NCBI GenBank assembly: GCA_964450605.1
Contig: CAYVEK010000001.1
Span: 143,933 to 207,932 of the forward strand
Reading direction: 5' to 3'
Source of the DNA: an uncultured Candidatus Saccharibacteria bacterium
Lineage (GTDB): Bacteria > Patescibacteriota > Minisyncoccia > Phycocordibacterales > CAIZLB01
Length of the DNA: 64,000 bases
The notes under the pieces are model-generated. The model did not search any database and was not told the origin of the DNA. It worked only from the letters and a program-made list of their open reading frames with translations. Both the position numbers and the translations under genes were made by a program. Shown one piece after another: positions 1 to 64,000 of the stretch (positions are counted from its first letter, which is position 1; the number at the start of each line of letters is the position of its first letter).

Positions 1-113
1 TTTAAAAAACAAGTCCTCACTAGGGAAGACGTTTAGTAGTATAGCAAGGAGTTTATAAAAAAACAATATATCCAAAGTGACAAAGTGGAAGTTCTACTGT
101 ATACTTATAAACC

Positions 114-1583
114 ATGTCAAACAACTGGGGAGAGTCGGTTTTAAAATTCGACGAAGTCACATATTCTCATATAAAAAATAAACCTATTCTTGAAGAGACG
201 TCTTTTTCTATACGAAAAGGTGCCAAAATAACCCTCATGGGTCAAAACGGTGCTGGTAAAACAACTATCTTTAAACTCATTACAGGTGAGCTTGAGCCAG
301 AGGAAGGGGAGATTCATCTTAATAAAAATATGAGTATTGCCATTGCTCGACAAGTTATTCCACGAGAGCAGATGGAGATAACTGTTCGAGAATTTTTCCA
401 GAAATGTTTTAAAGAAAAAGTCTATGATATCGATCCTCGTATCGAAGAGGTTTTACAGGTAGTACATTTGAAAGCTGATTTTGAAAAAAAGATAAAACAG
501 TTTTCAGGAGGACAACAGGCACGTCTTCTTCTTGCTAGTGCGCTTATCCAAAATCCAGACATACTTTTACTCGATGAGCCGACAAACAATCTTGATAAGG
601 CAGGTATTGAGCATTTAACTAAGTTTTTGAAAGAGTATAGTAAAACAGTTTTAGTTATTTCTCACGATGCTGATTTTTTGAATAGTTTTACTGAGGGTGT
701 TATCTATTTAAATGTACACTCACGAAAAGTTGAGCAATATACCGGTACATATAATGATGTGGTGCGAGAGATTTCTGCACGTATTGAAAAAGAGCGACGA
801 GCTAATGCGCAAGCTGAGAAGAAAATTCAAGAGAAAAAAGATAAAGCCAACTTCTTTGCTCAAAAAGGAGGTGGTATGCGTCTTGTTGCAAAACGTATGC
901 GAGAGCAAGCTGAAGAAGAGGAAGAGGGTATGGTTGATGTTCGAAAAGAAGATAAGACTATACGAGCATTTACTATACCTGTACAACCAGATCTCTCAGG
1001 TGTTTTGTTTACGCTAACTGAGGTACAGATCATGGATATTCATAAAAATGACGGCACGCTTAAAACAAAAAAAGTTAATGTCGAATTGCGAAAAGGTGAA
1101 CATCTTCTCCTCAAAGGTCCAAACGGTATCGGCAAAACGACATTACTCGAATCTCTTGCTACTGGTCATGCAAAAGGTGAATCAATAGCATCTGGAGTAA
1201 AGATTGGATACTATCGACAAGATTTTTCTACACTCGATTTTGATAAAACTCCATTTCAAGAACTCGAATCAGTGATGAAAGATAAAGATGAACATAAACT
1301 ACGACAAACAGCTGCACAATTTTTAATAACAGGTGATCTTGTGTATACACCGATTGGTCGTTTGTCAGAAGGGCAGAAAGGTTTAGTTGCATTTGCAAAA
1401 CTTGTACTAACAGAGCCAGGTCTTCTCATCTTCGACGAGCCAACAAACCACATCAACTTCCGACACCTTCCAGTTATTGCTGAAGCTTTGAAAAAATTTG
1501 AAGGTGCGATGATAGTAGTAAGTCACATGCAGGAGTTTGTAGAGCAGATTGGTATCACAAATGTGCTTGATTTGGGGAAGTAG
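114..1583 (+). CDS. ABC-F family ATPase (tandem ABC domains, no transmembrane domain; EttA/Uup-like translation-associated ABC protein)
   Basis: Two Walker A motifs (GQNGAGKTT, GPNGIGKTT), two ABC signature motifs (LSGGQQARL, LSEGQKGLV), two Walker B motifs (LLLDEPTNNLD, LIFDEPTNHI); charged linker between domains. Confidence 0.85.
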   Translation: MSNNWGESVLKFDEVTYSHIKNKPILEETSFSIRKGAKITLMGQNGAGKTTIFKLITGELEPEEGEIHLNKNMSIAIARQVIPREQMEITVREFFQKCFKEKVYDIDPRIEEVLQVVHLKADFEKKIKQFSGGQQARLLLASALIQNPDILLLDEPTNNLDKAGIEHLTKFLKEYSKTVLVISHDADFLNSFTEGVIYLNVHSRKVEQYTGTYNDVVREISARIEKERRANAQAEKKIQEKKDKANFFAQKGGGMRLVAKRMREQAEEEEEGMVDVRKEDKTIRAFTIPVQPDLSGVLFTLTEVQIMDIHKNDGTLKTKKVNVELRKGEHLLLKGPNGIGKTTLLESLATGHAKGESIASGVKIGYYRQDFSTLDFDKTPFQELESVMKDKDEHKLRQTAAQFLITGDLVYTPIGRLSEGQKGLVAFAKLVLTEPGLLIFDEPTNHINFRHLPVIAEALKKFEGAMIVVSHMQEFVEQIGITNVLDLGK

Positions 1584-1679
1584 AAGTTGACAGAGCTGAT
1601 ATAATAGAGATATGTAGTGAGGTAACTTGCTACACTAAATGGGCTTTTGCCTCGCCCTGGAGAAATCTAGGGAGAATAA

Positions 1680-2087
1680 TTACAAAAAATCAGCAAAGAT
1701 AAAAGTGCTGATTTTTTGTTTTATGCTTAAAAACAGTTTTGCTTCTAAGTGATGTATTTTATTGATAAGTCTCCGGCTATCAAAATTTTTTATTTGTGAA
1801 ATATGAATTAAACAATCCTTATTTTTTATTTTTCCAATATAAAGTTTGTATTTATTTATATTTTCAACCTTAGAACTAAGAGGTACACATAAAAAAGAGT
1901 TTCTACCATATTTTTTAATTATAAGTACAGGCCTCTCAAAATTTTTACCTTTCCCATCTATTTCATATCCAATGTTAACACCCATGTGTACCCACCAAAT
2001 ATCCCCCTCATCAAAGTAGGGAATATGATCTAGTTTGTTGTTGACTGATTCTTTTACAGAATGCCACTCTTTAAAGTTTTTAAACAT
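1680..2087 (-). CDS. PemK/MazF-like endoribonuclease toxin-domain protein (orphan; no obvious antitoxin partner)
   Basis: Core resembles MazF/PemK: GDIWWV...G.E.DGKGKNFERPVLII...VPLSSK...ISQIKNFDSRRL. An 8-bp perfect inverted repeat gtgtagta-N5-tactacac abuts the start codon. Confidence 0.5.
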   Translation of the reverse strand: MFKNFKEWHSVKESVNNKLDHIPYFDEGDIWWVHMGVNIGYEIDGKGKNFERPVLIIKKYGRNSFLCVPLSSKVENINKYKLYIGKIKNKDCLIHISQIKNFDSRRLINKIHHLEAKLFLSIKQKISTFIFADFL

Positions 2088-2172
2088 GTGTAGTACAGAT
2101 TACTACACAATAAATCAAGAAAATCAGAAGAAAAGATAAAGCTTTTGTAGTTTTTGTGGGCGATGGATGGTA

Positions 2173-2200
2173 TTGACTTTTTTTTAAATATATGTATAAT
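2173..2200 (+). promoter_or_regulatory. sigma70-like promoter (TTGACT-16nt-TATAAT) reading into the GC-rich island gene
   Basis: ttgact at 2173-2178 and tataat at 2195-2200, in an AT-rich context upstream of the GC-rich ORF. Confidence 0.5.
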
Positions 2201-2244
2201 ATATAGTCGAAACCGCACTTTGAAATTCTTCTGTCTCAGCGGGT

Positions 2245-2290
2245 GCTGTGACAGATTTCGGGTGTGGGATTCGAACCAACCAAACTCGCA
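2245..2290 (-). other. tRNA 3'-end-like fragment (T-arm GGTTCGAATCC plus acceptor 3' strand), no complete tRNA; possible att-site remnant
   Basis: The minus-strand reading ...ggttggttcgaatcccacacccgaaa... has a canonical T-loop TTCGAAT and flanking stem, but no matching 5' acceptor/D/anticodon arms. Confidence 0.4.
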
Positions 2291-2302
2291 ACTACCCACC
2301 AT

Positions 2303-3466
2303 ATGAAGGCAAAAGCCCTTCTCAATACCATTGTGGCGGCCATCCTGGCCGTCTTCGCCCTCTGCATCACCACCCCTGCTTCGGCTACGGAGCCGGTGAA
2401 CAAGTTCACCCTGACCCGGCCTGGTGCTGGCGTCAGTACAGACGTGTTTCTTAGCTTCCTTCCACGGGAAAACCCTTCGAACCCTGCTCTGCAGGGCGAG
2501 ACCTGGGTTACAGCTCGGGATGGCTGGGTCAACATCCTTCGGACCGGCGGTTCTTCCGTCGGTTCTGGGTACACCCTCGCAGCCAAGCGTTCATCACCAG
2601 ACTACAACTGGTTGATCACGTCAAGTTTCCCATCATGGGGCGGGGAACTGGACAGTACGACTCAGTTCGGAAACCGTCATCACTTCGGATTGCGTATTCA
2701 CGCGATTCGCCCCGGGGTGACATTCCGGATGCAGGACGTGACCACAGAGGTCCGGTCCTACATCTATGGTTCATCCGGTTGGGCCGCTGACGGAGTGGTG
2801 AATATCTCCACAAACCTGTCGGTCCTGAACGCTTTCAGGCTCCGGCTTGAAGCAGGGACGGATGGGGTCAATGGGACCAATGATGATCCGGTCGCGACGG
2901 TACAGAGCTCGTCACTCCCATCAACATCGTGCCTCTTCGGAGGTCTCGGTGTTGCCATGGGGGCCTACGGCTCCGGTGATAACTACCAGAAACTGCGCAA
3001 TGTATACAACTATTGCGCAGCAAATCATCTGGTGTTTAAAATTAATGTAAATATCCCGTACACCGAAAACGGCCAACCATTTACCTCGTCCGCATCAGCG
3101 GTCTTCGCTCCGGCGACACAGCAGTGGTCAGACCAGTTGCCGGAAGGTACTGTGATGCCACCACTCAGTCTCTCCATCTCCGAATCAGAACTTCTGTTCG
3201 GTGACAGTGAGAAGGGGCTGTTTCCGGCCACAAACAGTCTGTACGTCGTGGAGAAATCTACTGAACAGCGGTCGTGGACACCGGTCGTTCCAGCAAACTT
3301 CGGCACAGGCCTCCTGACCCCATTCGCTGTCGGGGATTATCTCGCCGGCGCTCCTCGGTATTTCTACAGGGTTCGCCAGCTGATCCCAGCCACCCAGCAA
3401 ACCCTCCGCGGACCGCGGAACAACGTCCCCACCGGACCGCCGATCGGCGACTCTGTGGCACCCTGA
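2303..3466 (+). CDS. Secreted hypothetical protein encoded in a ~58% GC island (likely horizontally acquired)
   Basis: Long ORF with N-terminal signal peptide MKAKALLNTIVAAILAVFALCITTPASA. GC content and codon usage (GC3-rich) differ sharply from flanking genes. No recognisable domain. Confidence 0.6.
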   Translation: MKAKALLNTIVAAILAVFALCITTPASATEPVNKFTLTRPGAGVSTDVFLSFLPRENPSNPALQGETWVTARDGWVNILRTGGSSVGSGYTLAAKRSSPDYNWLITSSFPSWGGELDSTTQFGNRHHFGLRIHAIRPGVTFRMQDVTTEVRSYIYGSSGWAADGVVNISTNLSVLNAFRLRLEAGTDGVNGTNDDPVATVQSSSLPSTSCLFGGLGVAMGAYGSGDNYQKLRNVYNYCAANHLVFKINVNIPYTENGQPFTSSASAVFAPATQQWSDQLPEGTVMPPLSLSISESELLFGDSEKGLFPATNSLYVVEKSTEQRSWTPVVPANFGTGLLTPFAVGDYLAGAPRYFYRVRQLIPATQQTLRGPRNNVPTGPPIGDSVAP

Positions 3467-3642
3467 GATAGGGTGAAAAACCATCTCTCCAAACCTCCTG
3501 TCGGGGTTGTGCCCAGTGCACACCCTGACATGGAGGTTTTAACTTTGCATGGTATTATAATTATATATAGATATACATAAAAGGTATTGACAATATATTT
3601 CTATATGATATAATAGAAAGGTAAACAAAATATACAAAAAAT

Positions 3643-4395
3643 ATGAAAAAAATCATACCATTATTTTTAATAGCATTAATGACAGTATCAGCTTCTGTTT
3701 CTGCTACAACTGAAGCTCCTACTCAGGATGCTACAGCTGTTGTTGCTGAGACATCAGCTCCTGTTCAGGACTCAACGGAGGTTACAACTCCCACAACTCC
3801 TACTCAGGATTCAACAACTGTGTCTGAGCAGACAACACCTACACAGGATTCTACTGATGTAAGTACACCGGATACAAATAACAACGGTGCTCCTACTCAG
3901 GATTCAACTGATGTTTCAACTCCTGATACAACAACTACAACTCCTCCAACAACAACCACAACAACAACTCAAACACCCGTTGGACCAACAGGTGGATCAG
4001 GAGATGGTAGTGGATTCTCAAGTGGAGGTGGAAGTATTACATCAGGTACACCTATCAGTAGTACAGCTACATCTACAGTAGTAGACGGTATCAACATGTC
4101 ATGTGGAGATCTATTCAAAACATACATGAAGAAAGGTAAAGTTAATAATAAAGCTGAGGTTATACGACTACAGGCTTTCTTAAACAAAAACCTAAAACTA
4201 AAACTAAAAGTTGACGGAGTATTTGGATCACAGACTGAGGCTGCTGTAAAGAAATTCCAGCTAAAGTACAAAGATTCTACTCTTACACCTTGGGGACTAA
4301 AACTTCCTACAGGATACGTATTCAAGACTACACAGCGACAACTTAACTTGCTTGTATGTCCTGCAAACGACATCCCAATGCCTATCTTGAAATAA
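3643..4395 (+). CDS. Secreted Thr/Pro-rich repeat protein with C-terminal peptidoglycan-binding (PG_binding_1-like) domain
   Basis: Signal peptide; repeated TPTQDST(D/T)VS(T/E) units; Thr-rich linker TTTTPPTTTTTTTQ; C-terminal DGVFGSQTEAAVKKFQ motif typical of peptidoglycan-binding domains. Confidence 0.65.
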   Translation: MKKIIPLFLIALMTVSASVSATTEAPTQDATAVVAETSAPVQDSTEVTTPTTPTQDSTTVSEQTTPTQDSTDVSTPDTNNNGAPTQDSTDVSTPDTTTTTPPTTTTTTTQTPVGPTGGSGDGSGFSSGGGSITSGTPISSTATSTVVDGINMSCGDLFKTYMKKGKVNNKAEVIRLQAFLNKNLKLKLKVDGVFGSQTEAAVKKFQLKYKDSTLTPWGLKLPTGYVFKTTQRQLNLLVCPANDIPMPILK

Positions 4396-4417
4396 TCTTT
4401 TCTTGATTTGGACAAAA

Positions 4418-4449
4418 AACCGCTTTATACAACATAAAGCGGTTTTTTT
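4418..4449 (+). terminator. Rho-independent terminator
   Basis: Hairpin ccgctttat-acaac-ataaagcgg followed by a T7 run. Confidence 0.7.
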
Positions 4450-4481
4450 GTATTTTAGGCTGTGATATAATTGATACACAT

Positions 4482-6965
4482 ATGGCCAAAGCAAAACATC
4501 CAGAAAACAATGCCGGAGAAGGCGCACAAGAGCTTCCAGTACATCAGTCTGTCATCCCTAGAAATATTATCGAAGAGATGCAGGAGTCGTATATCGACTA
4601 TGCCATGTCTGTTATTACAGACCGTGCTCTTCCCGACGTTCGAGATGGTTTAAAACCTGTACAGCGACGTATTTTGTATTCTATGCAAAAACTTGGTCTT
4701 AATCCATCTGCTAAGTATCAGAAAAGTGCCAAAGTAACTGGAGATACTATGGGTAACTATCACCCACACGGTAACATGGCCATCTATGACACTATGGTAA
4801 ACATGGTGCAGGACTTTAACATGCGGTATCCGCTTGTATGGGGTCAAGGTAACTTCGGTAACATTGATGGGTATCCCGCTGCGGCTGAACGATATACTGA
4901 GGTGCGTATGCAAAAGATCACTCCATATATCCTTGCTGATCTTGAAAAGAATACAGTCGACATGCGACCAAACTATGATGGTACACGAAAAGAGCCAAGT
5001 GTGATGCCGACTATTATTCCAAACATGCTTTTGAATGGTACTTTAGGTATTGCGGTAGGTATGGCAACAAACATTCCTCCTCACAACTTGGGAGAGATTG
5101 TCGATGCTACAACTCATCTTATAGATAATCCAGAAGCATCAACTTCTGATCTACTGCAGTTTGTAAAAGGTCCTGATTTTCCAACAGGAGGTATTGTATT
5201 TAATGAAAAAGATATTGAGATCGCCGAGACTCACGGTAAAGGAGGTGTGGTTGTTCGAGGTGAAGCTGAGATTGTTGAAGAAAAAGCGGGACAATCAAAG
5301 ATTATTATCAGCTCTATACCATATCGAGTAAATAAAGCTTCTCTTATAGAGAGTATTGCTGATCTTGTTCGCGAGAAAAAAGTTGAAGGTATCAAAGATA
5401 TTCGTGATGAATCCACAAATGACATACGTGTTGTTATAGAGCTCAAGAACGGAGCATATCCTCAAAATATACTTAACTATTTGTATAAACATACACAGCT
5501 TGAGTCTAAATTCCACTACAACGTTGTTGCACTTGTTGATGGAGTACCACAGACACTTTCTTTGAAAGCTTCTCTTGATCACTTTATTGATCATAGAAAG
5601 ATTGTTATACGACGAAGAACTGAGTTTGATCTAGCAAAAGCAAAGGATCGAGAACATATCTTGCTCGGATTGAAAAAAGCTCTTGATCATATTGATGAGA
5701 TTATTGCCCTCATTAAAAAGAGTAAAGATACTCCAACTGCTCATGCAAACTTGATGAAGGAGTTTAAGTTTTCAGACAGACAGGCAACGGCTATCTTGGA
5801 AATGAAACTGCAGAAGCTTGCTGGTCTAGAGCGAAAGAAGATCGAAGATGAACTTAAAGCTGTACAAGCTTTGATCGAAGATCTTGAAGATATTCTTAAA
5901 AATGCAAAACGAGTTATAAAGATTATCAAAGAAGAGCTTTCTGCTGTTAAAGAAAAATTTGGAGATGCACGGCGTACTCGTGTTGTAAAACATGGTGTAC
6001 AGAACTTTTCACTTGAAGATATTATTCCAGATGAAGAAAGTGTTCTCGTACTTACTGCCGGAGGATATATCAAACGAACAAATCCAGATGAGTATCGAAA
6101 GCAAAAACGAGGTGGTGTAGGGGTTGTTGATGTTGATGTAAAAGAAGAAGACTTTATCACACATCTTGTGTCTGCTTCTATGCATAGTGATCTGCTGTTC
6201 TTTACTGATAAAGGAAAAGCGTATCAGATCAAGATGTATGATATTCCAGAAGGAAAGCGAGCTACACGCGGAAAATCTATCATGAACTTCTTGTCACTTT
6301 CTGAAGATGAGAAAGTAACTTCTATTCTTCCGATGCCAAAAGAAGTTAAGAGTTCAAATCTATCTCTGATGCTTATTACAAAGCTTGGAGTAGGAAAGAG
6401 AGTCGCGCTCGATAGTTTCAAAGATGTACGACGAAGCGGTATTATTGCCATCACACTTGATGCTGGAGATCAATTGATATCTGCCTCATTTGTAGAAGAA
6501 AAAGATTCTGTAATACTGGTTGCAAGTGATGCGCAGTCTATACGATTTGCTGTGGATGAGATACGAGAGATGGGGCGATCTGCCGGAGGTGTCCGAGCAA
6601 TGAAACTTGATAAAGGTGAGACTATAGTTGGAGCGATACCTGTGAAAGCGTCATCAAAAGATGCAGCTGAACTTCTTACTGTTTCTGCAAATGGATATGG
6701 AAAGAAAACTCCACTTGATGAGTATAAAGTACAAGGACGAGGTGGATCAGGTATTAAAACATTTAAAGTTACAGATAAGACAGGATCTTTGATGGCGGCA
6801 CAAGTTGTAACTGATGATATTGAAGAGATAGTGGCGATATCAAAGAAGAGTCAGGTTATTCGATGTGAACTTAAAGAGATACCAAGTCTTGGACGAGATA
6901 CACAAGGTGTACGCATTATGAAGCTTCGAGAAGGAGATTCTCTTGCATCAGTTATTGGAGTCTAG
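4482..6965 (+). CDS. gyrA: DNA gyrase subunit A (type IIA topoisomerase A subunit)
   Basis: QRRILYSM, YHPHGN...IYDTMV active-site region, GyrA-box-like QKRGGVG, C-terminal beta-pinwheel repeats; 827 aa. Confidence 0.85.
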   Translation: MAKAKHPENNAGEGAQELPVHQSVIPRNIIEEMQESYIDYAMSVITDRALPDVRDGLKPVQRRILYSMQKLGLNPSAKYQKSAKVTGDTMGNYHPHGNMAIYDTMVNMVQDFNMRYPLVWGQGNFGNIDGYPAAAERYTEVRMQKITPYILADLEKNTVDMRPNYDGTRKEPSVMPTIIPNMLLNGTLGIAVGMATNIPPHNLGEIVDATTHLIDNPEASTSDLLQFVKGPDFPTGGIVFNEKDIEIAETHGKGGVVVRGEAEIVEEKAGQSKIIISSIPYRVNKASLIESIADLVREKKVEGIKDIRDESTNDIRVVIELKNGAYPQNILNYLYKHTQLESKFHYNVVALVDGVPQTLSLKASLDHFIDHRKIVIRRRTEFDLAKAKDREHILLGLKKALDHIDEIIALIKKSKDTPTAHANLMKEFKFSDRQATAILEMKLQKLAGLERKKIEDELKAVQALIEDLEDILKNAKRVIKIIKEELSAVKEKFGDARRTRVVKHGVQNFSLEDIIPDEESVLVLTAGGYIKRTNPDEYRKQKRGGVGVVDVDVKEEDFITHLVSASMHSDLLFFTDKGKAYQIKMYDIPEGKRATRGKSIMNFLSLSEDEKVTSILPMPKEVKSSNLSLMLITKLGVGKRVALDSFKDVRRSGIIAITLDAGDQLISASFVEEKDSVILVASDAQSIRFAVDEIREMGRSAGGVRAMKLDKGETIVGAIPVKASSKDAAELLTVSANGYGKKTPLDEYKVQGRGGSGIKTFKVTDKTGSLMAAQVVTDDIEEIVAISKKSQVIRCELKEIPSLGRDTQGVRIMKLREGDSLASVIGV

Positions 6966-6998
6966 ATATTTACAAAGGAAACGCGTATACTTATATAC

Positions 6999-8315
6999 AT
7001 GAGTATTGTAAAAGAACTTCACCTATTTCAGATTATTACACTTGGTATATTTTTAGTTGTCGGACTTGCTGGTGTTGCCTTTTTTGCAACCAACAAATCT
7101 GCAGGAACTAAAACAGGATATGAGCCAGTTATATGGGGAACTATTCCAAAATCAGTCATCGATGAATCAATGACGTATTTTCGTGAACAGGGTACAAATC
7201 CTCGTTTCTCATATGTAGAGTATTCAGAAGAGGGTTTTGAACAAACACTTTTAGTGGCTATTGCAAACGGCACAGGTCCAGATGCAATTATATTTCCAAG
7301 TAATATGTTCTATACTCAAGCAAGTCGTCTAGCTACTATACCAAATGAGTCTGTGTCTGCTAAAAATTTTGCCGAAACATACATAGACGCAGGTCAGACA
7401 TTTGCAGTGCAGGGCGGTATAAAAGGTTTTCCTTTGGTTACTGATCCTATGGTTATGTATTGGAATCGAGACATATTTTCATCTGTTGGTTTACTAAACC
7501 CTCCTAAGACATGGGCAGAAGTTGGACAGATGACCTCAAAGATAGTTCGTAAAACAGATAACGGTGTTATCACTCGTGCATTTGTTGCACTTGGTGAATA
7601 TAATAACGTGGATTACGCGAAGCGTATATTATTTACTTTGATGTCACAGGTAGGTGTAAAGCTTACATATTATAGTCCACAATTTGGAGGATATACATCT
7701 GGGCTTATAAATAGTGCTGATGGTGGGGAAGAAAAATCTCGTTCTGTTCTTACGTATTACACTGAGTTTGCTAATCCAGTTAAAGCTTCTTACACTTGGA
7801 ATAGATCTCTTATAAATTCACGAGAAGCATTTCTATCAGGTGATTTGGCGGTATACTTTGGTCCTGGTAGTGAGCTCGAGTATATACGGAGTCGTAATCC
7901 AAATCTAAACTTTAGAGTTGCTCCTATGCCTCAAGAAAATCAAAGTGCAAAATCCGTACACGGTAAAACATATGCGGTTGGAGCGTTGGTGACATCAAAA
8001 GATGTAAACTCAACTATAACAGAGCTTGCAACTTTCTTTACTCCAACACAGACAATAACAGCACTTTCAACTGCTTTAGATATGGCTCCGGCTCGTAGAG
8101 ATGTACTTGCTACATCTAAAGAGGGTCAATCAGACATAAATGTTGGTGCTATTTATGAATCAGCCGTGTATGCCAAGGACTGGGTAGATCCAAATCCAAC
8201 TTCTACCTCAGCCATATTTAAAACAATGATAGAATCCGTTACCTCAGGGCAACAGACATTGTACGAATCATTACAAGACGCTTCAAACCGACTTTCTGCT
8301 TTATTTCAACAATAA
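6999..8315 (+). CDS. Membrane-anchored extracellular protein (N-terminal TM helix; function unknown, possibly solute-binding-like) preceding the pilin array
   Basis: N-terminal hydrophobic helix LFQIITLGIFLVVGLAGVAFF, then a large soluble domain; no confident motif. Confidence 0.3.
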   Translation: MSIVKELHLFQIITLGIFLVVGLAGVAFFATNKSAGTKTGYEPVIWGTIPKSVIDESMTYFREQGTNPRFSYVEYSEEGFEQTLLVAIANGTGPDAIIFPSNMFYTQASRLATIPNESVSAKNFAETYIDAGQTFAVQGGIKGFPLVTDPMVMYWNRDIFSSVGLLNPPKTWAEVGQMTSKIVRKTDNGVITRAFVALGEYNNVDYAKRILFTLMSQVGVKLTYYSPQFGGYTSGLINSADGGEEKSRSVLTYYTEFANPVKASYTWNRSLINSREAFLSGDLAVYFGPGSELEYIRSRNPNLNFRVAPMPQENQSAKSVHGKTYAVGALVTSKDVNSTITELATFFTPTQTITALSTALDMAPARRDVLATSKEGQSDINVGAIYESAVYAKDWVDPNPTSTSAIFKTMIESVTSGQQTLYESLQDASNRLSALFQQ

Positions 8316-8333
8316 TATTAAATAATCAAACAT

Positions 8334-8678
8334 ATGCAACAGCAATCATTTTTTAAAGGTTTACAATCTTGCTTTGGAGACGCTGATGGAGGGTGTGGGT
8401 GGCAAGAAATCTCTGCTTTAGTTGAAAACTTGTTACAAACACTGTTTATCATAGGTTTGTTTGCAGCGGGTTGTATGGTTGCATATGCTGGTTGGCTTTT
8501 GATTAGAAAAGGTAGTGACGCATCAGCACGAACTCGTGCACGAAAAATATTTCAAAATATTGTTTTAGGACTAATACTACTATTCTCAGCATACTACATC
8601 GTAGATCTTGTATTAACTAAAGTTGGTGTTACTGATGAGTTCCGACAGGGATTTATTGAACCAGGAAAAACAGAGTAA
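8334..8678 (+). CDS. TrbC/VirB2-like (T4SS-type) pilin paralog 1
   Basis: Small protein with a two-helix hydrophobic hairpin (LFIIGLFAAGCMVAYAGWLL ... IVLGLILLFSAYYIVDLVL) separated by a short basic loop, as in TrbC/VirB2 pilins. Confidence 0.55.
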   Translation: MQQQSFFKGLQSCFGDADGGCGWQEISALVENLLQTLFIIGLFAAGCMVAYAGWLLIRKGSDASARTRARKIFQNIVLGLILLFSAYYIVDLVLTKVGVTDEFRQGFIEPGKTE

Positions 8679-8716
8679 TCTGGTACAAAGTCATATAAAA
8701 GGGTATAATTTAAAAC

Positions 8717-9304
8717 ATGAAAAAATATATTTTTTATGTTTTAAGTTGTTTTGTACTACTCTTCGTATGTACAGTGCAAGTTCGCGCAGACTTTGATCTT
8801 TTTGATCAACCTCTTCCTAACGATACTACAGGAGGTCTTTTAGATGTTGATACTAGCTTGGGTAATACTTCTGCAAACACTAATACAAATACAGAAACTC
8901 CTGTACAAACTACCTCTGAGAATACTTCTGGCACTCCTGTACAAACTACCTCTGAGAATACTTCTGGAGACAAGCCTGTACAAGATACTTCAAAGAATAG
9001 TTTGAAAAAGAACCCTAAATACCTCATCACCAACCCTCTTGGAAAGACAACAAGTTTACAAGATGTGATTCTAAACGTTGTTAAAGTTGTTCAAATATTA
9101 CTCATGATGGCTGCTGTTGTGTACATCATATGGGCCGGTTTCTTATTTGTGACTGCAAAAGGTGACACTGCAAAAGTTGTAAAAGCTCGAAATTCGCTTC
9201 TGTGGGCAATGGTCGGAGTGGCTCTCGTACTTGGTGCTCAGGTGATAGTAACGACTATTAAAAACTCAGTTAACAGTGTTTTTTATGACACAACTAAAAA
9301 ATAA
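8717..9304 (+). CDS. TrbC/VirB2-like pilin paralog 2 with Thr/Ser-rich repeat N-terminal region
   Basis: Signal peptide; tandem TSENTSG(T/D)(K)PVQ(T/D)TS repeats; C-terminal hairpin VVQILLMMAAVVYIIWAGFLFV ... LLWAMVGVALVLGAQVIV. Confidence 0.55.
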   Translation: MKKYIFYVLSCFVLLFVCTVQVRADFDLFDQPLPNDTTGGLLDVDTSLGNTSANTNTNTETPVQTTSENTSGTPVQTTSENTSGDKPVQDTSKNSLKKNPKYLITNPLGKTTSLQDVILNVVKVVQILLMMAAVVYIIWAGFLFVTAKGDTAKVVKARNSLLWAMVGVALVLGAQVIVTTIKNSVNSVFYDTTKK

Positions 9305-9308
9305 TCGT

Positions 9309-9830
9309 ATGAAAAAATATATTTTACTTCTATCTATGTACCTTTCGTTGTCTGCTGTTTTTGTAGTATCTGCTGCAAATGTCTCTTTACCTAACATACC
9401 AGTAACACAAACGGATCAATTTGGTGATACAACAACTACAAATGCCGGAGGTATAATAAATACCTCTGCTGATAATGCTGTTTCAGGAACAAACATCCAA
9501 TACACTACACCAGGTGTACAATATCCAACTGTTAATACGCCTACAAACACCTCAAAATTATCAATAAGTGGTCTAGTGGCTTGGTTTGTTGAGCTTATAA
9601 ACTATATTATAAAGTTTATTTTAACACTGGCCCTCATTGCATTTTTGTGGGGAATATTCAGACTTGTGTTTGTGGATGCGACAAATGAAGCTGAAAGAGC
9701 TAAGGCTAAAAAATTCATTCTTTGGGGAATAGTTGCATTGTTTGTAATGACTTCTGTGTGGGGGCTGGTTAACGTGCTACACTCTTCAGTATTTGGCGGT
9801 AGTACCTTGATTATTCCACAATTAAAGTAG
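9309..9830 (+). CDS. TrbC/VirB2-like pilin paralog 3
   Basis: Signal peptide MKKYILLLSMYLSLSAVFVVSA; C-terminal FILTLALIAFLWGIFRLVF ... FILWGIVALFVMTSVWGLVNVL. Start chosen at the internal Met (9309) rather than the overlapping 9276. Confidence 0.55.
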   Translation: MKKYILLLSMYLSLSAVFVVSAANVSLPNIPVTQTDQFGDTTTTNAGGIINTSADNAVSGTNIQYTTPGVQYPTVNTPTNTSKLSISGLVAWFVELINYIIKFILTLALIAFLWGIFRLVFVDATNEAERAKAKKFILWGIVALFVMTSVWGLVNVLHSSVFGGSTLIIPQLK

Positions 9831-9888
9831 TATAATAAAGTTATAGGTTATATTAATAAATAATTTTTAAAAATTTCTTACATATTTT

Positions 9889-10290
9889 ATGAAATCTAAA
9901 TTTTCTATACTAGCAATCGCATTAACACCGTTTCTTGCAAATGCACAGCTAGGATCAGAGGGATTTGCCTCAACAGTAGATGGATTTTTGGCCTACTTAC
10001 TATATATTGCAGGTCGAGCTCTTCCTCTTCTTATTCTTGCCGCTCTACTATTCTTCTTGTGGGGAATATTTAAAATATTCTTTTGGGACAGAGGACACGA
10101 TGATCCTAAAAACAAAACTTTTATCCTTTGGGGAGTTGTTGCATTGTTCGTGATGGTATCTGTATGGGGACTTGTAAACGTTCTACGAGATACACTACGA
10201 CTTGATAACTCACGAGTTCCATCTGCTCCAGCTATTCCATTTCCGGCAGCGCCTGCCACAAACTCAGGTGGCTTAGCTCCAGCAAGATAA
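9889..10290 (+). CDS. TrbC/VirB2-like pilin paralog 4
   Basis: Signal peptide; LLILAALLFFLWGIFKIFF ... FILWGVVALFVMVSVWGLVNVL, near-identical C-terminal motif to paralog 3. Confidence 0.55.
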   Translation: MKSKFSILAIALTPFLANAQLGSEGFASTVDGFLAYLLYIAGRALPLLILAALLFFLWGIFKIFFWDRGHDDPKNKTFILWGVVALFVMVSVWGLVNVLRDTLRLDNSRVPSAPAIPFPAAPATNSGGLAPAR

Positions 10291-10303
10291 TACATTTTTA
10301 CGT

Positions 10304-10337
10304 AAAAAGCCTCGAGTGTACTCGAGGCTTTTTATTT
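10304..10337. terminator. Bidirectional rho-independent terminator
   Basis: Perfect hairpin agcctcgag-tgta-ctcgaggct, flanked by an A-run upstream and a T-run downstream. Confidence 0.75.
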
Positions 10338-10351
10338 TGTATACTTAATAC

Positions 10352-10648
10352 ATGCAAGAAGTATATAAACTTATCAGTAAGATAAATGAATACGTATTAA
10401 ATCCTATCATTCTTATCGTATTTGCCATCGCACTCCTTTTCTTTATGTTTGGAATTTTTGAATATTTATGGAAATCACACAAAGATCCGGCGGCTATACA
10501 GGCAGGGGCAAAGCATATAGGTTGGGGTATAGTCGGTATGCTTATTATGATATCTGTATTTGGAATTATACAGGTCATAATAAACACAATACCTGTGGAT
10601 TCAAATGCTAAAGATGCAGTAAAAAAGGTTATACCTATCAATAACTAA
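10352..10648 (+). CDS. TrbC/VirB2-like pilin paralog 5 (short form)
   Basis: 98 aa; two hydrophobic helices IILIVFAIALLFFMFGIF and IGWGIVGMLIMISVFGIIQVI separated by a charged loop. Confidence 0.5.
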   Translation: MQEVYKLISKINEYVLNPIILIVFAIALLFFMFGIFEYLWKSHKDPAAIQAGAKHIGWGIVGMLIMISVFGIIQVIINTIPVDSNAKDAVKKVIPINN

Positions 10649-10665
10649 TCTATATAAAAAGAAAG

Positions 10666-10694
10666 CCCGCAGCGCGCATGTGACGCGCTGCGGG
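10666..10694 (-). terminator. GC-rich hairpin terminator for the minus-strand GC-island operon
   Basis: cccgcagcgcg-catgtga-cgcgctgcggg hairpin; on the minus strand it is followed by CTTTCTTTTT. Confidence 0.55.
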
Positions 10695-10702
10695 GTGGAC
10701 AG

Positions 10703-11302
10703 TTATCGGTTTGGTGTAAACCGGAAAATTGCCCGAATCTTTGAAGTAGGCTCAACGGGACGTAATCCTAGTTCGAGCGTTTCCCCAAAGATAGCTTTTT
10801 GAGTTTCTCGGGATATTTTGTCCCGATTGACCCCGTCAGGGCGGATCAGCCACGATCCGCCTTTGCTATCCCACAGTAGTTGCTTGTTCGAGCGCCCTGT
10901 GGGTGACGCGGAGTCTCTGACTGTGAGGAGGAGGATTGCTCCGTCTCCATATACAGTCAGACCCCATACTTTATCCCATGTCGAGGTTTTTGGAGCCCCG
11001 ACTGGGCTTGGTTTCCACAACTCCTCTCCAGAGGAGGTGGACTCTTTTTCTACCCAAGCAGGAACTGTATCCGACTTGGTCGTGGTGCCAGAGGCTGAAG
11101 GCTCTGGGCTTGTGGTCGTGATGGGGTCACGAGGGTTGGGCAGGGCGCCCGCTTCTCGCATACCCTCAGAAGTTTCTCGACGAATGTCTTCGCCGATAGC
11201 TCCTACAACCGTCTCCGCTGCTCCTGTGTAGGGATTGGCGGTTGGTGATGTCAATTTGGTTACTAGTATCACCACTACTAGTAAGCCTATGATGTACTTC
11301 AT
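10703..11302 (-). CDS. Secreted hypothetical protein in a GC-rich island
   Basis: Signal peptide MKYIIGLLVVVILVTKLTSP; Pro/Thr/Ser-rich, no known motif; ~57% GC versus the AT-rich surroundings; 4-bp overlap with the upstream gene (operon). Confidence 0.55.
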   Translation of the reverse strand: MKYIIGLLVVVILVTKLTSPTANPYTGAAETVVGAIGEDIRRETSEGMREAGALPNPRDPITTTSPEPSASGTTTKSDTVPAWVEKESTSSGEELWKPSPVGAPKTSTWDKVWGLTVYGDGAILLLTVRDSASPTGRSNKQLLWDSKGGSWLIRPDGVNRDKISRETQKAIFGETLELGLRPVEPTSKIRAIFRFTPNR

Positions 11303-12543
11303 ATTCTTGTCACAACGACTGGAGGATTGCCACCTCCGCGGTTGTTTCGTTTTTTGCTGTTTTTACCACTGCCACCACTTTGGCGGATATCCAACCCTTT
11401 AAGAGCCCCCTCCTCGACCTGTATAAATCTCAGAAGTTGTTCGTCGCTCATTGTTGGGAATATCCGTCTCGCCTCATCCATCTTCGGCCCCTTGTTGCGG
11501 ATGTTCAAGGTCTCCCTCTGATCATCCAGTGCCTGCTTCTTGAGGGCAAGCATAGCCTCTTCTATCGACGGCGGGTTTTCAACCTTCGTGATTGTGATCG
11601 ACGAAAGCTGATAGCCGCTATCTATGAATCGTTGCTGGATTGTTCCGGTATTCAAGGCCTGGTCTGAAACCCCTTTAAGATTGCCGCGTATTTGAGACAC
11701 GGTAGTCCAGAAGGCGTCGCTGAGGACGACTGTTAGTGCTCCAAGCGCATAGAGGCGCATTTGGTCTGTTGACAGCGGATTAGTTTTTGATTTTTTTGGA
11801 TCGAAACAAACCACCACAACGGTACCAGTTATATGCGCCGGGAACTCACTTCCGTTGGACCCGCACTGTACTACAGCATCAGTTTTGCCAGCCTCTCTTT
11901 CAAGGGGATAGGTTAACTTCTTGCCGTCGACATTTTCCCAGGACATGCCTAAGAAACTCGGAAGCAGTTGGTTTATAGAACCTCCAACTGCTTTATTCAG
12001 AATTGAAAGTCGGCGTCCCAAGAAGGAACCGACCCCGATCGTGTCGATAGGAACGATCTTTTTGTTGAGTATGCACTCCTTGAAGAAGGAGCGAAAAACC
12101 CAGAAAAAGATTATTCCTGCAGTCAGCATCACTGAGAAGAAATAGTACAGTCCTCCTGGAAGGAGAAACAGTACAATCTTCTTTGACAGCCATAAACTGC
12201 TGTTGATGAGTGCTATGTGAAGGCCGGCCGATGCGAGCAGACATCCAATGTTGCTGTGTTGCCCCTTCTTTCTCAGTATTCCGAAGCCTGCACCGATGAG
12301 AATGGTCGCTATAATCCAGGACCATCTCCACATTTCGTCTAGAGCAGCCTGTTCAGGCGATACTCTCGTGCCCAGGTTCTCCGACCTGGGGAATGCTTTT
12401 GAGCCAGAGCTCTGCTGTAATCCTGCAATGGCGTCTCCGAAGAACCACCATACACAGAATATAAGCAGAGCAATGCTCAAGAACCAAAAGACCAAGTTGC
12501 GGATTGCTTTTCCGCGACGACTGGTCGGTCTTAATATGCTCAT
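11299..12543 (-). CDS. Membrane protein with N-terminal TM helices and a C-terminal SPFH/band-7-like region, in a GC-rich island
   Basis: Multiple hydrophobic helices in the first ~160 aa; C-terminal segment resembling stomatin/prohibitin (...ITKVENPPSIEEAMLALKKQALDDQRE...); high GC. Confidence 0.5.
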   Translation of the reverse strand: MSILRPTSRRGKAIRNLVFWFLSIALLIFCVWWFFGDAIAGLQQSSGSKAFPRSENLGTRVSPEQAALDEMWRWSWIIATILIGAGFGILRKKGQHSNIGCLLASAGLHIALINSSLWLSKKIVLFLLPGGLYYFFSVMLTAGIIFFWVFRSFFKECILNKKIVPIDTIGVGSFLGRRLSILNKAVGGSINQLLPSFLGMSWENVDGKKLTYPLEREAGKTDAVVQCGSNGSEFPAHITGTVVVVCFDPKKSKTNPLSTDQMRLYALGALTVVLSDAFWTTVSQIRGNLKGVSDQALNTGTIQQRFIDSGYQLSSITITKVENPPSIEEAMLALKKQALDDQRETLNIRNKGPKMDEARRIFPTMSDEQLLRFIQVEEGALKGLDIRQSGGSGKNSKKRNNRGGGNPPVVVTRI

Positions 12544-12579
12544 GTCAATGTTTGGCCGTTACTTTACGACCACGTATAT

Positions 12580-12608
12580 ATATTATCACATATTACCAGA
12601 AAAATCAA
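12580..12608 (-). promoter_or_regulatory. sigma70-like promoter (TTGATT-17nt-TAATAT) driving the GC-rich operon
   Basis: On the minus strand: ttgatt tttctggtaatatgtga taatat, in an AT-rich host-like context just upstream of the 12543 start. Confidence 0.45.
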
Positions 12609-12621
12609 GTGCTTCGTATAT

Positions 12622-12650
12622 ATAAAAACCTTATAAAATAAGGGTTTTTT
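12622..12650 (-). terminator. Terminator closing the minus-strand tRNA operon
   Basis: Hairpin aaccttat-aaaa-taagggtt; on the minus strand it is followed by a T-run (A-run on the plus strand). Confidence 0.55.
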
Positions 12651-12696
12651 GAGATACAATGCAAGCAAAAAACGCACCCAGTTTTGCTAGACACGT

Positions 12697-12760
12697 TTTT
12701 GTTTGTGGGCAAGGAGGGACTAGGTCCTTACAGGACCAGTATACCTTTGCCATATTCTCA
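12697..12760 (-). pseudogene. Pseudo-tRNA / duplicated 3' end of tRNA-Leu (25-nt exact repeat of the tRNA-Leu 3' end plus flank; T-arm missing)
   Basis: ttttgtttgtgggcaaggagggact at 12697-12721 is identical to 12878-12902 (last 16 nt of tRNA-Leu plus 9 nt of flank). Continues as an acceptor-like 5' strand and one hairpin but lacks a T-arm. Confidence 0.6.
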
Positions 12761-12886
12761 TATGCTCCGCATATTCGAATACAAGGCAAAGCTTTTCTCG
12801 TCCCTCACGGACATGCAACTATGCATGTCCTCTTGCCCAAACGAAAACAAGCATCCTCGCTTTCGCTCGGACACTTGTTTTGTTTG

Positions 12887-12969
12887 TGGGCAAGGAGGGA
12901 CTCGAACCCTCAACCCTTGCGGGACTAGTTCCTAAGACTAGCGCGTATACCAATTCCGCCACTTGCCCA
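12887..12969 (-). tRNA. tRNA-Leu (anticodon UAG), type II with long variable arm
   Basis: Manual fold: acceptor GGGCAAG/CTTGCCC, anticodon stem ctagt/actag with loop cTTAGga, variable hairpin tcccgcaaggg, T-arm gagggTTCGAGTccctc. Confidence 0.85.
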
Positions 12970-12987
12970 TATTCTGCTATTGCAGGT

Positions 12988-13060
12988 CCGTCTAGTAGGA
13001 TTCGAACCTACGACCAATTGCTTAAGAGGCAACTGCTCTACCAACTGAGCTATAGACGGG
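12988..13060 (-). tRNA. tRNA-Lys (anticodon CUU)
   Basis: Manual fold: acceptor ccgtcta/tagacgg, D-arm gctcagttggtagagc, anticodon loop ctCTTaa, T-arm gtaggTTCGAATcctac. Confidence 0.85.
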
Positions 13061-13080
13061 AAATGTTTGTTTTACTCTGT

Positions 13081-13153
13081 GTGGACCCGAGGGGATTCGA
13101 ACTCCTGACCTCCTCAGTGCAAATGAGGCGCTCTACCAACTAAGCTACGGGCC
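13081..13153 (-). tRNA. tRNA-Ala (anticodon UGC)
   Basis: Manual fold: acceptor gggcccg/cgggtcc with the G3:U70 Ala identity pair, anticodon loop ttTGCac, T-arm aggagTTCGAATcccct. Confidence 0.85.
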
Positions 13154-13260
13154 CTTCGTCTTCAATACTACTATATTATTTTTAAAAATACAATACTATA
13201 TGTATCTTTATCTTTTCTTCGGTAAAACTTTATCATAGTGCTGATAGACTTTATTCAACT

Positions 13261-13620
13261 ATGTCTATATACAATAATCGTGGCTTTATTGCGTTGTTTT
13301 TCGTTATAACTATGTCGCTGACTTTTTATGCTTGGATAAATATATCCTCAAGTACCTTATTTGCCTATATAGGCAACAGACGTGCATTTGAACAAGAGAG
13401 GTCTGGTATTGCCAATAATATTCTTTGTATAGATGCTTTTATTGAGCATGGTGTGGTAGATGTAGGTGTGTTTTCAAGAGAGTTGTTTTTTAAAGATATG
13501 AATACGTGTAATGTGACTATTTCAGATACGGAACACTTTTTTATCATGAATAAAAAAGTGGTATTCAGTGTAGAAAAAGAGCACGGTTTTGTAGCGCGTG
13601 TTGTTACCAGATTTCTTTAA
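13261..13620 (+). CDS. Hypothetical small membrane protein (possible minor pseudopilin)
   Basis: N-terminal hydrophobic helix GFIALFFVITMSLTFYAWI; no other motif. Confidence 0.3.
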   Translation: MSIYNNRGFIALFFVITMSLTFYAWINISSSTLFAYIGNRRAFEQERSGIANNILCIDAFIEHGVVDVGVFSRELFFKDMNTCNVTISDTEHFFIMNKKVVFSVEKEHGFVARVVTRFL

Positions 13621-13661
13621 CTTTTCTTCAAATATTCTTGAACCTGTTTGTGTGATTATGT

Positions 13662-14156
13662 TTGTATTATCAGTTTAAATACATCAATAATATGCGACAA
13701 AAAATAAATACAAAAAAAGGTTTTACATTAATAGAGATACTGGTTGTGATAGGTATTATAGGAATACTGGCAACAGTTGTTTTGGTTGCTGTGAATCCTG
13801 CCAGACAGTTTAAACAAGCTCGAGACTCTCAACGTCTGGCAAATGTAAACACTATCCTAAATGCACTCGGACAAAACATATCCGATCATCAAGGTGTTAT
13901 TCATTGTGGTAGTGGTGACCCCGGCATATCAAATACTCCTCTGCTTATGACAACTGGTAGTGATGGGGTAGACATAGCAGATTGCTTGGTTCCAGAATAT
14001 CTTCCAAAGCTACCGTATGATCCATACCCAGAAAGAGGTCATTATGTGTCTGAAGATGATTACAATACTGGTTACAGCATAAGCACAGATCCACTAGGAA
14101 GACTCACTGTTTCCGCTACAGGTGAAATACAGCCAAATATTGCCGTATCAAGATAG
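13662..14156 (+). CDS. Type IV pilin / pseudopilin-like protein with prepilin-type N-terminal signal
   Basis: KKGFTLIEILVVIGIIGILA: class III (prepilin peptidase) signal with G-F-T-L-I-E. Confidence 0.75.
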   Translation: MYYQFKYINNMRQKINTKKGFTLIEILVVIGIIGILATVVLVAVNPARQFKQARDSQRLANVNTILNALGQNISDHQGVIHCGSGDPGISNTPLLMTTGSDGVDIADCLVPEYLPKLPYDPYPERGHYVSEDDYNTGYSISTDPLGRLTVSATGEIQPNIAVSR

Positions 14157-14379
14157 TAAGGTTTTTGGTTTGATTTATTCTCCAGATGTGATATAGTTCT
14201 CATATTATGAAATTAGTATCATCACTCAAGAGAAAAGATCTTCGACAAGGGGAGATTATCGTACGACGAGGAAAACATCTCTATCGAATCAATAAAAAGA
14301 ATCGAAAACGAAACGCAAAACAAGGGTAAAACCCTTGTTTTTGTTTGGTGTATATGGTTTAGGTTGCTATCATGTATAT

Positions 14380-15870
14380 ATGAAAAACAAAGCTTTGTAT
14401 GTGATAGTTGTAGCAATATGTTTTATTGGGATTATACTTGGAGTTAGTTATTTTGCTCAAAGACAGTCAAAAACTGTTATTTTACAAGACAAAAAACAGG
14501 ACATTTCGACCTCAAAAAACGATCAAAAAGACAGCATGGCGCAGACGCTAGTATCTCTTAGATTTGCAGGTGATATATTACCAGCTCGTGCTGTAGAGCT
14601 AACTATGCGTAAAAACGGGTATATGTACCCATTTGAAAAGATTCGTCAGGAGCTTGCTGATGCTGATATAACATTCGCAAACTTAGAATCACCACTTATA
14701 GGTACCAAAACAACCGGAAGGACTACACCTGGCGGAACAACTGTTTTTCGAGGAGATGTTGATTTTGCAACAACTCTAAAAGAGGTGGGTATAGATGTGG
14801 TTTCCTTGGCAAACAATCATATGAAAGATCAGGGTCAAAAGGGTATAGAGAGTACACTTACAACTCTAGATCAGATAGGTCTAAAACACGCCGGAGCAGG
14901 TCTTAACAGTGCTCAGGCTGAACAACTTGCAGTTATCGAAGTAGATAAAGGCATGGAGGGGGTTATCAAGGTAGGTTTTTTAGCTTTCAACGATGCTGAC
15001 GTTGTGCCTGAAAGCTATCACGCTACTGAAAAACAATCTGGTACAAATATTATGGATGTGGATAAACTTAAAAGATTGGTGGCTGAAAATAGGCCAAAAG
15101 TAGATGTGCTTATAGTGTCCATGCATTCAGGTACAGAGTATGCCAAAAGACCAAATTCAAAACAAATCACTTTTGCCCAAACTGCAATAGATGCCGGTGC
15201 CGATATAGTTATGGGTCACCACCCACACGTTCTCCAGCCGATACAACAGTACAAAGGAAAATACATTTTTTATAGTCTAGGTAACTTTGTATTCGATCAA
15301 CCGTGGCCAGACACGAAACAGAGCCTGATAGCACAGATTGATGTATTTCTGAAAAAAGACTCATCTGGAAAGTGGTCTATACAAGGTCAAAAACCAACTG
15401 TGATACCTCTAGCTATTTACCAGTTTCAACCACAAAAACTAGTATCAGGTACTCCTGAGTATCAAGCTGTTTTGAATCGTTTAGATTTTCCTTACAAGAT
15501 ATTTAAAATAGGAGGTCAAGTACTGCAAGTGGGTATTGCCAGCTCCTCAGAGTCTCGTGAAAAAGGCTTGTCAGGGACGAGTATTTTACCTAAAGGACAA
15601 GGTCTATTGTTTACATTTGATAGGCCAGATAGGTACGGCATATGGATGAAGGATATGAAATACCCTATAGATATATATTGGTTCGATAAGGATTTCAGGC
15701 TTATAGATCAAGCTCTTTCTGTAAAACCAGAAACATACCCAAATGTCTTTTACCCAAAAGCAGATGCGTACTATGTCCTTGAAACAAATGTCCAAGAACT
15801 AATAGATATGTCCTTGACAAAAGACTTGACGGGGGAGTTGACGGATATCGTGTCTTATGATAAAAAGTAG
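14380..15870 (+). CDS. CapA-family (PGA_cap metallophosphatase-like) protein fused to a C-terminal DUF192 domain
   Basis: N-terminal TM; SLRFAGDILPAR, GHHPHVLQP metallophosphatase-like motifs typical of CapA; C-terminal LLFTFDRPDRYGIWMKDMKYPIDIYWFD resembles DUF192. Confidence 0.6.
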   Translation: MKNKALYVIVVAICFIGIILGVSYFAQRQSKTVILQDKKQDISTSKNDQKDSMAQTLVSLRFAGDILPARAVELTMRKNGYMYPFEKIRQELADADITFANLESPLIGTKTTGRTTPGGTTVFRGDVDFATTLKEVGIDVVSLANNHMKDQGQKGIESTLTTLDQIGLKHAGAGLNSAQAEQLAVIEVDKGMEGVIKVGFLAFNDADVVPESYHATEKQSGTNIMDVDKLKRLVAENRPKVDVLIVSMHSGTEYAKRPNSKQITFAQTAIDAGADIVMGHHPHVLQPIQQYKGKYIFYSLGNFVFDQPWPDTKQSLIAQIDVFLKKDSSGKWSIQGQKPTVIPLAIYQFQPQKLVSGTPEYQAVLNRLDFPYKIFKIGGQVLQVGIASSSESREKGLSGTSILPKGQGLLFTFDRPDRYGIWMKDMKYPIDIYWFDKDFRLIDQALSVKPETYPNVFYPKADAYYVLETNVQELIDMSLTKDLTGELTDIVSYDKK

Positions 15871-15876
15871 AAACCT

Positions 15877-16932
15877 ATGGCAAATTCAACACCAGTATTT
15901 AGCTTCAAAGTTAAGGCAGTTACTAAAAAATTATTGAGTGCGATACCTGAGCGTTCTCGAATTATTATTTCGAAGCGATTTGGAATCGACAAAGATAAAG
16001 ATACAGAAAAAATGACCCTCGAAGCTATCGGTGAGATGTATGACATCACTCGTGAGCGAGTTCGACAGATCGAGGCAAATTCTTTGGCTGCAATACGAAA
16101 ATCAAATGCGTATAAAGAAGAAGTGAAAGTGTTCGCTGAGCTAGCTACATATGTAAAAAGTATCGGTGGTCTTGTTGCTGAACATGACTTACTAGAACAC
16201 TTGTCAAAAGATCCTTCTACACAAAACCATTATCATTTTCTGTTGATACTTGGTGACCAGTTTAAAAAAGAGAAGGAAAGTGAAGAATTCCATCATCGAT
16301 GGCATGTTGATTCTGAGCTGTCAAAGAAGATTCATGATGCTCTTAAGAAGTTATATACAAATCTCTCAGATGAGGCTCTTATTCCAGAAACAGAGATTAT
16401 TAAGGCTTTTATGGATAACCTAAAAGATGTATCTGAGGAACTTAAAAATGAAGAGGTTGCAAAACGATGGCTTCGAATATCAAAACATATCGATAAAAAC
16501 CCTCTTGGTGAGTGGGGTAAAAGCCGATCTACCAATGTTCGAGTTAAAGGTATTCGAGACTATGCGTATCTAGCCATGCGAAAGCACGGATCCCCAGTAC
16601 ACTTCAAAGAGATTGCTAAATTGATCCAAAAAGTCTTTGGAAAACGAGCTCATGAAGCTACTACTCACAACGAGCTTATAAAAGATGAGAGATTTGTTCT
16701 TGTAGGACGAGGTCTTTACGCCTTGGCAGAGTGGGGGTATGTGAGCGGAGTGGTTCGAGATGTTATTAAAAAAGTCTTGGCTAAACACGGTCCTATGACC
16801 CGGGAAGACATATTTAATAAGGTTATGAAAGAGAGATATGTTAAAGAAAACACTATCTTGGTCAACCTCCAGAACAACAAATATTTCAAAAAAGATTCAG
16901 ATGGCAAGTATCATGTTGTTGCTGAAAAATAA
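15877..16932 (+). CDS. Sigma-70 region-4 (HTH) domain protein with a long unknown C-terminal region
   Basis: RFGIDKDKDTEKMTLEAIGEMYDITRERVRQIEANSLAAIRK matches sigma-70 region 4.2 HTH; no regions 2/3 found. Confidence 0.5.
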   Translation: MANSTPVFSFKVKAVTKKLLSAIPERSRIIISKRFGIDKDKDTEKMTLEAIGEMYDITRERVRQIEANSLAAIRKSNAYKEEVKVFAELATYVKSIGGLVAEHDLLEHLSKDPSTQNHYHFLLILGDQFKKEKESEEFHHRWHVDSELSKKIHDALKKLYTNLSDEALIPETEIIKAFMDNLKDVSEELKNEEVAKRWLRISKHIDKNPLGEWGKSRSTNVRVKGIRDYAYLAMRKHGSPVHFKEIAKLIQKVFGKRAHEATTHNELIKDERFVLVGRGLYALAEWGYVSGVVRDVIKKVLAKHGPMTREDIFNKVMKERYVKENTILVNLQNNKYFKKDSDGKYHVVAEK

Positions 16933-17062
16933 AGTTGCGTATAATTACACTTTGTGATACTATAAAACAATGCGTGCTTATACCCTGCTTAATTTTACTT
17001 TGAGCATAGTATTTGTACTCGAAAATTAGTTTTATAATTTTAATTATTTATCATTTAAATTC

Positions 17063-17440
17063 ATGCGTATATTAGGTATAAACCTTAAGGATGACCAGCG
17101 GATCGAGATGGCTTTAACAGCAGTGTATGGTATCGGACGTTCACGTGCACATACTATTCTCGATAACGCCGACGTAGAGCACGGTGTTAAGGCAGGCGAT
17201 TTAACAGCAGATCAAGAGAACAAGATTCGACTTGAAGTTGAGAAGTTTAAATTAGAAGCCGATCTAAAACGAGAAGTTGCTACAAACATAAAGCGACTTA
17301 AAGATATCAAGTGTTATCGAGGTACTCGACATACTCGAAAACTACCTGTACGAGGTCAAAGAACAAAGACTAACGCCCGAACATTGAAGGGTGTTAAGAA
17401 GACTATGGGTTCAGGAAAGAAGAAAGACACTAAGAAATAA
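17063..17440 (+). CDS. rpsM: 30S ribosomal protein S13
   Basis: MRILGINL...IALTAVYGIG...KCYRGTRH signature; operon context. Confidence 0.9.
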   Translation: MRILGINLKDDQRIEMALTAVYGIGRSRAHTILDNADVEHGVKAGDLTADQENKIRLEVEKFKLEADLKREVATNIKRLKDIKCYRGTRHTRKLPVRGQRTKTNARTLKGVKKTMGSGKKKDTKK

Positions 17441-17470
17441 AATTTATACAAGCTAATTTAATCTAATTTC

Positions 17471-17878
17471 ATGGCAAAAAAAACAACAACAGCAGAGTCA
17501 TCAGCTCCAAAGAAGTCTACACAAAAACGAAAGTTGACTTATGGTCTTTTGCACATCCAGTCTACTTACAACAACACAAAAGTTGTTCTAACTGACGAAA
17601 AAGGAAACTCAGTAGCTCTTTCATCTGCAGGAGCTCTTGGTTTTAAAGGTGCTAAAAAAGGTACTCCTTTTGCGGCTGCAAAGATTGGTGAGGTTCTGGC
17701 AGATAAAGCTATCGCAATGGGTATAAAAGAGGTAGGCGTGGTGATTAAAGGAACTGGATCAGGACGAGAGTCTGTGGTCCGTTCTTTTATTTCAAAAGGA
17801 ATCAATGTTGACTCTATAAAAGATAGAACACCTGTTCCTCATAACGGTCCTAAGCCTAAGAAGCCTAGACGAATATAA
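17471..17878 (+). CDS. rpsK: 30S ribosomal protein S11
   Basis: HIQSTYNNT.V..TD..GN...SAG..GFKGAKK.TPFAA signature. Confidence 0.9.
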   Translation: MAKKTTTAESSAPKKSTQKRKLTYGLLHIQSTYNNTKVVLTDEKGNSVALSSAGALGFKGAKKGTPFAAAKIGEVLADKAIAMGIKEVGVVIKGTGSGRESVVRSFISKGINVDSIKDRTPVPHNGPKPKKPRRI

Positions 17879-17915
17879 TATTTATTAATTACAATCTTCA
17901 ATTCTTATATAATTT

Positions 17916-18524
17916 ATGAAAATAGGTCCAAAATATAAAATCGCACGAAGACTAGGGGCACCAGTGTTTGAAAAAACTCAAACACAAAAGTTTCGAGTAA
18001 AATCTGAAGCGAAAACTAAAAGTAAGAAAGGTGGTAAAACACGAAGTTCTTACGGTCTACAGTTGATCGAGAAGCAGAAGGCTCGATTTACATACGGTAT
18101 AACTGCAAAACAGTTCGGTAACTACATTAAAGAAGTTATTGACTCAAAAACAACTCATGGTCCAGAAGAGTTATACAAAAAACTAGAAACACGATTAGAT
18201 AATGTTGTATATCGACTAGGCCTTGCCAATACACGACGGTTTGCTCGTCAGCTTGTATCACACGGACACATCACAGTAAATGGTGTCAAAAACACTGTTC
18301 CATCGACTCGAGTATATGAAGGTAATGTTATAAGTGTTCGAGAGGGAAGTAAAAACACTAAAGCTTTTGCAACTGTGGCAGAACGAGCTAAAAACGCAAC
18401 TGTTCAGGATTGGCTTTCATTTGATGCAGATAAACTTTCTGGAAAAGTAAACAAACTTCCAACACTTGCAGGTCAAGACGTTCTGTTCGATCTAGGTCAG
18501 GTTCTAGAATTTGCAAAGAGATAG
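17916..18524 (+). CDS. rpsD: 30S ribosomal protein S4
   Basis: PKYKIARRLG..VFEK..; S4 RNA-binding domain RLDNVVYRLGLANTRRFARQLVSHGHI. Confidence 0.9.
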   Translation: MKIGPKYKIARRLGAPVFEKTQTQKFRVKSEAKTKSKKGGKTRSSYGLQLIEKQKARFTYGITAKQFGNYIKEVIDSKTTHGPEELYKKLETRLDNVVYRLGLANTRRFARQLVSHGHITVNGVKNTVPSTRVYEGNVISVREGSKNTKAFATVAERAKNATVQDWLSFDADKLSGKVNKLPTLAGQDVLFDLGQVLEFAKR

Positions 18525-18575
18525 TCTAGTCCACTATATCTTAATAATTAATAAAAAATATTTAATAAAACTCAT

Positions 18576-19562
18576 ATGATACATACATCAATAGTGTTGC
18601 CATCAAAACCAAAAGTCCTAAAGGAGAAAGGAAATGCTGGTAGTTATGAAGTTGAGGGTCTATACCCAGGATACGGACATACACTAGGAAACTCATTGCG
18701 AAGAATTATTCTTTCATCTCTTCCTGGAACAGCGGTTACTGCTATAAAAATAGCTGGAGTTCCTCATGAGTTCTCAACTATACAAGGTATCAAAGAAGAT
18801 GTGATTCAGATCATCTTGAATCTTAAAAAGATTCGATTCTCTGTTACGGGCGAGGATGATGTTGTTATAACTCTAAAATCAAAAGGTATCGGTGAAGTTA
18901 AAGCTTCTGATATCGATGTTGCTGGACAGGTAGAAGTTTTGACTCCAGATGCTCATATTGCAACTCTAACAGAAAAAGACGCTGTTCTTGATATGGAGAT
19001 CACTCTATCAAAAGGTATCGGCTATGTTCCAAAAGAAATGCTACAGAAAGATCGAGTAGCGGTTGGAACTATTACTCTAGATGCTGCATTTTCTCCAGTA
19101 GTGCATGCAAGTTATGATGTTGAGCAGATGCGAGTTGGTGATCGAACAGACTTTAACAAGCTTATTGTTAATGTTCAGACAGATGGTTCTATGACTCCAA
19201 AAGAAGCTTTTGAAAAATCTGTAGAGATCATGATTCATCAGCTTAAAGCTATCATCAACTTTGTTGACCCAGTAGAAGAAGTTCGACCTGTTCGAGAAAC
19301 TTCATCTGTGGTTGATTCAAAAAATGATGCAGAGGAATCTGTTGATAAAGAGGCTCTTGATGATGTTCTAAAAACACGAATAGAATCACTCGATGTTGGT
19401 CAGCGAACTATCAACGCTTTGATTGAGGCAAATATCCGAACAGTAGGAGGTCTTATCCGAAAGAAAGAGCAGGACATCCTAGACATCGACGGTATCGGTC
19501 AAAAAGGTCTTGATGAGCTTAAAGATATCCTTACAGGATTCGGTCTTTCTCTAAAGGAATAG
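18576..19562 (+). CDS. rpoA: DNA-directed RNA polymerase subunit alpha
   Basis: N-terminal dimerisation domain GYGHTLGNSLRRILLSSLPG; C-terminal alpha-CTD HhH (IDGIGQKGLDELKDIL). Confidence 0.9.
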   Translation: MIHTSIVLPSKPKVLKEKGNAGSYEVEGLYPGYGHTLGNSLRRIILSSLPGTAVTAIKIAGVPHEFSTIQGIKEDVIQIILNLKKIRFSVTGEDDVVITLKSKGIGEVKASDIDVAGQVEVLTPDAHIATLTEKDAVLDMEITLSKGIGYVPKEMLQKDRVAVGTITLDAAFSPVVHASYDVEQMRVGDRTDFNKLIVNVQTDGSMTPKEAFEKSVEIMIHQLKAIINFVDPVEEVRPVRETSSVVDSKNDAEESVDKEALDDVLKTRIESLDVGQRTINALIEANIRTVGGLIRKKEQDILDIDGIGQKGLDELKDILTGFGLSLKE

Positions 19563-19613
19563 GCTTAAAATACCCTTGATTTATTAGAAAAAATACGTTA
19601 TATTTGAAAAACT

Positions 19614-19964
19614 ATGAGACATCATAATGCAAACAGAAAATTCAACCGAGGAAGAAATCAGAGAAAAGCTTTGATTCGGTCTCTTGTGCGTGAGTTATTC
19701 CTACAAGGAAAGATTGAAACAACTGAGGCTAAAGCCAAAGAAGTTCGACCATACGCAGAGGATTATATTACAAAAGCAAAAGTTAATTCTGTTGCTGCAC
19801 GACGTGATGTTCTTCGACGAATGGCAAACAACTCTATAGTTGACAAACTATTTGCTGAGATTGCTCCAAAGTACACTGAGCGACCAGGTGGATATACACG
19901 TATCATTAAAACAGGTCTACGAAAAACAGACGGTGCTTCTATGGCCATCATAGAACTTGTATAA
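19614..19964 (+). CDS. rplQ: 50S ribosomal protein L17
   Basis: MRHHNANRKFNRGRNQRKALIRSLV signature. Confidence 0.9.
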   Translation: MRHHNANRKFNRGRNQRKALIRSLVRELFLQGKIETTEAKAKEVRPYAEDYITKAKVNSVAARRDVLRRMANNSIVDKLFAEIAPKYTERPGGYTRIIKTGLRKTDGASMAIIELV

Positions 19965-19984
19965 TATATTTTTAATAGACGCAT

Positions 19985-20329
19985 ATGAAATACACAATAG
20001 ACGCAACAAATAAAAAAATCGGTCGAGTAGCACAAGAAGCTGCAACATATCTTATGGGTAAAAACTCAGTTGAGTTTGCTCGTAACGTTGTTCCAAACGT
20101 AAAAGTTTTGGTTTCAAATGCAGGTCTTCTTGATATTTCTGAAAAGAAAAAAGGAGATAAATACTATCTAACATACTCAGGTTATCCAGGAGGACAGAAA
20201 AAAGAATTTCTAGGTGATCTTGTTGATCGAAAAGGTGCCAAAGAAGCTGTTATCCGAGCTGTTTCTCGAATGTTGCCAAAAAACAAGCTTCGAGATCGAA
20301 TGCTTTTGAATTTAGAAGTTACAAATTAA
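19985..20329 (+). CDS. rplM: 50S ribosomal protein L13
   Basis: Size and L13-like sequence; S9 immediately downstream. Confidence 0.8.
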   Translation: MKYTIDATNKKIGRVAQEAATYLMGKNSVEFARNVVPNVKVLVSNAGLLDISEKKKGDKYYLTYSGYPGGQKKEFLGDLVDRKGAKEAVIRAVSRMLPKNKLRDRMLLNLEVTN

Positions 20330-20350
20330 TAATTTATATATACTTATACA

Positions 20351-20755
20351 ATGGCTACAAAATCAGATACATACTTTGAAGCAGTAGGACGACGAAAAAC
20401 TTCAGTTGCGCGAGTTCGAGTTACTCCAGCGTCTAAAACAACCCTAACAGTAAATGGTGTTGACTATAAAGAATATTTCAAAACACCTGAATTACAAGGC
20501 ACAGCGATTGAGTCTCTTGTTAAAACACTTCCTGAAAAAACTTTTGCCATCACAGCTATGACAAATGGTGGGGGTATCAACGGACAAGCAGAATCTATAC
20601 GACTTGGTATTGCACGAGCTCTAGAACAGTTTGATACAGAGCTTCGGGCCCCTCTAAAAAAAGAAGGATTTCTTACTCGAGATGGACGAGCAAAAGAGCG
20701 ACGAAAATTCGGTTTGAAGAAAGCTCGAAAAGCGGGACAGTGGTCAAAACGATAA
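20351..20755 (+). CDS. rpsI: 30S ribosomal protein S9
   Basis: GRRKTSVARVRV ... C-terminal RRKFGLKKARKAGQWSKR. Confidence 0.9.
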   Translation: MATKSDTYFEAVGRRKTSVARVRVTPASKTTLTVNGVDYKEYFKTPELQGTAIESLVKTLPEKTFAITAMTNGGGINGQAESIRLGIARALEQFDTELRAPLKKEGFLTRDGRAKERRKFGLKKARKAGQWSKR

Positions 20756-20852
20756 AACTTTTTTCACTTCAGGTTCTGGTCCTCGTCGCGGGCAGCCGCT
20801 CCTGCGGAGGAACCTTGCGTTCAAAAAGTTTTATAATCGAAACATAAGAAAA

Positions 20853-20878
20853 AAACATCCGAAAGGGTGTTTTTTCTT
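20853..20878 (+). terminator. Rho-independent terminator after the ribosomal operon
   Basis: acatcc-GAAA-gggtgt hairpin followed by TTTTT. Confidence 0.7.
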
Positions 20879-20939
20879 TACACCATAAAATTTGATTTTA
20901 GAGCATTGAAAAACATCAAAAAACCTCTATAATACAAGC

Positions 20940-21536
20940 ATGAAAGACGAAGATCTTAACAAAAAAGATGTCGATATGACTCTTGATAATGATGATGTGA
21001 CTATTGACAACACTGTTGACATCGACGATGTTGTTGATGAAGAAGAAATAGAAAATCCAAAAGCGGCTCTCAAAAAACTTCGAGCTGAACTCAAACAGGT
21101 TAAGCAGGAAAAGATGGAGCTTCTCACGGGGTGGCAAAAAGATAAGGCAGAGTTTCTGAACGCTCGAAAGCGTGATCAGGAAACTCAGGCTGACGTGATA
21201 CGTTTTGCAAATCAAAACTTGATTCTGGACATGCTTCCAACACTCGATGGGTATGAGCAGGCTAAAGCACAGAGTACCTGGACGGCAGTAGATGAGGCTT
21301 GGAGACAGGGTGTAGAGTCACTTATGGCAAAGATATATGCTTCACTACAAAAAGTCGGTGTAGAGGCATATGGAGCTCCTGGAGACGCTTTTGACCCAAA
21401 TATACACCAAGCTATCGGTAATGACGCTACAGAGGATAAAGCTAAAGATCATACAGTGTCAGTTGTTCTACAGAGAGGATATAAGTTACATGACAAGGTG
21501 ATACGTCCGGCACTTGTACGAGTATATCAAGCCTAG
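20940..21536 (+). CDS. grpE: Nucleotide exchange factor GrpE
   Basis: GrpE-like coiled-coil and C-terminal region; immediately upstream of dnaK. Confidence 0.8.
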   Translation: MKDEDLNKKDVDMTLDNDDVTIDNTVDIDDVVDEEEIENPKAALKKLRAELKQVKQEKMELLTGWQKDKAEFLNARKRDQETQADVIRFANQNLILDMLPTLDGYEQAKAQSTWTAVDEAWRQGVESLMAKIYASLQKVGVEAYGAPGDAFDPNIHQAIGNDATEDKAKDHTVSVVLQRGYKLHDKVIRPALVRVYQA

Positions 21537-21610
21537 ACTTGACAACCCTTATATAATGAAATTATAGATTATTAAATCAAATTTAAACTTTTAAATAAAA
21601 TACACATTTT

Positions 21611-23512
21611 ATGGCAAAAATTATCGGAATCGACCTTGGAACAACAAACTCAGCTGTAGCTGTTATGGAAGCAGGTGAGCCTAAGATCCTAGAAAACGCT
21701 GAAGGTGCTCGAACAACACCGTCTATCGTTGCTATATCTAAAACCAACGAGCGACTTGTCGGACTACTCGCAAAACGACAAGGTGTTACAAATCCAAAGA
21801 ATACTGTGTTTGGAGTAAAGCGATTTATCGGTCATGCTTTTGATGAGACTTCAGTTCAACGAGATAAAGCGATAGTTCCATATGAGGTTTCTAAAACTTC
21901 AACAGGAGGTGTTGCGATTAAGATTGCAGACAAAGATTATACTCCAGAAGAGGTTTCTGCGATGATTCTAACAAAACTTAAAAATGATGCAGAAGCTCGA
22001 CTTGGTGAAAAGATAACGGAAGCAGTTATCACTGTTCCTGCATACTTTAACGATGCACAGCGACAGGCTACAAAAGATGCTGGTAAGATCGCGGGTCTTG
22101 ATGTAAAACGTATTATCAACGAGCCAACAGCAGCTGCGCTTGCCTACGGATTCAATAAAAAGAAAGATGAAAAAGTTGCTGTATTCGACTTTGGAGGAGG
22201 AACATTTGATATCTCTATTCTTGAAGTTGGAGCGGAAGTTGTTGAAGTAAAATCAACAGACGGAGACTCAAACTTGGGAGGAAAAGATATTGATCAGAAA
22301 ATTATAAATTGGATTGCTGACGAATTTAAAAAAGAAACAACTATCGATGTTCGAAAAGATGCACTTGCACTTCAGCGACTTGATGAGGCAGCTGAGAAAG
22401 CAAAGATAGAGCTTTCATCTGCACTTGAAACTGAGATCAATATTCCATTTATCACAGTTGATGCATCTATGAACCCACAGCACTTAGTTCTTAAGATGAC
22501 TCGGGCAAAACTAGAAGAGCTTGCTGATGAGTTTATAACTCGAGCTATACAGATCACAAAACGAGCTATAGAAGCTTCACCATTTAAGATCGGTGATATT
22601 CACGAAGTTATTCTTGTTGGAGGACAGACTCGTATGCCAAAGATCAAAGAAGCTGTAAAAGAACTCTTTGGTAAAGAACCAAATCAATCTATCAACCCAG
22701 ATGAAGTAGTTGCTCTTGGTGCCGCGGTTCAAGGAGGTATATTGAGTGGAGATGCAAATGTGAAAGATATTCTTCTTCTTGATGTTATTCCTCTATCAGT
22801 AGGTATTGAAACTATGGGTGGTGTTGCTACACATCTTGTAGAGCGAAATACAACTATCCCTGTTTCTCGATCTCAAGTGTTCTCAACTGCAGCTGATAAT
22901 CAAACAACAACAGAGATACATATCATACAAGGAGAACGAGCCATGGCTGCTGATAACAAATCTCTGGGACGATTTATTCTCGAAGGTATACCACCAGCAC
23001 CACGAGGTGTACCACAGATTGAAGTTACATTTGATATCGATGCAAACGGTATCCTAAACGTAAAAGCAAAAGACAAAGCAACGGGAAAAGAACAGTCTAT
23101 ACGTATCGAGGCAAGCTCTGGTCTCTCAAAAGATGACATTGAGCGTATGAAAAAGGATGCAGAAGTTCACGATGCTGAAGATAAGAAAAAGAAAGAGCTT
23201 ATCGAAGTTAGAAACCAAGCTGATCAAGCTATCTATACAGCAGAAAAAACTCTTCGAGAAAATAAAGAAAAGCTTCCAGCCGAGCTGGTATCTGCTGTAG
23301 AAGAAAAAGTAAATACACTTCGAGGAAGCAAAGATAAAGATGATATGAATACTATCAAGACAGACACAGAGGCTCTATCTATGGAACTTGCAAAAGTATA
23401 TGATGCAGTTCAGAAAGCTGGGGGTTCTGCTGATCAAGGAGCTGGTCCTGCGCCAGAAGGAGGAGAGAATCCTGGAGCAGAGGGAAATGTGCGGGATGCG
23501 GAGGTTAAATAA
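21611..23512 (+). CDS. dnaK: Chaperone DnaK (Hsp70)
   Basis: [18 protein letters not shown], substrate-binding domain and C-terminal lid motifs. Confidence 0.95.
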
Positions 23513-23686
23513 ATATCTCTCACTGCGAACTGCGGTTTCGGAGCTTCGCTCCTGCAAATGCAGTTCTCCGCTCTAGATATTATAAAAAAATACTATCACG
23601 ATAAAGTGGTAGTGTTTTTTGTATTCACAAAATATCTGTCAAGCCTTTTTCTTCGTACAAATATTTTTTTATGTTACCATGTGTTT

Positions 23687-24358
23687 ATGAAAAAAATAAT
23701 TATTTTTTTAGCACTTATTATACTGTTGGTGCTTTCTATTTGGTATACAACATATACACCTAAAATTATATCTAATAATCAAACATCTACTTCAACTCTC
23801 GCCATTGAACAAAAAAATGATATAGACGAATATATTTTGGCTACATCTACTATTCAAGGAATACATTACAGTATAAAAATACCTAAAGGATTTACCAAAA
23901 AGATAGATGAAGGTAAAGATTCTTGGGTCGGAAAAACTATTACTAGCGAAGCGGATCCTGCCTCAATCTCGGTATATGTATTGAATAATATCAAAAGTAG
24001 AGACGATTTAATCAAAAAAGAGAAAAACATTCATTCATATAAAGGTGAGGCTGGTTACGGAAATTACTCAGAAATGTCTCAAGGTAATTGGAGCGTTGAT
24101 GCGTCAGAATATGCAAAATATATGGAGAGAGAATTTGGATTTTTGCTTATAGCAAATTCTGAGAATTTTTCAGAAGTAATGCTTCCTGTAAAAATATTTT
24201 TTGCATACGTGCAGATAGATGACTTTCCTGGAAAGGTTTTTGTTTTTGCGTATTCGCCGGACGGAACAAGGACTGAAAATAAGCCATCTATGATTCTTGG
24301 TGAAAAAGCCATCTTTTATGATATTATTGAAAATTCAAATTTGTATACTGATAAATAA
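23687..24358 (+). CDS. Membrane-anchored hypothetical protein
   Basis: N-terminal TM MKKIIIFLALIILLVLSIWY; start chosen at the internal Met. Confidence 0.4.
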   Translation: MKKIIIFLALIILLVLSIWYTTYTPKIISNNQTSTSTLAIEQKNDIDEYILATSTIQGIHYSIKIPKGFTKKIDEGKDSWVGKTITSEADPASISVYVLNNIKSRDDLIKKEKNIHSYKGEAGYGNYSEMSQGNWSVDASEYAKYMEREFGFLLIANSENFSEVMLPVKIFFAYVQIDDFPGKVFVFAYSPDGTRTENKPSMILGEKAIFYDIIENSNLYTDK

Positions 24359-24401
24359 AAAACCCGCCGAAGGCCTCCGGAGAGACACAACGACGGGCGG
24401 A

Positions 24402-24611
24402 TTATTTCTTTAGACAGGACCACCAGAAGCAGATGCCTACCGTGGTCCAGAAACTTGCATCGCCAAGGGTTGGCAGACCCCAGGCAAAATGGCACTTGAA
24501 CGGGATGTAAAGCCCGGTCATGTATGCCACTAGTGCAAATATTAAGACAAAGATGAAATCCTTTATTTGAGCAACCCGTGAAAACGGGTTGCTCGGATCG
24601 TTCTTGTCCAT
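24402..24611 (-). CDS. Small hydrophobic protein (69 aa) in a GC-rich patch; uncertain
   Basis: Two predicted TM helices; the GC-rich patch is flanked by hairpins. Could be non-coding. Confidence 0.25.
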   Translation of the reverse strand: MDKNDPSNPFSRVAQIKDFIFVLIFALVAYMTGLYIPFKCHFAWGLPTLGDASFWTTVGICFWWSCLKK

Positions 24612-24792
24612 AAACTCGGCCCCAGCGAAGGGGCGGTTAATGGTTTAAGGTTCAACGTCACGTTGAGAGGTGTGACGTTTGGCTCGATGTATATTATACA
24701 CCTTATAGACAAAAAAGTCAAGGTGTGGTCAAGTGTTGAAAATATGCGCACATAACAAAAACTCAAATAAAATCATGCTATTATATTCAAGT

Positions 24793-26691
24793 ATGTGTGG
24801 CATCGCAGGCTTTATAAATTACAAAAAAACAAAAGAAACAGAGCAACTACTTGATCTTGCTCTAAAAAGTATTACCCATAGAGGTCCTGATGACCAAGGT
24901 GTTTTTATACAGCCTGATTTTGTATTTGGGATGAGGCGTTTGTCTATTATAGACATAGCGCACGGTAAACAGCCTATAACAAATGAAGATGACACCATAA
25001 CCGTTGTGTTTAATGGTGAGATATATAATCATCTCGAACTTCGAGCAAAGCTTATAGACAAAGGTCATGTATTTAAAACAAATTCAGATACAGAATGTTT
25101 AGTTCATGGATACGAAGAATGGGGAAAAGAATTGCCCAAAAAACTGCGAGGTATGTTTGCATTTTGTATACATGATGCGAAACAAAAAAAACTATTTATA
25201 GCCAGAGATCAGTTTGGTATAAAACCTTTGTATTATCACATGCAAGACGGACAAGTGCATGGTTTTGCATCTGAGATAAAATCTTTGCTTGTTGATACAA
25301 GCATCTCTCGAGAGATAAATCTGTCTGAGGTTCATGCATATGCTACACTTCAATACGCTCCACGAACAAACACCTTTTTTAAACACATATACAAATTAAA
25401 TCCTGGACACTCACTAACTGTCGATCTGCATACAGAAGAGCATAGTATAGAAAAATACTGGCAGTTTACGTTTGATGATAATCGAATCAAAGATGAAAAT
25501 TATGAAGGTCGAAAAGCACAGATACGAGAAGTTATGGAAGATTCTGTGGCTCATCACATGATAGCTGATGTTCCTGTGGCATCATTTCTTTCAAGTGGAG
25601 TAGATAGTTCTATCATAGCTAGTTTGGCCAAGAAAAATAATTCAAATCTAAAAACATATACTATTGGATTTGGTGAGGATAGATCAGAGACAGCGGATGC
25701 GGCAGAGCATGCAAAGTTTCTAGGTACTGATCATAAAGAAATACAAGTTTCTTTTGATGATTATTTTAATGCTTTGAAAAAATGTGCTTGGCATTTTGAT
25801 GAACCTGTTGCTGATCCTTCTGCTATATCACTCTATCTCATGGCGCGAGAAGTTGCTCGCGATGTAAAAGTTGTCCTATCGGGTGAAGGGGCAGACGAGT
25901 TGTTTGGTGGATACGGTATATATCTTGAACCAAGAAATACGTATATACGACTCGTGCGCTCAGTACCAAAACCTATACGTGATTATGTGTTTAAACCTAT
26001 ATCTGTCTGTGTAGATTTCGTTGCAGATCATATTCCATTTATAAAAAAGATTCCAGGTGTTAGCTTTCTACATCGCTCTCTTATACCGGCACAACATCGA
26101 TATCTCGGTAATGCTTCTATATTTACAGAACGAGAAAAGAAAAGATTATTTAAAAATTATAAATCAGTCAATATGGTTGGAGCACTCGAGCTTGCTGATC
26201 AGGATGTATCCAAGATGTCTGAATCAGAATATATGCAGTATGTAGACATACACAACTGGCTTCGAGGAGATATACTTGCCAAAGCAGACAAGATGACCAT
26301 GGCGCATTCACTAGAGCTTCGAGTGCCGTTTCTCGATGTCGAAGTTGCACGTGTTGCCAGTGGTATTCATGATTCATGGAAGTACATAGAAGGGCGAACA
26401 AAGTATATACTGCGAGATGCATTCAAAGATGTTATGCCTCATAGTACAAACGTACGGCCAAAGCTCGGTTTTCCAACACCGTGGCACACATGGCTACAAC
26501 GTGACGCTGTTATGGTTAAAAAAACCATATTGGATTCAAAGTTTATACAGGATATTTGCAACACTCGAGAGATAGAAAAGTTGTTTACCACAAAAGCTTT
26601 GAAAGATAAATTTGTTGGAAGAAGAATATTTGTTCTCCTCATGCTTGCTTTATGGTATGATGTATATATCGAACATCCAACATATGCATAA
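24793..26691 (+). CDS. asnB: Asparagine synthetase (glutamine-hydrolysing), class II amidotransferase
   Basis: N-terminal MCGIAG (Cys2 nucleophile); PP-loop SGGVDSS (FLSSGVDSSIIASLA). Confidence 0.85.
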   Translation: MCGIAGFINYKKTKETEQLLDLALKSITHRGPDDQGVFIQPDFVFGMRRLSIIDIAHGKQPITNEDDTITVVFNGEIYNHLELRAKLIDKGHVFKTNSDTECLVHGYEEWGKELPKKLRGMFAFCIHDAKQKKLFIARDQFGIKPLYYHMQDGQVHGFASEIKSLLVDTSISREINLSEVHAYATLQYAPRTNTFFKHIYKLNPGHSLTVDLHTEEHSIEKYWQFTFDDNRIKDENYEGRKAQIREVMEDSVAHHMIADVPVASFLSSGVDSSIIASLAKKNNSNLKTYTIGFGEDRSETADAAEHAKFLGTDHKEIQVSFDDYFNALKKCAWHFDEPVADPSAISLYLMAREVARDVKVVLSGEGADELFGGYGIYLEPRNTYIRLVRSVPKPIRDYVFKPISVCVDFVADHIPFIKKIPGVSFLHRSLIPAQHRYLGNASIFTEREKKRLFKNYKSVNMVGALELADQDVSKMSESEYMQYVDIHNWLRGDILAKADKMTMAHSLELRVPFLDVEVARVASGIHDSWKYIEGRTKYILRDAFKDVMPHSTNVRPKLGFPTPWHTWLQRDAVMVKKTILDSKFIQDICNTREIEKLFTTKALKDKFVGRRIFVLLMLALWYDVYIEHPTYA

Positions 26692-26911
26692 ACAAAGATC
26701 TACACATCAAAAAGGATTTTTAGAACTTATTGTGATTGTTCTTGTCGCACTCATTTTGCTTCGGTTTTTAAATATTGATATACAAGCTGTTCTTGCTAAA
26801 GAGTGGGTCCAAGATTTTATTCGATATGTAAAAGATGTACTAGTTCTTGTGTGGCAGGACATGATATCTATTTTTAAAAGTGTGAAAGGAGCTTAGGGGG
26901 AGAGGTATATA

Positions 26912-27206
26912 TAAAAAAAGGTCCCCGGCACCGGACTTCGGTGCGGGGGAATTTCCTTGTGGGGAGAAGGGCTAGCAGTCCCAACCTCTGGGATCTATCC
27001 ACAAAGTCGCCTCTATGGCTGAGGCAACTTTGGCTGCTGTTATGGAAGCAGATACGTCTCCTTGACGTATTAGATCTTTTCCACATAACAGCTTGTAGTG
27101 TTTTTTCCTCCTTCGCCACTTTTTTTCTCTTAGAGTCATGGTGGTGGTTCTGGTCGTTTCGAGAGAAGAGCAGCGGTAAAACGGGATTGTCGTAACGTGC
27201 TTTCTG
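26912..27206 (-). ncRNA. Candidate structured ncRNA (~295 nt, GC-rich, own promoter and terminator); class not identified
   Basis: On the minus strand: TTGCTT-17nt-TATAAT with an extended TG. The 3' end has a hairpin ccccgcacc-gaagtcc-ggtgccggggacc followed by T7. ~55% GC in an AT-rich intergenic context. The 122-aa ORF on this strand starts upstream of the promoter and looks non-protein-like. Confidence 0.4.
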
Positions 27207-27279
27207 TTTAAACATTATACAGCAAAAGGGCGGGGAAAGCAAGTCCCAGCCCTTAAAACCTTGTGTTATAGGACTAAAA

Positions 27280-28020
27280 TTAGTTTTTGTCTATATATTG
27301 TGTGAAGGCATCCACCGGCAAACCTCCTGTTATACGAGTGTGTCCACCTATCATAAATGAAGGGGTTGCTCGTATTCCAAGCTCTACAGCAGCTGCTTTA
27401 TCGGCATCTATCTGTCCTGCATACTGTGGTTTCTTTCCCTCAGCCACAAGCATGTCATAGTTTAGACCTAGATCAGCTGTTAGTTTTTTAAAGAAACCAA
27501 CTCGCTCTGTTTTTCCAAGTGCTGACCATGTTGGCTGTGTTGCAAATACTTGAGTGTGAAGTTTTTCATATGCTTCTTTTGATACACTTTGTGCAGCAAG
27601 AACCATGCGCCCAACTTCTATAGATCCTTCTCCGTGAACAGGGTATATACGTCGTGTGATAGTCAAACGATCTCCATAGGTGGCTAGAAGTTGCTGAGTG
27701 ATCACTTCGCCGTTTGTAGCACATGCTGGACACTCATAATCCATAAACTCAGTTATCTCTATAGGTGTTGAAGAAGCGGTTCGAGGAGCTGTTCCTTTTC
27801 CTGTTCCAACTATTTTTGGATTACCTGCTGGTGCAACTTTATCTTTTGTAAAAGTCAGTCCGCTTTGAATGTATTTTGCATACTGTCCTTCGCCGCCATT
27901 TGAAGCGACATTTGATTTGAAGGCCATAAGTCCTCCAACTATAATAAGCGCTGTAACAGCAAGTATACCAAGTGTTACTTTTGTTTCTGTGCTTACCGCA
28001 CTGCTATTTGTATATGTCAT
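27280..28020 (-). CDS. DsbA-like thiol:disulfide oxidoreductase (membrane-anchored thioredoxin fold)
   Basis: N-terminal TM; CPAC active site in EFMDYECPACA. Confidence 0.75.
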   Translation of the reverse strand: MTYTNSSAVSTETKVTLGILAVTALIIVGGLMAFKSNVASNGGEGQYAKYIQSGLTFTKDKVAPAGNPKIVGTGKGTAPRTASSTPIEITEFMDYECPACATNGEVITQQLLATYGDRLTITRRIYPVHGEGSIEVGRMVLAAQSVSKEAYEKLHTQVFATQPTWSALGKTERVGFFKKLTADLGLNYDMLVAEGKKPQYAGQIDADKAAAVELGIRATPSFMIGGHTRITGGLPVDAFTQYIDKN

Positions 28021-28027
28021 ATGGGTA

Positions 28028-28501
28028 CTATTGTACCATTTTTACAGGAAGAGAAACCTTGCGTAACCACCGACGATATATGATACTGAGGACGATTATT
28101 ACACTAAAAGCTATAAATGACATCATAGGTATGGTTAGAAAACCGAAGTATTCAACATATTTTGATGTACAAGATACTCCATAACTGCATGATTCTGGAT
28201 TTTTAATAAAACCTATATATAGAAGGTTGTGATAGAGAGCTATGAGCCAGCCAAGAAAAGCTAGAGGTGTTACAAAGTGATAGACTTTCTGATCTCCTCT
28301 GAAGAATCCAATAAGTAATATCGGAACAAGAGAATACATACAGATACGTTGATACCAGCATAGTACGCATGGTGTATATCCTTTAACATCACTAAAATAT
28401 AAACTTCCAACAGTTGCTACGACTGCTTGTATAAGTGCTAGGTGTAGCGCATTTTTCTGAATCCAATTCCATGTAGTTTTCATATTTTTATAGTAACACA
28501 T
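28028..28501 (-). CDS. Disulfide bond formation protein B (DsbB/BdbC family)
   Basis: Four TM helices; CVLCWYQRICMY matches the BdbC-type LCxLCWYQR motif; second Cys pair CSYGVSC. Confidence 0.75.
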   Translation of the reverse strand: MCYYKNMKTTWNWIQKNALHLALIQAVVATVGSLYFSDVKGYTPCVLCWYQRICMYSLVPILLIGFFRGDQKVYHFVTPLAFLGWLIALYHNLLYIGFIKNPESCSYGVSCTSKYVEYFGFLTIPMMSFIAFSVIIVLSIIYRRWLRKVSLPVKMVQ

Positions 28502-28535
28502 TGTTTTATTTTGTATAAGGTGTATATTTTATTGT

Positions 28536-28877
28536 ATGAGAACAAGTCGGTATAAAGACGATATAGTAAAAGTGTTTAAAACCGCACATGTTTTGTCTAT
28601 TGCTGATATCTGCAAAAAGATTCCGCAGGCTGATTTTTCAACTATATATAGAAATGTCGAATCCTTGACTAAAGAGGGTATTTTAAAAAAAATAGTGGTA
28701 ACAGAAGATCTCACTGTGTATGAACTTGTTGATGTCAAACATAGTCACGATCATTTTATATGCAATGAATGCGGGGAAGTAGAAGAGGTGCACGTTTCGC
28801 ATAACTTGTTAAAAGGAAAAAAGGGTAAGATTGAAGAGGTGGTACTTCGAGGAACGTGTGGTGATTGTTGTTTATAA
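28536..28877 (+). CDS. Fur-family transcriptional regulator (Fur/Zur/PerR)
   Basis: Winged-helix N-terminal region; HSHDHFICNECG ... CGDCC metal-binding motifs. Confidence 0.8.
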   Translation: MRTSRYKDDIVKVFKTAHVLSIADICKKIPQADFSTIYRNVESLTKEGILKKIVVTEDLTVYELVDVKHSHDHFICNECGEVEEVHVSHNLLKGKKGKIEEVVLRGTCGDCCL

Positions 28878-28987
28878 AAAGCCTTATTTTATAAGGTTTT
28901 TTTCGGTATATGTGGATAACTTTTAATGTGGATAAGTCATATTATGCAAATTACTTGCATAATAGTTTTTCATAGTGTATATTGTGT

Positions 28988-29256
28988 ATGAGGTTGGATG
29001 TTCCGCCTCAATTTCATATGCCCAGATTCACGTTTGCAACCGCGATGCGGCTGCCACTGTTTGTGCGTTCCGGCAAAACTGTACGAAGGCCGAGCTTGGC
29101 CCCCTGCAGCTGTGTCGGTGAATGCACGTGCAGTTCCGGAGGCTGATCTGTAAAGGTCTGCTTCCCGGGATAACTTCTCCCGTTAAAGTCCTTAGCGACG
29201 AGGTTCGCCCACTTAGTTTGCCGTCTTGTATGGTACGCTTTGTGGGTTTTATTTTT
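28988..29256 (+). ncRNA. Candidate structured ncRNA or leader (~270 nt, GC-rich) upstream of parB; class not identified
   Basis: TTGCAT-17nt-TATATT promoter at 28955-28983. ~58% GC body in AT-rich surroundings. 3' hairpin cccac...gtggg followed by TTTTATTTTT. The overlapping 63-aa ORF looks non-protein-like. Confidence 0.35.
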
Positions 29257-29361
29257 GTCTTTTTGTGTAAAATATTAAAGTCATGTTCACGCTCACGGAG
29301 AAATATGTTCTGATGATAAAAGTCATATGCATCATCACAGCTAAAGTGATATTATATACGC

Positions 29362-30357
29362 ATGTCAGCAACGTATTATAGTGATGCTATCTTTTGGATA
29401 GATACAGAAAAAATAAATCCAAATCCATATCAGCCTCGAAAAGAATTTGATCAAGCTGCTCTGCAAGATCTTTCTGAGTCTATACGTATGTATGGACTTC
29501 TTCAGCCTATAACAGTAACTCGAAAAGAACAGATGACCGAAGACGGCGGTCTTGTGGTAACGTACGAGCTCGTATCTGGAGAGCGACGATTGCGAGCTTC
29601 AAAACTTGCAGGACTTGTACAGGTTCCCGCCATCATACGTGCCAAAGAAGAAGATGCTCGAACAAAACTAGAACTTGCTATTATCGAAAACATACAACGA
29701 GAAGATCTAAATGTTATCGATCGAGCTCGAGCTTTTCAGCAGCTATCACAAGAGTTTGGTTTCAAGCATGCGCAGATCGCTGAGAAGATGGGAAAAAGTC
29801 GAGAGTATGTAACAAACAGTATGCGTCTTTTGAACTTGCCAGCTCATATGCTTGATGCGTTAAGTGCTCGACGTATCGTAGAAGGTCATACTCGACCACT
29901 ACTCATGCTCGTGGAAAGACCTGAAGAGCAGGAGGCTTTGTTCCAAGATATATTGCTTCGAAAGTTGAATGTACGAGAAGCAGAGATGATTGCTCGAAAG
30001 ATAGCTAAAGAGCGTGCACGAAAGAAAGAAAAAGATTTAAATCCTGAAATCATCGAATATGAGCACAAGTTTAATGAGATGTTGGGTACACGAGTTCATA
30101 TCGAAACAAAAGAGCAGGGTGGAAAGATTGTGATTGATTACTATGATCTTGTGGATCTAAAAAAACTACTTGAAAAACTTAGTTCCGAAGGTGTTCCGGG
30201 TATGGTCGACTCTACTGTTGGTGCAAATGTGTTAGTAAATGAAGATGGGCAGGAGTTGGTTGTTGATGATACATCAAGTGTGGTCGTAACTGATTCTGAT
30301 CTAGCAAATGATAGCGAGGATCCTGATATGTATAGTGTGATGAAGTTTACTGTCTAA
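29362..30357 (+). CDS. parB: Chromosome partitioning protein ParB/Spo0J with extended acidic C-terminus
   Basis: ParB box LVSGERRLRAS; HTH; KEYVTNSMRLLNLP. Confidence 0.85.
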   Translation: MSATYYSDAIFWIDTEKINPNPYQPRKEFDQAALQDLSESIRMYGLLQPITVTRKEQMTEDGGLVVTYELVSGERRLRASKLAGLVQVPAIIRAKEEDARTKLELAIIENIQREDLNVIDRARAFQQLSQEFGFKHAQIAEKMGKSREYVTNSMRLLNLPAHMLDALSARRIVEGHTRPLLMLVERPEEQEALFQDILLRKLNVREAEMIARKIAKERARKKEKDLNPEIIEYEHKFNEMLGTRVHIETKEQGGKIVIDYYDLVDLKKLLEKLSSEGVPGMVDSTVGANVLVNEDGQELVVDDTSSVVVTDSDLANDSEDPDMYSVMKFTV

Positions 30358-30371
30358 AAATATAAAACACT

Positions 30372-31292
30372 ATGAATCCTGATCAACGAGATTTACACCA
30401 TAATCCTGAAAATGAAGAGTGGTATGAACATGAGGAGGATTTAGCATGTTTTATAGAATTGTGGAATAGTTATACAGGATTATATAAAAGAATACATGCT
30501 CTAAATAATGGATCTTCTTTAAAATTTTATCAAACAAAACGTGAAATAGAGGATCTTCAAAGCAACTTGGATGATACTGCTGAAAAAATGGTTGAAGAAT
30601 TTTCAGATTTTTTTAATTTTACAGGTTTTGGCCTTGAAAAAAAAGATAATTCAGACGAACTTTGTCTAGTTATTGATAGTGCCTCAGGTTTTAAACAGTG
30701 GGTTTCTAAAATAAAAGAAAGAAGAAGTTTGAGGGTAGGTTTTTCTAATGAAGTTATTGATTTGGTAGATACGATATTGGATAATTTCAATAGACCTAAT
30801 GAAAAGAAAAGTGAAGATTTTTATGTTTTATATTCTGTAATTGATGATCTTATTGATCTAACCAAGTGTATCGAACAAAAAAGCTCTGTTGGATTTCATG
30901 AAAACCAACTGCAAGAGCTTGAAGATATACGTCGTGCCTCTGAACATAAATACACTTCTGAATATATGCAGATGGTAAGAATAGGATTGCTTGACGTGTA
31001 CGTAGAGGAACAAAATAATTTTCCTTGGGCAAAAGATTCTCCTAGTGATTTTCAGGATAAGGCGGAAGCCCTGAAAGAAGGTATTGATTCTTTATATTTT
31101 CAAATACTAACTGGAGATTCAGAAGATTTTGAAGCAATGATCTTTTTCAAAGATGTATTGTTAAGACTTTCAGAAAAGTTAAAAGTTTTGCTGAAGGTGC
31201 CGGACAGTACAAAACATAGTGATGTAAGGTATCTGCTCTACTCAGATCTTGGTATGCTGGTTGATAAAATCATCGGACAGCTCAGTGTGTAA
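30372..31292 (+). CDS. Hypothetical protein
   Basis: Long ORF with native-like codon usage; no motif recognised. Confidence 0.4.
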   Translation: MNPDQRDLHHNPENEEWYEHEEDLACFIELWNSYTGLYKRIHALNNGSSLKFYQTKREIEDLQSNLDDTAEKMVEEFSDFFNFTGFGLEKKDNSDELCLVIDSASGFKQWVSKIKERRSLRVGFSNEVIDLVDTILDNFNRPNEKKSEDFYVLYSVIDDLIDLTKCIEQKSSVGFHENQLQELEDIRRASEHKYTSEYMQMVRIGLLDVYVEEQNNFPWAKDSPSDFQDKAEALKEGIDSLYFQILTGDSEDFEAMIFFKDVLLRLSEKLKVLLKVPDSTKHSDVRYLLYSDLGMLVDKIIGQLSV

Positions 31293-31356
31293 TAAAAACA
31301 AAAACCCTACACCTGCCCTAAAGCTGGTTCGGGTTCGTTGGGTGGGAGAGAAGATT

Positions 31357-31863
31357 TCATCGTAAGGTAATCAGGTGAAAACCTTCAACTCTATGGAAGT
31401 TTGCGACATTGCACATGTCTTCCAGAGACTCACAGTATTGTTTACAATCCGCCTCGAAGATTGCATACCTACGGATCTCTTTTTGCTTAGAGGCCTTGAT
31501 AGGGACGAAATATTCAAAACGGACCGTGCTGTTGCGATGACTTATCGTTCTCACGACTTTTTCGTAAAGCAGATCTCTATTCTGAATATATCCATCTCTG
31601 GTATAGAGTCCCGGCCGTACCAGGATGAAGGCGTCTCCGTCCTTGATATACAGTTCATTTTCACCGACAGATATCATAGGAGCAAAGCTCAGTGAAATGA
31701 GGCTGAGCAGAATGATTGCCGAGAAGGCTGGAACAAACCCGGAAACTTTTTGCTTTATAAAAGCCGCGAGGTACACCAACGTGATAACTACCCCGATGAT
31801 TATAAAAAAGATAAGGGTTCCGTTAAAATAATCCGGCCAACGGTAGTACTCAAGAGTGTTCAT
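31357..31863 (-). CDS. Hypothetical membrane protein
   Basis: Two N-terminal TM helices; no motif recognised. Confidence 0.35.
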   Translation of the reverse strand: MNTLEYYRWPDYFNGTLIFFIIIGVVITLVYLAAFIKQKVSGFVPAFSAIILLSLISLSFAPMISVGENELYIKDGDAFILVRPGLYTRDGYIQNRDLLYEKVVRTISHRNSTVRFEYFVPIKASKQKEIRRYAIFEADCKQYCESLEDMCNVANFHRVEGFHLITLR

Positions 31864-31961
31864 GGTAGTTGAGAGGTTTGATGGTTAGGTTTCAAAAAAC
31901 ATCCAACAAGACTGTCTTGCTAGATGTTTTTATCTTCTACCTCTTTTGTCACCCTGTCAAC

Positions 31962-34160
31962 TTATGCTTTCTTTTTTGCAAATCCACGCTTCTTCTTTTC
32001 TTGACTCAAGATGTCAAGGGCTCTGTCAAGAGTCACTGTGTATACGTCGTCAGTTTTGAGAGATCTAAAGTCGCCGTCGCATCCTATGTATGGACCAAAA
32101 CGTCCTTTGTTGGCAATAACTTCTTTGCCGTTTTTTGGATTTACACCGAGTACTCGTGGAAGTGATAGATAGGTAAGAGCTTGTTCAACTGTTACATTAC
32201 TTGGATCAACTTCTTTTGGAATACTGGCCATGCGAGGTTTTTTTAATTCTTTTGTTTTTTCTCCAAGCTGAACATATGGACCAAATCGTCCTGTCTTAAC
32301 AAAGATAGGAAGTTTACTTTCAGGATCAGTACCGATAGGCTCATCAGCTTTTATAAGAACTCCATCTATAGTTAGTGCACCATTACATTCTGGAAAACGA
32401 GAACATGACAAGAACTTTCCACCACGTGATAGTTTTATAACCATAGAGCTTCCACAGATAGGGCAAGTAAATGTATCTGATACGCCGAGGTTTGTTATCT
32501 TGGCATCAGTTCCTCGTTTTTTTAGTTCTTTTGTAAATGGTCCATAAAAATCAGACAAAACTTTTTCATACGTAGCATCTCCATTTGATATATGGTCGAG
32601 TTTATCTTCCATCTCTGATGTAAATGAATCACTGATATATTCACCAAAGTTTTCTTCAAGAAATGTACTCACAACATCACCAACGTCAGTTGGTTTTAGT
32701 GTTCGACCAATCTTTTCAACATACTCACGCTCCTCGAGTGTGTTCATGATACTTGCAAAAGTTGATGGTCGACCGATACCTCGTTTCTCAAGTTCTTTGA
32801 TAAGGCCTGCTTCTGTATATCTACTTGGTGGTTCTGTAAATTTTTCTGTATTTGTAATATCAAAAAATGAAAGTTTTTGTCCTATCTGTAGTGCCGGAAC
32901 TTCAACTTCTTCACCTCGTGATGCAGGATCAGCGATAAGCCATCCATCAAACATGATGCGTGATCCATTGATAGAGAAGTCGGGGAATTTGTATTTATCT
33001 GCATCAGTGATAGTTGCAGATATTTTTGTACGAAGAGTTTTTGCATCACACATCTGAGAAGCAACTGTTCGTGCATGTATCAGTTCATACAAACGTTTTT
33101 CATCATCAGTGTTTCCAGCATGAGCTCTCGTGATGGTAGTTGGTCGTATTGCTTCGTGAGCCTCTTGAGCATTTTTAACTTTTGATTGATATGTTCGAAC
33201 ATCAACATATTGTTTTCCATATGTTTTTTCTACATAACCTGCGATAGAGGCGACAGCTTGTTTGCTGAGAGTGATACTGTCAGTTCGCATGTATGTTATG
33301 TGACCTTGTTCATATAGTTTTTGTGCTGCTCTCATCGTACGAGAAGGAGAGAAGCCGAGTCGTGTACTGGCTGTTTGTTGCAGGGTTGATGTGATAAACG
33401 GAGCCTTTGGACTTCGTTTTACTTCACTGCTCTGTATGTCTTTTATATACCACGCATCTTTATGATCTTGTGCTGTTTTCTCTATATATAGAGCTCGAGC
33501 TTTGTCTGCTATCTCTTCGTTGCAACCATATGTGAGAGCGTCTTTTTTGGCTTGTGTGTGACTAAGTAGTGCTTCAAGTACATAATATGCAGTTGGTACA
33601 AATGCACGGATCTCACGCTCTCGTTCCATGATGATACGAAGTGCAGGTGACTGTACTCGTCCAGCTGAAAGACCATATCGAACTTTTTTCCAGATAAGTC
33701 CTGACAGATCATATCCTACAAGTCTATCGAGTACTCGCCGTGCTTCTTGTGCCTTGCGTAGATTTTGATCTATGGTTCGTGGATGAGCTATGGCATCAAG
33801 TACTGCTTCTTTTGTAATCTCGTAATAAGTAACACGTTTTGGATGTTTTAGTTTGAGTGTCTCTGCGAGGTGCCATGCGATAGCTTCTCCTTCTCGGTCA
33901 GGGTCGCAAGCCAGAAACACATCATCAACATGATGTACAGCATGTTGTAACTCTTTGATAACTTTTTCTTTTCCTGGAGATATTTCGTAATGAGGAACAA
34001 AACCTTTTTCTATATCAATAGCTTTTTTGTTGCTTTTTGGTAAGTCTCGTATGTGTCCAACAGAAGACATGACTATATACTCATCACCAAGATATTTGGC
34101 AATAGTTTTTGCTTTTGATGGTGACTCTACGATCACGAGGTGCTTACTATTTTTACTCAT
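31962..34160 (-). CDS. topA: DNA topoisomerase I
   Basis: TOPRIM LVIVESPSKAKTI; type IA core; C-terminal Zn-ribbon CPICGSSM...CSRFPEC. Confidence 0.9.
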   Translation of the reverse strand: MSKNSKHLVIVESPSKAKTIAKYLGDEYIVMSSVGHIRDLPKSNKKAIDIEKGFVPHYEISPGKEKVIKELQHAVHHVDDVFLACDPDREGEAIAWHLAETLKLKHPKRVTYYEITKEAVLDAIAHPRTIDQNLRKAQEARRVLDRLVGYDLSGLIWKKVRYGLSAGRVQSPALRIIMEREREIRAFVPTAYYVLEALLSHTQAKKDALTYGCNEEIADKARALYIEKTAQDHKDAWYIKDIQSSEVKRSPKAPFITSTLQQTASTRLGFSPSRTMRAAQKLYEQGHITYMRTDSITLSKQAVASIAGYVEKTYGKQYVDVRTYQSKVKNAQEAHEAIRPTTITRAHAGNTDDEKRLYELIHARTVASQMCDAKTLRTKISATITDADKYKFPDFSINGSRIMFDGWLIADPASRGEEVEVPALQIGQKLSFFDITNTEKFTEPPSRYTEAGLIKELEKRGIGRPSTFASIMNTLEEREYVEKIGRTLKPTDVGDVVSTFLEENFGEYISDSFTSEMEDKLDHISNGDATYEKVLSDFYGPFTKELKKRGTDAKITNLGVSDTFTCPICGSSMVIKLSRGGKFLSCSRFPECNGALTIDGVLIKADEPIGTDPESKLPIFVKTGRFGPYVQLGEKTKELKKPRMASIPKEVDPSNVTVEQALTYLSLPRVLGVNPKNGKEVIANKGRFGPYIGCDGDFRSLKTDDVYTVTLDRALDILSQEKKKRGFAKKKA

Positions 34161-34217
34161 AGTTACTAATTCATACCACGAAAAACTACTTCATGGCAAA
34201 TATGGTAAAAAATATGC

Positions 34218-35150
34218 TCAAAATCTGGCGTATAGTTTTCCATTACTCCAACGTATCAAATCATGAAGTTCGAGTAGGGAAGTTAGTATAGAAACTTCTG
34301 ATACAGATAAGTTGAGTGCTCCAACTATGTATTCTTTGGTTACGCCATCTGTGTGCGAAGATATGCAGTTAAAAACCTGACGTTCTTCTGGTGTTATGTT
34401 ATCCAACACCGTTCTATGTGACTCTGTTTGAGTAGATGTTTTGTTATCTCGCACGGTGAGAATGTCTACACTATATGCAAGAGATATCTGCTTGAGTTTG
34501 TCATAGAGTGTTTGTGGTTCTATATATACTTCAGCACCTTTTGATATGAGTGTATGAGTTCCTGTGCTTGTATTTGAAAATATAGATCCAGGCACTGCTA
34601 TAACCTCACGACCATAATCAGTTGCGAGATGTCCGGTTATAAGTGTACCAGACTTTTTTTCTGCCTCTATAACTATAGTTAGATGTGACATGCCGGCCAT
34701 GAGTCTGTTGCGTATGGGAAAAGTCCATATATCAGCTCGAGCATCCGGTTCAAACTCACTCAATACAAGACCTCCATGTTCGAGAATCTCATACTTTAGA
34801 TCGAGATGTGCTCTCGGATAAAAAGACTCGTCATCTATACCTGATCCGGGGACAGCGATGGTTGGTATGCCAAGTCTTATAGACTCGCTGTGCACTATAC
34901 CATCAACTCCATAGGCTATACCTGACACAGTGATGATGTTAAATGGTCGAAGTGTCTCAAGTATGTGTTTGACAACATCTTGACCATAAGGGCTCGGCTT
35001 TCGTGGACCTACGATACATACATATATAGTATCTGTTCGAGCAAAGAGGCTGATGTTTCCTTGCATATATAGTTCTTTAGGTGGGTCGGGGATGTGAGTT
35101 AAAAGGCCATATATATCTGTTATGTGTTGTATGGGGTATTCTTTATTCAT
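34218..35150 (-). CDS. dprA: DNA processing protein DprA (Smf)
   Basis: Rossmann-like GIAYGVDGIVH...VPGSGID motif; C-terminal winged helix. Confidence 0.8.
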   Translation of the reverse strand: MNKEYPIQHITDIYGLLTHIPDPPKELYMQGNISLFARTDTIYVCIVGPRKPSPYGQDVVKHILETLRPFNIITVSGIAYGVDGIVHSESIRLGIPTIAVPGSGIDDESFYPRAHLDLKYEILEHGGLVLSEFEPDARADIWTFPIRNRLMAGMSHLTIVIEAEKKSGTLITGHLATDYGREVIAVPGSIFSNTSTGTHTLISKGAEVYIEPQTLYDKLKQISLAYSVDILTVRDNKTSTQTESHRTVLDNITPEERQVFNCISSHTDGVTKEYIVGALNLSVSEVSILTSLLELHDLIRWSNGKLYARF

Positions 35151-35221
35151 ATAGAAAAATCATAGCTTTTCTGCTATCATGTTCTTATAAAGAAAACTTA
35201 AAGTTTTATAGAATAAAATAT

Positions 35222-36496
35222 ATGCTCGACATCAAGTTTATCCGGGAACACAAAGATATCATTAAAGACGCTTCAAATAAGAAGAAAATTCCTTTTGATG
35301 TAGACAAACTATTGTCGGTTGATGATGAAAGACGAGCTCTTCTTACATCTATAGAGACAAAAAAGGCTGAACAAAATAAGATGGGGCTTTTTATTGCTAA
35401 CCCACAACACCTCGGCTCTGCATATCAGAAAACAGAGGTTCTTGAGAAAATGAAGACTCTGAAAGATGAGATAAAACAAGAAGAAGAAAAGCTGGAAAGT
35501 ATTATGAAAGAATGGCAGGAACTTATGCTTGGTGTTCCAAATGTTCCTGATATGTCTGTTCCAGTGGGTGAGAGCGAGGATGATAATGTTGAGCTACGAA
35601 CATGGGGTGAGATACCAAAGTTTGATTTTCCTGTTAAAGACCAGATTGCTTTATGTAAAGATCTTGATTTGGCTGATTTTGAGCGAGGTACAAAGATAGC
35701 TGGTTTTCGAGGATACATTCTTAAAAATGCAGGTGCACAGCTCGAGTTTGCATTGTGGCAATACACGATGAATTTTTTGATTAACAAAGGATATAGTCCC
35801 ATGATCGTTCCATCACTGGTGCGACGAGAGACTTTGCTTGGTACTGGATATATTCCACAAGGAGAAGATGATCTATATAAAACACAAGACGGAGATTATC
35901 TTGCTGGAACAGGAGAAGTTGCAACCATGAGTTACTATTCTGGAGAAGTTCTTGATCAAACAGAACTTCCTAAAAAGATCATTGCATTTTCTCCATGTTT
36001 TAGACGAGAAGCAGGAAGTCATAGTAAAGATACAAAAGGTCTGATCCGAGTACATGAATTTTTCAAACTTGAACAGGTGATACTGTGTGAAGCAAGTCAT
36101 AACGCCTCTGTTGATTTTCACGAGGAGCTTTTGAAAAATACAGAAGAAATCATGCAAGCCCTTGAGATCCCATATCGAGTACTTCTTATGTGTACAGCTG
36201 ATATAGGTCTTGGTCATGTTAAAAAATACGACATAGAAGCTTGGGTTCCAAGTCAAAACACATATCGAGAAACACATTCTGCATCATATTTCCATGATTT
36301 CCAGACACGACGACTAAACATCCGATACAAAGATGCTGAAGGAAAGATGCGATTTGCACACTCACTTAACAACACTGCTATAGCGACTCCGCGAATTCTG
36401 GTATCTATTCTTGAAAATAATCAGCAAGCTGATGGAAGTATAAAAGTTCCTAAAGTCTTAGTACCTTACATGAATGGCATCGAAGTTATCAAATAA
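35222..36496 (+). CDS. serS: Serine--tRNA ligase
   Basis: MLDIKFIRE N-terminal coiled-coil arm; class II motifs (FRRE, GLGHVKKYD...). Confidence 0.85.
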   Translation: MLDIKFIREHKDIIKDASNKKKIPFDVDKLLSVDDERRALLTSIETKKAEQNKMGLFIANPQHLGSAYQKTEVLEKMKTLKDEIKQEEEKLESIMKEWQELMLGVPNVPDMSVPVGESEDDNVELRTWGEIPKFDFPVKDQIALCKDLDLADFERGTKIAGFRGYILKNAGAQLEFALWQYTMNFLINKGYSPMIVPSLVRRETLLGTGYIPQGEDDLYKTQDGDYLAGTGEVATMSYYSGEVLDQTELPKKIIAFSPCFRREAGSHSKDTKGLIRVHEFFKLEQVILCEASHNASVDFHEELLKNTEEIMQALEIPYRVLLMCTADIGLGHVKKYDIEAWVPSQNTYRETHSASYFHDFQTRRLNIRYKDAEGKMRFAHSLNNTAIATPRILVSILENNQQADGSIKVPKVLVPYMNGIEVIK

Positions 36497-37241
36497 AAGA
36501 ATAATATCTTCTACACGACAAAAGCAAACACGAAGAAAAGTTTTGTGGTCTATTTTAAGTGTATTGCTTGTATGTGGAGTTTTGTATTTGATATATGGAA
36601 AAGTATTGAACATACAAGAAGTATATGTGAAGGGTGCAAGTCATACTAAAGTCGAAGATGTTAAAGCGATAGTTCTTGATGAAGTTTCAAAACGTCGCTG
36701 GCTTATATTTCCACAAAGAAATAGATTATTTTTTCCAAGCAATAAAACTGAAATACGAATACAAACCGAAGTACCAAGTGTAGAAGAGGTTGATGTTGAT
36801 GTGGCGCTTTTGGGAAATGTCGATGTGCTTATCAAAGATCGTCGGCCGTCGGGTATATGGTGTAATAAATCAGTTGAAGGAGACTGTTTCTTCTTTGACG
36901 ATCTTGGAGTTCTCTTTAAACCAAGTTTCGCATTTACCGGTTCAGTCTATACGCGGTGGAGTAAAGAAGGAGTTAATCTTGCACTGGGACAGACTGTTCC
37001 GTGTTTACCTGGATGTACTGATACTTCATATGTACAGTTTTTGGCTGAACACAAAATAACAGACGGGGAAGTAAAAGAAGACAGTAATCAGTTGCAGAGT
37101 TTGGATGGGTATATTATAAAAGCCTCACTCGATCCAAAGGTGGTGATGAAGCATGTGATGATGGTTGAAGAGAAGAAAGTTGATCTTAAAACATTGGAGT
37201 ATATAGATGCGAGGTTGGAGAATAAGATTTTTTATAAATAA
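36474..37241 (+). CDS. Membrane-anchored protein, possibly FtsQ/DivIB-like (POTRA)
   Basis: N-terminal TM (LWSILSVLLVCGVLYLIY) followed by a POTRA-like region IQEVYVKGASHTKVEDVKAIV; weak. Confidence 0.35.
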   Translation: MASKLSNKRIISSTRQKQTRRKVLWSILSVLLVCGVLYLIYGKVLNIQEVYVKGASHTKVEDVKAIVLDEVSKRRWLIFPQRNRLFFPSNKTEIRIQTEVPSVEEVDVDVALLGNVDVLIKDRRPSGIWCNKSVEGDCFFFDDLGVLFKPSFAFTGSVYTRWSKEGVNLALGQTVPCLPGCTDTSYVQFLAEHKITDGEVKEDSNQLQSLDGYIIKASLDPKVVMKHVMMVEEKKVDLKTLEYIDARLENKIFYK

Positions 37242-37247
37242 AAAAAT

Positions 37248-37276
37248 ACGCCCCGGTCCGTGAAGGACCGGGGCTC
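37248..37276 (-). terminator. GC-rich hairpin terminator (serves the minus-strand GC-island gene; possibly bidirectional)
   Basis: gccccggtcc-gtgaa-ggaccggggc flanked by an A-run (a T-run on the minus strand). Confidence 0.65.
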
Positions 37277-37295
37277 GTGTAAAGTGCGGAGGCGG

Positions 37296-37919
37296 TTAGC
37301 GGAGGCTGATTCCGTAAGTGTCGAGAACCTCGAGATAAGCTTCCAAGGCGTAATATTGTCCACCTATGGCTGTCCATTGTGAAGTAAAACGAGTCAATGA
37401 CGGCGGATTGTCTGCCAAGGCACCAATGTTTGGGTACTCCGACCATTCGGAGAGGGTGCCCGGAAGCTTTATTTCCCTGAGCACTTCCTTCTCTTTTGGT
37501 CCCAATGGGTATGCCGTGCCCAAAGTGAGACCCATCCGTGAGAGAATATCTGAAAGCAGGTTGATGCCTTTTCGGCCGAAGTTGCGGTGTCTCAGTAAGC
37601 GGTGTTGAGGCCTCCGCACCAGTGTTCCCAGTGTCGCAGATCTGCATTCTTCACAGAGATTCAGCAGAGACCCCAACAGGCGAGTTGCCCTTTGAGCCTG
37701 TATCTGTTCCTCGAGGAATTCCTTGAGAGGGCGAGAGAGTATCTCATCGAAATCGGTTTCGCCGATCTCGATTCTGCAAGGCGATTTACTGCGGAAATTC
37801 GCCGTAACGACAAGCTCGAAACCTTCGGGGGCGGAAATTCCTTCTTGCTGAAACCAGGTCATCGCGTGAGCGGCGAAGGCGGATTGCTGTTCAGGGGTGA
37901 GTGAGAGGGTGGGTGTCAT
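37296..37919 (-). CDS. Hypothetical protein in a GC-rich island
   Basis: ~57% GC ORF between the terminator and tRNA-Glu; HhH-like segment LLNLCEECRSATLGTLV; no confident domain. Confidence 0.45.
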   Translation of the reverse strand: MTPTLSLTPEQQSAFAAHAMTWFQQEGISAPEGFELVVTANFRSKSPCRIEIGETDFDEILSRPLKEFLEEQIQAQRATRLLGSLLNLCEECRSATLGTLVRRPQHRLLRHRNFGRKGINLLSDILSRMGLTLGTAYPLGPKEKEVLREIKLPGTLSEWSEYPNIGALADNPPSLTRFTSQWTAIGGQYYALEAYLEVLDTYGISLR

Positions 37920-38036
37920 GGGGAGGTGGTGTTGTTAAAGTTCATGGTTTATTTATATAATTAAATTAAATTAATGTCAAATTCCACTAAAACTGGTTGA
38001 TTTCAGTTGTTTTTTTGTGTTATAGTGCGGATACAT

Positions 38037-38108
38037 GGCCCTATCGTCTAACGGTTAGGACATCGGCTTCTCAAGCCGGTAATCGGGGTTCGATTCCCCG
38101 TAGGGTCA
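38037..38108 (+). tRNA. tRNA-Glu (anticodon CUC)
   Basis: Manual fold: acceptor ggcccta/tagggtc, anticodon stem tcggc/gccgg with loop ttCTCaa, T-arm cggggTTCGATTccccg. Confidence 0.8.
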
Positions 38109-38136
38109 CCTTCAACAGCTAGCACGAGTAGCATAC

Positions 38137-38165
38137 AAAAATAGCCCCTAGAAGGGCTATTTTTG
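38137..38165 (+). terminator. Rho-independent terminator after tRNA-Glu
   Basis: atagccc-ctagaa-gggctat followed by TTTT. Confidence 0.65.
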
Positions 38166-38172
38166 TCATCTG

Positions 38173-39708
38173 GTGCAAATTAGTCACAATAAGGTATCCT
38201 TATACCATATGTCTATAACCAAGACCGATTTTCTTACATGCTTAGATTGTCCCCAAAATGCATGGTTAAAAATACACCGACCAGATGTGTACAAGAAATA
38301 TCCACTCTCTTCTTTTGAATTAAATATAATAGATACGGGTAATTTGATCGATACTCTGGCTCGAGACTTGTTTCCTGGTGGTATAACAATCCAATCTCGT
38401 GACGACTTCGAACTCACAAAGAAATTAATAGCGGAGAGAACACCTGTGATTTATCAGCCTGTCTTTATTACAAATAAATTTACAGCTGTCTCAGATATTC
38501 TAGTGTGGAATTCTAAAACCAATCTGTATGATCTGTACGAGGTAAAGTCTTCTACTACTTCTGAAGAGAACGGAGGGCGGAAAACAGATGAATACATTGT
38601 GGATATGGCATTTCAAAAAAATGTATTAGATGAGCTTGGTATAAAAATTGGAACATTTAATCTTATTCGAATTAATAAAGAATATGTAAGATTTGGCAAT
38701 ATAGATGTAAGCAGACTTTTCTTAACTGAAAATTTAACAGATCAAGTTGAACAAGCATTGGAGGATGTTAAATTAAAGATGGAGGGTGCTTATGAATTTC
38801 TATCTAAAGAGGTTGAGCCAAAGGGACACTGTGAATGTATTTTTAAGAGTAAAAATTCTCATTGTACTACCTCTAAATACTCAAATCATGATATGCCCGA
38901 ATACTCGGTTCATTCAATATCTCGTATACACAAGAAAAAGCTAATTGATTTAGTTGAACAAGGTATCTTGAACATACATGATGTACCTAAAGATTTTGAG
39001 TTGTCAGAAAATCAAAGACGCCAAGTAGACACTGCTCAATCGGGTAAGGAATTTATTGATCAAAACGGAATATCACAATTTCTTCAAACAATGGAATATC
39101 CGCTAGCTTTTCTTGATTATGAGACTTATCCTTCAGCTATACCGAAATTTGACGGGTATAGTCCATATCAGCAAATTCCATTTCAGTTTTCACTTCATGT
39201 AATTGAATCTATTGGTGGAGATGTTATTCATCATGAATTTTTACACTTAAATGATAAGTGTCCAGATGAATATTTTGCTGATGCACTTGAGAAGTATTTA
39301 CCAAAAAATGGAAGCGTTGTTGTTTGGAATCAGAAATTTGAGAAAGGTATCAATGAACAGATTGGTAAGCATCTGCCAAATCGCGTGGATTTTATGGATT
39401 CAATAAATAGCAGAGTTGTCGACTTAATGATTCCTTTTTTTGGAAAAACAACAATGTACGATCACCCTCAATTTAAAGGTAGTGCCTCAATCAAGTACGT
39501 ATTACCTGCGTTAGTTCCCGAATTATCATATAATGATATGCATATTCAAGAAGGAGGTACAGCGTCAGATACATGGAACAAAATAGTCTCAAGTGAGTAT
39601 TCTGAAAGTGAAAAATTGATTAAAGAACAAGCTCTAAGAGATTACTGCAGACTTGATACTTTGGCGATGGTTGAGATTTGGAAGGTATTAACTAAATCTA
39701 TCCAGTAA
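38173..39708 (+). CDS. Cas4/RecB-like PD-(D/E)XK nuclease (4-Cys cluster) fused to a C-terminal DnaQ-like DEDD 3'-5' exonuclease domain (DUF2779-like architecture)
   Basis: N-terminal CLDC ... D-x-YEVK (PD-D/ExK) ... CECIFKSKNSHC Cys cluster; C-terminal FLDYETY (Exo I), VVWNQKFE (Exo II), YCRLDTLAM (Exo III-like). Confidence 0.5.
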   Translation: MQISHNKVSLYHMSITKTDFLTCLDCPQNAWLKIHRPDVYKKYPLSSFELNIIDTGNLIDTLARDLFPGGITIQSRDDFELTKKLIAERTPVIYQPVFITNKFTAVSDILVWNSKTNLYDLYEVKSSTTSEENGGRKTDEYIVDMAFQKNVLDELGIKIGTFNLIRINKEYVRFGNIDVSRLFLTENLTDQVEQALEDVKLKMEGAYEFLSKEVEPKGHCECIFKSKNSHCTTSKYSNHDMPEYSVHSISRIHKKKLIDLVEQGILNIHDVPKDFELSENQRRQVDTAQSGKEFIDQNGISQFLQTMEYPLAFLDYETYPSAIPKFDGYSPYQQIPFQFSLHVIESIGGDVIHHEFLHLNDKCPDEYFADALEKYLPKNGSVVVWNQKFEKGINEQIGKHLPNRVDFMDSINSRVVDLMIPFFGKTTMYDHPQFKGSASIKYVLPALVPELSYNDMHIQEGGTASDTWNKIVSSEYSESEKLIKEQALRDYCRLDTLAMVEIWKVLTKSIQ

Positions 39709-42700
39709 TACGCTGTACATGCTGTACGATGTCATTAAGCACATCCTGTTTGTGCATATACCAATGCTGTGACCATATTCGATAGATCTTCCAACCTCGT
39801 GTTTCTAAGATATCCTGCCTCATTCTATCTCTAATTCTGGCTGACTTTGAAGAGTGGTATACCGCTCCATCACATTCTATTCCCAAAACATAGTCAGTAT
39901 TATTTTTAGGATTTACAATTGCAAGATCAATTTTGAAGCCTGAAACCCCAACCTGTCTTTTCACGACATAACCAATATCGGTAAGAGCTTTCTCTACACA
40001 CGCTTCAAAATCACTGTCATGTTCAGCATTTGAAGTATCACCTGCAATTAGATTACCCTCCAATACTTGCGAACCTTTTTCTGCATATTCAAGATATTTT
40101 TGGAGCAGTACAGCTCCTCTGGTACTAGTAGACGGACTCATATCACTAAACCTCATTGAAGTTACGCAAATCAACTTATCTTTTGCACGAGTGACTGCTA
40201 CATTCAAACGCCTATAACCAGCGGCTGAGGTGAGCGGTCCAAATCTATTGAAAACCTTTCCAGTCTTATCTGGTCCATAACAAACAGATAAAATAATTAC
40301 ATCTCTTTCGTCTCCTTGAACAGATTCTAGGTTTTTAATAAAAAAACTGTCTTTCTTTTCACTTGTCTCATCAAGATACTCAGTTAAATGAGGATACTCT
40401 TTTGAAAGTTTTTCTTCGAGAGCTGTACGTATCGCTTCTTCCTGGGATTTACTGAATGCAATAACACCCATGGTCTTATTAGGATTATTTTGCACATGTT
40501 CAATACATAATTTCGCTACTTCTTCAGCTTCTATTATGTTTGTCCTTGTTCCTGCGTGACGCTCTTTCTCACCATTTTCTTTATGAGTTATGATGCTTCC
40601 ATCGTAAACACCATTAACAAACTTAAATTCCACCCCTCTACTATTTTGCGGATTTGGAAATGTAATAAGACGATTCTGATAAATGTGGTAGTTAGAAAAA
40701 GCGATAAGATCTTCAGATGAGCTACGATAGTGGTATTTAAGATAAGCTTCAGATCCATTAAGTAAGCTAATAGATTTTTGAAGGATACTCTCAAATCCCG
40801 TCTCTTCGTTTACATCCTCATCTTCATCTTCGTCTCCATCGAGTGATACACCGAAAAATGACGTGGGTGGTAGCTGATGTTCATCACCAATCACCACAGC
40901 CTGTTTTGCTCTGGCTATGGCACCTAGTGCATTTTCAATTTTCATCTGTGAAGCTTCATCGAAAATTACCACATCGAAATTAACCGCTCCGTATTCTAGA
41001 TATGAGCTTAAAGCAAGAGGACTTACCATCCAGCATGGCTTCATAAGTTGAATATGTGAAGCGTACCGCTGAACCAGTGTTCTAATCGGTAAGTGCCTCA
41101 TTTTCTTATTAGCCTCATGTCTAAGCTTCTTGTCTGCCTCACAAGGTATCTGAGACATTTGCAGGAAAGGTAATTGCTGATGGAGAACTCTTAATCGATT
41201 TATCTCCATTGAATCTTTTTCTAGCTCTTTGAATTCCTTAATTATTTTCTCGTATTTGTCCTTCGTAAAATCTCTTAATTCATGATTTGATTCAGAATAA
41301 TTTTCTATCCATTTATTGAAAAACGCCCAAGAATATACGCACGCGAGATCCACACCCTTCGGTATAGAGAGCTTCGCAATTTCTGACATGAACCATTCCA
41401 TACCTATTTCTTCAAGAGCATGCTTCTTCTTTTTATATTCAACCCACCGCTCAAGTCCTGAAGAATCTCCAATCATCTGGTTTATCTCGGTCAACATAAT
41501 CTTATATGATTCCGAAAGTATATTTTCTCTAGTAGCCTCATTCTCAAAAAGACCAGTGAGCTTTTCTACCACAATACTCAAAGCTAGGTATGCCTCGTTG
41601 GAATCATTTATATTCTTTTGAAAGTCGAGTAGTAACGAAGTCAGCTTTGCAGATGATTTGTCAGAAAATTCTGGCACAAGATACGCCAAAAACTCATTAA
41701 CAGATTCTATATAAGAAATAAACGAATTTAATGTTTCGTCTTCCATTAATAAGTCAAAAGCAGACGATTCAACATAGTCATTTATCTTAGATTTCTTTAC
41801 AGCATTAATTATTTGATTTAAGCGATTAAGTACCTCAACTTCATCATTGAGAGAAGCTACATCTTTTGGCGAATACTCTTGAGATGAAATAAATGGCGTA
41901 ACTGCTGTAAAAGATTTTTTTATTTCAGAAACTTCTTCTTCGGTCTGATCAATCAAATTAATCAACTTAGCGAGTGGATACTCCAAAATATTGCATGAGG
42001 TAATATCTCCTAGCAGATCCCAGTTAGAGGTTATTTGTTCTATTTTTTGAGTCTTTTGGATAAGAATTGAATGTATCTTACTGTCAGAGATATATTTCTG
42101 TAGTACAGGTTCAATATACTCGATGTTATTTTTCTCAAAATATTCAATTAGACTCTCCAATCCTTTGTTTATTTTTTCATACGATAAGTGCCTTACGCTC
42201 TGATCTAGAGAGAATGTATCAATTATCTTTTTCCATTCCTCATCATATTTCGTTTGGGTCTTGGATCTAAAAGCAAGGCTAAAGATAATATCCTTTATTT
42301 CTGAATATTTCTCTGGTTTTCTTAAGATACACCATGATCCGACTTCTTTTCGGTCTGCCTTATAGGCACTTGAGAAGTATCTAAAAATATTTTTGTACTT
42401 TTCAAGAAAAATTCCTTCCAGAGCAATGATTTTTGCTGATTCAATTTCACTAAAATTAATACCGTATTTTTCTATAATATCTTGTGACTTTTGTATCTGG
42501 GAATAAAGAACTTCTAAATTCTTAACCGTGTTTCGAAGCTCGTAAATTTGAGATCGAGGTGCTTTTATTATAGGAGAGAGATAGGAATCAATCTGAAAGA
42601 GCAATTGTTTTGATTGAAAATCTTTAACAGAAAAATCCAGTACCTCTGCGGGTATCGTTTTGTCTATCTCCAGTTTAAGAGCAGACAGTGTACTTATGAT

Positions 42701-44662
42701 CGAAGCGCTTCTAGTTGAAAGAATTTCACTAATCTCAGCATCTTGCTTAATGATGTTAATATCTAGTTCCTTTAATTTCTTCCAGTCCTCTGGAAATACA
42801 TATTTGTCACCCTGAGCTAGTTCAGCTTTGTAGGATGACTTCATTTCGACGATCTCTTTGATTGAAGCTTTAACGAAGTTTAAATAATCAGAATCAAGTG
42901 ATTTTACCTTAGGGTAAGAATTATTAATTATATAATGACCATTTCCTCTTGAAAGTGATTCGATGGCTTCCTTTATTGCCTTTAGATTTTTAAAACTCGA
43001 TACATCAACTATTTTATCTAGTGCTAATAAACATTCTTTAGTTTCTTTCAAGGCTTCAATAACTCTTTGAGAAAAATCAACACTATAGTGTTTTCTGGCA
43101 ACACTCCTCCATATACTTTCTTCGGAAAATAGTCCGATCAAGTCATTTGTTTCTCTGATCAAAAACTCAGCTTGTTGATAATCTTCCAGTGTAAACTCTA
43201 GAGGACTTTTACCTTTCCAAGGCAACACAACTTCTTTTGATTTATCATTAACTTTTGCTAGTTCACCAAAAATCCAATAGATATTTTTATTTAATGGAGC
43301 GACTGATGTTGTAATCAAGGTACCATAAGATTTCAAAGAATCAATTTTCTTTTGTCTTAACTTTAATTTAGTTTCCAAATCAGCATCCTTATTCTTCTTC
43401 AACACAGAAACAACACTATCTCTTGAATCTAGGATATCTGAAGAAAAACTTTTCTTGTCATTCGTATAGTTAAAGAGTGGTAGACATAAATCTCCGACAC
43501 TTGCCCCCAAGCGTTTTCCGTCAATATCATAAGACAGTCTCTTGTAGACGACATCGAGTGCAACCTGTTTTTCACAAACAAATAACACCTTCTTCTTTCG
43601 AGCGAGCAGGTTTGATATAACATTCGCAATAGTCTGACTTTTTCCTGTTCCTGGCGGACCATGAATGACCATATGATCACCCGATACAATCTTCCTTATA
43701 GCTTGAATCTGACTTCCGTCAGCGTCTAAAATGGTGAAGTCTTCTTCCTTATTTAAAAAATCATCTGGGTTGAATTCTCCCTCATCAATTGTTACAAGAT
43801 CTGAATTATCTTGATGAAAAGAATCTCCACCACAAACACTATTGATAAAATCATGCTTTAGTATCTCATCTTGGTTCTTGTTGAGATCTTCATAGATTTG
43901 CTGTCCATGAAATGAAAACTGTCCGAGATAAATCTTTTCCGTAAAATCTACAGCGATTCCTTTTTCTTTAAAAATTTCTTTGATTTCTGAGAGAATTTTC
44001 CGCACTTCCGTGAAGGGCATTGCTAGAATTTCTTCTGCTGTTTCAGGTATATTTGGTAGGCGTAACTCAAAATTTTCTTTTATAAAGAGCAGAAGTACAG
44101 GATTTATTTGAGCCGGGTGCTGATTTGTGTCGATAGATAAAATTGTTGCCTTGTAGGGATCTTTCTCATTCTCCAAGGAAACAGGAACAAGCAATAGTGG
44201 AGCAATGTAATCTTGTTGTTTTACAGCATCTGTAGATCCACGCCCTACAGTTTTCTCCTTCCAGCAAACTTCTCCAAAAGCCATAAAAAGTGTGTGCAAT
44301 CCATGTTCGTCAAAGCTTTTCTTAGATTGTAATCTCATTCTCTCAAGAATAGAGATAAGTTTCTTGCCTTGAGGAGATGTTTTTGTGTCATATTCAGGAT
44401 CTCTGGCTTTCTTATCAGATTCTTCCGTTTCTGAAAAAAGATCATCTTGCTCTTCCTCTTTCAAAATTTTCTTGTGGTCAAAAATCGCATTCAACTCATC
44501 AAGACTTCCAAAATATGATGAACATTCTTCTAGGGAAATATTGAACTCAATCTTTGAAGCTTTCAGAGGATATTTCAAAAGACGATTTCTACGAGAAAAA
44601 TCAATAGCGGCTTGTTTATACCGCTTAAAGACTTCTAGAGTTTTTGCAGTTATTTTTGGCAT
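39698..44662 (-). CDS. Giant DUF4011 / SF1 (Upf1-like) helicase / C-terminal DUF559 (Vsr-like PD-(D/E)XK) nuclease protein; candidate defence helicase-nuclease
   Basis: N-terminal IDFSRRNRLLKYP (DUF4011 hallmark); Walker A IHGPPGTGKSQT; DEAS-like VIFDEASQM; SF1 motifs GDEHQLPPT, GDERDVIILS, VAVTRAK; C-terminal GIECDGAVYH...RDRMRQDILETRGWKIYRIW resembling the DUF559/Vsr endonuclease fold. Confidence 0.7.
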   Translation of the reverse strand: MPKITAKTLEVFKRYKQAAIDFSRRNRLLKYPLKASKIEFNISLEECSSYFGSLDELNAIFDHKKILKEEEQDDLFSETEESDKKARDPEYDTKTSPQGKKLISILERMRLQSKKSFDEHGLHTLFMAFGEVCWKEKTVGRGSTDAVKQQDYIAPLLLVPVSLENEKDPYKATILSIDTNQHPAQINPVLLLFIKENFELRLPNIPETAEEILAMPFTEVRKILSEIKEIFKEKGIAVDFTEKIYLGQFSFHGQQIYEDLNKNQDEILKHDFINSVCGGDSFHQDNSDLVTIDEGEFNPDDFLNKEEDFTILDADGSQIQAIRKIVSGDHMVIHGPPGTGKSQTIANVISNLLARKKKVLFVCEKQVALDVVYKRLSYDIDGKRLGASVGDLCLPLFNYTNDKKSFSSDILDSRDSVVSVLKKNKDADLETKLKLRQKKIDSLKSYGTLITTSVAPLNKNIYWIFGELAKVNDKSKEVVLPWKGKSPLEFTLEDYQQAEFLIRETNDLIGLFSEESIWRSVARKHYSVDFSQRVIEALKETKECLLALDKIVDVSSFKNLKAIKEAIESLSRGNGHYIINNSYPKVKSLDSDYLNFVKASIKEIVEMKSSYKAELAQGDKYVFPEDWKKLKELDINIIKQDAEISEILSTRSASIISTLSALKLEIDKTIPAEVLDFSVKDFQSKQLLFQIDSYLSPIIKAPRSQIYELRNTVKNLEVLYSQIQKSQDIIEKYGINFSEIESAKIIALEGIFLEKYKNIFRYFSSAYKADRKEVGSWCILRKPEKYSEIKDIIFSLAFRSKTQTKYDEEWKKIIDTFSLDQSVRHLSYEKINKGLESLIEYFEKNNIEYIEPVLQKYISDSKIHSILIQKTQKIEQITSNWDLLGDITSCNILEYPLAKLINLIDQTEEEVSEIKKSFTAVTPFISSQEYSPKDVASLNDEVEVLNRLNQIINAVKKSKINDYVESSAFDLLMEDETLNSFISYIESVNEFLAYLVPEFSDKSSAKLTSLLLDFQKNINDSNEAYLALSIVVEKLTGLFENEATRENILSESYKIMLTEINQMIGDSSGLERWVEYKKKKHALEEIGMEWFMSEIAKLSIPKGVDLACVYSWAFFNKWIENYSESNHELRDFTKDKYEKIIKEFKELEKDSMEINRLRVLHQQLPFLQMSQIPCEADKKLRHEANKKMRHLPIRTLVQRYASHIQLMKPCWMVSPLALSSYLEYGAVNFDVVIFDEASQMKIENALGAIARAKQAVVIGDEHQLPPTSFFGVSLDGDEDEDEDVNEETGFESILQKSISLLNGSEAYLKYHYRSSSEDLIAFSNYHIYQNRLITFPNPQNSRGVEFKFVNGVYDGSIITHKENGEKERHAGTRTNIIEAEEVAKLCIEHVQNNPNKTMGVIAFSKSQEEAIRTALEEKLSKEYPHLTEYLDETSEKKDSFFIKNLESVQGDERDVIILSVCYGPDKTGKVFNRFGPLTSAAGYRRLNVAVTRAKDKLICVTSMRFSDMSPSTSTRGAVLLQKYLEYAEKGSQVLEGNLIAGDTSNAEHDSDFEACVEKALTDIGYVVKRQVGVSGFKIDLAIVNPKNNTDYVLGIECDGAVYHSSKSARIRDRMRQDILETRGWKIYRIWSQHWYMHKQDVLNDIVQHVQRITG

Positions 44663-44730
44663 GAATTTACTTTACTTTATCAAATTTTGCCAATAAATAG
44701 TAGTTTAGTGTGTATTAGCGTCAATTTAGA

Positions 44731-46047
44731 TTAGATATAGATCTTCTTGTTTTTCAATCGTATGTTTGTATTCAAGCACCTCATAAATTCTCGCTTCTCA
44801 TCCATTGTCCCTTCGATTAGGATGAACTTGGCATAGTTCCGAATATCAATATCTTTCACCACCACAGTTGTCTTGGCACCAAGTAACATCTGCTCAAACT
44901 TCTTGAATCTTTGCACTTCAGCCGTGATCTTTTCTCTCATAGGCACTGTCTGTATCTCTAAATCGTCCATGAGGTCTTGTAGTTGGACAACAAGGTCTTC
45001 TTCATTGATGAATCCACATGGACAGTCTTGATCTCTCGTTCTTGTACATTTGTAGTATACATATCGGTTCATGTTACCGTTCTTCTGGTGCTTGAACTTT
45101 TCATCTGCCGTAATACCTGATCCACATAGTCCGCAAGTCATAATCTTGGTGAAGGCAAACTCCTTTTGTTGTGATCTTGGCTCGAGTATCTGACTTTTAA
45201 TCTTCTCCTGAACAAGATCAAACAATTCTTTCGTAATTATTGCTTTATGTGATCCGTTATACCAATTACCTGATTCTTTTGGAAACTCAAACCTGCCGTA
45301 GTAAAAGTGATTTTGGAATATTCTATAGAGATTTCCTAGACTTAGGTGGATATTATTCTCAGTCTTAAAGTTTATATCGTGCTTGAGCCATTGATATACC
45401 TTTCGTCCACTCCAACCATCGTAACCAATTTTCTCGAACATCTGCTTGATAATCGGTGCTCGTTCAGGATCTATGATGGATTCGCATTTTTGATCTATTC
45501 TTTTGTACTTTGTGTATCCAGTTGGTGGTTTACATGGCCACAAACCCATTTCAACTCTTGCCCGTAACCCTCGCTTCACGTTAATACTCTTATTGTCGTT
45601 CTCAAGTTTTGCTTGAGAACACAAGATCATCAGTAAGAATTTCTCATTAGGCGAATTAGAAAAAGTTTGTCCGTAGGTTTGTATATGAATTAACTTTCTT
45701 TGATCCATAAGATCAACAACGGCTCCGAGGTCTCCAGCGTTTCTTGAAAGTCTATCGGGTGCCCATGTGAGTATTCCGTTATATACACCTTTCGAAACCT
45801 CATTAAGTAGTTCTTTGAACACTGGTCGTTGTCCAGATTCTTTTGCAGAGTGAGATTCTCGTTTTATATCCACCACATTCAGTTTCAACCTTTCCGCAAT
45901 CGCTGTCATTTCTTTGATCTGAGAATCGATGGACAGGGCTTGCTGTTCATCTGATTCGGTTGATTTTCGGGCATATAGGCAATACTTAATCCTAGTTTCT
46001 GTTATTGATATATTGCTATGAATTTTGCCGATTACATTCGATTCCAT
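44731..46047 (-). CDS. Large serine recombinase (integrase)
   Basis: Catalytic YARKSTESDEQ...SIDSQ and DRLSRN motifs; recombinase domain; Zn-ribbon CGLCGS...C; 438 aa. Confidence 0.8.
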   Translation of the reverse strand: MESNVIGKIHSNISITETRIKYCLYARKSTESDEQQALSIDSQIKEMTAIAERLKLNVVDIKRESHSAKESGQRPVFKELLNEVSKGVYNGILTWAPDRLSRNAGDLGAVVDLMDQRKLIHIQTYGQTFSNSPNEKFLLMILCSQAKLENDNKSINVKRGLRARVEMGLWPCKPPTGYTKYKRIDQKCESIIDPERAPIIKQMFEKIGYDGWSGRKVYQWLKHDINFKTENNIHLSLGNLYRIFQNHFYYGRFEFPKESGNWYNGSHKAIITKELFDLVQEKIKSQILEPRSQQKEFAFTKIMTCGLCGSGITADEKFKHQKNGNMNRYVYYKCTRTRDQDCPCGFINEEDLVVQLQDLMDDLEIQTVPMREKITAEVQRFKKFEQMLLGAKTTVVVKDIDIRNYAKFILIEGTMDEKREFMRCLNTNIRLKNKKIYI

Positions 46048-46405
46048 ATATTAATTAATGACAGACCAGTCAGGGGTGCATAGCTATGCAAAATAGCCGA
46101 AACGTAGCATGGTCGTTTTGGCTATTAGCAAGGCTATATTTTGGCGTTATTATTAATCTAGAATAATAGATATGAAAATGCTATTATTCATTTACAACTA
46201 AATAAGGCGACCTAACCCTATGGAATAAACCCTATAGGTATGGTCATAAAGTCGATCAAGTGTAAAGAACCCGTCATGGGGTTTTGCTTGATCGCCGTAC
46301 TGGGAAACTGGTACGAAGGACTTCGGTCCTTACCCGTGGCGGGCTTTTTGTATACAACAAAATTCTCGCTAGGTTACAAATAATTTAAGCCGATCAAGCA
46401 AAATT

Positions 46406-47194
46406 ATGGCACTACTATCATTTATACAAAACATACTCACAAAACGTGAGGGTATTAAGCAATATCAGACTAATATCGTTGAATACCTTAAAGACGGAAA
46501 ACTGAGTCAGACAGAGAAAGATGATCTGAATAAAATAAAGCTCGAGTACGGTATCACAGATAAGGATCTACAAAATATTCATAAAATTCAGGCATCGGCA
46601 GTTTTTAATAATATTTCTTCAGATCAGCGCATAACAGAGGATGAAAAAGAATCTTTAAGTTTAATTCTGGATCACTTTGGTTTGTCTGTGAAAGACTTTG
46701 ATTTCAATCAAAAGAATTTTAATAAGTATTATGCGATGGCACTTATTGATAAAGGAATGCTTCCGACCGTTGATCCAGAGAACTTCAAAGTACCTGTCAT
46801 AATGAAAAGTGGAGAAATAATTCACTTTGGCAGTGAGGCGAACTTAGTTAAGGTAAAGAAAGTAATGGAAAAGATGTTCTATGGAGGTCTTTCTGGATCG
46901 ATAAAGATTATGAAAGGTATGCGGTATAGATGGGGTACTATAAAACCGACAATTGCACACAAAGAAGTTTCAGCTATTGAGGATTCAGGCGTACTTTACA
47001 TTACCAATCAAAGAATTGGTTTTATTGGGTCGCGTAAGCAATTTTCGGTTCTGTATAATAAGATATCAGGCTTTGAATTACGGGCTGATGGATTGTATAT
47101 ATTCAAAGATGGGAAAGAATTACCATATATTGTGACGCTTCAAGATTACGAGGTTCCGCTCTCAATAATTTCGTCGTTATTAAACGATAATTGA
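46406..47194 (+). CDS. Hypothetical protein (TerB-like N-terminus plus bacterial PH-like C-terminus)
   Basis: DGKLSQTEKDDLNKI (TerB-like); C-terminal YITNQRIGFIGSRKQFSVLYNKISGFEL resembling bPH_2; weak. Confidence 0.3.
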   Translation: MALLSFIQNILTKREGIKQYQTNIVEYLKDGKLSQTEKDDLNKIKLEYGITDKDLQNIHKIQASAVFNNISSDQRITEDEKESLSLILDHFGLSVKDFDFNQKNFNKYYAMALIDKGMLPTVDPENFKVPVIMKSGEIIHFGSEANLVKVKKVMEKMFYGGLSGSIKIMKGMRYRWGTIKPTIAHKEVSAIEDSGVLYITNQRIGFIGSRKQFSVLYNKISGFELRADGLYIFKDGKELPYIVTLQDYEVPLSIISSLLNDN

Positions 47195-47196
47195 CT

Positions 47197-48705
47197 TTAG
47201 AATATTTTATCTCTCAAACCGTAAGTGATAGGTCTGCATTCTTCATTTTGACTCAGCTCATTTCTAGGAAAAGGACTAGGTCTATCGTGGTTTAGTTTGG
47301 AGATGTAATTTATGGCAAGACTAAGTGCGTCTACGAGGTCATCATGAGACTCTGTTCCAAAACCAATGAGTTGAGTGATTAATTCTTCGTTGCCGTATTC
47401 AGAGAATAGTACTTTCCCAGACTGAATATATTGCGAAGCGAGCATGAGTCTTGTGGACTTGTCTAAACCACCTAAAGATACGCTTTCTGCAATAACACCT
47501 TCTGATTGCAACATCTGTGTCAGCCCTGATTGTGTACCTACACCCTCAACCAAAACCGTACATTTGGGATACTTGATCATGTTGATGTAAGTAGTTTTTA
47601 TCTTTTTGACTGTGTCGGGGAATATGAGTTTTTGATTTATTGGATTCGGCATGATACATATTTTTAAATCACTACCAAAACCAAATACCTGTGTCACTAC
47701 AATGCTTGTATAGTCTGATCTCGCATTTTGTGATACCGCCAAATCAACACTGATATATGTGGACTTATATGGATATTTCCTTTTTATATCTTCTAAGTTT
47801 TTATATCTTTTAATCCACTCGGGTTTTATGATCTGATCATCAGGGGGTAAGATGCGTAGTAGGTATTCCCGTTGCCAAGCAATCTCGTCTCCTACATGTT
47901 TTTTGTATACTTCTACATCATCTTTAGTCTTAAATTTCCCAGGCCAAAGGCATACACCGTCTTTTGTAATTAGCGGATATTCCTTAAATACACCCTCCAT
48001 TTCACCATTAGATATTTTTCTTTTTACTCGCATGAGTAGTGAATCGTCATGCAGGAGGTTTCCTAAGCATACGAATCTAGTATTTTCGTCACCAAGAGGT
48101 CTAATCTCACTCATAAACCATTGGTATGTTTTATCTCTACTTTCCTTGGTTTTACATGATTGGATATCTTCGATGTCATCACAAATAATCAGACTCGGTC
48201 GATGTTCAAGGTGTCTTGACCCTCTAATGCTTTGTTCAGAAGATATAGCAGTAATTCGTGCATTAAGCTTTGTAAACGTAAGCGAAAGAGCACCCCACTC
48301 ATCACTTTCTTCCTTAAATGGACCGAGATCGTTTTTTAATAAGCTATTTGTTTCTAGCTCGATTTTAATGTTTGCTAGGTGTTGTCGGGCCTGTATGCGT
48401 GTTTGTGAGACTATGAGAATATACTTTTCTTTTCTATATCCAAGAATTGACCATATTGGATAGGATGTAGTTAGAATTGTAGATTTAGCTGATCCTCTAA
48501 ATGCTATGAGATACATATTCTCAATACTGTCATTCTGTGTTAGTTCGAATATCTCTTTTTGGAAGTCTGCAGTTTCACTTTTGATGTAATGAGGAAAATA
48601 GAAATGGAAAAAAAGAATGTGACTTCGAGATGTAATTCCTATACGCACCTTAGGGTCTTTTGCCATAAGGGCGAAATCGTCATTATTAATCATTGCTTTC
48701 TTCAA
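47197..48705 (-). CDS. Phage terminase large subunit-like protein
   Basis: N-terminal ATPase with FRGSAKST Walker-A-like motif; C-terminal RNaseH-like nuclease with SHDDLVDALS; ~500 aa. Confidence 0.6.
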   Translation of the reverse strand: MKKAMINNDDFALMAKDPKVRIGITSRSHILFFHFYFPHYIKSETADFQKEIFELTQNDSIENMYLIAFRGSAKSTILTTSYPIWSILGYRKEKYILIVSQTRIQARQHLANIKIELETNSLLKNDLGPFKEESDEWGALSLTFTKLNARITAISSEQSIRGSRHLEHRPSLIICDDIEDIQSCKTKESRDKTYQWFMSEIRPLGDENTRFVCLGNLLHDDSLLMRVKRKISNGEMEGVFKEYPLITKDGVCLWPGKFKTKDDVEVYKKHVGDEIAWQREYLLRILPPDDQIIKPEWIKRYKNLEDIKRKYPYKSTYISVDLAVSQNARSDYTSIVVTQVFGFGSDLKICIMPNPINQKLIFPDTVKKIKTTYINMIKYPKCTVLVEGVGTQSGLTQMLQSEGVIAESVSLGGLDKSTRLMLASQYIQSGKVLFSEYGNEELITQLIGFGTESHDDLVDALSLAINYISKLNHDRPSPFPRNELSQNEECRPITYGLRDKIF

Positions 48706-49084
48706 TTTTATCTGTGAATAATTTTGATGAGTTTAAAACTCTTTCGATTGCTTCTGCTTGTTCAGGGGTAAGTTCCTGACCCTGATGTTTGGTAGTCAGC
48801 TCAATCCTGTTTCTATACTTTGGACTTCTGCTAGAAAGCCAAAACCTAAGTGCAGGGAAGCTTTTTTCTTTTATGAGATTTAATAGTTGTGTTTCACTCA
48901 TGTCACTTATGAATTCCTCTCCCTCAATCATTGCCGAATGCATTTGAGCCTCAAATTCTTTATCCTCGTGTTTCCAGCGATAGATTGTGTTTCGAGATAA
49001 ATTTGATTGCTCACAAGCTACTTGAACTATTGGCACTTTCTTGAGACTTTCAAGAAATTTAGTTTTGTTTCTATTTTTCTTCAT
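48686..49084 (-). CDS. Small HTH protein, terminase small subunit-like
   Basis: HTH VACEQSNLSRNTIYRWK; overlaps the terminase large subunit start (operon). Confidence 0.4.
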   Translation of the reverse strand: MKKNRNKTKFLESLKKVPIVQVACEQSNLSRNTIYRWKHEDKEFEAQMHSAMIEGEEFISDMSETQLLNLIKEKSFPALRFWLSSRSPKYRNRIELTTKHQGQELTPEQAEAIERVLNSSKLFTDKIEESND

Positions 49085-50342
49085 GGTGAATAACTTGAGG
49101 ATTAATTCCGGTTAGTCTGATAAAACGTTTGATAATAAGGTCACAAAATACAGGCTCTTTTTCACAACCAAAGACTTTTCGACCTAACTGTTCACCTGCC
49201 AAGAGAGTACTACCAGATCCTAAGAAACTATCTAAAATAATGTCATTAGGCTTAGTACAGCGTTTGATAGCTTTTTCATGTAAACTTACAGGTTTGCTTG
49301 TTGCATGTTCCATGTCCTTGCCACTCAGTCTCTTTGTGAGCCATAGATCTATTTGATCATGTAGGTTGTTTCCTGTGGTCATGTCTCTGTTTACAACCTC
49401 GTTATTGGTATTTATGTTGTGAGTTAAATATGGTTTATTTCTCACTCCGTAGACGCAAGGTTCATAACATTTGTTGAATGCAACTCCTGGGGTAGGGTTC
49501 TGGGAGTTCTTTATCCATAGGCAAACACGCTTGTTCTCTATACCGAGTTTTCTATAGAGTTCCTGAATAACTCCTATATATACTTGATCACACCAGTAAA
49601 ATACATGAATATCTTCATGAGAGACTGCAAGTGCGGCTTCCATACTCTTACACAGAAAATCTTTATACTCATCAAATCCTCGACTATCACACACAGCGCC
49701 TCCATAAGATCTTTTACCTCCAATACCTCCATTGTAATCGATGTTGATGTTGTAGACTGGGTCAGAATAGATCATTGATACTCTTTCATTACCGCAGAGT
49801 TTCTGGACAACCTTAGGGTCAGTTGAATCTCCACAGATAATCCTGTGCTTTCCTAAAATTATAATATCTCCAGTTTTTGTTTTAGGTTCTTTGATTTTTT
49901 CTAGCTCTTTAGTAACATCAAATTCATCGTCTTTAGCCTCTAATTCTTTATCCCAAAATTCTGATAGCTCTATTGATTCAAAACCTGATTCCAGAAGCAT
50001 TCCGACATCAAAGGATTTGAGTTTGTCGGTGTCCCAAGTTCCACCCAATTTATTGCTTGATATTAGGTATTGTTCATATTCTTGATCAGTTAGTCTTCTG
50101 TTCGGTACTCGTACATCTATCATTTCTTCGCCTCGGTTTAATGCGAGCAACACCTTTAGTCTCTGATGTCCTGCAACAATTTTCCCGTCTGTGTCTACAA
50201 CAGGTATTTCAACGAGATTAAACTTTTTAAAACTCTTCGTTAGGTCAGCGAGTTGTTTCTGGTTGATTTTTCTTGGATTTTTGTCGTACGGTAAAAGTTC
50301 TGATACTTTTCTTTTTTCATTGTGCCATTCTAATTTTTCCAT
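49071..50342 (-). CDS. ParB-like nuclease domain fused to DNA methyltransferase (N6-adenine/N4-cytosine, beta-class)
   Basis: ParB N-domain PYDKNPRKI...AGHQRLKVL; catalytic SDPVYN (DPPY); AdoMet motif I ILDSFLGSGST. The ORF could extend to 50426 (alternative start). Confidence 0.7.
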   Translation of the reverse strand: MEKLEWHNEKRKVSELLPYDKNPRKINQKQLADLTKSFKKFNLVEIPVVDTDGKIVAGHQRLKVLLALNRGEEMIDVRVPNRRLTDQEYEQYLISSNKLGGTWDTDKLKSFDVGMLLESGFESIELSEFWDKELEAKDDEFDVTKELEKIKEPKTKTGDIIILGKHRIICGDSTDPKVVQKLCGNERVSMIYSDPVYNINIDYNGGIGGKRSYGGAVCDSRGFDEYKDFLCKSMEAALAVSHEDIHVFYWCDQVYIGVIQELYRKLGIENKRVCLWIKNSQNPTPGVAFNKCYEPCVYGVRNKPYLTHNINTNNEVVNRDMTTGNNLHDQIDLWLTKRLSGKDMEHATSKPVSLHEKAIKRCTKPNDIILDSFLGSGSTLLAGEQLGRKVFGCEKEPVFCDLIIKRFIRLTGINPQVIHHEEK

Positions 50343-50689
50343 ATATTTTTTATGATTATTGTTTATATATAGAGAACACAAAACACCATACGAGATGTAT
50401 GGTGTTTGCTTGTACACGCAATACATCGAGATGATAAATAACCAGTCTTGTTTTATGAGACTAGTAACTTATGACCTAGATTTATTGCAGGTTGTGTTTA
50501 TAAATCAATCTTCACTTTCATTGGATGTTGTCCTTATGAATGTGAAGACATTGATCGAAAATCTGTTCTTTTTGTTTCGGATATTGTCCATTCGACAAAA
50601 AGGGTGGCAAAGATTGATCTGAGGAATTGTGTAGTTGTAGAGTTCTCCTGTTGGTATTGTAGGTTGCCAGCATATTTAAAGTCAAGCAC

Positions 50690-50720
50690 ATAAATGCTCT
50701 CATGGTGTAAAAATATATGA
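50690..50720. promoter_or_regulatory. Perfect 10-bp inverted repeat (operator-like) in the divergent intergenic region
   Basis: aatgtgacac-gtcg-gtgtcacatt; followed by direct repeats tgtcactttt x2. Confidence 0.4.
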
Positions 50721-50817
50721 AATGTGACACGTCGGTGTCACATTATGTGTGTTTTTATGTCACTTTTGTCACTTTTTAACTCTGGATATAGGGTTATTAG
50801 GCTGTTATACTTACTCT

Positions 50818-51225
50818 ATGAAAACTATTACCATCTGCGGATCAATGAAATTAAAGGAAAAGATGTATGAAATAGAAGGACAGCTCAGAGACCTAGGCTT
50901 TGGAGTTTTACTACCAAATATAACTAAAACTAAAAATTATGAAAATATGACTGAAATAGAACAGTACGCATTTAAAAACAGAATGATTGTTGACCATTTC
51001 AACAAGATCAAAGAAGGTGATGCTGTCTTAATTCTCAATGATCGACTCAAAGACATAGACAATTATATCGGTGCAAATTCATTTCTTGAAATAGGTTTTG
51101 CATTCTCTTTTGGTAAGAAAATATTTATACTTAACAATCTGCCACAACAACCCAATACGGTTGAGATTGGTGGTATGATGCCCATATGTTTAAATGGTGA
51201 TTTAAATAAAATTAACATCAATTAG
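50818..51225 (+). CDS. Nucleoside 2-deoxyribosyltransferase-like (flavodoxin-like fold) protein
   Basis: MKTITICGSM...GDAVLILN...FLEIGFAFSFGKKIFIL pattern typical of the NDT-like / DUF4406 family; moderate. Confidence 0.4.
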   Translation: MKTITICGSMKLKEKMYEIEGQLRDLGFGVLLPNITKTKNYENMTEIEQYAFKNRMIVDHFNKIKEGDAVLILNDRLKDIDNYIGANSFLEIGFAFSFGKKIFILNNLPQQPNTVEIGGMMPICLNGDLNKININ

Positions 51226-51229
51226 TCAT

Positions 51230-51661
51230 ATGGAGATCAAGAAAACCGGAACATCGAGCGATGGCAAACAAATGCATTATTCTGTAGGTATAATAGTGGA
51301 ATGCAATGGAAAACATCTACTCTTAGATAGAATTAACCCTCCTTTTGGCTTTGCATGCCCAGCAGGTCACATTGATGAAGATGAGGATCCGAAAGAAGCA
51401 TGTCTTCGTGAGCTCAGGGAGGAAACTGGTATTGTCCTAAATGATATTGAATTTATTTGCGAAGAAGAAATCCCTTGGAACTATTGTAAATCAGCTGAGG
51501 TACATTATTGGTATTTGTATAAAGCAAAAGTGGAGTCTGAAAATGTTGTTTTGGAAAAAGATGGCGCCAGAAGTATCGGGTGGTATTCTCCTGAAGAAAT
51601 AAAAGCGCTTAATTTAGAAAAAGTGTGGGAATACTGGTTCAAAAAACTTAAATTATTTTAA
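51230..51661 (+). CDS. NUDIX hydrolase
   Basis: Nudix box G-HIDEDEDPKEACLRELREETGI (GX5EX7REUXEEXGU). Confidence 0.8.
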   Translation: MEIKKTGTSSDGKQMHYSVGIIVECNGKHLLLDRINPPFGFACPAGHIDEDEDPKEACLRELREETGIVLNDIEFICEEEIPWNYCKSAEVHYWYLYKAKVESENVVLEKDGARSIGWYSPEEIKALNLEKVWEYWFKKLKLF

Positions 51662-51669
51662 TTAGTGGC

Positions 51670-52137
51670 ATGAATAAATTAATAATACATAAAATTCAAT
51701 CGAATTCAGAAAAAGATTCTGATTATTCTGAATACTTGTCTAGTATAAAAAAGACGTTCAAGGAAATACCTTGGATTAACAAGATCGAAGGACTTTATTC
51801 TGAAATCTATTTTCTGTACTTAGATTCAAAATTTGTAGCCGGTGTAACTTTGTTTGAAAAGTGCCCTGAAGATATTAAGATTACAGAAAAAGCAGATAAC
51901 TTGTTTGGTAACTTTGTATTTGCATCTTGTTTGTACGTAAAACCAGAATACAGGAATAAAGGTTACGGATATAAACTACTTAAAAAGGCTATATTAGACA
52001 CTGTGTCTAGAGGTGCTAAATTTATAGGTATTGTTGATAATACTAATCAAAAACTTATTGATTCCTATAAGAAAAACTTTTTAGTAAAGATTGTTGCTAT
52101 AAATTCTAAGATATCTTTTATTGAATTTATAAAATAG
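51670..52137 (+). CDS. GNAT family N-acetyltransferase
   Basis: Motif A LYVKPEYRNKGYGYKLLKKAI. Confidence 0.65.
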   Translation: MNKLIIHKIQSNSEKDSDYSEYLSSIKKTFKEIPWINKIEGLYSEIYFLYLDSKFVAGVTLFEKCPEDIKITEKADNLFGNFVFASCLYVKPEYRNKGYGYKLLKKAILDTVSRGAKFIGIVDNTNQKLIDSYKKNFLVKIVAINSKISFIEFIK

Positions 52138-52271
52138 TAAGAGGACTACGCACGAGAAGGGTCGTTGTGCTATCATAAAAACATTAAAAATAACCTTACC
52201 CAGCAACGAACCAAAAGGTTCTATCTGCTGAAGGCTCACACATATCGTGAGCGGAGCGAACAATTAACAGC

Positions 52272-52353
52272 GTGACCCTAAGCGATGTGTCTGCACACAT
52301 CGCGTCAGGGAATCGAAAAGCTTTTCTATGTTTTGAGAATCCCTTGGATTCGA
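52272..52353 (+). repeat. Structured direct repeat, copy 1 (conserved scaffold A-V-B-C)
   Basis: gtgaccctaagcg / 16-nt variable palindromic segment atgtgtctgcacacat / cgcgtcagggaat / cgaaaagcttttctatgttttgagaatcccttggattcga. Blocks A and C are near-identical to 55967-56095. Confidence 0.7.
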
Positions 52354-52681
52354 CAAAACAAGAAAAGATGTACAGGTCCTGTAAGGATCGATTCCTGTGT
52401 AGGGTTACCAAATTAGATTTCTCAGTAATATTTTCTTGATGTAGCTTATAAAGTAAGTATGATTCATAGGTTCCAAACTTTTCCTCGTCAAAATTAGTTT
52501 TGATAGAAAAACTTGATTTTGTACCGTTTCTGTCCGATTTGTCCGGTTTTGACCCCGATTTTTGTGCAATTTGTGCATTTTCAACCTTTAAGATGAGGAT
52601 GCAGTGGTATAGTTCACTAACCTTAAAATTAGATATTTTGTCTACGTCGTCAGAGAGGGTCTTTTGTGATAATCTTATACC

Positions 52682-54610
52682 ATGAATATAAGCGAAGTCC
52701 ATATCAAAAACTATCGATCAGTAAAGGACGAAAAGATATACTTTAGCCCAAAGTGTCGAATTTTGGTTGGTATCAATGAGTCAGGAAAGACAAATATTTT
52801 GAATGCTCTGGCTTTAATTGACCAATCAAGAAAAACAACTATCGCAGATAAACGGGAGCCTCTTAGAGGCGAGGATGAAATTGATGAGTCTTTTGTGAGA
52901 TTCTTTTTCACTCTTGATGAGGAAGAAAAGAAGAAAGTCGTTGAAGATATGAAGTCATCAGTTCTTTCAAAATCGATTGAAGAGCCGGTGATTAATTTGC
53001 TTGGAAAAGACTATTCTTTTGAAAGTTTTTTACTTCATAAAAGATATTTCTATGAAGTGAACATTCTCAAAACATCAAAACAGCCAATGCATTTTCTTAT
53101 CAATTCCGATAAACCAAAGGTTTCTAATAAATGGAAGAAGATTAGCGAATCTTGCCCTGAAGATTTGATGGTTGATGTCGATGGGATGAAGGTTGCGGTA
53201 AAGAGCTATAAATTTGTTCATGCTAGTGATTACCCTGAAATCCCATCTGAACATTTGGCAGAGATCGGTCATGAAGAATTAAATAAGTTTGTAGGTGGGA
53301 AGGTTACAACGCATATGGGTACCAATCTACATAAGGTTATTTACTGGGATTATGAAGAATCGAAGATTCTACCATCAAGAGTTCCTCTTCAGGATTTTAC
53401 TAATGATCCGGAAATTTGTATTCCTCTTAAACGTATGTTTGAACTTAAGGGTATTGAAGATATAAAAGGTGCAATTGAGAACGCACAAAAGGCCGGGGGT
53501 AAATCTTTAGATAACCTACTCGGAAGAATAGCCGATCAGACTTCAAAGTATTTCCATGATACCTGGAAAGAATATGACAATATAAATTTTTCTCTGAAAA
53601 CTAACGGTGCCGATATAGAAACATCGATCCAGGATAAATCGAATAGTTTTGATTTTACACAAAGAAGTGACGGTTTCAAAAGATTTGCTACTTTCTTGCT
53701 CATTGTTTCCGCAAGAGCAGAGACGGATGCATTAAAAAACAACCTTATCTTGATCGATGAACCGGAGATAGGTCTTCACCCAAAAGGAGCAAGGTATTTA
53801 CGAGATGAACTTATCAAGATCTCTAAAGAGAATTATGTTGTATTCTCTACACATTCAATATTTATGATTGATAATAAACTCATAGATAGACACTTGTTGG
53901 TTAAGAAAGAAGATGAAGTTACCTCAACTAAAAATGCTGATCCTTCAAATCTTCTGGAGGAAGAGGTGTTGTATCAAGCGTTGGGGCATTCTATTTATTC
54001 TCACTTACATGAGAAAAATATTGTTTTTGAAGGTTGGCACGACAAACAATTGTTTAATTTAGCAATTGATTATTCAAGAGCGCCTGCGGGGTATGCTGGC
54101 CTTAAACAACTCTTTGAAGGTGTCGGTTTAACCTACGCACAAGGAGTTAGTGATATTAAGTACATAACTCCGCTTTTTGCTTCAGGTAATCGAAAATGCT
54201 TAATACTTACTGACAACGATGATCCTGCGAAGAATGCACAGAAGGATTTCAAAAATACTCACGGTTTTGGTAACTGGAAGCGATATCCTGAGGTCGAATC
54301 AACACTCACAGCTTTTACGGGTGAAGATTTTATAAAACACACCGCTTTTGTTCCAATACTTGAAAAAATAAAATCAGACAACGGATACGCTGTTGATGTA
54401 CCGGATCTCTCTACTGCAAGTGCGGGCGGTAAAGGTAAGGTGTATGTTATAAAGCAATGGTTTATTGCAAATGGGGTGACTGGAGATGACTTAAGGGCAG
54501 CGATGAAGAATTTTAAAGATACACTTTTTACAACAATTTTGCATTCCGACATTGAAGCAGACTATTTTACATACCTTCAACAGGTCGGTGGTTTGATTGC
54601 GGGTATGTAA
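52682..54610 (+). CDS. OLD-family (overcoming lysogenization defect) ATPase-TOPRIM nuclease
   Basis: N-terminal ABC-type ATPase GINESGKTNILNAL (Walker A), LILIDEPEIGLHP (Walker B / D-loop), STHS (H-loop); C-terminal TOPRIM with IVFEGWHD (catalytic Glu) and LILTDNDD (DxD). Confidence 0.75.
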   Translation: MNISEVHIKNYRSVKDEKIYFSPKCRILVGINESGKTNILNALALIDQSRKTTIADKREPLRGEDEIDESFVRFFFTLDEEEKKKVVEDMKSSVLSKSIEEPVINLLGKDYSFESFLLHKRYFYEVNILKTSKQPMHFLINSDKPKVSNKWKKISESCPEDLMVDVDGMKVAVKSYKFVHASDYPEIPSEHLAEIGHEELNKFVGGKVTTHMGTNLHKVIYWDYEESKILPSRVPLQDFTNDPEICIPLKRMFELKGIEDIKGAIENAQKAGGKSLDNLLGRIADQTSKYFHDTWKEYDNINFSLKTNGADIETSIQDKSNSFDFTQRSDGFKRFATFLLIVSARAETDALKNNLILIDEPEIGLHPKGARYLRDELIKISKENYVVFSTHSIFMIDNKLIDRHLLVKKEDEVTSTKNADPSNLLEEEVLYQALGHSIYSHLHEKNIVFEGWHDKQLFNLAIDYSRAPAGYAGLKQLFEGVGLTYAQGVSDIKYITPLFASGNRKCLILTDNDDPAKNAQKDFKNTHGFGNWKRYPEVESTLTAFTGEDFIKHTAFVPILEKIKSDNGYAVDVPDLSTASAGGKGKVYVIKQWFIANGVTGDDLRAAMKNFKDTLFTTILHSDIEADYFTYLQQVGGLIAGM

Positions 54611-54633
54611 CTGTTCATTATTTATATAAACCT

Positions 54634-54930
54634 ATGCAAGAAATCTTTATTCATGTCTGTGGTGTGGTTTTAGGAGCCATTGTTCTCAGATTGCTTGGTT
54701 TACATAAAAAAGTTGTTGTTCACACCAACCACGTTCAAGTTAGTATAATTTGGAAAGTATTAAAAAGTCTAGGAAAGTTTTGTTTTTTCTATGGCTTATT
54801 TGTTTTTCACATAAATTTGCTGGTGACAGGGGTTGAATCACCAAATGTCGGCATTGGTGTAACCATTTTGACCTTAGGTTTCTTTGCGTGGGTGATCGGC
54901 TCCATTACTTTTTTTATTAAAGGAAACTAA
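54634..54930 (+). CDS. Small integral membrane protein (3 predicted TM helices), co-operonic with the OLD nuclease
   Basis: Hydrophobic helices VCGVVLGAIVLRLLGL, FCFFYGLFVFHINLLVTGV, IGVTILTLGFFAWVIGSITFFI; 23-bp gap from the OLD gene. Confidence 0.5.
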   Translation: MQEIFIHVCGVVLGAIVLRLLGLHKKVVVHTNHVQVSIIWKVLKSLGKFCFFYGLFVFHINLLVTGVESPNVGIGVTILTLGFFAWVIGSITFFIKGN

Positions 54931-54932
54931 GG

Positions 54933-55781
54933 ATGAATCAGATTGAAGAATCTATTTTTTCAATTCAAATAGGCTTATTAAACAGGGCTCAGAATCTACT
55001 TGAAGATAGGATAAGTCAATTAGAGGTTTTTGAAAGATCGAAAGAGTTCACTTCAAATGACGCTTCTGAGAAAGCCGCGTGCGTTGGAGTTTTCAAGATT
55101 AGATCTGCCAAGTTTTTTAGAGATACTCTTTCATATTTAATATCTGAATCAGCAAGAACCGAGCCAAAGGTACATTTTTTTATGTTGCCAAATATAAGAG
55201 CACTAACGAATGTACATGCTAACTTTTTACATCTTCTAGAGTCCGGTAATGAAGATAAACAGGCGTTGATTTGTATTGCATACCAGCTACTTACAATGAA
55301 AGATCTACAAAACGACGTTGAATACGCAAAAGTATTGGATATGAATAAAAATTTCCTTGCAACCCAATCGGTTGTCTTTCCAGCCTCACCTGCAGACTTT
55401 AGTTACAAATGGATGCAAAAGCAGAAGCTGACCTTGGGTAGAATGGATCAATTACTTGAGTCTGATGTGGTTAAAAAATATTCTTCAAATGTTGTAGCTG
55501 TTTTTATGCCGAAAGAACAGTATCGCATATATTCTACTCTTTCAGAATTTTTACATGGAAATCCATATTATTATGATGACAATCCTCACAACGAGAGATT
55601 TTGGATTGTTGCGTTTTCAATATCCATTACTGCTTTCCTGATTGAAATTATTGATACTTATTTTTTAAATAAGATAAACCCTAGAGACTTCAGGGTGTGG
55701 CTACTTGATGTAAAAAGACAGCGGGGTGATTTTTCAAATCTTTGGAAGTCGAAAGCGCATACAGGTAAGATTTCGACTTAA
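54933..55781 (+). CDS. Hypothetical protein with C-terminal TM helix, third gene of the OLD operon
   Basis: 2-bp gap from the upstream gene; TM helix FWIVAFSISITAFLIEIIDTYFL near the C-terminus; no known motif. Confidence 0.45.
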   Translation: MNQIEESIFSIQIGLLNRAQNLLEDRISQLEVFERSKEFTSNDASEKAACVGVFKIRSAKFFRDTLSYLISESARTEPKVHFFMLPNIRALTNVHANFLHLLESGNEDKQALICIAYQLLTMKDLQNDVEYAKVLDMNKNFLATQSVVFPASPADFSYKWMQKQKLTLGRMDQLLESDVVKKYSSNVVAVFMPKEQYRIYSTLSEFLHGNPYYYDDNPHNERFWIVAFSISITAFLIEIIDTYFLNKINPRDFRVWLLDVKRQRGDFSNLWKSKAHTGKIST

Positions 55782-55928
55782 TAGTGAGTTCTGATATAAA
55801 GTGGTAGTTTATTTATTTTAGACAAAGCCTTTTGAGACTTCTACCTGTAAAGATAAAGCAAGCATTCTCCACTGGCTAAGCTTATAAACTAAAGAGTTCC
55901 AATTCTGTTCCACTTGGGTCACAGTCAC

Positions 55929-55963
55929 AAAAAAGAGCTCCGGCGTCAGCTGGAGCTTTTTTG
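55929..55963 (+). terminator. Rho-independent terminator (bidirectional-like)
   Basis: aaaaaa-gagctcc-ggcgtcagc-tggagctt-tttt. Confidence 0.6.
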
Positions 55964-55966
55964 TCT

Positions 55967-56095
55967 GTGACCCTAAGCGGGCAAACAGCTTTACTCGCGT
56001 CTGGGTGAACCTTCGAAGAAGGTGTAGGGCCAGAGCACGACAGTGCGAGGTATGCCGAAAAGCTTTTCTATGTTTTGAGAATCTTTTGGATTCGA
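55967..56095 (+). repeat. Structured direct repeat, copy 2 (same scaffold with a different 16-nt variable segment and a 46-nt insertion)
   Basis: gtgaccctaagcg / ggcaaacagctttact / cgcgtctgggtgaa / 46-nt insert / cgaaaagcttttctatgttttgagaatcttttggattcga. Confidence 0.7.
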
Positions 56096-56231
56096 GATAT
56101 TTTTTCCAAGCCAAATTCAAATATTAAAAATGAAGTCATGTGGCAGTATAATCCATGGGGGAGAGTCGACGGTATCAAAGGTCCTGTAGATTTGAATGTG
56201 TTAAAATAAAAACATCAGTATTAATATACCT

Positions 56232-57032
56232 ATGCAATCCCTCGAAACCATAATCCAAAAACTTGAACAAAAACCTGAAGTCGACGCTGTATTTTTAACT
56301 GGTTCTATAGGTAACAACACCTCTACTGCTGATAGTGATATAGACCTGATTATTATTCTTAAAGACAATACCCAAGGCATCGAATCAATCTTTACATGGA
56401 TCGATGGGGTATTTGCCGATATCTACTTTTTTGATCTGGAAAACATTAAAAGCATTATTGAAAGTAATACTCTCTCAAGTGAATCAGGCCATATGTCAGA
56501 TAAAATGAATCATCTACTCTATGTCTGGCTTAAAAAAGGAGAGATTCGATTTGATAAATCAGGCGAACTGACAAAGCTGAAATCAATGGAAAAAGAATTG
56601 GTTCCTGTGTCCGAGCAAAAGAAATGGAATTCATGGGTGAATACCAATTATAATTTCGAAGCAAATACCAGATATTTTAATGCAAAAGATTCAAAATACC
56701 ACGAAGCTTTGGAGATGAGGCTACTTTACTCCGTTATACAGGTTATATGCACATATTTTGATTTTATTGGAGAACAGTGGAGAGGTGAAAAGCTAGCGAT
56801 AACATATCTCAAAGAACACGACCTTGATTTCTATGAGATGTTTATTCGATATACAAAGGCTACAAATCTCGGAGAGAGGTTTACAGAATACAGTGTGATG
56901 GTTCATAGGGTGTTTGAACTAAATCCAAAATATCCGCTATGGAAAAAAGATGAGATTATACCGAAGTCGCAAAGGGGTGGGTTTGAAATTGATAATAACT
57001 TGTTAAACATTTGGAATGGGCTAATCTCTTAG
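56232..57032 (+). CDS. Nucleotidyltransferase-domain protein (ANT(6)/Lnu-like architecture: minimal NTase plus helical C-terminal domain)
   Basis: LTGSIGNNTSTADSDIDLIIIL = G-S-x(n)-D-x-D motif of the Pol-beta-type NTase fold at the N-terminus; ~180-aa C-terminal extension. Confidence 0.6.
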   Translation: MQSLETIIQKLEQKPEVDAVFLTGSIGNNTSTADSDIDLIIILKDNTQGIESIFTWIDGVFADIYFFDLENIKSIIESNTLSSESGHMSDKMNHLLYVWLKKGEIRFDKSGELTKLKSMEKELVPVSEQKKWNSWVNTNYNFEANTRYFNAKDSKYHEALEMRLLYSVIQVICTYFDFIGEQWRGEKLAITYLKEHDLDFYEMFIRYTKATNLGERFTEYSVMVHRVFELNPKYPLWKKDEIIPKSQRGGFEIDNNLLNIWNGLIS

Positions 57033-57035
57033 TAT

Positions 57036-57779
57036 ATGACCAAAGAAAAACTCATTCAAAACTGCCAAAAGCTACTCGAAGCATATAAAAACGGTGATCT
57101 CGGTCAAACCATCATGCCGGAAGATAGTAGTCCTAAATTTAAAAAGGGTGATGAGGAATTAAGGTACACTTACTTTAGTTTACCTATGGCATTAAACTAC
57201 CAACGAGATAGTTATACACTCTGGAAGTCTGCACTAAAAACATTTGAAGACAGAGAAACATCTTTTGTATTCGATGTTCGCAAAGTAGCAAAGTCTTCTG
57301 AGGGAGTTGTGAGAAAAGCGCTTACAAAACACAAACTTGCTTTACAACCAAATAAACATATACAAACATGGATTACGATCGCACGAACGATTTCAGAAAA
57401 TTGGGGAAGTTTTACAAAGACGTTTAAGGCAACAAATGGGGACTTTCTCTTACTTAAGGACATGGTCACTGTGAAATATAAGAAAGGGTTTCCATACCTG
57501 TCTGGACCAAAGATATTTAACTACTGGTCGTTCATTATGAGTACATACGGAAATGTAAAGCTATCAAATCGATCATATATAGATATTGCACCCGATACAC
57601 ATATTACCCAGTGTTCTGTAAAACTCGGAGTGATTACTCAAAGAGAATCAGATACTCTTACAAAAGAAGAAATATCTAAAAGGTGGCGAGACTTGTTAGA
57701 TGGTACTGACATAGATCCTATAGATATGCATCCGCCTTTATGGTTTTGGAGTAGGAATGGGTTTGTGTATAAATTGTAA
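57036..57779 (+). CDS. Hypothetical protein immediately downstream (4-bp gap) of the NTase; weak HhH-GPD/AGOG-like GPKI motif
   Basis: Tight coupling to the upstream gene; FPYLSGPKIFNYW faintly resembles glycosylase HhH segments; not confident. Confidence 0.3.
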   Translation: MTKEKLIQNCQKLLEAYKNGDLGQTIMPEDSSPKFKKGDEELRYTYFSLPMALNYQRDSYTLWKSALKTFEDRETSFVFDVRKVAKSSEGVVRKALTKHKLALQPNKHIQTWITIARTISENWGSFTKTFKATNGDFLLLKDMVTVKYKKGFPYLSGPKIFNYWSFIMSTYGNVKLSNRSYIDIAPDTHITQCSVKLGVITQRESDTLTKEEISKRWRDLLDGTDIDPIDMHPPLWFWSRNGFVYKL

Positions 57780-57832
57780 ATCAACACAATGTGTTTCTTT
57801 ATAAGCAGACATAGTTTGATATAATAGGTTAT

Positions 57833-58489
57833 ATGAAATTACTACTCACCTCAGCAGGAATAACCAATAAATCCTTAGCGAAAGCCTTATTGGAACTCAT
57901 AGATAAACCGTTCGAAGAAACGTCTCTCGCTTTTATTCCAACTGCCTCAAATGTAGAAAAAGGTGACAAAAGCTGGCTAATCGATAACTTAGTTCAATTA
58001 CAAAAGCTAAACTTCAAACAGATTGATATTGTTGATATTTCTGCTGTTCCTGAAAACATTTGGAGACCGAGATTGGAAGAGGCGAATGTTCTCTTTTTTG
58101 AGGGTGGTAATACATATCACCTCATGGAGTGGGTGAACAAATCAGGTCTTACAAATCTGTTACCTGAACTATTAAAAACTCGCGTGTATGTGGGTGTAAG
58201 TGCTGGAAGTATGGTTACAAATCCTGATTTAGCACTCAAACTGTCACAAGTAGTTTACGGAGAAGATTTGGATAAAACGGAAGACATGGAGGGTTTGAAG
58301 TATGTTAATTTTTATTTTCTACCACATCTCAACTCAGAATACTTTGTGAATCTAAGAAAAAAGAATATTGAAGAAGCTATTGTAGGGATGACTGCTAAAA
58401 TTTATGCCATGGATGATGTATCTGGTCTGAAGTTTGTTGATGGAAAAGTTGAGGTTGTTACCGAAGGTGAATATCTTGAATACAATTAG
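57833..58489 (+). CDS. Peptidase S51 family (dipeptidase E / cyanophycinase-like)
   Basis: FFEGGNTYHLM and VGVSAGSMV (Ser nucleophile) motifs. Confidence 0.7.
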   Translation: MKLLLTSAGITNKSLAKALLELIDKPFEETSLAFIPTASNVEKGDKSWLIDNLVQLQKLNFKQIDIVDISAVPENIWRPRLEEANVLFFEGGNTYHLMEWVNKSGLTNLLPELLKTRVYVGVSAGSMVTNPDLALKLSQVVYGEDLDKTEDMEGLKYVNFYFLPHLNSEYFVNLRKKNIEEAIVGMTAKIYAMDDVSGLKFVDGKVEVVTEGEYLEYN

Positions 58490-58746
58490 TGCAGATAATA
58501 TGCAAAGCTTTGTTATATTTTGATCTAACCCCTTTACAAAACCCAAATATATTTTATAATACACCCCTGTAATAAACACCGTTTTCAATCGTTACTATAA
58601 ACATGATTATCAACATTATCAGCCACAACTCAATATCAAATGGTTCGCCGTTATAAATACTTAATTATCACCCCTTAAGTATCTATAACGTCGTGTCATC
58701 GTAGACCGACGTTTTTTTTAGCTCTCTACAACCCAATTAAACTCCC

Positions 58747-60492
58747 ATGAAAACAAAAGACGGTAACCCTGTATTGTATCTGTACAAGAAAATGTGGCAG
58801 TACTCAGAGGGTAACAGAAAGAATGTTATTCTCTATGTTTTCCTTTTTGTCATTGTCGGCACTCTGGATATTTTAGTGGAACCCATGATATGGTCCTACA
58901 TACTGAATTGCATTCAAAAGGGTGAAATAACCCCAGAAAATGTCTACAACGTCGTAGGATTACTTTGCGTCATTTTGGTGAATGTGATCTTATTTTGGGG
59001 CATTCATGGCCCCGCCCGAATACTTGAGCGGAATAACGCATTTAGAGTAAAGACGAATTATCGCGAGTTTCTCACAAAAGGAACTCTCGACCTTCCTCTT
59101 CTGTGGCACAAAACACACCACTCGGGCAAAACAGTTGATCAGATGAGTAAGGGAACACAGGCACTGTTTTCCTTTTCTGAGAACTCATTTGAAATCATTT
59201 ACAGCATTCTCGAACTTATTGTCGGATGTAGTGTGCTTGCATACTATTTTCCGTGGTCACTTGCACTGACCTTGAGCATGCTCGCCGTATCGGTCTGGAT
59301 TATCAGTCGTTTTGACAAGACTCTGAACACGAACAACAAGATCCTGACACGTAAAGAAAACGATATTTCTCAGATTGTCGTAGACGTGAGCGGTAACATG
59401 ACTACCGTTATTACATTGCGCATTGCGAAACTGGTTTGTAAATCTATCATGGATAAAACCAAAGAGCCTTTTGCACTGTTTTCACGCAACAACAAGGTCA
59501 ATGAAGTGAAATGGTTCGTCACCGCTGTACTGTGCAACCTTATGACCATCACAGTTCTCGTAGGATACATACTAAGTCATGTAGAAACGGGTATTCTTTT
59601 TGGAAGTATTTATTTGCTCCAGAATTATTTACGGAATATCAGCAAGCTTTTTAGTCGATTTGCCGGCATTTATAACAGGACTATGCTTCAACAAATCCAG
59701 GTTATGAATGCTGAAGAGTTAGCCGAAGAGTTTGCTGAAAATCCTCTCGTTAATCATGTCTTACCTGAAATGTGGAGCGTGCTATCAATCAATGATCTTT
59801 CTTTCTCTTACACGGAAGGAGAGCCTTTGCGACTAAAAGGCGTTTCTGTTTCGATCAGGCACGGACAGAAAATCGCCGTCGTCGGCACAACAGGAAGTGG
59901 AAAAAGCACGTTTGTAAACGTGATGAGAGATCTTCAACAACCACAGTTGTTACGGCTTGAGGTTGATGGACAATGTATCGAGGATGGATTCGCTGGCATA
60001 GCTCAAGGTATTGCGCTGATACCGCAAAAACCTGAAATCTTTGCCAATACGATTCTTTATAACATTACACTCGGGGTTTGGTACCCGGATGAATTAATCC
60101 AAGAAGCTCTCGTCATATCTTGTTTTGACGAAACGGTGAAAGGTCTTGCAGATGGATTGGAAACACGTCTCGGTGAGGATGGTATGACGCTCAGTGGCGG
60201 ACAACAGCAAAGACTGGCACTAGCAAGAGGTCTACTTGCGTGCATCGGAAAAGATATTATTCTGGCCGATGAACCTACAAGTAGTCTCGATGCACAGACT
60301 GCTCGAAGAGTCTTCAGTGGGTTGATTACCAGATTTGAAGATAAGACGGTCATATGCATTGTTCATGATCTGCACATGCTTGAACTATTCGATACAGTGT
60401 TTGTCTTCGACGAAGGTAAACTTGTTGGAGTTGGTTCATGCGCCGAACTCTTGGAAACATGTCCAGCATTCCAAGCACTCTACGGAGTTTAA
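58747..60492 (+). CDS. ABC transporter fused permease/ATP-binding protein (exporter type)
   Basis: N-terminal 6-TM domain; Walker A GTTGSGKST; signature LSGGQQQRLALARGL; Walker B ILADEPTSSLD. Confidence 0.8.
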   Translation: MKTKDGNPVLYLYKKMWQYSEGNRKNVILYVFLFVIVGTLDILVEPMIWSYILNCIQKGEITPENVYNVVGLLCVILVNVILFWGIHGPARILERNNAFRVKTNYREFLTKGTLDLPLLWHKTHHSGKTVDQMSKGTQALFSFSENSFEIIYSILELIVGCSVLAYYFPWSLALTLSMLAVSVWIISRFDKTLNTNNKILTRKENDISQIVVDVSGNMTTVITLRIAKLVCKSIMDKTKEPFALFSRNNKVNEVKWFVTAVLCNLMTITVLVGYILSHVETGILFGSIYLLQNYLRNISKLFSRFAGIYNRTMLQQIQVMNAEELAEEFAENPLVNHVLPEMWSVLSINDLSFSYTEGEPLRLKGVSVSIRHGQKIAVVGTTGSGKSTFVNVMRDLQQPQLLRLEVDGQCIEDGFAGIAQGIALIPQKPEIFANTILYNITLGVWYPDELIQEALVISCFDETVKGLADGLETRLGEDGMTLSGGQQQRLALARGLLACIGKDIILADEPTSSLDAQTARRVFSGLITRFEDKTVICIVHDLHMLELFDTVFVFDEGKLVGVGSCAELLETCPAFQALYGV

Positions 60493-60506
60493 GCGTCATA
60501 AGTCTG

Positions 60507-60548
60507 GATACGCGCCCCTGCACTTCTGCAAAGAAGTGTGGGGTTTTT
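60507..60548 (+). terminator. Rho-independent terminator
   Basis: cccctgcacttc-tgcaaa-gaagtgtgggg followed by TTTTTATTTT. Confidence 0.6.
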
Positions 60549-60623
60549 ATTTTGTAAATATGTAAAACAAAAAACCACCATCTCGCGACAGTGGTTTCTG
60601 TGCTGAAATGGTGGAGGTAGATA

Positions 60624-60998
60624 TCAGGTTTGTAACCTGAACGAAAGGTTTTGGATTCCGGGGACCATCCACACGTCCGTTTCTATTTGTTCAGATTTGC
60701 TATCCGGCATGCGCGGAACAACGATACACCACGTTGCATAGTTTTCATCAGACCCAGCGCCTCCGTAAACTTCGACTGTGCCATTTTCTTGAGGGATGAC
60801 GGCACAGACTGATAGGTGAATGCTGACTTTGCATGTAGGGTTTCCATCCTTCAGTTTGACACTGTGCAGTGTACCATTTTCATCCCTGAGAGGTGCGGCT
60901 GTTCTGAGTTCCTGAAGACTTGTGGTATCAAATCTGCACCGAAAATGTCTCCATCTGAGGGATTTTGGTTTACAGCTTGGTTTGTTGGGAGTGCTCAT
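60624..60998 (-). CDS. Hypothetical small protein (moderately GC-rich); uncertain
   Basis: ORF trimmed to the internal Met MSTPNKPS; no motif. Confidence 0.25.
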   Translation of the reverse strand: MSTPNKPSCKPKSLRWRHFRCRFDTTSLQELRTAAPLRDENGTLHSVKLKDGNPTCKVSIHLSVCAVIPQENGTVEVYGGAGSDENYATWCIVVPRMPDSKSEQIETDVWMVPGIQNLSFRLQT

Positions 60999-61122
60999 GG
61001 TATGGTTGGTGGGTTTGGTAAGGTTCAACTGTCCTATACAAAGTAGCACCTTTGGTAAAATAATCAAGCGAATACAAGAAGCTTTCGATATACTTAAAAA
61101 AAGTTGTGCTATCATATTACCC

Positions 61123-61809
61123 ATGGAACCAACAACAAATACACCCACTAAAAATTCACCAGTTATACTACTATTAATCATAATTATACTTCTATTAGCT
61201 ACAGCATTTACTTATCTCTTTTACACTTCAAATAAAGATAAGACTGTACCCGAGCCAAAGCTAGTTAATCAAACTATAGAAAACAATCAGATTAATTCAA
61301 TAACGTCTGACAAACAAGCAAAATATAAAACGATTTCTCTCAATTCTGTAAACGCACCACTAGCATATACATTTGAAATACCTGCAGATTATGTTGCATA
61401 TATCGAAGAGGGGCACGAGGGTGGATATGGGGCAAGAATCAAAGTTTTAAAAGAATTAAGTCCTGGTATATTTAAAAATGCAGGAGTTAGTTTTTGGATT
61501 ACCGCCGAATCAGAACGTAATGCAAAGGGTAAGGGTGGGATTGCTGGTGTAGAGGCTGTATATAAAAATAATGCATTAAATTCAAAGTATATAACTTTAG
61601 CTGGAAATAAGGCAGTACAAAGTAAAGGTGAGATGGATGAAAAACATCTCTTTACAATAGGTTTTGTTGAAAATAGTCGGATGCCACAGTATCCATACTT
61701 CATCGAGGTGTACTATGCTCCTGAATTTATACAAGGAAATATGTTGTCTGAAGATGAATACCAGAGAATATTACAAACTTTGAAAGTGGTGGAGAATAAG
61801 AGTTATTAG
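61123..61809 (+). CDS. Membrane-anchored hypothetical protein
   Basis: N-terminal TM VILLLIIIILLLATAFTYLFY; start at the internal Met to avoid overlap with the upstream region. Confidence 0.4.
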   Translation: MEPTTNTPTKNSPVILLLIIIILLLATAFTYLFYTSNKDKTVPEPKLVNQTIENNQINSITSDKQAKYKTISLNSVNAPLAYTFEIPADYVAYIEEGHEGGYGARIKVLKELSPGIFKNAGVSFWITAESERNAKGKGGIAGVEAVYKNNALNSKYITLAGNKAVQSKGEMDEKHLFTIGFVENSRMPQYPYFIEVYYAPEFIQGNMLSEDEYQRILQTLKVVENKSY

Positions 61810-61817
61810 TTTCAAAT

Positions 61818-62054
61818 ATGAAAACCCTCACAACCCTCATCATCACATCACTTCTCATTTTACCTGGAAGTATGCTCCAGGCAAAAAGTGACAGTTATGT
61901 AAATTCAAAAGGTAAAACTGTACACACTCCAGTTTTTTCAGAAACTATACCCAGAGGAGCGACCGCTCGATGCAAAGATGGAACCTATAGTTTTAGTCAA
62001 AGCCGAAGGGGGACCTGCTCAGGTCATAAAGGTGTGGCGAGTTGGCTTCGGTAG
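61818..62054 (+). CDS. DUF3761-like small secreted protein
   Basis: Signal peptide; C-terminal CKDGTYSFSQSRRGTCSGHKGVASWL matches the DUF3761 Cys pattern. Confidence 0.6.
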   Translation: MKTLTTLIITSLLILPGSMLQAKSDSYVNSKGKTVHTPVFSETIPRGATARCKDGTYSFSQSRRGTCSGHKGVASWLR

Positions 62055-62080
62055 GTTACAATAATGTCTCATATAACTAC

Positions 62081-62791
62081 ATGAAACTCATAATACTATC
62101 CGCTGGAAAAGGTACTCGATTCTTACCGTTAACCAAAACCATACCTAAAGCCCTCATACCAATAAAAGGAAAAGCTCTTATAGATTGGGTTTTACTACCG
62201 TATACAGATTTAGTACAGGAAATTATTTTTGTAATAAACGAAGATACTGGACATAAACTTAAAGAGTATATGGGTATTAATTATCATCAATATGATATTA
62301 AATACGTTGTACAATCAAAACATGATGCTACAGGAACCATGTCCGCTCTCGAAAAAACTAGAGATCTACTTACCGATACTGAATTGTTTTGTGTATGTAA
62401 TTGTGATGACTTGCTAGATCGACAGGGTATTATACAGGCTTTTAATGCAGGCAAAGTAAGCATAGGTCTAACACGTACAACAATGCCGGCAAATTATTTG
62501 CAAATAGAAATTGCTAATCGAGAAATGACAGGATTTTCTCGTAGTCCCCAAGATAGTAAAGATAAAATTGAAGGATTATATTCAAATGGTTTCTATGTGC
62601 TCAGTAGTAAAGTTTTTGAATTTAACAAAGTGTCTGCAGGAAAGGGTGAGTTCGGTCTACCACAGACTTTATTTGCGAATCTAAAAGATTTTCCTCTCAA
62701 GGTCAGCATGTTTGATCATTGGCAACCTGTAAATTGTCCAGAAGATGTGCCAAAAGCTGAAGAGTTTATTGAAAAGTTTTTGATGGTATAA
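62081..62791 (+). CDS. Sugar-phosphate nucleotidyltransferase (NTP_transferase family)
   Basis: MKLIILSAGKGTRFLPLTKTIPKALIPI (G-x-G-T-R motif). Confidence 0.7.
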   Translation: MKLIILSAGKGTRFLPLTKTIPKALIPIKGKALIDWVLLPYTDLVQEIIFVINEDTGHKLKEYMGINYHQYDIKYVVQSKHDATGTMSALEKTRDLLTDTELFCVCNCDDLLDRQGIIQAFNAGKVSIGLTRTTMPANYLQIEIANREMTGFSRSPQDSKDKIEGLYSNGFYVLSSKVFEFNKVSAGKGEFGLPQTLFANLKDFPLKVSMFDHWQPVNCPEDVPKAEEFIEKFLMV

Positions 62792-62800
62792 TGGTTTCTA

Positions 62801-63205
62801 ATGCAATCCTACAACTGGTACTCACAACTTATCAAACCAACTTGGGCGCCACCATCATGGCTATTTGGTCCTGTTTGGACTATTTTGTATACCATCATCG
62901 CTATCACATTCGGTACTGTGTTTTACAAAGCCGTCAACAAAGAAATACCGTGGGTTGTTACTATTCCATTTATCCTAAACCTTATTTTTAACTTCGCTTT
63001 TACTCCGTTACAATTTGGTTTGAAAAATAACTTGCTCGCAGCTATAGATATACTACTTGTTCTTGGAACACTTATCTGGGCACTTGTACTTATCTGGCAC
63101 AAAGTTCCAACGCTCCGCTTTGTGGTCTATGCAAATATCCCATATCTGTTGTGGGTGAGTTTTGCAACTTGTCTACAGTTAACGGTGACGTATTTGAATA
63201 GGTAA
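62801..63205 (+). CDS. TspO/MBR family tryptophan-rich membrane protein
   Basis: LIKPTWAPPSWLFGPVWTILYTIIAI typical TspO N-terminal motif; 5 TM. Confidence 0.7.
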   Translation: MQSYNWYSQLIKPTWAPPSWLFGPVWTILYTIIAITFGTVFYKAVNKEIPWVVTIPFILNLIFNFAFTPLQFGLKNNLLAAIDILLVLGTLIWALVLIWHKVPTLRFVVYANIPYLLWVSFATCLQLTVTYLNR

Positions 63206-63223
63206 ACATGCTATACTAACCCC

Positions 63224-63919
63224 ATGAACATCATATTCCTCGACACAGAAACAACTGGCATAACTGACGGTCGACTTATACAACTAGCCTACAAAGAGAG
63301 AGGGCAAGATGCTATGTTTGTTGAATACTATAAACCGCCAGTACCTATAGAATACGAAGCTATGGGTATACATCATATCACTCAAAAACAGGTTGATGAT
63401 AAACCCGCATTTAAAGACACAGAAACATATAAAACTCTACCAAAACTTTTATCAGAAGGTATTTTAGTTGCTCACAATGCTAAGTTTGATATTGGAATAT
63501 TGAAAACTGAAGGTATAGAAACAGGACGACATATTTGTACATATAAAGTTGCATATCGTTTGTATGATTATCCAAATCACAAATTACAAACTTTGCGATA
63601 TCGGTGGGGAATAGAGTTAGATGAAGCACGAGCTCATGATGCAGAGGGCGATGTACTTGTTCTTGAAAAAGCATTTGAACATATGTTGGCTGATTATTGT
63701 CAGAGGGAGAAAGTGACAGAAGAAAAAGCTATAGAATATTTTATACAAGTTTCAAAAGAGCCTGTGCTTTTGAAAAGTTTGAGTCTTGGAAAATATAAAG
63801 GTATGACATTTGAAGAGGTAAAAGTTAAAGACATAGAGTATCTTTTTTGGATGAGGGATAAGATGGATAATAAAACAGAGGATCTTATTTTTACGTTGGA
63901 GTATCATTTGGGGGAGTAA
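63224..63919 (+). CDS. DEDD-family 3'-5' exonuclease (DnaQ-like)
   Basis: Exo I IFLDTETTG; Exo II VAHNAKFDIGIL; Exo III HDAEGDVLVL. Confidence 0.75.
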   Translation: MNIIFLDTETTGITDGRLIQLAYKERGQDAMFVEYYKPPVPIEYEAMGIHHITQKQVDDKPAFKDTETYKTLPKLLSEGILVAHNAKFDIGILKTEGIETGRHICTYKVAYRLYDYPNHKLQTLRYRWGIELDEARAHDAEGDVLVLEKAFEHMLADYCQREKVTEEKAIEYFIQVSKEPVLLKSLSLGKYKGMTFEEVKVKDIEYLFWMRDKMDNKTEDLIFTLEYHLGE

Positions 63920-64000
63920 AGAAAATCCCCTCGACCTGTACGGGCAGGTCTTGGGGTTTTTGCGTTGGGGGGGGGGTGGTTACTCCGTAGTGGGTGGCTC

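What the first reader, a model, noticed from the sequence alone, without database searches (positions are those of the whole stretch)
38037..44662. tRNA-Glu-adjacent island: convergent Cas4-like/DEDD nuclease and 1654-aa DUF4011-Upf1-like helicase-Vsr-like nuclease
Immediately 3' of tRNA-Glu, a classic integration hotspot, lie two large genes. One is a 511-aa PD-(D/E)XK nuclease with a Cas4-type Cys cluster fused to a DnaQ-like exonuclease. The other is a 1654-aa protein with DUF4011 N-terminus, SF1 Upf1-like helicase core and C-terminal DUF559/Vsr-like endonuclease. Their 3' ends overlap by 11 nt. Upf1-like helicase plus nuclease is the logic of Mokosh-type defence (which uses a PLD nuclease); here the nuclease is a PD-(D/E)XK Vsr-like domain. 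The fused Cas4-like-DEDD partner is unusual.
Basis: partly seen in the sequence, partly recalled or inferred. Interest (0 to 1): 0.7.

Follow-up and report, generated by a model that had tools for sequence, protein, structure and literature searches.

The report
Hhe-like defence helicase on integrated element
A known type of single-protein anti-phage helicase-nuclease (Hhe/PDC-S37 family) sits beside a serine integrase on a phage-derived mobile element, inserted at the end of a very conserved nuclease gene in a Patescibacteria genome; that nuclease most likely marks the landing site and is not a new partner.

Summary
tRNA-Glu(CTC) lies at 38037-38110. A Cas4-like + DEDD nuclease gene follows; the true start is probably 38209, giving 499 aa. 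A convergent 1654-aa DUF4011/SF1/Vsr-like helicase-nuclease overlaps its 3' end by 11 nt.

The helicase is collinear with the known single-gene defence families PDC-S37, ProA and Hhe, not Mokosh. The "unusual" partner has the standard DUF2779 architecture, a widespread family reported as quasi-essential in JCVI-syn3.0.

It is followed by LOOT RNA, TerL, TerS, ParB-methylase and an OLD-family nuclease.

In relatives the same integrase (80-92% identical) abuts the 3' end of DUF2779 but carries different cargo: type-A helicase, an unrelated type-B helicase (26-31% identical), or other genes. Identity matrices for DUF2779, integrase and helicase are mutually incongruent.

DUF2779 usually lacks a helicase neighbour (2 of 25 downstream, 1 of 25 upstream). 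The helicase family almost never has DUF2779 nearby (1 of 111).

Best reading: defence cargo of an integrative element that targets the DUF2779 3' end, not a tRNA island or two-gene system. The right boundary is unresolved. This is a new member of a known kind, of modest interest.

The parts
38037..38110 (+). tRNA-Glu (anticodon CTC). Host gene, conserved upstream neighbour of DUF2779. No sign that it is the attachment site.
   Evidence: ARAGORN and Rfam tRNA at 63 bits. tRNA-Glu also lies upstream of DUF2779 in L005, L006, L016, L028, L206, L207 and L242. Its 3' part is not repeated downstream.
38142..38164 (+). Terminator-like hairpin (tagccc-ctagaa-gggcta) followed by a T-run, after the tRNA.
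   Evidence: Read directly from the sequence. Not tested further.
38209..39708 (+). DUF2779 protein, 499 aa: N-terminal Cas4/Dna2-like PD-(D/E)XK nuclease with four invariant Cys, plus a C-terminal DEDD(y) 3'-5' exonuclease. Resident, very conserved gene. Its 3' end is the proposed attachment site.
39676..39691 (+). Proposed left junction (attL core ATTTGGAAGGTATTAA) inside the last codons of DUF2779. Everything to its right, including the DUF2779 tail TKSIQ*, would be element DNA.
   Evidence: Sites with an integrase element and sites without one diverge right after GT(A/G)TTAA. DNA identity between the window and L003 steps from 88-94% to about 72% at about 39690. A 15/16 repeat lies at 54748-54763.
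39698..44662 (-). 1654-aa DUF4011 / SF1B (Upf1-like) helicase with a roughly 800-aa insertion and a C-terminal MTES_1575/Vsr-like nuclease. Type-A cargo; Hhe/PDC-S37/ProA family anti-phage candidate.
   Evidence: Pfam. PADLOC PDC-S37 1e-288 and Hhe 1.7e-153. NCBIfam ProA 887 bits and Hhe 720 bits, both below cut-off. PDB profile hits. Invariant catalytic motifs.
44731..46047 (-). Large serine recombinase (integrase), 438 aa, 68 nt upstream of the helicase on the same strand.
   Evidence: Pfam Resolvase + Recombinase + Zn_ribbon_recom. PHROG 95 integrase, 4.5e-61. It is 92, 90, 83 and 81% identical to the integrases at the same site in L242, L207, L005 and L006. The family occurs on 33 IMG/VR contigs.
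46048..46125 (.). Non-coding stretch upstream of the integrase start, conserved with L242. Probably the integrase promoter or regulatory region.
   Evidence: Seen by eye when comparing the window with L242. DNA identity to L207 persists to about 46350.
46209..46331 (+). LOOT RNA (Rfam RF03000), divergent from the integrase.
   Evidence: Rfam 77.3 bits against a gathering score of 46.4. Same position and orientation in L005 and L207; also present on viral contigs L209 and L215.
46406..47194 (+). 262-aa protein of unknown function (weak PDC-S48 match).
   Evidence: No Pfam hit. PADLOC PDC-S48 8.9e-10 over residues 14-99.
47197..48705 (-). Terminase large subunit.
   Evidence: Pfam Terminase_6C. 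PHROG 38, 3e-77.
48686..49084 (-). Terminase small subunit-like protein, 132 aa.
   Evidence: PHROG 4044, 3e-10.
49071..50426 (-). ParB-N / N6_N4 DNA methyltransferase, phage type.
   Evidence: Pfam N6_N4_Mtase. PHROG 498, 1e-82, plus ParB-like hits. The module MTase->TerS->TerL->integrase is conserved on about 25 of 33 viral contigs.
50749..52702 (.). Small cargo genes: 158 aa unknown (+), NUDIX (51230-51661, +), GNAT acetyltransferase (51670-52137, +), 168 aa unknown (52196-52702, -).
   Evidence: Pfam annotations carried with the same contig. PADLOC PDC-S07 weak match for the NUDIX protein.
52682..54610 (+). OLD-family ATPase nuclease, 642 aa. A second defence-like gene near the proposed far end of the element.
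   Evidence: Pfam AAA_15, AAA_21 and AAA_23. PADLOC Old 4e-32 and AriA 6.5e-29.
54748..54763 (+). Tentative right junction (attR core ATTTGGAAAGTATTAA), inside a 98-aa hydrophobic ORF (54634-54930).
   Evidence: 15/16 match to 39676-39691 in direct orientation, but BLAST E = 0.59, so not significant alone. It ends exactly at the junction point inferred independently. Homologues of window genes from 57.8 kb rightwards (S51 peptidase, TspO, RNase_T) lie beside DUF2779 in L021, L023 and L030, which bounds the insertion to the left of about 57.8 kb.

Best explanation
The 1654-aa protein is a stand-alone anti-phage helicase-nuclease of the DUF4011 / SF1B helicase / Vsr-like nuclease family (Hhe, PDC-S37, ProA).

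It is carried as cargo in the slot between the attachment site and the large serine integrase of a phage-derived integrative element. The rest of that element is LOOT RNA, TerL, TerS, ParB-methylase, small genes and an OLD-family nuclease. It spans about 15 kb, from about 39.69 kb to about 54.76 kb, and at most to 57.8 kb.

The element is inserted in the last codons of a resident, very conserved DUF2779 gene and supplies a new short C-terminal tail and stop codon. This explains the convergent 11-nt overlap. The tRNA-Glu is the ordinary upstream neighbour of DUF2779.

Inferred mechanism (not shown here, based on the family):
- The Upf1-like motor loads on invading or replicating phage nucleic acid.
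- The C-terminal PD-(D/E)XK-type nuclease cuts it.
- DUF4011 and the roughly 800-aa insertion serve sensing or regulation.
- DUF2779 acts independently as a housekeeping dual nuclease.
For: Family membership:
- The protein is collinear with PDC-S37 (959 bits), ProA (residues 12-1652 in one stretch) and Hhe (residues 79-1651).
- Hhe is documented as a single-gene helicase + nuclease defence system.
- Catalytic motifs are invariant.

Mobile element:
- A serine integrase lies 68 nt upstream on the same strand, followed by TerL, TerS and ParB-MTase.
- The module MTase->TerS->TerL->integrase is conserved on about 25 of 33 viral contigs.

Same site, different cargo:
- L242 and L207 have integrases 92% and 90% identical to the window's, abutting the DUF2779 3' end. 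Their helicase-nuclease is type B, only 26-28% identical.
- L005 adds bPH and SNase genes in the slot.
- L028 has 8.8 kb of other genes between DUF2779 and its integrase.
- L215 has almost no cargo.

Three incongruent histories:
- DUF2779 groups {L006, L207, L242, L206} at 83-87%, with the window at 75-77%.
- The integrase groups {window, L207, L242} at 89-92%.
- The helicases fall into types A and B.

Junction:
- Sites with and without the element diverge just after GT(A/G)TTAA.
- DNA identity to L003 steps down at about 39690.

Independence of the two genes:
- Only 2 of 25 CPR-type DUF2779 loci with at least 3 kb downstream have an abutting helicase, and 1 of 25 upstream.
- Only 1 of 111 helicase-family loci has a DUF2779 gene within 8 kb.
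- Helicases 56%, 49% and 43% identical lie in other islands without DUF2779.
- L003/L004 keep a 92%-identical intact helicase while DUF2779 and the integrase are reduced to fragments.

Host status of DUF2779:
- The order YbeY-FtsA-FtsZ-Pyr_redox...tRNA-Glu-DUF2779 recurs in L006 and L206, with Pyr_redox, tRNA-Val and tRNA-Glu also upstream in L242.
- Only 1 hit in 2.9 million viral contigs.
- The family is reported as quasi-essential in JCVI-syn3.0.
Against: - The right end is not established. The 16-mer repeat is not significant alone (E = 0.59) and lies inside an ORF. No attP-like copy was found on viral contigs.
- No truly empty site was found in a close relative of the window. In its nearest DUF2779 clade, every locus with enough flank carries a helicase (L008, L009, L207, L242). 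The difference in C-terminal tails between sites with and without the element could therefore partly reflect phylogeny.
- Helicase-nucleases of at least three subtypes abut DUF2779 far more often than chance. Some are co-directional and tightly spaced: L011 with a 6-nt gap, and L204/L205 with a 32-nt gap followed by a 352-aa gene and RmuC.
- DUF2779 is much more conserved (83-87%) than FtsZ (58-66%) or FtsA (39-47%) between the same genomes. This could point to horizontal mobility of DUF2779 itself.
- The element lacks capsid and tail genes, so it is degenerate or satellite-like.
- No anti-phage activity has been shown for this protein. It scores below both NCBIfam equivalog cut-offs.
Confidence: 0.68

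Rival explanations
1. The helicase-nuclease and the DUF2779 dual nuclease form a functional two-gene module for defence or DNA-end processing. The helicase-nuclease would unwind and nick, and the Cas4-like/DEDD nuclease would resect the ends.
For: - Adjacency is strongly enriched in Patescibacteria. Helicase-nucleases of at least three subtypes directly abut DUF2779 in the window, L005, L006, L207, L242, L016, L009, L011, L049 and L204.
- In L204/L205 (seen on 15 contigs) and L011 the pair is co-directional with gaps of 32 and 6 nt, which looks like an operon.
Against: - DUF2779 does not co-diverge with the helicase: it stays 71-76% identical where the helicases are only 25-29% identical.
- Each gene mostly occurs without the other: 22 of 25 CPR-type loci have no abutting helicase, and 110 of 111 helicase-family loci have no DUF2779.
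- Every convergent case with enough flank also has the serine integrase (5 of 5).
- L003/L004 keep the helicase while DUF2779 is only a fragment.
- Hhe works as a single gene.
- In L204 the DUF2779 is a divergent copy (38% identical) with RmuC downstream. RmuC also lies about 2 kb from DUF2779 on the L207 chromosome, so the L204 copy may be a host gene at the edge of another element.
Confidence: 0.14
2. The island is integrated at the tRNA-Glu, and DUF2779 plus the helicase are both cargo lying between the tRNA attachment site and the integrase.
For: - tRNA-Glu lies upstream of DUF2779 in every locus carrying this integrase element that I examined for tRNAs.
- The Logan contig of the same sample starts inside the tRNA.
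- DUF2779 is far more conserved than host housekeeping genes, consistent with horizontal spread.
- Integrase, TerL and MTase modules lie near DUF2779 on either side in several loci: L021, L029, L059, L087 and L238.
Against: - The tRNA 3' end is not repeated downstream.
- The DUF2779 and integrase identity matrices are incongruent.
- In L207 a 205-aa gene lies between the tRNA and DUF2779, and in L005 a 215-aa gene does.
- Twenty or more long contigs have DUF2779 without any element gene within 10 kb.
- DUF2779 is nearly absent from viral contigs.
- The step in DNA identity falls at the DUF2779 3' end, not at the tRNA.
Confidence: 0.1
3. The helicase is a housekeeping (core) repair or RNA-quality-control helicase of this lineage rather than a defence gene.
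For: - It belongs to the Upf1/IGHMBP2/Sen1/Dna2 helicase class.
- In Pseudomonas aeruginosa a DUF4011 gene is a conserved core flank of a defence hotspot.
Against: - Its distribution is patchy, with a steep fall in identity.
- It always sits in mobile-element or defence-island contexts.
- It is interchangeable with an unrelated type-B helicase at the same site.
- Its best HMM matches are defence models.
- 31 relatives lie on viral contigs.
Confidence: 0.03

Closest known systems
Hhe (HheA; Gao et al. 2020 by my recollection; DefenseFinder and PADLOC 'Hhe'; NCBIfam NF042953)
   Same: Single large protein with N-terminal DUF4011, a split SF1 helicase (AAA_11...AAA_12) and a C-terminal Vsr-like/DUF559 nuclease. 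It is collinear over residues 79-1651. It is described as a single-gene helicase + nuclease defence system.
   Different: It scores 720 bits against a 2000-bit equivalog cut-off, so it is a distant relative and not an orthologue. The host is Patescibacteria. No activity data exist.
PDC-S37 (PADLOC-DB v2 single-gene 'phage defence candidate')
   Same: Best-scoring model: E = 1e-288, 959 bits. The type-B and L011 helicases also hit it best.
   Different: The match comes in three stretches, the best covering model positions 683-1340 of 1550. By my own knowledge, PDC systems are candidates predicted from genomic context and are not validated.
ProA (NCBIfam NF058533, 'anti-phage protein ProA')
   Same: A single collinear match, residues 12-1652 to model positions 360-1706, at 887 bits.
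   Different: Below the 1500-bit cut-off. The model has about 360 extra N-terminal positions. I could not find the source publication.
Mokosh (MkoA/MkoC helicase + PLD nuclease)
   Same: Upf1-like SF1 helicase core. MkoA and MkoC models match at 1e-32 to 3e-35.
   Different: The match covers only residues 1226-1529. There is no PLD nuclease and no second gene. The architecture is the Hhe type.
DUF2779 / PF11074 family (e.g. MMSYN1_0389 of JCVI-syn3.0)
   Same: Cas4-like N-terminal nuclease fused to a DEDD(h/y) exonuclease. The catalytic D...E-x-K and DEDD residues are conserved.
   Different: The window protein keeps all four Cys of the Cas4-type cluster, whereas the Mycoplasma protein keeps two. 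The Patescibacteria clade is exceptionally conserved, 63-78% identical to the window protein in the 120 best hits.
Prophages and satellites with a variable defence-cargo slot next to the integrase (P2/P4-type hotspots), and large-serine-integrase phages that insert into genes (my own knowledge, not tested here)
   Same: Cargo lies between the attachment site and the integrase. The backbone is conserved while the cargo is swapped. Insertion is into the 3' end of a conserved gene, which receives a replacement tail.
   Different: The host is Patescibacteria, the target is DUF2779, the element is degenerate (no capsid or tail genes), and the att sites are not proven.

Membership tests
Hhe (single-gene DUF4011 helicase-nuclease defence) | N-terminal DUF4011 domain | tested here: met
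   Pfam PF13195, 5.3e-15, residues 20-191.
Hhe (single-gene DUF4011 helicase-nuclease defence) | SF1 helicase core with intact ATPase motifs | tested here: met
   AAA_11 and AAA_12. Walker A (335-344), DEASQ (1235-1239) and later motifs are invariant in 25 homologues. PDB profile hits to Upf1-like helicases.
Hhe (single-gene DUF4011 helicase-nuclease defence) | C-terminal Vsr-like/DUF559 nuclease | tested here: met
   MTES_1575 at 1.1e-32 and DUF559 at 2.8e-5. D1579, E1596, D1598 and H1603 are invariant.
Hhe (single-gene DUF4011 helicase-nuclease defence) | Score above the NCBIfam equivalog cut-off (2000 bits) | tested here: not met
   719.6 bits.
Hhe (single-gene DUF4011 helicase-nuclease defence) | Confers phage resistance as a single gene | not testable with these tools
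   Needs a phage-challenge assay. The literature describes Hhe as a single gene.
PDC-S37 (PADLOC candidate) | Significant match to the PDC-S37 HMM | tested here: met
   E = 1e-288, 959.5 bits, three stretches. PADLOC's own coverage thresholds were not applied.
ProA (NCBIfam NF058533) | Score above the equivalog cut-off (1500 bits) | tested here: not met
   887.5 bits, collinear over residues 12-1652.
Mokosh | MkoA/MkoC-type helicase together with a PLD-family nuclease (separate gene or fused) | tested here: not met
   Only the second helicase domain region matches MkoA/MkoC (residues 1226-1529). No PLD domain appears in this protein or its neighbours.
DUF2779 (PF11074) Cas4-like + DEDD nuclease | PF11074 match above the gathering score | tested here: met
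   125.4 bits against 23.3.
DUF2779 (PF11074) Cas4-like + DEDD nuclease | N-terminal Cas4-type PD-(D/E)XK fold with catalytic D...E-x-K and a Cys cluster | tested here: met
DUF2779 (PF11074) Cas4-like + DEDD nuclease | C-terminal DEDD 3'-5' exonuclease fold with acidic residues | tested here: met
Integrative element / prophage with a large serine integrase | Large serine recombinase (Resolvase + Recombinase + Zn ribbon) | tested here: met
Integrative element / prophage with a large serine integrase | Defined attL and attR flanking the element | tested here: inconclusive
   The left junction is supported by comparing several loci and by the step in DNA identity. The right junction rests only on a 15/16 16-mer with E = 0.59. 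No attP was found.
Integrative element / prophage with a large serine integrase | Same integrase at the same target in other genomes, with differing content | tested here: met
   L005, L006, L207 and L242 have integrases 80-92% identical abutting the DUF2779 3' end. L028 has a 76%-identical integrase 8.8 kb downstream of DUF2779. Cargo differs among them.
Integrative element / prophage with a large serine integrase | Complete phage structural module | tested here: not met
   Only TerL and TerS were found between 39.7 and 54.8 kb. No capsid, portal or tail hits.
tRNA-integrated genomic island | Direct repeat of the tRNA 3' end at the distal border | tested here: not met
   Only chance 10-11-mers, E >= 1.1.

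The most novel reading that the evidence does not exclude
The recurrent, tight abutment of at least three divergent helicase-nuclease subtypes with DUF2779 in Patescibacteria might not be only an insertion-site effect. The arrangement is convergent with overlapping stop codons in the window's lineage, and co-directional with 6-32-nt gaps in L011 and L204/L205, where a 352-aa gene and RmuC follow. The Cas4-like/DEDD nuclease would then cooperate with, license or buffer these helicase-nucleases. Together they would form a new two-component DNA-end-processing defence module, and the mobile elements would exploit the host copy.
Probability: 0.12. Interest if true: 0.6.

Novelty: new member of a known kind. 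Interest (0 to 1): 0.3.

Why it matters
It files a 1654-aa "hypothetical" Patescibacteria protein under a recognised single-gene anti-phage family, which extends that family into the reduced-genome CPR bacteria.

It also shows that the eye-catching gene pair is most simply explained by where a mobile element lands.

Two by-products may help CPR and phage specialists:
- A family of serine-integrase, phage-derived elements that appear to target the 3' end of an exceptionally conserved DUF2779 nuclease gene. They carry interchangeable helicase-nuclease defence genes in the slot between the attachment site and the integrase.
- A consistent position of the orphan LOOT RNA motif next to that integrase.

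None of this changes current concepts of defence islands. The organisation matches the prophage and satellite defence hotspots known from Proteobacteria.

Tried and rejected
- Mokosh-like reading: rejected. Hhe, PDC-S37 and ProA models match the whole length, Mokosh models match only part of the helicase core, and there is no PLD nuclease.
- tRNA-integrated island: no repeat of the tRNA 3' end downstream.
- attR by repeat search: only a 15/16 16-mer at 54748-54763, E = 0.59, inside a 98-aa ORF. I kept it as tentative.
- attP search: I scanned 33 viral contigs carrying the integrase family for a copy of the DUF2779 3'-end core, allowing up to 6 mismatches in 25 nt. No hits, against 0.55 expected in shuffles.
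- att repeat in the minimal insert L242: no 12-mer with at most 1 mismatch shared between its two ends.
- PDB sequence-profile search with the DUF2779 alignment: no hit at E <= 1. Fold comparison was needed instead.
- Empty site in a close relative: not found. All three DUF2779 relatives I looked up by contig (P0004, P0012, P0005) were either occupied or on a contig ending right after DUF2779.
- One literature search was swamped by the unrelated HHEX gene. The origin of the name ProA was not found.
- GC-rich patch at 37.2-37.95 kb: no Rfam family at E <= 0.1.
- Base composition gave no island signal.

Full report
**1. The observation**

The window holds tRNA-Glu(CTC) at 38037-38110. A + strand ORF runs 38173-39708 and a - strand ORF of 1654 aa runs 39698-44662. 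Their 3' ends overlap by 11 nt.

Alignment with 31 homologues places the start of the first gene at the ATG at 38209, giving 499 aa rather than 511. A terminator-like hairpin at 38142-38164 follows the tRNA. Base composition does not set the region apart. The organism is a Patescibacteria (Paceibacterota-type) genome from a metagenome, on a 295-kb NCBI contig and a 55.7-kb Logan contig.

**2. The two proteins**

The 1654-aa protein has this layout:
- DUF4011, residues 20-191.
- A split SF1 helicase: AAA_11 from residue 315 and AAA_12 at 1292-1502, with a roughly 800-aa insertion between them.
- A C-terminal MTES_1575/DUF559 (Vsr-like) nuclease, residues 1552-1648.

A profile of 25 homologues finds the Upf1-like SF1B helicases IGHMBP2, Sen1, Dna2 and Upf1 among solved structures. 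Walker A, DEASQ and the nuclease acidic residues are invariant.

The defence libraries match it strongly:
- PADLOC: PDC-S37 at 1e-288 and Hhe at 1.7e-153. MkoA and MkoC reach only about 1e-33, and only over residues 1226-1529.
- NCBIfam: 'anti-phage protein ProA' at 887 bits (cut-off 1500) and 'Hhe_antiphage' at 720 bits (cut-off 2000). Both are single collinear matches over nearly the whole protein.

Hhe is described as a single gene with helicase and nuclease domains. The protein is a distant member, not an orthologue of either curated model.

Pfam detects only DUF2779 in the 499-aa protein. An AlphaFold model (pLDDT 88.7, pTM 0.82) matches two folds:

Invariant residues fit both halves: C14 plus C208/C210/C219; D96, D108, E111 and K113; D303/E305, E378 and Y479-x3-D483.

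This fusion is already published as the family architecture. Majorek et al. 2014 placed DUF2779 among the 3'-5' exonucleases, together with a Cas4-like DUF83 domain. A 2026 analysis of JCVI-syn3.0 describes the quasi-essential MMSYN1_0389 the same way.

**3.

A 438-aa large serine recombinase lies 68 nt upstream of the helicase on the same strand, at 44731-46047. It has Resolvase, Recombinase and Zn-ribbon domains and matches PHROG integrase 95.

Beyond it lie:
- a LOOT RNA at 46209-46331;
- a 262-aa unknown protein;
- TerL, TerS and a ParB-type N6/N4 methyltransferase;
- NUDIX, GNAT and two small unknown proteins;
- an OLD-family ATPase nuclease at 52682-54610.

On the left of the tRNA are housekeeping genes: TopA, DprA and SerRS. 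The integrase family occurs on 33 IMG/VR contigs. About 25 of them keep the order MTase->TerS->TerL->integrase.

**4. Do the two genes belong together?**

*From the DUF2779 side.* The homology search found 6641 homologues with E <= 0.001 among the 8000 candidates scored. The best 120 are all about 498 aa long and 63-78% identical.
- Among species-representative genomes, only 2 of 25 CPR-type loci with at least 3 kb downstream have an abutting helicase-nuclease.
- Only 1 of 25 has one upstream.
- Only 1 of 47 loci of the more distant type has one directly adjacent.
- DUF2779 occurs on only one IMG/VR contig.

*From the helicase side.* Only 1 of 111 family loci (80 metagenomic, 31 viral) has a DUF2779 gene within 8 kb.

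*Walking down the helicase's own relatives:*

| Identity to window helicase | Locus | Context |
|---|---|---|
| 92% | L003/L004 | Intact helicase flanked by fragments only: 73 codons of the integrase, 51 codons of DUF2779 |
| 69% | L005 | Integrase - helicase - convergent DUF2779 |
| 68% | L006 | Integrase - helicase - convergent DUF2779 |
| 56% | L200 | Tyrosine-integrase/McrBC island, no DUF2779 |
| 49% | L201 | Element with serine recombinase, DGR and ParB-MTase; RmuC downstream; no DUF2779 |
| 43% | L202 | No DUF2779 |
| 41% | L204/L205 | Followed co-directionally by a divergent DUF2779 (38% identical), inside another mobile element |

**5. Same integrase and site, different cargo**

L207 is a 228-kb chromosomal contig and L242 is another genome. 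Both show tRNA-Glu, then DUF2779, then a convergent 1633-aa helicase-MTES_1575 nuclease, then a serine integrase.

Their integrases are 90% and 92% identical to the window's. Their helicases are a different type B: 26-28% identical, alignable only in the C-terminal part, with no DUF4011.

Other loci vary the slot further:
- L005 has extra bPH and SNase genes.
- L028 has 8.8 kb of other genes, including a radical-SAM protein, an IS transposase and a histidine-kinase-like ATPase.
- L215 has almost nothing.
- L242's insert is only helicase + integrase, about 6.3 kb, followed by host-like genes.

The pairwise identity matrices disagree with one another:
- DUF2779 groups {L006, L207, L242, L206} at 83-87%, with the window at 75-77%.
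- The integrase groups {window, L207, L242} at 89-92%, with L006 at 80%.
- The helicases split into type A {window, L003, L005, L006} and type B {L207, L242, L016}.

These look like three separate histories: a host gene, an element backbone and swappable cargo.

**6. The junction**

At sites without an element, DUF2779 usually ends '...EIW[KR]VLKSV*'. At sites with the integrase element it ends 'KVL' followed by a different tail: TKSIQ, NKSI, NRAI, NSSIS or NSSTS. The DNA diverges right after GT(A/G)TTAA.

DNA identity between the window and L003 is 88-94% through the helicase. It steps down to about 72% at about 39690 and to noise left of 39555.

A 15/16 direct repeat of the core, ATTTGGAARGTATTAA, lies at 54748-54763 and ends at that same point. 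It is not significant alone (E = 0.59) and sits inside a 98-aa ORF.

Synteny gives an upper bound. Homologues of the window genes from 57.8 kb rightwards (S51 peptidase, TspO, RNase_T exonuclease) lie beside DUF2779 in other genomes. The left border is therefore reasonably supported and the right border is only tentative. The tRNA 3' end is not repeated anywhere downstream.

**7. Caveats that keep the rivals alive**

- Helicase-nucleases of at least three subtypes abut DUF2779 far more often than chance. Two of these arrangements are co-directional and tight (L011, L204/L205).
- In the window's nearest DUF2779 clade, every locus with enough flank is occupied, so I have no true empty-site control there.
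- DUF2779 is far more conserved (83-87%) than FtsZ (58-66%), FtsA (39-47%) or Pyr_redox (48-58%) between the same genomes. That could mean extreme constraint, which would also make it a good attachment target, as tRNA genes are. It could also mean the gene itself moves.
- I could not find attP.
- I rate a functional two-gene module at about 0.14 and a tRNA-anchored island that includes DUF2779 at about 0.10.

**8. Mechanism**

Shown here:
- family membership by profile and architecture;
- intact motifs;
- residence next to an integrase on a phage-derived element;
- interchangeable cargo at one site.

Inferred from the family:
- The Upf1-like motor translocates on phage nucleic acid and the Vsr-like nuclease cuts it.
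- DUF4011 and the large insertion act in sensing or regulation.
- The helicase may be co-transcribed with the integrase. The gap is 68 nt, and L003 retains the integrase 3' end upstream of its helicase.
- The published trigger and counter-defence data for Hhe do not settle the mechanism.

**9. Verdict**

The helicase is a new, distant member of a known single-gene defence family. The Cas4-like/DEDD protein is a canonical DUF2779 gene that most likely marks the insertion site. The overall organisation, defence cargo between the attachment site and the integrase of a degenerate prophage, is a known pattern seen here in Patescibacteria. Interest is modest.

Noticed in passing
window 46209-46331 (+); L005 3797-3914; L207 17950-18064; L209 16354-16475; L215 4850-4979: The orphan Rfam motif LOOT (RF03000) lies about 150-170 nt upstream of, and divergent from, the large serine integrase in the window, L005 and L207. 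It is also present on two viral contigs of the same integrase family. It is absent from L006, L028 and the minimal insert L242. It looks like an element-borne RNA linked to the integrase region.
   Followed up: partly
DUF2779 genes: window 38209-39708, L006, L206, L207, L242: DUF2779 is much more conserved between Patescibacteria genomes (83-87%) than FtsZ (58-66%), FtsA (39-47%), YbeY (about 41%) or Pyr_redox (48-58%) from the same contigs. There is a gap between CPR-type copies (63-78% identical to the window) and all others (at most 40%). This means either extreme constraint or horizontal spread, and I could not decide which.
   Followed up: partly
L003 9722-15113 and L004 (GCA_040879725.1): A helicase 92% identical to the window's is intact, but it is flanked only by the last 73 codons of the integrase and the last 51 codons of DUF2779. 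The block is inverted relative to the FtsZ cluster when compared with L006. It looks like a rearranged element remnant that kept only the defence gene.
   Followed up: partly
L204 7812-17032 and L205 (seen on 15 contigs): A tight co-directional array: excisionase-like HTH_17, a helicase-nuclease 41% identical to the window's, a divergent 535-aa DUF2779, a 352-aa unknown protein and RmuC. It lies next to replication genes (HTH_36, a DnaA-like protein, PIF1). RmuC also follows the 49%-identical helicase in L201. This may be a multi-gene module.
   Followed up: no
window 52682-54610 (+), with 52196-52702 (-): An OLD-family ATPase nuclease (PADLOC Old 4e-32, AriA 6.5e-29) lies near the proposed far end of the element, so the element may carry defence genes at both ends. 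A NUDIX protein (weak PDC-S07 match) and a GNAT acetyltransferase lie just before it.
   Followed up: partly
window 56232-57779 (+): A Pol-beta-type nucleotidyltransferase (266 aa) is followed 4 nt later by a 247-aa protein with no Pfam hit. This may be a toxin-antitoxin or defence-like pair just outside the proposed element.
   Followed up: no
window 37186-37919: A GC-rich patch (47% against about 36%) lies directly upstream of tRNA-Glu, with overlapping ORFs on both strands, the longest 207 aa on the - strand. There is no Pfam hit and no Rfam hit at E <= 0.1.
   Followed up: partly
L005 679-2082 and L201 2027-3477: Diversity-generating retroelement parts (bAvd plus a reverse transcriptase) lie beside the serine recombinase in two related elements.
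   Followed up: no
L059 and L087 (one Peribacteria MAG), L238, L235: In more distant lineages the integrase-TerL-TerS-MTase module lies on the other side of DUF2779, with the MTase end facing it. One MAG has two such DUF2779-plus-element loci. This phage family is associated with DUF2779 beyond the single insertion geometry seen in the window.
   Followed up: no

Follow-up and report, generated by a model that had tools for sequence, protein, structure and literature searches.

The window, that is the whole 64 kb stretch of DNA analysed here, carries a compact set of genes and one RNA motif, which lie together with defence-like genes in a larger variable island next to a tRNA gene. The features are as follows:

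38037–38110, + strand: tRNA-Glu(CTC), with its 3′ end facing the island
38131–61880: variable island of ~23.7 kb, comprising the element and defence-like genes on both sides of it
44731 to ~50750: the compact, ~6 kb copy of the element in the window
44731–46047, − strand: large serine recombinase (SR), 438 aa, by Pfam, PHROG and PDB matches
46048–46208: 161 nt spacer that separates SR from LOOT, the two being divergent, read from the sequence
46209–46331, + strand: LOOT RNA (Rfam RF03000), scoring 77.3 bits (gathering score 46.4)
46332–46375, + strand: conserved 3′ extension of LOOT, a hairpin beyond the Rfam model, from alignment by eye
46406–47194, + strand: 262-aa cargo protein, in the slot of variable cargo in relatives
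47197–48705, − strand: terminase large subunit (TerL), phrog_38 at 3e-77 and Pfam Terminase_6C at 8.9e-7
48686–49084, − strand: TerS-like small HTH protein, 132 aa, by PHROG TerS families
49071–50426, − strand: ParB-N + N6_N4_Mtase fusion (MT), a beta-class N6A/N4C DNA methyltransferase
50427–50748: putative control region upstream of the MT operon

The sequence-only reading had called a large serine recombinase, a terminase large subunit, a small TerS-like protein and a ParB–methyltransferase fusion at this locus, and HMMs confirm all four calls at the coordinates above, the terminase calls included. The SR matches Resolvase (3.3e-20), Recombinase (1.6e-13) and Zn_ribbon_recom (9.7e-9) in Pfam and the phrog_95 integrase family in PHROG (4.5e-61), and contains a resolvase-type motif (YARKSTESDEQQ) with KST at residues 28–30. 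Its nearest solved relatives in the PDB are the SPbeta integrase YokA (3e-11) and TP901-1 Int, and the protein is probably the integrase of the element. The adjoining spacer contains an imperfect inverted repeat (AATAGCCGAAACG...CGTTTTGGCTATT) and probably holds divergent promoters; the same divergent SR/LOOT layout is observed in 14 relatives with a gap of 40–168 nt, mostly 140–168 nt.

The ATPase and RNaseH-like nuclease motifs of TerL are intact, with FRGSAKST at residue 69 and SHDDLVDALS at residue 453, on which the earlier call was based, and LIICDD at residue 172; 25 TerL homologs show no variation in the Walker A, Walker B and nuclease Asp/Glu columns. Profile matches in the PDB are T7 gp19 and a second phage large terminase ATPase domain, the match to the NCBIfam T7-type TerL family (4e-16) lies below the family cut-off, and the start is more likely at 48693, which yields P0001, a form of 498 aa. 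The TerS-like assignment is borne out by PHROG TerS families (3e-10 to 3e-3), with all Pfam matches below cut-offs, and is the weakest of the four gene calls; an ORF in the TerS position is kept in 119 sources. MT, the first gene of the packaging operon, matches Pfam N6_N4_Mtase (6e-27), phrog_498 (1e-82), the ParB-like phrog_620 (5e-23) and, in the PDB, CcrM (2e-12), and likely starts at M29 (50342). The ParB fusion proposed earlier is retained, whereas the DPPY motif ascribed to the methyltransferase is not, as motif IV reads SDPVY; an FLGSG motif is also present. The TerS gene overlaps both of its neighbours, which is consistent with MT, TerS and TerL forming one operon. Upstream, a perfect palindrome, AATGTGACAC-GTCG-GTGTCACATT, at 50721–50744 overlaps a −35-like hexamer and is a probable operator, although chance alone yields such palindromes not infrequently (at least one match at three or fewer mismatches in 23 of 100 shuffles). 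No LexA-like or other recognisable regulator is encoded in the window copy; a LexA-type protein is found in many relatives.

Among the ORFs between 35 and 64 kb, none was assigned to a head, portal, tail or lysis family, in agreement with the earlier claim that such genes are missing from the vicinity. A single PHROG match to a ‘portal’ (51230–51661) was rejected because the ORF encodes a protein of 143 aa with a NUDIX domain (Pfam NUDIX, 7e-19). Matches to defence models flank the module (Hhe/PDC-S37 at 39698–44662 and an OLD/AriA-like ATPase at 52682–54610), and CBASS, caspase, type III RM, DGR and SNase genes surround it in relatives, such that its proposed position between defence-like genes holds both here and more widely. 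The element sits among anti-phage genes and may itself carry such genes. Synteny with the closest relative genome (L170) stops 21 nt past the tRNA-Glu, where 5.1 kb of unrelated genes replace the island (blastn/tblastx against the window). Checks for an intact prophage in relatives and for direct att repeats had been suggested for this site; the closest relative genome found has neither module nor prophage there, and the 3′ end of the tRNA-Glu is not repeated anywhere in the 64-kb window.

The relatives, each viewed as ±10 kb around the locus against 64 kb for the source genome, reveal a conserved arrangement, MT>TerS>TerL>(0–13 cargo ORFs)>SR. This module order is confirmed in at least 562 loci from a collection with one genome per species, that is at least 562 species-level genomes, nearly all labelled Patescibacteria/CPR, and on ~45 IMG/VR contigs, in no case together with portal or capsid genes. 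TerL homologs fall into 3131 clusters, with named matches in Nomura-, Pacei-, Colwell- and Moranbacteria. Among the first 80 loci, ∼75 exhibit MT>TerS>TerL> and 65 an SR. MT is co-oriented with TerL and precedes it in 115 of the 118 module loci with room for it, and SR lies downstream in 59 of 71 such loci (same strand in 58), separated from TerL by no ORF in 27 loci and by 1–13 ORFs in the other 32. The core of the element is a single operon of ParB-methyltransferase, TerS and TerL, followed by a cargo slot and a terminal large serine recombinase. At least one relative retains MT, LOOT and SR and has lost TerS and TerL.

Searches with 95 phage structural-side ORFs gave no homologs in 140 module loci except for three marginal matches (E ∼1e-4), among them a portal-like ORF of 523 aa in L146, which is probably itself a phage locus, and 109 flank proteins gave no head or tail family among 25 PHROG families listed of 150 matched. 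Downstream of the phage relatives of TerL (36–42% identity) lie genes for portal (6e-123), protease and major head (6e-90), and UPGMA places 131 module TerLs apart from 23 portal-linked or short-contig TerLs. In the five closest locus pairs, dN/dS is 0.00–0.09 for MT, TerS, TerL, SR and the LexA-like gene (0.01–0.04 for TerS), and all four element genes are under strong purifying selection in these close pairs. Their distances correlate pairwise (Mantel r 0.40–0.78, values as high as those observed arising in 0 of 200 permutations), and the four genes have a shared history.

Block boundaries speak for mobility. Blocks of 6–9 kb with 87–95% nucleotide identity are common to loci with different flanks and end at the SR stop codon, which marks the end of the element; for instance, L010, L012 and L014 have 8.8 kb in common at 87–94%, with unrelated left flanks and the SR stop codon as right end. 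Two contigs of one assembly (L001 and L002) are 93% alike from MT to SR and carry caspase cargo in one and CBASS in the other. The DNA between SR and tRNA varies among otherwise near-identical elements, and a variable region ending in a tRNA gene lies downstream, the gene being tRNA-Glu in the window and tRNA-Gln, Ser or Glu in many relatives. Neither an excised circle nor an empty attB or a terminal repeat was observed, and no contig has terminal direct repeats. No replication genes were recognised in the core or the conserved left-arm genes, the latter having no Pfam, PHROG, NCBIfam or PDB match. Long vertical residence could also account for the dS of 0.2–1.9 between ‘close’ copies and for their repeated location next to tRNA genes.

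The best reading of these data is a new family of satellite-like, integrative elements, most likely parasites of phages, and we put a little above even the probability that the module in the window is one copy of such a family, conserved in Patescibacteria. We infer both its mode of mobility and a helper phage. Against this reading count the lack of excised forms, att repeats and recognised replication genes, the missing regulator in the window copy, the relative without TerS and TerL, the signs of long residence, the lack of a described satellite of this make-up and the distance to the closest phage TerLs, which are only ~40% identical. SR would integrate and excise the element, and its own TerS and TerL would recognise and cut element DNA and load it into the proheads of a related helper phage, with the methyltransferase shielding the packaged DNA. 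A repressor, of LexA type in many relatives, would keep the operon off until induction; in the window copy, the repressing factor may act at the 50721–50744 palindrome. The cargo slots may hold anti-phage genes that pay for the keep of the element. If loading by its own terminase is true, the element would be a satellite with a whole packaging enzyme but no shell.

MT, TerS and TerL may instead act in the cell with no transfer of the element. They could cut or mis-package the concatemers of related phages that infect the cell (packaging interference), or function in the manner of a restriction-modification pair, self DNA being protected by methylation; SR would then only anchor or rearrange the locus. 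The defence genes on both sides of the module in the window and in relatives, the strong purifying selection, the seemingly long residence and the failure to find replication genes or excised forms would all suit such a role, and PICIs, PLEs and similar satellites are defence elements in their own right (PMC9618062). We nonetheless hold it to be unlikely, if far from negligible: TerL, TerS and SR match no PADLOC model, the MT-TerS-TerL layout is unchanged from phages, where it serves packaging, and blocks that stop exactly at the SR stop codon, as well as two copies with different cargo in one genome, are the behaviour of a mobile element; interference and satellite spread can, moreover, coexist. 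An intact, selected packaging enzyme does need a prohead from somewhere, and the head, tail and lysis genes of a GTA-like system or prophage may be encoded at other chromosomal sites, in the manner of the multi-locus RcGTA, given that only ±10 kb per relative and 64 kb of this genome are in view; clade-wide distribution and low dN/dS would suit a domesticated system of this kind. Such a split system is improbable, as related structural genes are absent from the 140 module loci, and the several copies with different cargo in some genomes, the lack of the module at the same site in the closest relative and the tie to an integrase at its end are all unexpected for a core domesticated GTA.

That the locus is a degraded prophage, as had also been suggested, is contradicted by how often this reduced gene set recurs (over 130 loci, and the genomes of at least 562 species) and by the dN/dS of 0.00–0.09 in close pairs with invariant catalytic residues. 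Independent deletions of structural, replication and lysis modules, leaving a cryptic remnant of no present function, would not repeatedly give identical end points, and the element TerLs form a cluster of their own. It is true that the best annotated matches of every core gene are phages, that the nearest TerLs outside the family belong to true phages with the same MT...TerS-TerL order and that one relative has lost both terminase genes, yet we regard a remnant as very improbable. Multiple counting of a few duplicated assemblies was excluded by identities of 46–56% and by the different flanks. Finally, a variant of the satellite-like reading merits a small probability, namely a lateral-transduction platform, in which packaging would start from a pac site within or close to terS, with the element still integrated, and run via cargo and SR into the chromosome, mobilising the adjacent defence island and tRNA region at high frequency. 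The operon is aimed at the cargo slot, SR and then the variable defence region ending at the tRNA gene, and the divergence of the SR-to-tRNA DNA among near-identical elements is in line with this; the argument is, however, purely inferential, and ordinary hotspot turnover explains the variable region equally well.

Known satellites redirect packaging through their own TerS, and PICIs/SaPIs and the marine VEIMEs are integrated elements of small size that lack virion and lysis genes and have an integrase, a repressor-controlled operon, TerS and accessory or defence cargo (PMC9618062). The present element resembles them in its small integrated form, absence of virion and lysis genes, integrase, TerS and cargo, and the satellite-like part of the earlier PICI-like proposal fits best. 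By the defining features of PICIs it is not a PICI, because it has a large serine rather than a tyrosine recombinase, no recognised primase/rep module, TerL alongside TerS and no att direct repeats found; it differs further in its ParB-methyltransferase and its Patescibacteria hosts. The cf-PICIs, satellites that do not depend on a helper terminase, also have their own TerS and TerL, but they encode capsid, portal, protease and head–tail connectors, which the element and the 140 related loci do not. No described satellite with TerL but without capsid genes is known to us, nor did a literature search give one.

The PLEs of Vibrio cholerae are anti-phage islands and phage satellites that integrate by a large serine recombinase (PMC6002521, PMC9638900, PMC9618062). 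The recombinase superfamily is common to PLEs and the element, and the comparison holds at that level only. PLEs are ~18 kb, have their own replicon and are not known outside Vibrio or to carry terminase genes, whereas the element is ~6 kb and has a terminase. The same three-domain recombinase, with its gene at the element end, is found in SCCmec (Ccr), Tn4451 (TnpX), SPbeta (SprA) and the fdxN element (XisF), and the best NCBIfam and PDB matches of the element SR are CcrB, XisF and SPbeta YokA. Its CcrB/XisF-like NCBIfam scores, however, all fall far below the family cut-offs, and none of those elements has a terminase operon. Temperate tailed phages (L129–L159) have a homologous ParB-methyltransferase and TerL (36–42% identity) in the same order, but with portal, protease, major head and more co-oriented genes after TerL, no SR nearby and TerLs that cluster apart from those of the element. 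Phages with the MT...TerS-TerL-portal order are the probable ancestors of the element, or could be of the kind that serves as helper.

LOOT, a structured RNA, and the 262-aa ORF downstream of it were missed by the sequence-only reading. The window copy of LOOT covers the full length of the Rfam model. Covariance models built for this analysis gave LOOT matches in 42 of 81 and 10 of 80 sources, and the 17 portal-linked phage loci yielded none; LOOT adjoins SR in 30 of the 52 matches, usually with a variable cargo gene downstream. Predicted pairs form at 94.9% against 63.4% in shuffles, and changes on both sides are seen in 31 of 35 pairs. When the 70 nt downstream of 32 copies were aligned by eye, the loop motif of the 3′ hairpin (GGGCUUUUUGU) was conserved and the arms varied in a complementary fashion. 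To our knowledge, LOOT was known only from metagenomes, with no assigned organism or function, and had been noted near terminase genes; here it is set in a defined element of Patescibacteria, beside SR and before variable cargo, with an extra 3′ hairpin. The cargo protein itself has no sequence match in Pfam, NCBIfam or PDB, a weak PADLOC match to PDC-S48 (9e-10) and 35 homologs, mostly in CPR. It comprises an N-terminal helical domain and a C-terminal PH-like domain, its AlphaFold2 model (pLDDT 86.8) retrieves PH domains in Foldseek (best 8e-4), and the layout of SR divergent from LOOT and a homolog of this protein is repeated in L165–167.

Between 44731 and ~50750 the window holds a compact element that encodes, on the minus strand, a ParB-N/methyltransferase fusion (MT), the small and large terminase subunits (TerS and TerL) and a large serine recombinase (SR), with a LOOT RNA and a 262-aa ORF on the plus strand between SR and TerL. 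ORF listing and HMM searches bear out the sequence-only reading in its calls of SR at 44731-46047, TerL, a TerS-like protein and a ParB-methyltransferase, and the TerL motifs that it quoted are there; motif IV of the methyltransferase reads SDPVY in place of the stated DPPY, and the plus-strand unit had been missed. The element lies within an island (38131-61880) that has the following features:

38173-39708, plus strand: DUF2779 protein, whose cluster recurs beside the module in four other loci
39698-44662, minus strand: Hhe/PDC-S37-like helicase-nuclease of 1654 aa (DUF4011, SF1 helicase, MTES_1575 nuclease; PADLOC PDC-S37 1e-288, Hhe)
44731-46047, minus strand: SR, three-domain large serine recombinase (Pfam Resolvase, Recombinase, Zn_ribbon_recom; phrog_95 4.5e-61)
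46209-46331, plus strand: LOOT RNA (RF03000; Rfam 77.3 bits against a gathering score of 46.4, model positions 1-121)
46406-47194, plus strand: 262-aa cargo ORF (ORF call), starting 75 nt past LOOT
47197-48705, minus strand: TerL (phrog_38 3e-77; Terminase_6C; T7-type NCBIfam match below the family cut-off)
48686-49084, minus strand: small HTH protein, TerS-like (PHROG TerS families only, best 3e-10; Pfam below cut-off)
49071-50426, minus strand: MT, fusion of ParB-N and a beta-class N6/N4 methyltransferase (phrog_498 1e-82; phrog_620 5e-23; CcrM-like in PDB)
50749-52137, plus strand: cargo operon 1, a weak Nuc_deoxyrib_tr-like protein, a NUDIX protein and a GNAT protein
52682-55781, plus strand: cargo operon 2, a 642-aa OLD/AriA-like AAA_15 ATPase and unannotated ORFs of 98 and 282 aa
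56232-57779, plus strand: cargo operon 3, a Pol-beta-type nucleotidyltransferase and a 247-aa unannotated ORF
57.8-61.9 kb: Peptidase_S51-family protein, ABC transporter and unannotated ORFs

The MT, TerS and TerL genes overlap one another in an operon-like manner, and the base composition of the module is the same as that of its surroundings. TerL exhibits ATPase motifs at residues 69 (FRGSAKST) and 172 (LIICDD) and a nuclease match over residues 319-466 (PF17289, 8.9e-7), in which D321, E387 and D455/D456 are invariant among 25 homologs; indeed, the Walker A, Walker B and nuclease acidic columns are all invariant in 25 TerLs that are only ~50% identical to each other. A PDB search with the single TerL sequence gave no match, and the profile alone matched T7 gp19 and the ATPase domain of a second phage large terminase. 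By sequence, TerL has both domains of a large terminase, an N-terminal packaging ATPase and a C-terminal RNaseH-like nuclease. In SR, residues 24-168 correspond to the resolvase catalytic domain (PF00239, 3.3e-20) with a resolvase-type KST motif at residues 28-30 (YARKSTESDEQQ), followed C-terminally by matches to PF07508 (1.6e-13) and PF13408 (9.7e-9). Residues 25-363 align with SPbeta YokA, which together with TP901-1 Int is the closest solved relative in the PDB. The serine-nucleophile resolvase domain and the Recombinase and zinc-ribbon domains indicate that SR is an integrase-type large serine recombinase.

The absence of structural and lysis genes proposed by the sequence-only reading holds, as no ORF between 35 and 64 kb gave a match to a head, portal, tail or lysis family in HMM searches. 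A TerL works with the portal of the same genome, usually encoded by the next gene; neither the island of the window nor any of 140 related loci yielded one, and the same is true of the capsid, portal, protease and connector genes that a cf-PICI carries as its own. TerL relatives at 36-42% identity are followed by a portal (phrog_2662, 6e-123), a protease and a major head protein (phrog_10, 6e-90). On average-linkage clustering, 131 module TerLs fall in one group with no portal-linked member and all 17 portal-linked TerLs in another, and the loci of the latter are separate phage relatives. With the exception of three marginal matches, one of which belongs to a probable phage locus, the 95 structural-side ORFs of the phages have no homolog in the 140 module loci, and head and tail families are absent among the 25 families listed in a PHROG scan of 109 flank proteins.

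The element is widespread. TerL homologs form 3131 clusters, with named matches across many CPR lineages, and a scan of one genome per species confirmed at least 562 loci. The best 80 of these are nearly all labelled Patescibacteria, the few other labels probably reflecting binning or naming. One complete genome with the module is CP175956.1. With ORFs called in all loci and then clustered, the same-strand order MT, TerS, TerL was found to be retained in ~75 of the first 80 loci, MT lies upstream of TerL in 115 of the 118 module loci with room for it, and SR lies downstream of TerL in 59 of 71 such loci (same strand in 58). The slot between TerL and SR is empty of ORFs in 27 loci and holds 1-13 in the other 32; in the window it holds one ORF and LOOT. 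About 45 IMG/VR contigs catalogued as viral contain only the module and cargo, in the same order and with no structural genes, and virus or prophage calls that rest on a terminase may therefore be too numerous in CPR genomes. For MT, TerS, TerL, SR and a neighbouring LexA-like gene, dN/dS is 0.00-0.09 (Nei-Gojobori, five closest locus pairs). The pairwise distances of the four proteins correlate (r 0.40-0.78; 73 loci; none of 200 permutations reaches the observed values), as would fit either co-transfer or common vertical descent. The conservation, selection and architecture of the element are well supported by these data.

Named TopA homologs of the window (63-75% identity) belong to 'Patescibacteria group', Taylorbacteria and Nomurabacteria, i.e. 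Patescibacteria of Parcubacteria type. In the closest relative genome found (L170; TopA 89% identical), synteny runs through tRNA-Glu(CTC) to window position 38131 and weak similarity resumes near 61.9-62.07 kb, so that the window contains a variable island of ~23.7 kb. After the tRNA gene, L170 (1-6045) has unrelated genes over 5.1 kb (DUF1653, PF1765-like, PG_binding, transglutaminase-like), and the tRNA-Glu site is thus a variable hotspot in both genomes; an intact prophage, for which the sequence-only reading suggested checking this site in relatives, is not present in L170, and neither is the module. The proposal that the element separates defence-like genes is borne out, with the Hhe/PDC-S37-like protein on one side and the OLD/AriA-like operon on the other, and in relatives leftward defence cassettes likewise fill the arm left of MT. 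PADLOC detected no complete known defence system among the three cargo operons.

Relatives give evidence that the element has ends. An 8.8-kb block common to three loci (L010, L012 and L014; 87-94% nucleotide identity) has unrelated left flanks and the gene order 63-aa ORF, Cap15, CD-NTase, one ORF, LexA-like, 207-aa ORF, MT, TerS, TerL, SR. The right edge of this block is the SR stop codon, where the shared block of relatives stops. Two copies on different contigs of one assembly (L001 and L002) are 93% identical from just before MT to the SR end and 95% identical in their left-end gene, and between these stretches one has a caspase-type cassette and the other CBASS, with differing LexA-like genes. 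At the left junction of the L010 subfamily, sequence identical to a tRNA-Gln 3′ flank and TGGC precede TGGCGTCCTTGAGCC..., and a metagenome scan with a 27-mer of this left end recovered four more copies, which also show the left end abutting sequence identical to the tRNA-Gln 3′ flank. In metagenome contigs L162 and L164 the tRNA-Gln-proximal region runs on from the left junction without a break, and in L010 and L014 this region is placed beyond SR and its downstream cargo. L010-type elements therefore reside in rearranging, tRNA-linked islands. tRNA genes lie a few kb beyond SR with the 3′ end towards SR in 25 of 60 loci scanned, as does the tRNA-Glu of the window.

Serine integrases use short att sites, so that long repeats are not left behind. 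Direct repeats, which the sequence-only reading suggested looking for around 38.1-57.8 kb, flank neither the element nor the island; no attL/attR pair is definable within the window, and neither the tRNA-Glu 3′ end nor its flank recurs in it with up to 5-7 mismatches. No contig has the terminal direct repeats of a circular form, and no SR-end/left-end junction (circular or tandem) occurs among the metagenome left-end copies.

A divergent LexA-type gene lies beside the module in 44 related loci, e.g. L008 6842-7489(-) and L010 6835-7482(-), and exceeds the NCBI lexA equivalog cut-off (148.7 versus 110.95 bits). It is inside the shared blocks and adjoins both copies in the two-copy genome, and the short intergenic region between it and the module often has AGCAA-N4-TTGCT. 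The window has neither a LexA-like gene nor the c6/c17/c26 upstream genes. Conserved left-arm proteins of relatives (354 and 221 aa) gave no Pfam, PHROG, NCBIfam or PDB match.

The window copy of LOOT scores above the gathering score over the full model and its helices show covariation, as expected of a genuine member of the family. Covariance models, seeded first with the copies of the window and two relatives and later rebuilt on 42 hits, detected LOOT in 42 of 81 genome sources and 10 of 80 IMG/VR sources (every hit at least 40 bits) and in none of the 17 portal-linked phage loci. Pairing is preserved in 94.9% of cells versus 63.4% in shuffles and no more than 39.6% in slid controls, with 31 of 35 pairs changed on both sides, counts that lean towards structure because the sequences were aligned to the model itself. 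Four helices contain G-U pairs, which argue for a strand-specific RNA. Directly 3′ of the Rfam model is an additional hairpin with a conserved GGGCUUUUUGU loop; a terminated sRNA was rejected as the sole reading of LOOT, given that the U-run after it sits in the loop of this conserved hairpin. On its 5′ side LOOT has SR in 30 of 52 cases, 14 of them divergent (40-168 nt from the SR start) and 16 at 39-87 nt past the SR stop; on its 3′ side there is a same-strand ORF in 44 of 52, usually within 5-90 nt. Of these ORFs, 17 encode a membrane-anchored OB-fold protein and 4 a membrane-anchored SNase; the rest encode PH-like, zinc-ribbon, PD-(D/E)xK and further proteins. The 262-aa protein has 35 homologs, mostly in CPR bacteria, and no family match in Pfam, NCBIfam or PDB; a confident AlphaFold2 model (pLDDT 86.8) predicts a helical N-domain and a PH-like C-domain. 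In Magasanikbacteria (L165-L167, 6284-11915) the arrangement SR< LOOT> 260-aa> 253-aa> 203-aa< ParB-MT< occurs without TerS and TerL, flanked by CBASS and an HTH_3/Peptidase_M78 (ImmR/ImmA-type) pair; its SR, LOOT and homolog of the 262-aa protein are arranged as in the window. A homolog of the cargo protein at 46% identity occurs in Legionella worsleiensis (L168/L169, 8001-8813), where its neighbours in one of the two assemblies are a tyrosine integrase and AlpA; this suggests that the cargo gene has moved between phyla.

The mechanism can be read from the established roles of such proteins. A serine integrase inserts its element and excises it, TerS picks out a pac or cos site, and TerL cleaves DNA and drives it into a prohead that bears a portal. 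Phage methyltransferases shield DNA from restriction, and LexA-type repressors couple expression to DNA damage. An element that kept its integrase, repressor and packaging enzyme, and lost genes for replication, shell and lysis, would be packaged into the proheads of another phage, i.e. would lead a satellite lifestyle. We draw this as the simplest reading because exactly those three functions are kept, and infer the lifestyle of a satellite-like integrative element that lives by packaging into proheads of another phage, a reading that we favour by a modest degree. It is held in doubt by the lack of a replicon, of observed excision, of an identified helper and, in the literature found, of any precedent for a satellite with TerL but without capsid genes. 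Long vertical residence would likewise fit the sequence divergence between copies.

Among known satellites the element is most like PICI and VEIMEs, which likewise have their own TerS and no shell genes, and it shares a serine integrase with PLEs. The PICI-like satellite proposed by the sequence-only reading stands as to the TerS-like packaging-redirection gene and the lack of structural and lysis genes, and falls short in integrase type, replication module and att repeats. A PICI integrase is typically a tyrosine recombinase at one end with att direct repeats, whereas the element has a serine recombinase and no flanking repeats. PICIs carry their own replication module (primase/rep, ori), and no such domain was recognised in the core or the conserved left-arm proteins. 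PICIs have a divergent repressor switch, for which the window offers only a palindromic candidate operator and 44 related loci the LexA-type gene. In size, ~10-15 kb for a PICI compares with a core of ~6 kb in the window and 8.8-10 kb in relatives, and the extra TerL is atypical for a PICI. The element also lacks the capsid genes by which cf-PICI are defined.

Satellite packaging competes with several other, less likely readings. A dead remnant is the degraded prophage of the sequence-only reading. A decaying prophage should show relaxed selection, pseudogenes and idiosyncratic deletion ends, and this reading is not supported, given the low dN/dS (0.00-0.09 in close pairs), the intact motifs and an architecture that recurs unchanged in over 130 loci. 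The element could be one part of a split gene transfer agent (GTA); the head-tail cluster under host control that a GTA has is found neither in 64 kb of this genome nor within ±10 kb of relatives. The element may instead serve a defence or interference role inside the cell, as its place among defence-like genes would allow, or act as a platform for lateral transduction. We regard as unlikely, if worth stating, the fullest version of the satellite reading: that MT-TerS-TerL-LOOT-SR is an unrecognised, Patescibacteria-wide self-packaging mini-element with a complete terminase, no shell or replicon and often LexA-type wiring, which would use borrowed proheads, possibly by in situ packaging, to move itself and the adjoining tRNA-linked defence island from one to another of these ultra-small, host-attached bacteria, LOOT being a dedicated regulator of cargo expression or an SR cofactor.

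Very few phages and mobile elements of Patescibacteria have been described (PMC12366544). No description of the module in this group was found in literature of incomplete coverage, which is absence of evidence only, and the literature found does not address how Patescibacteria defence islands move. One conserved element in hundreds of species would provide a handle on horizontal transfer in a large, mostly uncultured clade, and the family is a source of large serine recombinases that are compact and belong to elements whose ends can be defined. LOOT, an orphan Rfam RNA, now has a defined host clade and genomic context, with testable hypotheses for its role. If the elements are satellites, they widen the range of satellite strategies (complete terminase, no capsid genes, serine integrase).

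Further observations concern individual sites. A perfect palindrome (AATGTGACAC-GTCG-GTGTCACATT, 50721-50744) lies between the MT operon and the divergent operon at 50749 and overlaps a -35-like hexamer, and is a candidate operator; no regulator gene was recognised near it. A conserved region of ~317 bp beside tRNA-Gln (L010 19270-19582, L014 17451-17738, and flipped in L164, 1376-1663) is followed by cargo operons that differ widely from genome to genome; the L164 copy encodes an ORF of ~95 aa and abuts the left end of the element. On the complementary strand, the left end of L010, L012 and L014 reads GTCCTTG...CAAGGAC and then GCCA (e.g. L012 4078-4125), an acceptor-stem-like helix with a CCA-like tail that suggests a tRNA-derived fragment at the junction, where ARAGORN called no tRNA. 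Patches of 43-51% G+C at 2001-4000, 11001-12000 and 59001-61000 (genome ~37%) matched no rRNA or other RNA family in Rfam. Two tandem TerL-cluster ORFs occur in L087, L091, L095, L096, L109 and L135, and the way they cross-match in blastn suggests that each is a diverged paralog of full length and not part of a split gene. Other window repeats are short and chance-like, except for a 40-nt repeat at 52314-52353 and 56056-56095 (95% identical) with a weaker copy at 50556-50595. It sits in the long spacers (~320-545 nt) upstream of each plus-strand cargo operon and contains the palindromes GAAAAGCTTTTC and GAATC-N5-GATTC. The minus-strand ORFs overlapping it (70, 168 and 100 aa) do not align as proteins, so that the repeat is a DNA or RNA element.

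What the first reader, a model, noticed from the sequence alone, without database searches (positions are those of the whole stretch)
52272..56095. OLD-family nuclease operon with two membrane/unknown partners, bracketed by a structured direct repeat
A 642-aa OLD-family ATPase+TOPRIM protein (52682-54610) is followed at 23-bp and 2-bp gaps by a 98-aa 3-TM membrane protein and a 282-aa protein with a C-terminal TM helix. Neither resembles the helicase (GajB), HNH (PtuB) or TOPRIM-only (AriB) partners of described OLD-class systems. The three-gene block is flanked in direct orientation by two copies of an ~80-130-nt GC-rich element (52272-52353 and 55967-56095). Membrane partners suggest an effector arm similar to abortive-infection systems. 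The flanking repeats suggest a mobile cassette or an RNA component.
Basis: partly seen in the sequence, partly recalled or inferred. Interest (0 to 1): 0.85.

Follow-up and report, generated by a model that had tools for sequence, protein, structure and literature searches.

The report
OLD gene between tRNA-mimic repeats
The OLD nuclease is an ordinary stand-alone defence gene with two unrelated neighbours, but the repeat on both sides of it is a previously undescribed structured element of Patescibacteria that sits behind tRNA genes, copies their 3' end, and marks a spot where foreign DNA inserts.

Summary
The ORFs, the gaps between them and the repeat are real. The three-gene "OLD plus membrane partners plus RNA" system is not supported.

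- **OLD protein (642 aa).** It belongs to a large family (>1000 relatives of about 635 aa). The ATPase and TOPRIM catalytic residues are invariant. The downstream gene differs in each of six contexts examined.
- **98-aa ORF.** It is an orphan: the only match among 5.8 billion proteins is itself.
- **282-aa protein.** It belongs to a rare all-alpha family with distant links to DUF5677. Relatives were found in seven other loci, none with an OLD gene.
- **The repeat.** It is two copies, one complete and one 3'-truncated, of a ~135-165-nt element found in 44 Patescibacteria species. It usually lies 22-61 nt downstream of tRNA-Glu.
  - Its 5' strand is complementary to the last 19 nt of that tRNA gene (mean 18.2 of 19), and its 3' end repeats them.
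  - Its internal hairpins covary strongly (93% paired; 33 of 37 pairs show double changes).
  - No Rfam family matches it.
  - A third copy in the window follows tRNA-Leu and mimics that tRNA instead.

The OLD block is best read as one small insert in a tRNA-Glu accessory island. What the element does is not known.

The parts
52272..52408 (+). Copy 1 of the tRNA-linked structured element, complete. It comprises P1 (the tRNA acceptor-stem mimic), P2 (9-bp hairpin, loop CUGC), P3 (the tRNA T-stem mimic), the long hairpin P4 and P5 (hairpin, loop GUA). Its 3' end GTAGGGTTAC imitates the tRNA-Glu 3' end.
   Evidence: Covariance model R1 scores 128.4 bits, E 1e-28, over the full model. The fold has z -5.6.
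55967..56095 (+). Copy 2 of the element, 3'-truncated. It has the 5' module, an extra ~47-nt domain and the first half of P4. It lacks the P4 3' strand, P5 and the tRNA-like 3' end.
   Evidence: It aligns with the intact element of L030, which has the same extra domain, up to 56095 and is unrelated after that. R1 gives only a partial hit of 29.5 bits.
12705..12840 (-). Third family member, directly downstream of tRNA-Leu(UAG). Its P1 and P3 strands match the tRNA-Leu 3' end instead of tRNA-Glu.
   Evidence: R1 scores 81.5 bits, E 3e-17. A 25-nt exact direct repeat links 12697-12721 and 12878-12902 (D8).
38037..38110 (+). tRNA-Glu(CUC) gene. In related genomes it is the usual anchor of the element. 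Here about 18 kb of accessory DNA follows it.
   Evidence: ARAGORN and Rfam calls; sequence.
52682..54610 (+). OLD-family nuclease, 642 aa: an ABC-type ATPase fused to a TOPRIM domain, of the stand-alone (class 1-like) type.
54634..54930 (+). 98-aa orphan ORF with three hydrophobic segments. An open frame of this length is unlikely by chance at 36% G+C, so it is probably a real gene (inference). No homologue is known.
54933..55781 (+). 282-aa all-alpha globular protein of a rare family with distant links to DUF5677. Elsewhere it is found as a single gene in defence and toxin-antitoxin neighbourhoods.
52400..52408 (+). TAGGGTTAC, the acceptor 3'-strand copy at the end of copy 1. It is the left boundary of the OLD insert.
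   Evidence: Compare TAGGGTCAC at the tRNA-Glu end, 38101-38109.
55914..55922 (+). TTGGGTCAC, preceded by CCAC. It is the right boundary of the OLD insert. The same end type (agaCCACTTTGGGTCAC) precedes elements in L014 and L041.
55917..55973 (.). Long palindrome: GGGTCACAG, then a terminator-like hairpin, then CTGTGACCC. It joins the end of the insert to the first bases of copy 2. It is the same arrangement as the tRNA / hairpin / element junction in other genomes.
44731..46047 (-). Large serine recombinase of the island between tRNA-Glu and copy 1. It is a candidate enzyme for insertions at this site.
   Evidence: Pfam Resolvase, Recombinase and Zn_ribbon_recom. Relatives occur in L013 and L016.
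46209..46331 (+). LOOT RNA (RF03000), lying divergently next to the serine recombinase gene.
   Evidence: 77.3 bits against a gathering score of 46.4.

Best explanation
The window comes from a Patescibacteria (Paceibacteria/Parcubacteria-type) genome. About 18 kb of accessory DNA has accumulated downstream of tRNA-Glu(CUC).

**The OLD block.** The OLD gene is a self-sufficient, class 1-like OLD nuclease: an ATP-driven TOPRIM DNA nuclease that acts alone. It was carried in as cargo of a ~3.5-kb insert. The 98-aa orphan and the 282-aa DUF5677-like gene are independent neighbours, not subunits.

**The repeat.** The 'structured direct repeat' is two copies of a tRNA-linked element that is native to this phylum.
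- It is most likely a small RNA transcribed in the tRNA sense.
- Its two ends rebuild the acceptor-stem/T-stem helix of the upstream tRNA.
- Its conserved core (P2 with loop CUGC, P4, a GGUAUACUG linker, P5 with loop GUA) binds an unknown partner.

**Why the block sits between two copies.** The 3' end of the element duplicates the tRNA 3' end, so it offers a second copy of the attachment core that islands targeting the tRNA use. Inserts therefore land at the tRNA end or at an element end, and end up bracketed by elements.

**Shown:** gene identities, the lack of conserved partners, the element family, its covariation and its link to tRNAs, and the clustering of breakpoints.
**Inferred:** that the element is an RNA, that a site-specific recombinase makes the insertions, and that OLD acts in defence.
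For: **OLD**
- Domains and invariant catalytic residues are present.
- More than 1000 relatives exist.
- The downstream neighbour varies: MazG-like, a 173-aa membrane-anchored protein, an AAA_33 protein, nothing, nothing, a 266-aa protein.

**Small genes**
- The 98-aa protein is an orphan.
- The 282-aa family has 108 cluster representatives, and 20 of 74 members hit DUF5677.
- Relatives in seven other loci have no OLD nearby. One lies behind a Fic / methylase / AIPR / GmrSD block.
- In L003 the gene starts 60 nt after an element, with no OLD in between.

**Element**
- It occurs in 44 species.
- In 28 loci it lies 22-61 nt after tRNA-Glu, and its 5' strand pairs with the last 19 nt of that tRNA at 18.2 of 19 on average. 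Six T-stem variants are all compensated.
- On 49 sequences, 93.1% of cells pair and 33 of 37 pairs show double changes. The covariation score is 0.475 against at most 0.089 when the partners are slid.
- P2 and P5 are more than 99% paired.
- G-U pairs outnumber A-C pairs 33 to 12, and 12 to 0 in P2 plus P5, which favours the tRNA-sense strand.
- The loops are conserved: CUGC in 47 of 49 and GUA in 37 of 49.
- There is no Rfam match.
- Leu- and Val-linked versions exist.

**Hot spot**
- Sixteen elements are intact, and about 13 lose identity 0-3 nt after the T-stem strand.
- Cargo blocks ending in ...TAGGGTCAC recur.
- The NTase downstream of copy 2 is 78% identical to the gene downstream of the tRNA-Glu element in L030.
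- An OLD relative lies in another tRNA-Glu(CUC) island with serine recombinases.
Against: - There are no expression data, so transcription of the element is unproven. No room for a separate promoter is evident between the upstream hairpin and the element.
- The G-U versus A-C bias is modest outside P2 and P5.
- The alignment used for the pair counts was fitted to the model.
- The 5' strand of the element pairs better with the upstream tRNA gene than with the element's own 3' end. This could point to a DNA-level or precursor-level role instead.
- Most loci carry no recombinase near the element, and the OLD block itself has none.
- The left boundary of the OLD block lies after the full acceptor copy, not at the commonest breakpoint.
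- Two of six OLD contexts (this window and L051) have a small membrane protein immediately downstream. A loose functional link therefore cannot be excluded.
- Only seven and six contexts could be examined.
Confidence: 0.6

Rival explanations
1. OLD, the 98-aa membrane protein and the 282-aa protein form one new abortive-infection system, and the flanking repeat is its RNA component or its own mobility signal.
For: The three genes are tightly packed on one strand, with gaps of 23 and 2 nt. The 98-aa protein has three hydrophobic segments. A 46%-identical OLD relative is also followed at 2 nt by a small membrane-anchored protein, although the two are not homologous.
Against: - The 98-aa protein has no homologue.
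- Relatives of the 282-aa protein are never next to OLD (0 of 7 loci), and OLD relatives are never next to them (0 of 6 contexts).
- The 282-aa protein is modelled as a soluble globular bundle.
- The repeat occurs in 44 species behind tRNA genes, mostly with housekeeping or unrelated cargo.
Confidence: 0.07
2. The element works as folded single-stranded DNA or as a double-stranded attachment site, not as RNA. It would be an attC-like or CTX-phage-attP-like site. Its P1/P3 helix reproduces the duplex of the tRNA gene end, so that a recombinase inserts and stacks gene cassettes behind tRNA genes. This would amount to an integron-like platform in Patescibacteria.
For: - The 5' strand matches the tRNA gene end almost perfectly and tracks its variants.
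- The P2 hairpin sits exactly opposite the position where breakpoints cluster.
- Elements in direct orientation bracket 1-3-gene blocks here and in L012, L022, L045 and L009.
- The variable distal domain resembles the variable terminal structure of attC sites (from my own knowledge of integrons).
- Serine recombinases are present in some islands.
Against: - Loop sequences and single-stranded linkers are conserved across genera, which a structure-only site does not need.
- Most genomes have a single element with no cargo between it and the tRNA.
- No recombinase recurs beside the elements.
- No match to the integron core consensus is visible in the sequence, and no integron-type integrase was seen.
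- The excess of G-U over A-C fits any single strand, RNA or DNA, so it does not decide between them.
Confidence: 0.2
3. The copies are only decaying leftovers of past integrations (attR scars carrying a duplicated tRNA 3' end) with no function of their own.
For: Copy 2 is truncated. Many elements are cut at their 3' end and degenerate fragments lie nearby in L029, L037 and L047. Duplication of the tRNA 3' end is typical of island scars (established knowledge of tRNA-targeting integrases).
Against: Scars do not keep nine- and five-pair hairpins more than 99% paired through many compensatory changes, nor invariant loops, across 44 species. The element also holds the same position behind the tRNA where no island is present, for example in L018 between tRNA-Glu and tRNA-Ser.
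Confidence: 0.08

Closest known systems
Class 1 OLD nucleases (phage P2 Old type, single-gene)
   Same: An N-terminal ABC-type ATPase is fused to a C-terminal TOPRIM domain with the conserved Glu and DxD residues. The best PADLOC model is 'Old'. There is no conserved partner gene.
   Different: Sequence similarity to the one solved OLD structure found (6p74) is weak and local (E 6e-5). The clade is of environmental/Patescibacteria type, and defence activity is untested.
Gabija (GajA/GajB), retron-linked OLD proteins (Eco8 type), and PARIS (AriA/AriB) and Septu (PtuA/PtuB), whose ATPases resemble OLD
   Same: The ATPase part hits the GajA, PtuA, AriA and retron Eco8 effector models.
   Different: There is no helicase, HNH, reverse transcriptase or separate TOPRIM gene next to it. 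Here the TOPRIM domain is fused to the ATPase.
tRNA-mimicking small RNAs (the tRNA-like domain of tmRNA, bacterial YrlA, the MALAT1 mascRNA)
   Same: The two ends of the element rebuild an acceptor-stem plus T-stem helix identical in sequence to that of a real tRNA. The rest of the tRNA is replaced by other domains.
   Different: - There is no T-loop, anticodon arm or free CCA-type end.
- The mimicked tRNA is whichever gene lies just upstream (Glu, Leu or Val).
- ARAGORN and Rfam do not recognise it.
Attachment sites of islands that integrate into tRNA gene 3' ends, and their tandem accretion
   Same: The tRNA 3' end appears as a direct repeat at block boundaries. Several small blocks are stacked behind one tRNA. 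Recombinase-bearing islands occupy the same tRNA.
   Different: The repeated unit carries a conserved, covarying ~100-nt structured core. It is present even where nothing is inserted.
Integron attC sites and the folded single-stranded attP of CTX phage
   Same: It is a structured site of variable length that flanks promoterless-looking small cassettes in direct orientation. Its stem imitates the duplex target site.
   Different: No integron integrase and no core-site consensus were found. Primary sequence is conserved in the loops. Single-stranded DNA recombination is untested.
LOOT RNA (Rfam RF03000)
   Same: Both come from the same group of bacteria (from memory, the name refers to lineages OD1, OP11 and TM7; I could not check this). 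LOOT also brackets an OLD-bearing island in L051 and lies beside serine recombinase genes. Its 5' module, GACC-UAA-hairpin-GGUC, looks superficially like the GAC-CCUAAG-hairpin-C-GUC of the element.
   Different: The LOOT model does not match the element even at E up to 10. LOOT shows no tRNA-end mimicry.

Membership tests
OLD family nuclease | N-terminal ABC-type ATPase with Walker A, Walker B and H-loop | tested here: met
   Pfam AAA_15 (3.9e-26) and AAA_21. GINESGKTN at 30, IDEPE at 358 and H391 are invariant in 20 relatives.
OLD family nuclease | C-terminal TOPRIM domain with a conserved Glu and a DxD motif | tested here: met
   The PADLOC Old and GajA models align to residues 315-542. E450-G451 and D511-x-D513 are invariant. 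No Pfam TOPRIM model hits this protein directly.
OLD class 1 (single gene) | No conserved partner gene | tested here: met
   Six contexts of relatives have six different downstream arrangements, and none holds a homologue of the 98-aa or 282-aa protein. The sample is small.
Gabija (OLD class 2) | Adjacent UvrD/PcrA-like helicase GajB | tested here: not met
   The neighbours have no helicase domain and no PADLOC hit.
Retron-associated OLD (class 3) | Adjacent reverse transcriptase and msr-msd RNA | tested here: not met
   No reverse transcriptase lies within 52-58 kb. Rfam finds no retron RNA.
PARIS (AriA/AriB) | ATPase and TOPRIM nuclease encoded as separate genes | tested here: not met
   Both domains lie in one 642-aa protein.
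Any Rfam 15 RNA family | Score at or above the family's gathering threshold | tested here: not met
   Nothing matches at the repeats in the window or at intact elements in 14 loci.
tRNA / tmRNA | Cloverleaf with T-loop and anticodon arm, or tag reading frame with an alanine-type G3-U70 acceptor | tested here: not met
   ARAGORN calls neither. The third acceptor pair is C-G and there is no T-loop.
Genome-wide REP-like intergenic repeat | Many dispersed copies with no link to particular genes | tested here: inconclusive
   The 64 kb hold three copies, all tied to a tRNA or its island. Other genomes show 1-3 copies in the stretches fetched, mostly right behind tRNA-Glu. The full source genome was not available.
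Integron attC site | Inverse core and core sites (RYYYAAC / GTTRRRY) and a nearby integron integrase | tested here: not met
   The element ends are GTGACCCTA / TAGGGTCAC. No tyrosine recombinase family appears among the recurrent cargo families. The recombinases seen are of the serine type.
Pfam DUF5677 | Match to PF18928 | tested here: inconclusive
   The window protein itself does not match. Twenty of 74 family members do, with a best E-value of 9e-9.
HEPN-domain toxins | Four-helix HEPN fold with an Rx4-6H motif | tested here: inconclusive

The most novel reading that the evidence does not exclude
The element is a new class of tRNA-linked structured nucleic acid in Patescibacteria. It copies, and pairs with, the 3' end of whichever tRNA gene precedes it. 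It acts as the recombination platform on which small accessory and defence cassettes such as this OLD block are captured and stacked. This would be functionally an integron-like system anchored on tRNA genes, or else an RNA that controls or exploits the maturation of its neighbouring tRNA.
Probability: 0.3. Interest if true: 0.85.

Novelty: new variant of a known kind. Interest (0 to 1): 0.6.

Why it matters
For defence-system discovery this is a caution. Tight spacing and flanking repeats suggested a new multi-gene OLD system, but comparative context shows a stand-alone OLD gene with chance neighbours.

The lasting value is the repeat. It is a strongly covarying, ~140-nt element that has not been catalogued and is widespread in a phylum with tiny genomes and little non-coding DNA. 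Its ends track the sequence of the adjacent tRNA gene. It could explain how accessory genes accumulate behind tRNA-Glu in these uncultured bacteria. It also gives RNA biologists a well-defined new motif to test, and gives annotators a marker for variable regions in Patescibacteria genomes.

Tried and rejected
- **Rfam.** Gathering threshold on the whole window, E-value mode on 52000-56300, and gathering threshold on 14 loci with intact elements. Only tRNAs and LOOT were found.
- **Viral contig scans.** Four patterns (two forms of the 5' module, the P5 region, and the tRNA-Glu 3' end) gave no hit, so no phage-borne copy was found.
- **blastn of the 52140-52681 spacer against phage records.** No match.
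- **Exact look-up of the window proteins in assemblies.** Not on record, so the source contig could not be extended and the organism could not be named. Cluster look-up returned no accession.
- **Weak third copy at 50556-50595 (65% identity).** Rejected, because the covariance model does not find it.
- **Profile search against PDB sequences.** Nothing.
- **Pfam census of 142 ORFs downstream of the elements.** It showed no recurrent integrase or defence family, only a mix of housekeeping and small accessory genes.
- **Readings considered and dropped.** tmRNA, SRP RNA, 6S RNA, RNase P RNA, hammerhead-type ribozymes, a retroviral-type primer-binding site (the complement stops before CCA), split tRNAs, and tRNA introns. 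A 2025 preprint on group I introns in Patescibacteria tRNAs (10.1101/2025.07.03.662931) concerns anticodon-loop insertions, not this element.
- **Metagenome scan with the 74-sequence alignment.** The scan with the 5-sequence alignment gave only four loci.

Full report
**1. Observation**

The three ORFs are as described: 52682-54610 (642 aa), 54634-54930 (98 aa) and 54933-55781 (282 aa), all on the plus strand, with gaps of 23 and 2 nt.

The repeat is real.
- A 28-nt block is identical at 52314 and 56056. None of 100 shuffles produced even one match.
- GTGACCCTAAGCG occurs at 52272 and 55967.
- Both regions fold much better than shuffled sequence on either strand (z -4.7 to -6.1).
- They are richer in G+C (0.45-0.57) than the ~0.36 background.

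**2. The OLD protein**

- Pfam places AAA_15 and AAA_21 over residues 1-397.
- The best PADLOC model is 'Old' (4e-32). It aligns to residues 315-522, reaching the TOPRIM region. GajA, PtuA and AriA models also hit the ATPase.
- More than 1000 relatives of about 635 aa exist at 40-59% identity, in Paceibacterota, Microgenomates, Nitrospirota and many metagenomes.
- In 20 of them Walker A (G30-K36), IDEPE (358-362), H391, E450-G451 and D511-x-D513 are invariant.

I looked at six genomic contexts of relatives. The gene downstream was:
- a MazG-like gene after 148 nt (59% relative, L049);
- a 173-aa protein with an N-terminal hydrophobic helix after 2 nt (L051);
- an AAA_33 protein (L061);
- nothing for 633 nt (L062);
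- nothing for 337 nt (L063);
- a 266-aa protein (L064).

tblastn finds no relative of the 98-aa or 282-aa protein in any of these loci. This is the pattern of a single-gene, class 1-type OLD nuclease. The class scheme and the nuclease mechanism are from my own knowledge of the OLD literature. Defence activity is inferred, not shown.

**3. The two small genes**

*The 98-aa protein.* It has three hydrophobic segments. It has no homologue other than itself among 5.8 billion proteins.

*The 282-aa protein.*
- The word-indexed database holds four relatives. An exhaustive profile search finds 108 cluster representatives.
- Twenty of 74 aligned members reach Pfam DUF5677. None reaches a PADLOC model convincingly.
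- With the 74-sequence alignment AlphaFold gives a confident compact all-alpha model (pLDDT 95.9, pTM 0.92). The hydrophobic stretch 222-245 is an internal helix in this model, so a membrane anchor is unlikely.

*Contexts of relatives.*
- Behind an HTH / Fic / EcoRI-type methylase / AIPR / GmrSD block (L001 and L057).
- Behind a 224-aa membrane protein and a 40-aa ORF (L002).
- Next to a SocA/Panacea-like pair, judged by eye (L059).
- Directly 60 nt downstream of a copy of the repeat, with no OLD in between (L003).

No OLD or 98-aa homologue occurs in any of these loci. The trio is therefore not a conserved system.

**4. What the repeat is**

Downstream of the L002 relative I noticed the same GTGACCCTAAG, followed by a hairpin with compensatory changes. 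A pattern built from the three instances found 44 loci in 44 species genomes, all Patescibacteria MAGs. Viral contigs gave none.

*Link to tRNA-Glu.* ARAGORN shows that the element usually lies just downstream of tRNA-Glu (UUC or CUC). A terminator-like palindrome separates them. Often tRNA-Ser(CGA) and tRNA-Val(GAC) follow 0-4.5 kb later.

*Architecture*:
- P1: GUGACCCUA pairs with UAGGGUCAC.
- One A.
- P2: nine pairs, loop CUGC.
- GU.
- P3: CCGGG(AAUCG) pairs with (CGAUU)CCCGG.
- A variable long hairpin, P4.
- A GGUAUACUG-like linker.
- P5: five pairs, loop GUA.
- The 3' strands of P3 and P1.

The 3' strand is the same sequence as the last 19 nt of the tRNA-Glu gene: the end of the T-loop, the 3' strand of the T-stem, the 3' strand of the acceptor stem, then A73 and C74.

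*Complementarity to the tRNA.* In 28 loci the 5' strand of the element is complementary to the adjacent tRNA's last 19 nt, with a mean of 18.2 Watson-Crick pairs, and 15 loci are perfect. Six different T-stem variants are each matched.

*Other tRNAs.* A covariance model built from 12 intact copies finds 49 strong matches. One is a third copy in this window at 12705-12840 on the minus strand. It lies right behind tRNA-Leu(UAG). Its P1 and P3 are built from the tRNA-Leu 3' end instead, and it keeps the same A and GU junction bases and the same core. A 25-nt exact repeat links it to the tRNA. Val-linked copies exist in L018 and L038.

*Covariation*:
- 93.1% of cells pair.
- 33 of 37 pairs show changes on both sides.
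- The covariation score is 0.475, against at most 0.089 when the partners are slid.
- 0 of 500 shuffles reach the observed values.
- P2 is 99.8% paired and P5 99.5% paired, and every pair in both covaries.

One caveat applies: the alignment was fitted to the model. However, an independent MAFFT/RNAalifold run on 12 sequences gave the same helices, with 20 of 37 pairs compensated.

*Which strand folds.* G-U pairs outnumber A-C pairs 33 to 12 in helices 2-7, and 12 to 0 in P2 plus P5. The folded strand is therefore the tRNA-sense strand.

*Rfam.* No Rfam 15 family matches.

**5. The two copies around OLD**

- Copy 1 (52272-52408) is complete (128 bits).
- Copy 2 has an extra ~47-nt domain after P3. 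The intact element of L030 has the same domain, with compensatory changes. Copy 2 is homologous only as far as 56095 and then diverges, so it is 3'-truncated.
- The nucleotidyltransferase gene after copy 2 is 78% identical to a gene downstream of the tRNA-Glu(CUC) element in L030. Copy 2 therefore looks like the resident element of this locus.
- The 17.9 kb between the tRNA-Glu gene (38037-38110) and copy 2 looks like added DNA.
- That DNA holds a DUF2779 protein, a 1654-aa DUF4011 / helicase / REase protein, a large serine recombinase next to a LOOT RNA, a terminase-like gene and a ParB-methylase.
- It also holds small NDT-like, NUDIX and GNAT genes, copy 1 and the OLD block.
- The P3 5' strand of neither copy matches the resident tRNA-Glu T-stem exactly. 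This fits copies that have drifted or arrived with foreign DNA.

**6. Evidence for a recombination hot spot**

- Sixteen elements have an intact TAGGGTCAC end. About 13 lose all similarity 0-3 nt after the T-stem strand (CCCGG|T...), which is a tight cluster of breakpoints.
- Behind the elements, blocks of 1-3 genes end in ...TAGGGTCAC with recurring end types. One type, agaCCACTTTGGGTCAC, occurs in L014 and L041 and at 55910-55922 here. Another, GGTTCTATCT...CCCTCAC, occurs in L037, L015 and L044 and upstream of copy 1.
- The OLD block is bounded by TAGGGTTAC (52400-52408) and TTGGGTCAC (55914-55922).
- Cargo between elements elsewhere consists of small accessory genes: DUF6864, Ham1-like, DUF5680, NUDIX and NYN.
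- Over 142 ORFs no integrase or defence family recurs.
- In L051 a 46% OLD relative again lies in an island that starts at tRNA-Glu(CUC). That island holds two serine recombinases and two LOOT RNAs in direct orientation on either side of the OLD block.

**7. Interpretation**

*Most likely reading.* The element is a native small RNA of tRNA-sense polarity. Its ends reproduce the acceptor/T-stem helix of the upstream tRNA. Its tRNA-like 3' end doubles as an attachment core for incoming DNA. The OLD block is one such insert.

*What remains open.*
- Whether the element acts as RNA or as folded or duplex DNA.
- Why its 5' strand is tuned to the neighbouring tRNA gene more closely than to its own 3' end.
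- Which enzyme makes the insertions.

An attC-like or CTX-attP-like single-stranded DNA role is a serious rival. A pure scar is unlikely, given the covariation.

**8. Verdict**

The OLD 'operon' is an ordinary new member of a known family with unrelated neighbours. The flanking repeat is the finding of interest: an uncatalogued, phylum-wide, strongly covarying tRNA-linked element.

Noticed in passing
window 46209-46331 (+); L051 4813-4932 and 12762-12892: LOOT RNA (RF03000) lies divergently about 160 nt from the start of a large serine recombinase gene, both in the window and in L051. In L051 two LOOT copies in direct orientation bracket the block that holds the OLD relative. LOOT may therefore be tied to serine-recombinase islands rather than being a free-standing sRNA.
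   Followed up: partly
window 12705-12840 (-), next to tRNA-Leu 12886-12968 (-): A tRNA-Leu-linked member of the same element family. A 25-nt exact direct repeat of the tRNA-Leu 3' end plus flank links 12697-12721 and 12878-12902.
   Followed up: yes
window 38110-38132: The sequence CTTCAACAGCTAGCACGAGTAGC directly follows tRNA-Glu here. In L030, L025, L021 and L040 a similar sequence follows the 3' end of the element instead. It looks as if the spacer and element had been lost, or moved, by recombination between the two tRNA-end repeats.
   Followed up: partly
window 38173-50426: An island behind tRNA-Glu. It holds a DUF2779 protein, a 1654-aa DUF4011 / SF1-helicase / REase_MTES_1575 protein, a large serine recombinase, a terminase large-subunit-like gene with a small HTH gene, and a ParB-like N6/N4 DNA methylase. 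It may be a degraded prophage or a phage-inducible island with its own defence genes.
   Followed up: partly
window 56232-57779: A nucleotidyltransferase (Polbeta/NTP_transf_2, with a weak MntA-like match) is followed at 3 nt by a 247-aa protein with a faint DUF2400 match. This may be a toxin-antitoxin-like pair. The first gene is 78% identical to a gene behind the tRNA-Glu element of L030.
   Followed up: partly
L008 178-300, L010, L035 and L038 (downstream or upstream of elements): A second, G+C-rich structured sequence (...CGCGACCGGCGCGAGGCGGGGTCGCG..., ending in TTGTGACCAC) recurs next to the elements in several genomes. It may be another element type in the same arrays.
   Followed up: no
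L051 4932-4999 and 5592-5659: A 68-nt direct repeat (90% identity) flanks the 200-aa gene that lies between the first LOOT RNA and the OLD relative.
   Followed up: no
L049 293-565 versus 376-2217: In the closest OLD relative (59% identity) the first ~30 codons are in a different frame from the rest of the gene. This is either a frameshift (pseudogene) or an assembly error.
   Followed up: no
window 3716-3933 and 8897-9006: Tandem in-frame DNA repeats of 35-44 nt lie inside ORFs, suggesting repetitive surface-protein-like segments.
   Followed up: no
window 2001-4000 and 11001-12000: These patches have G+C of 0.47-0.51 against a background of about 0.37.
   Followed up: no
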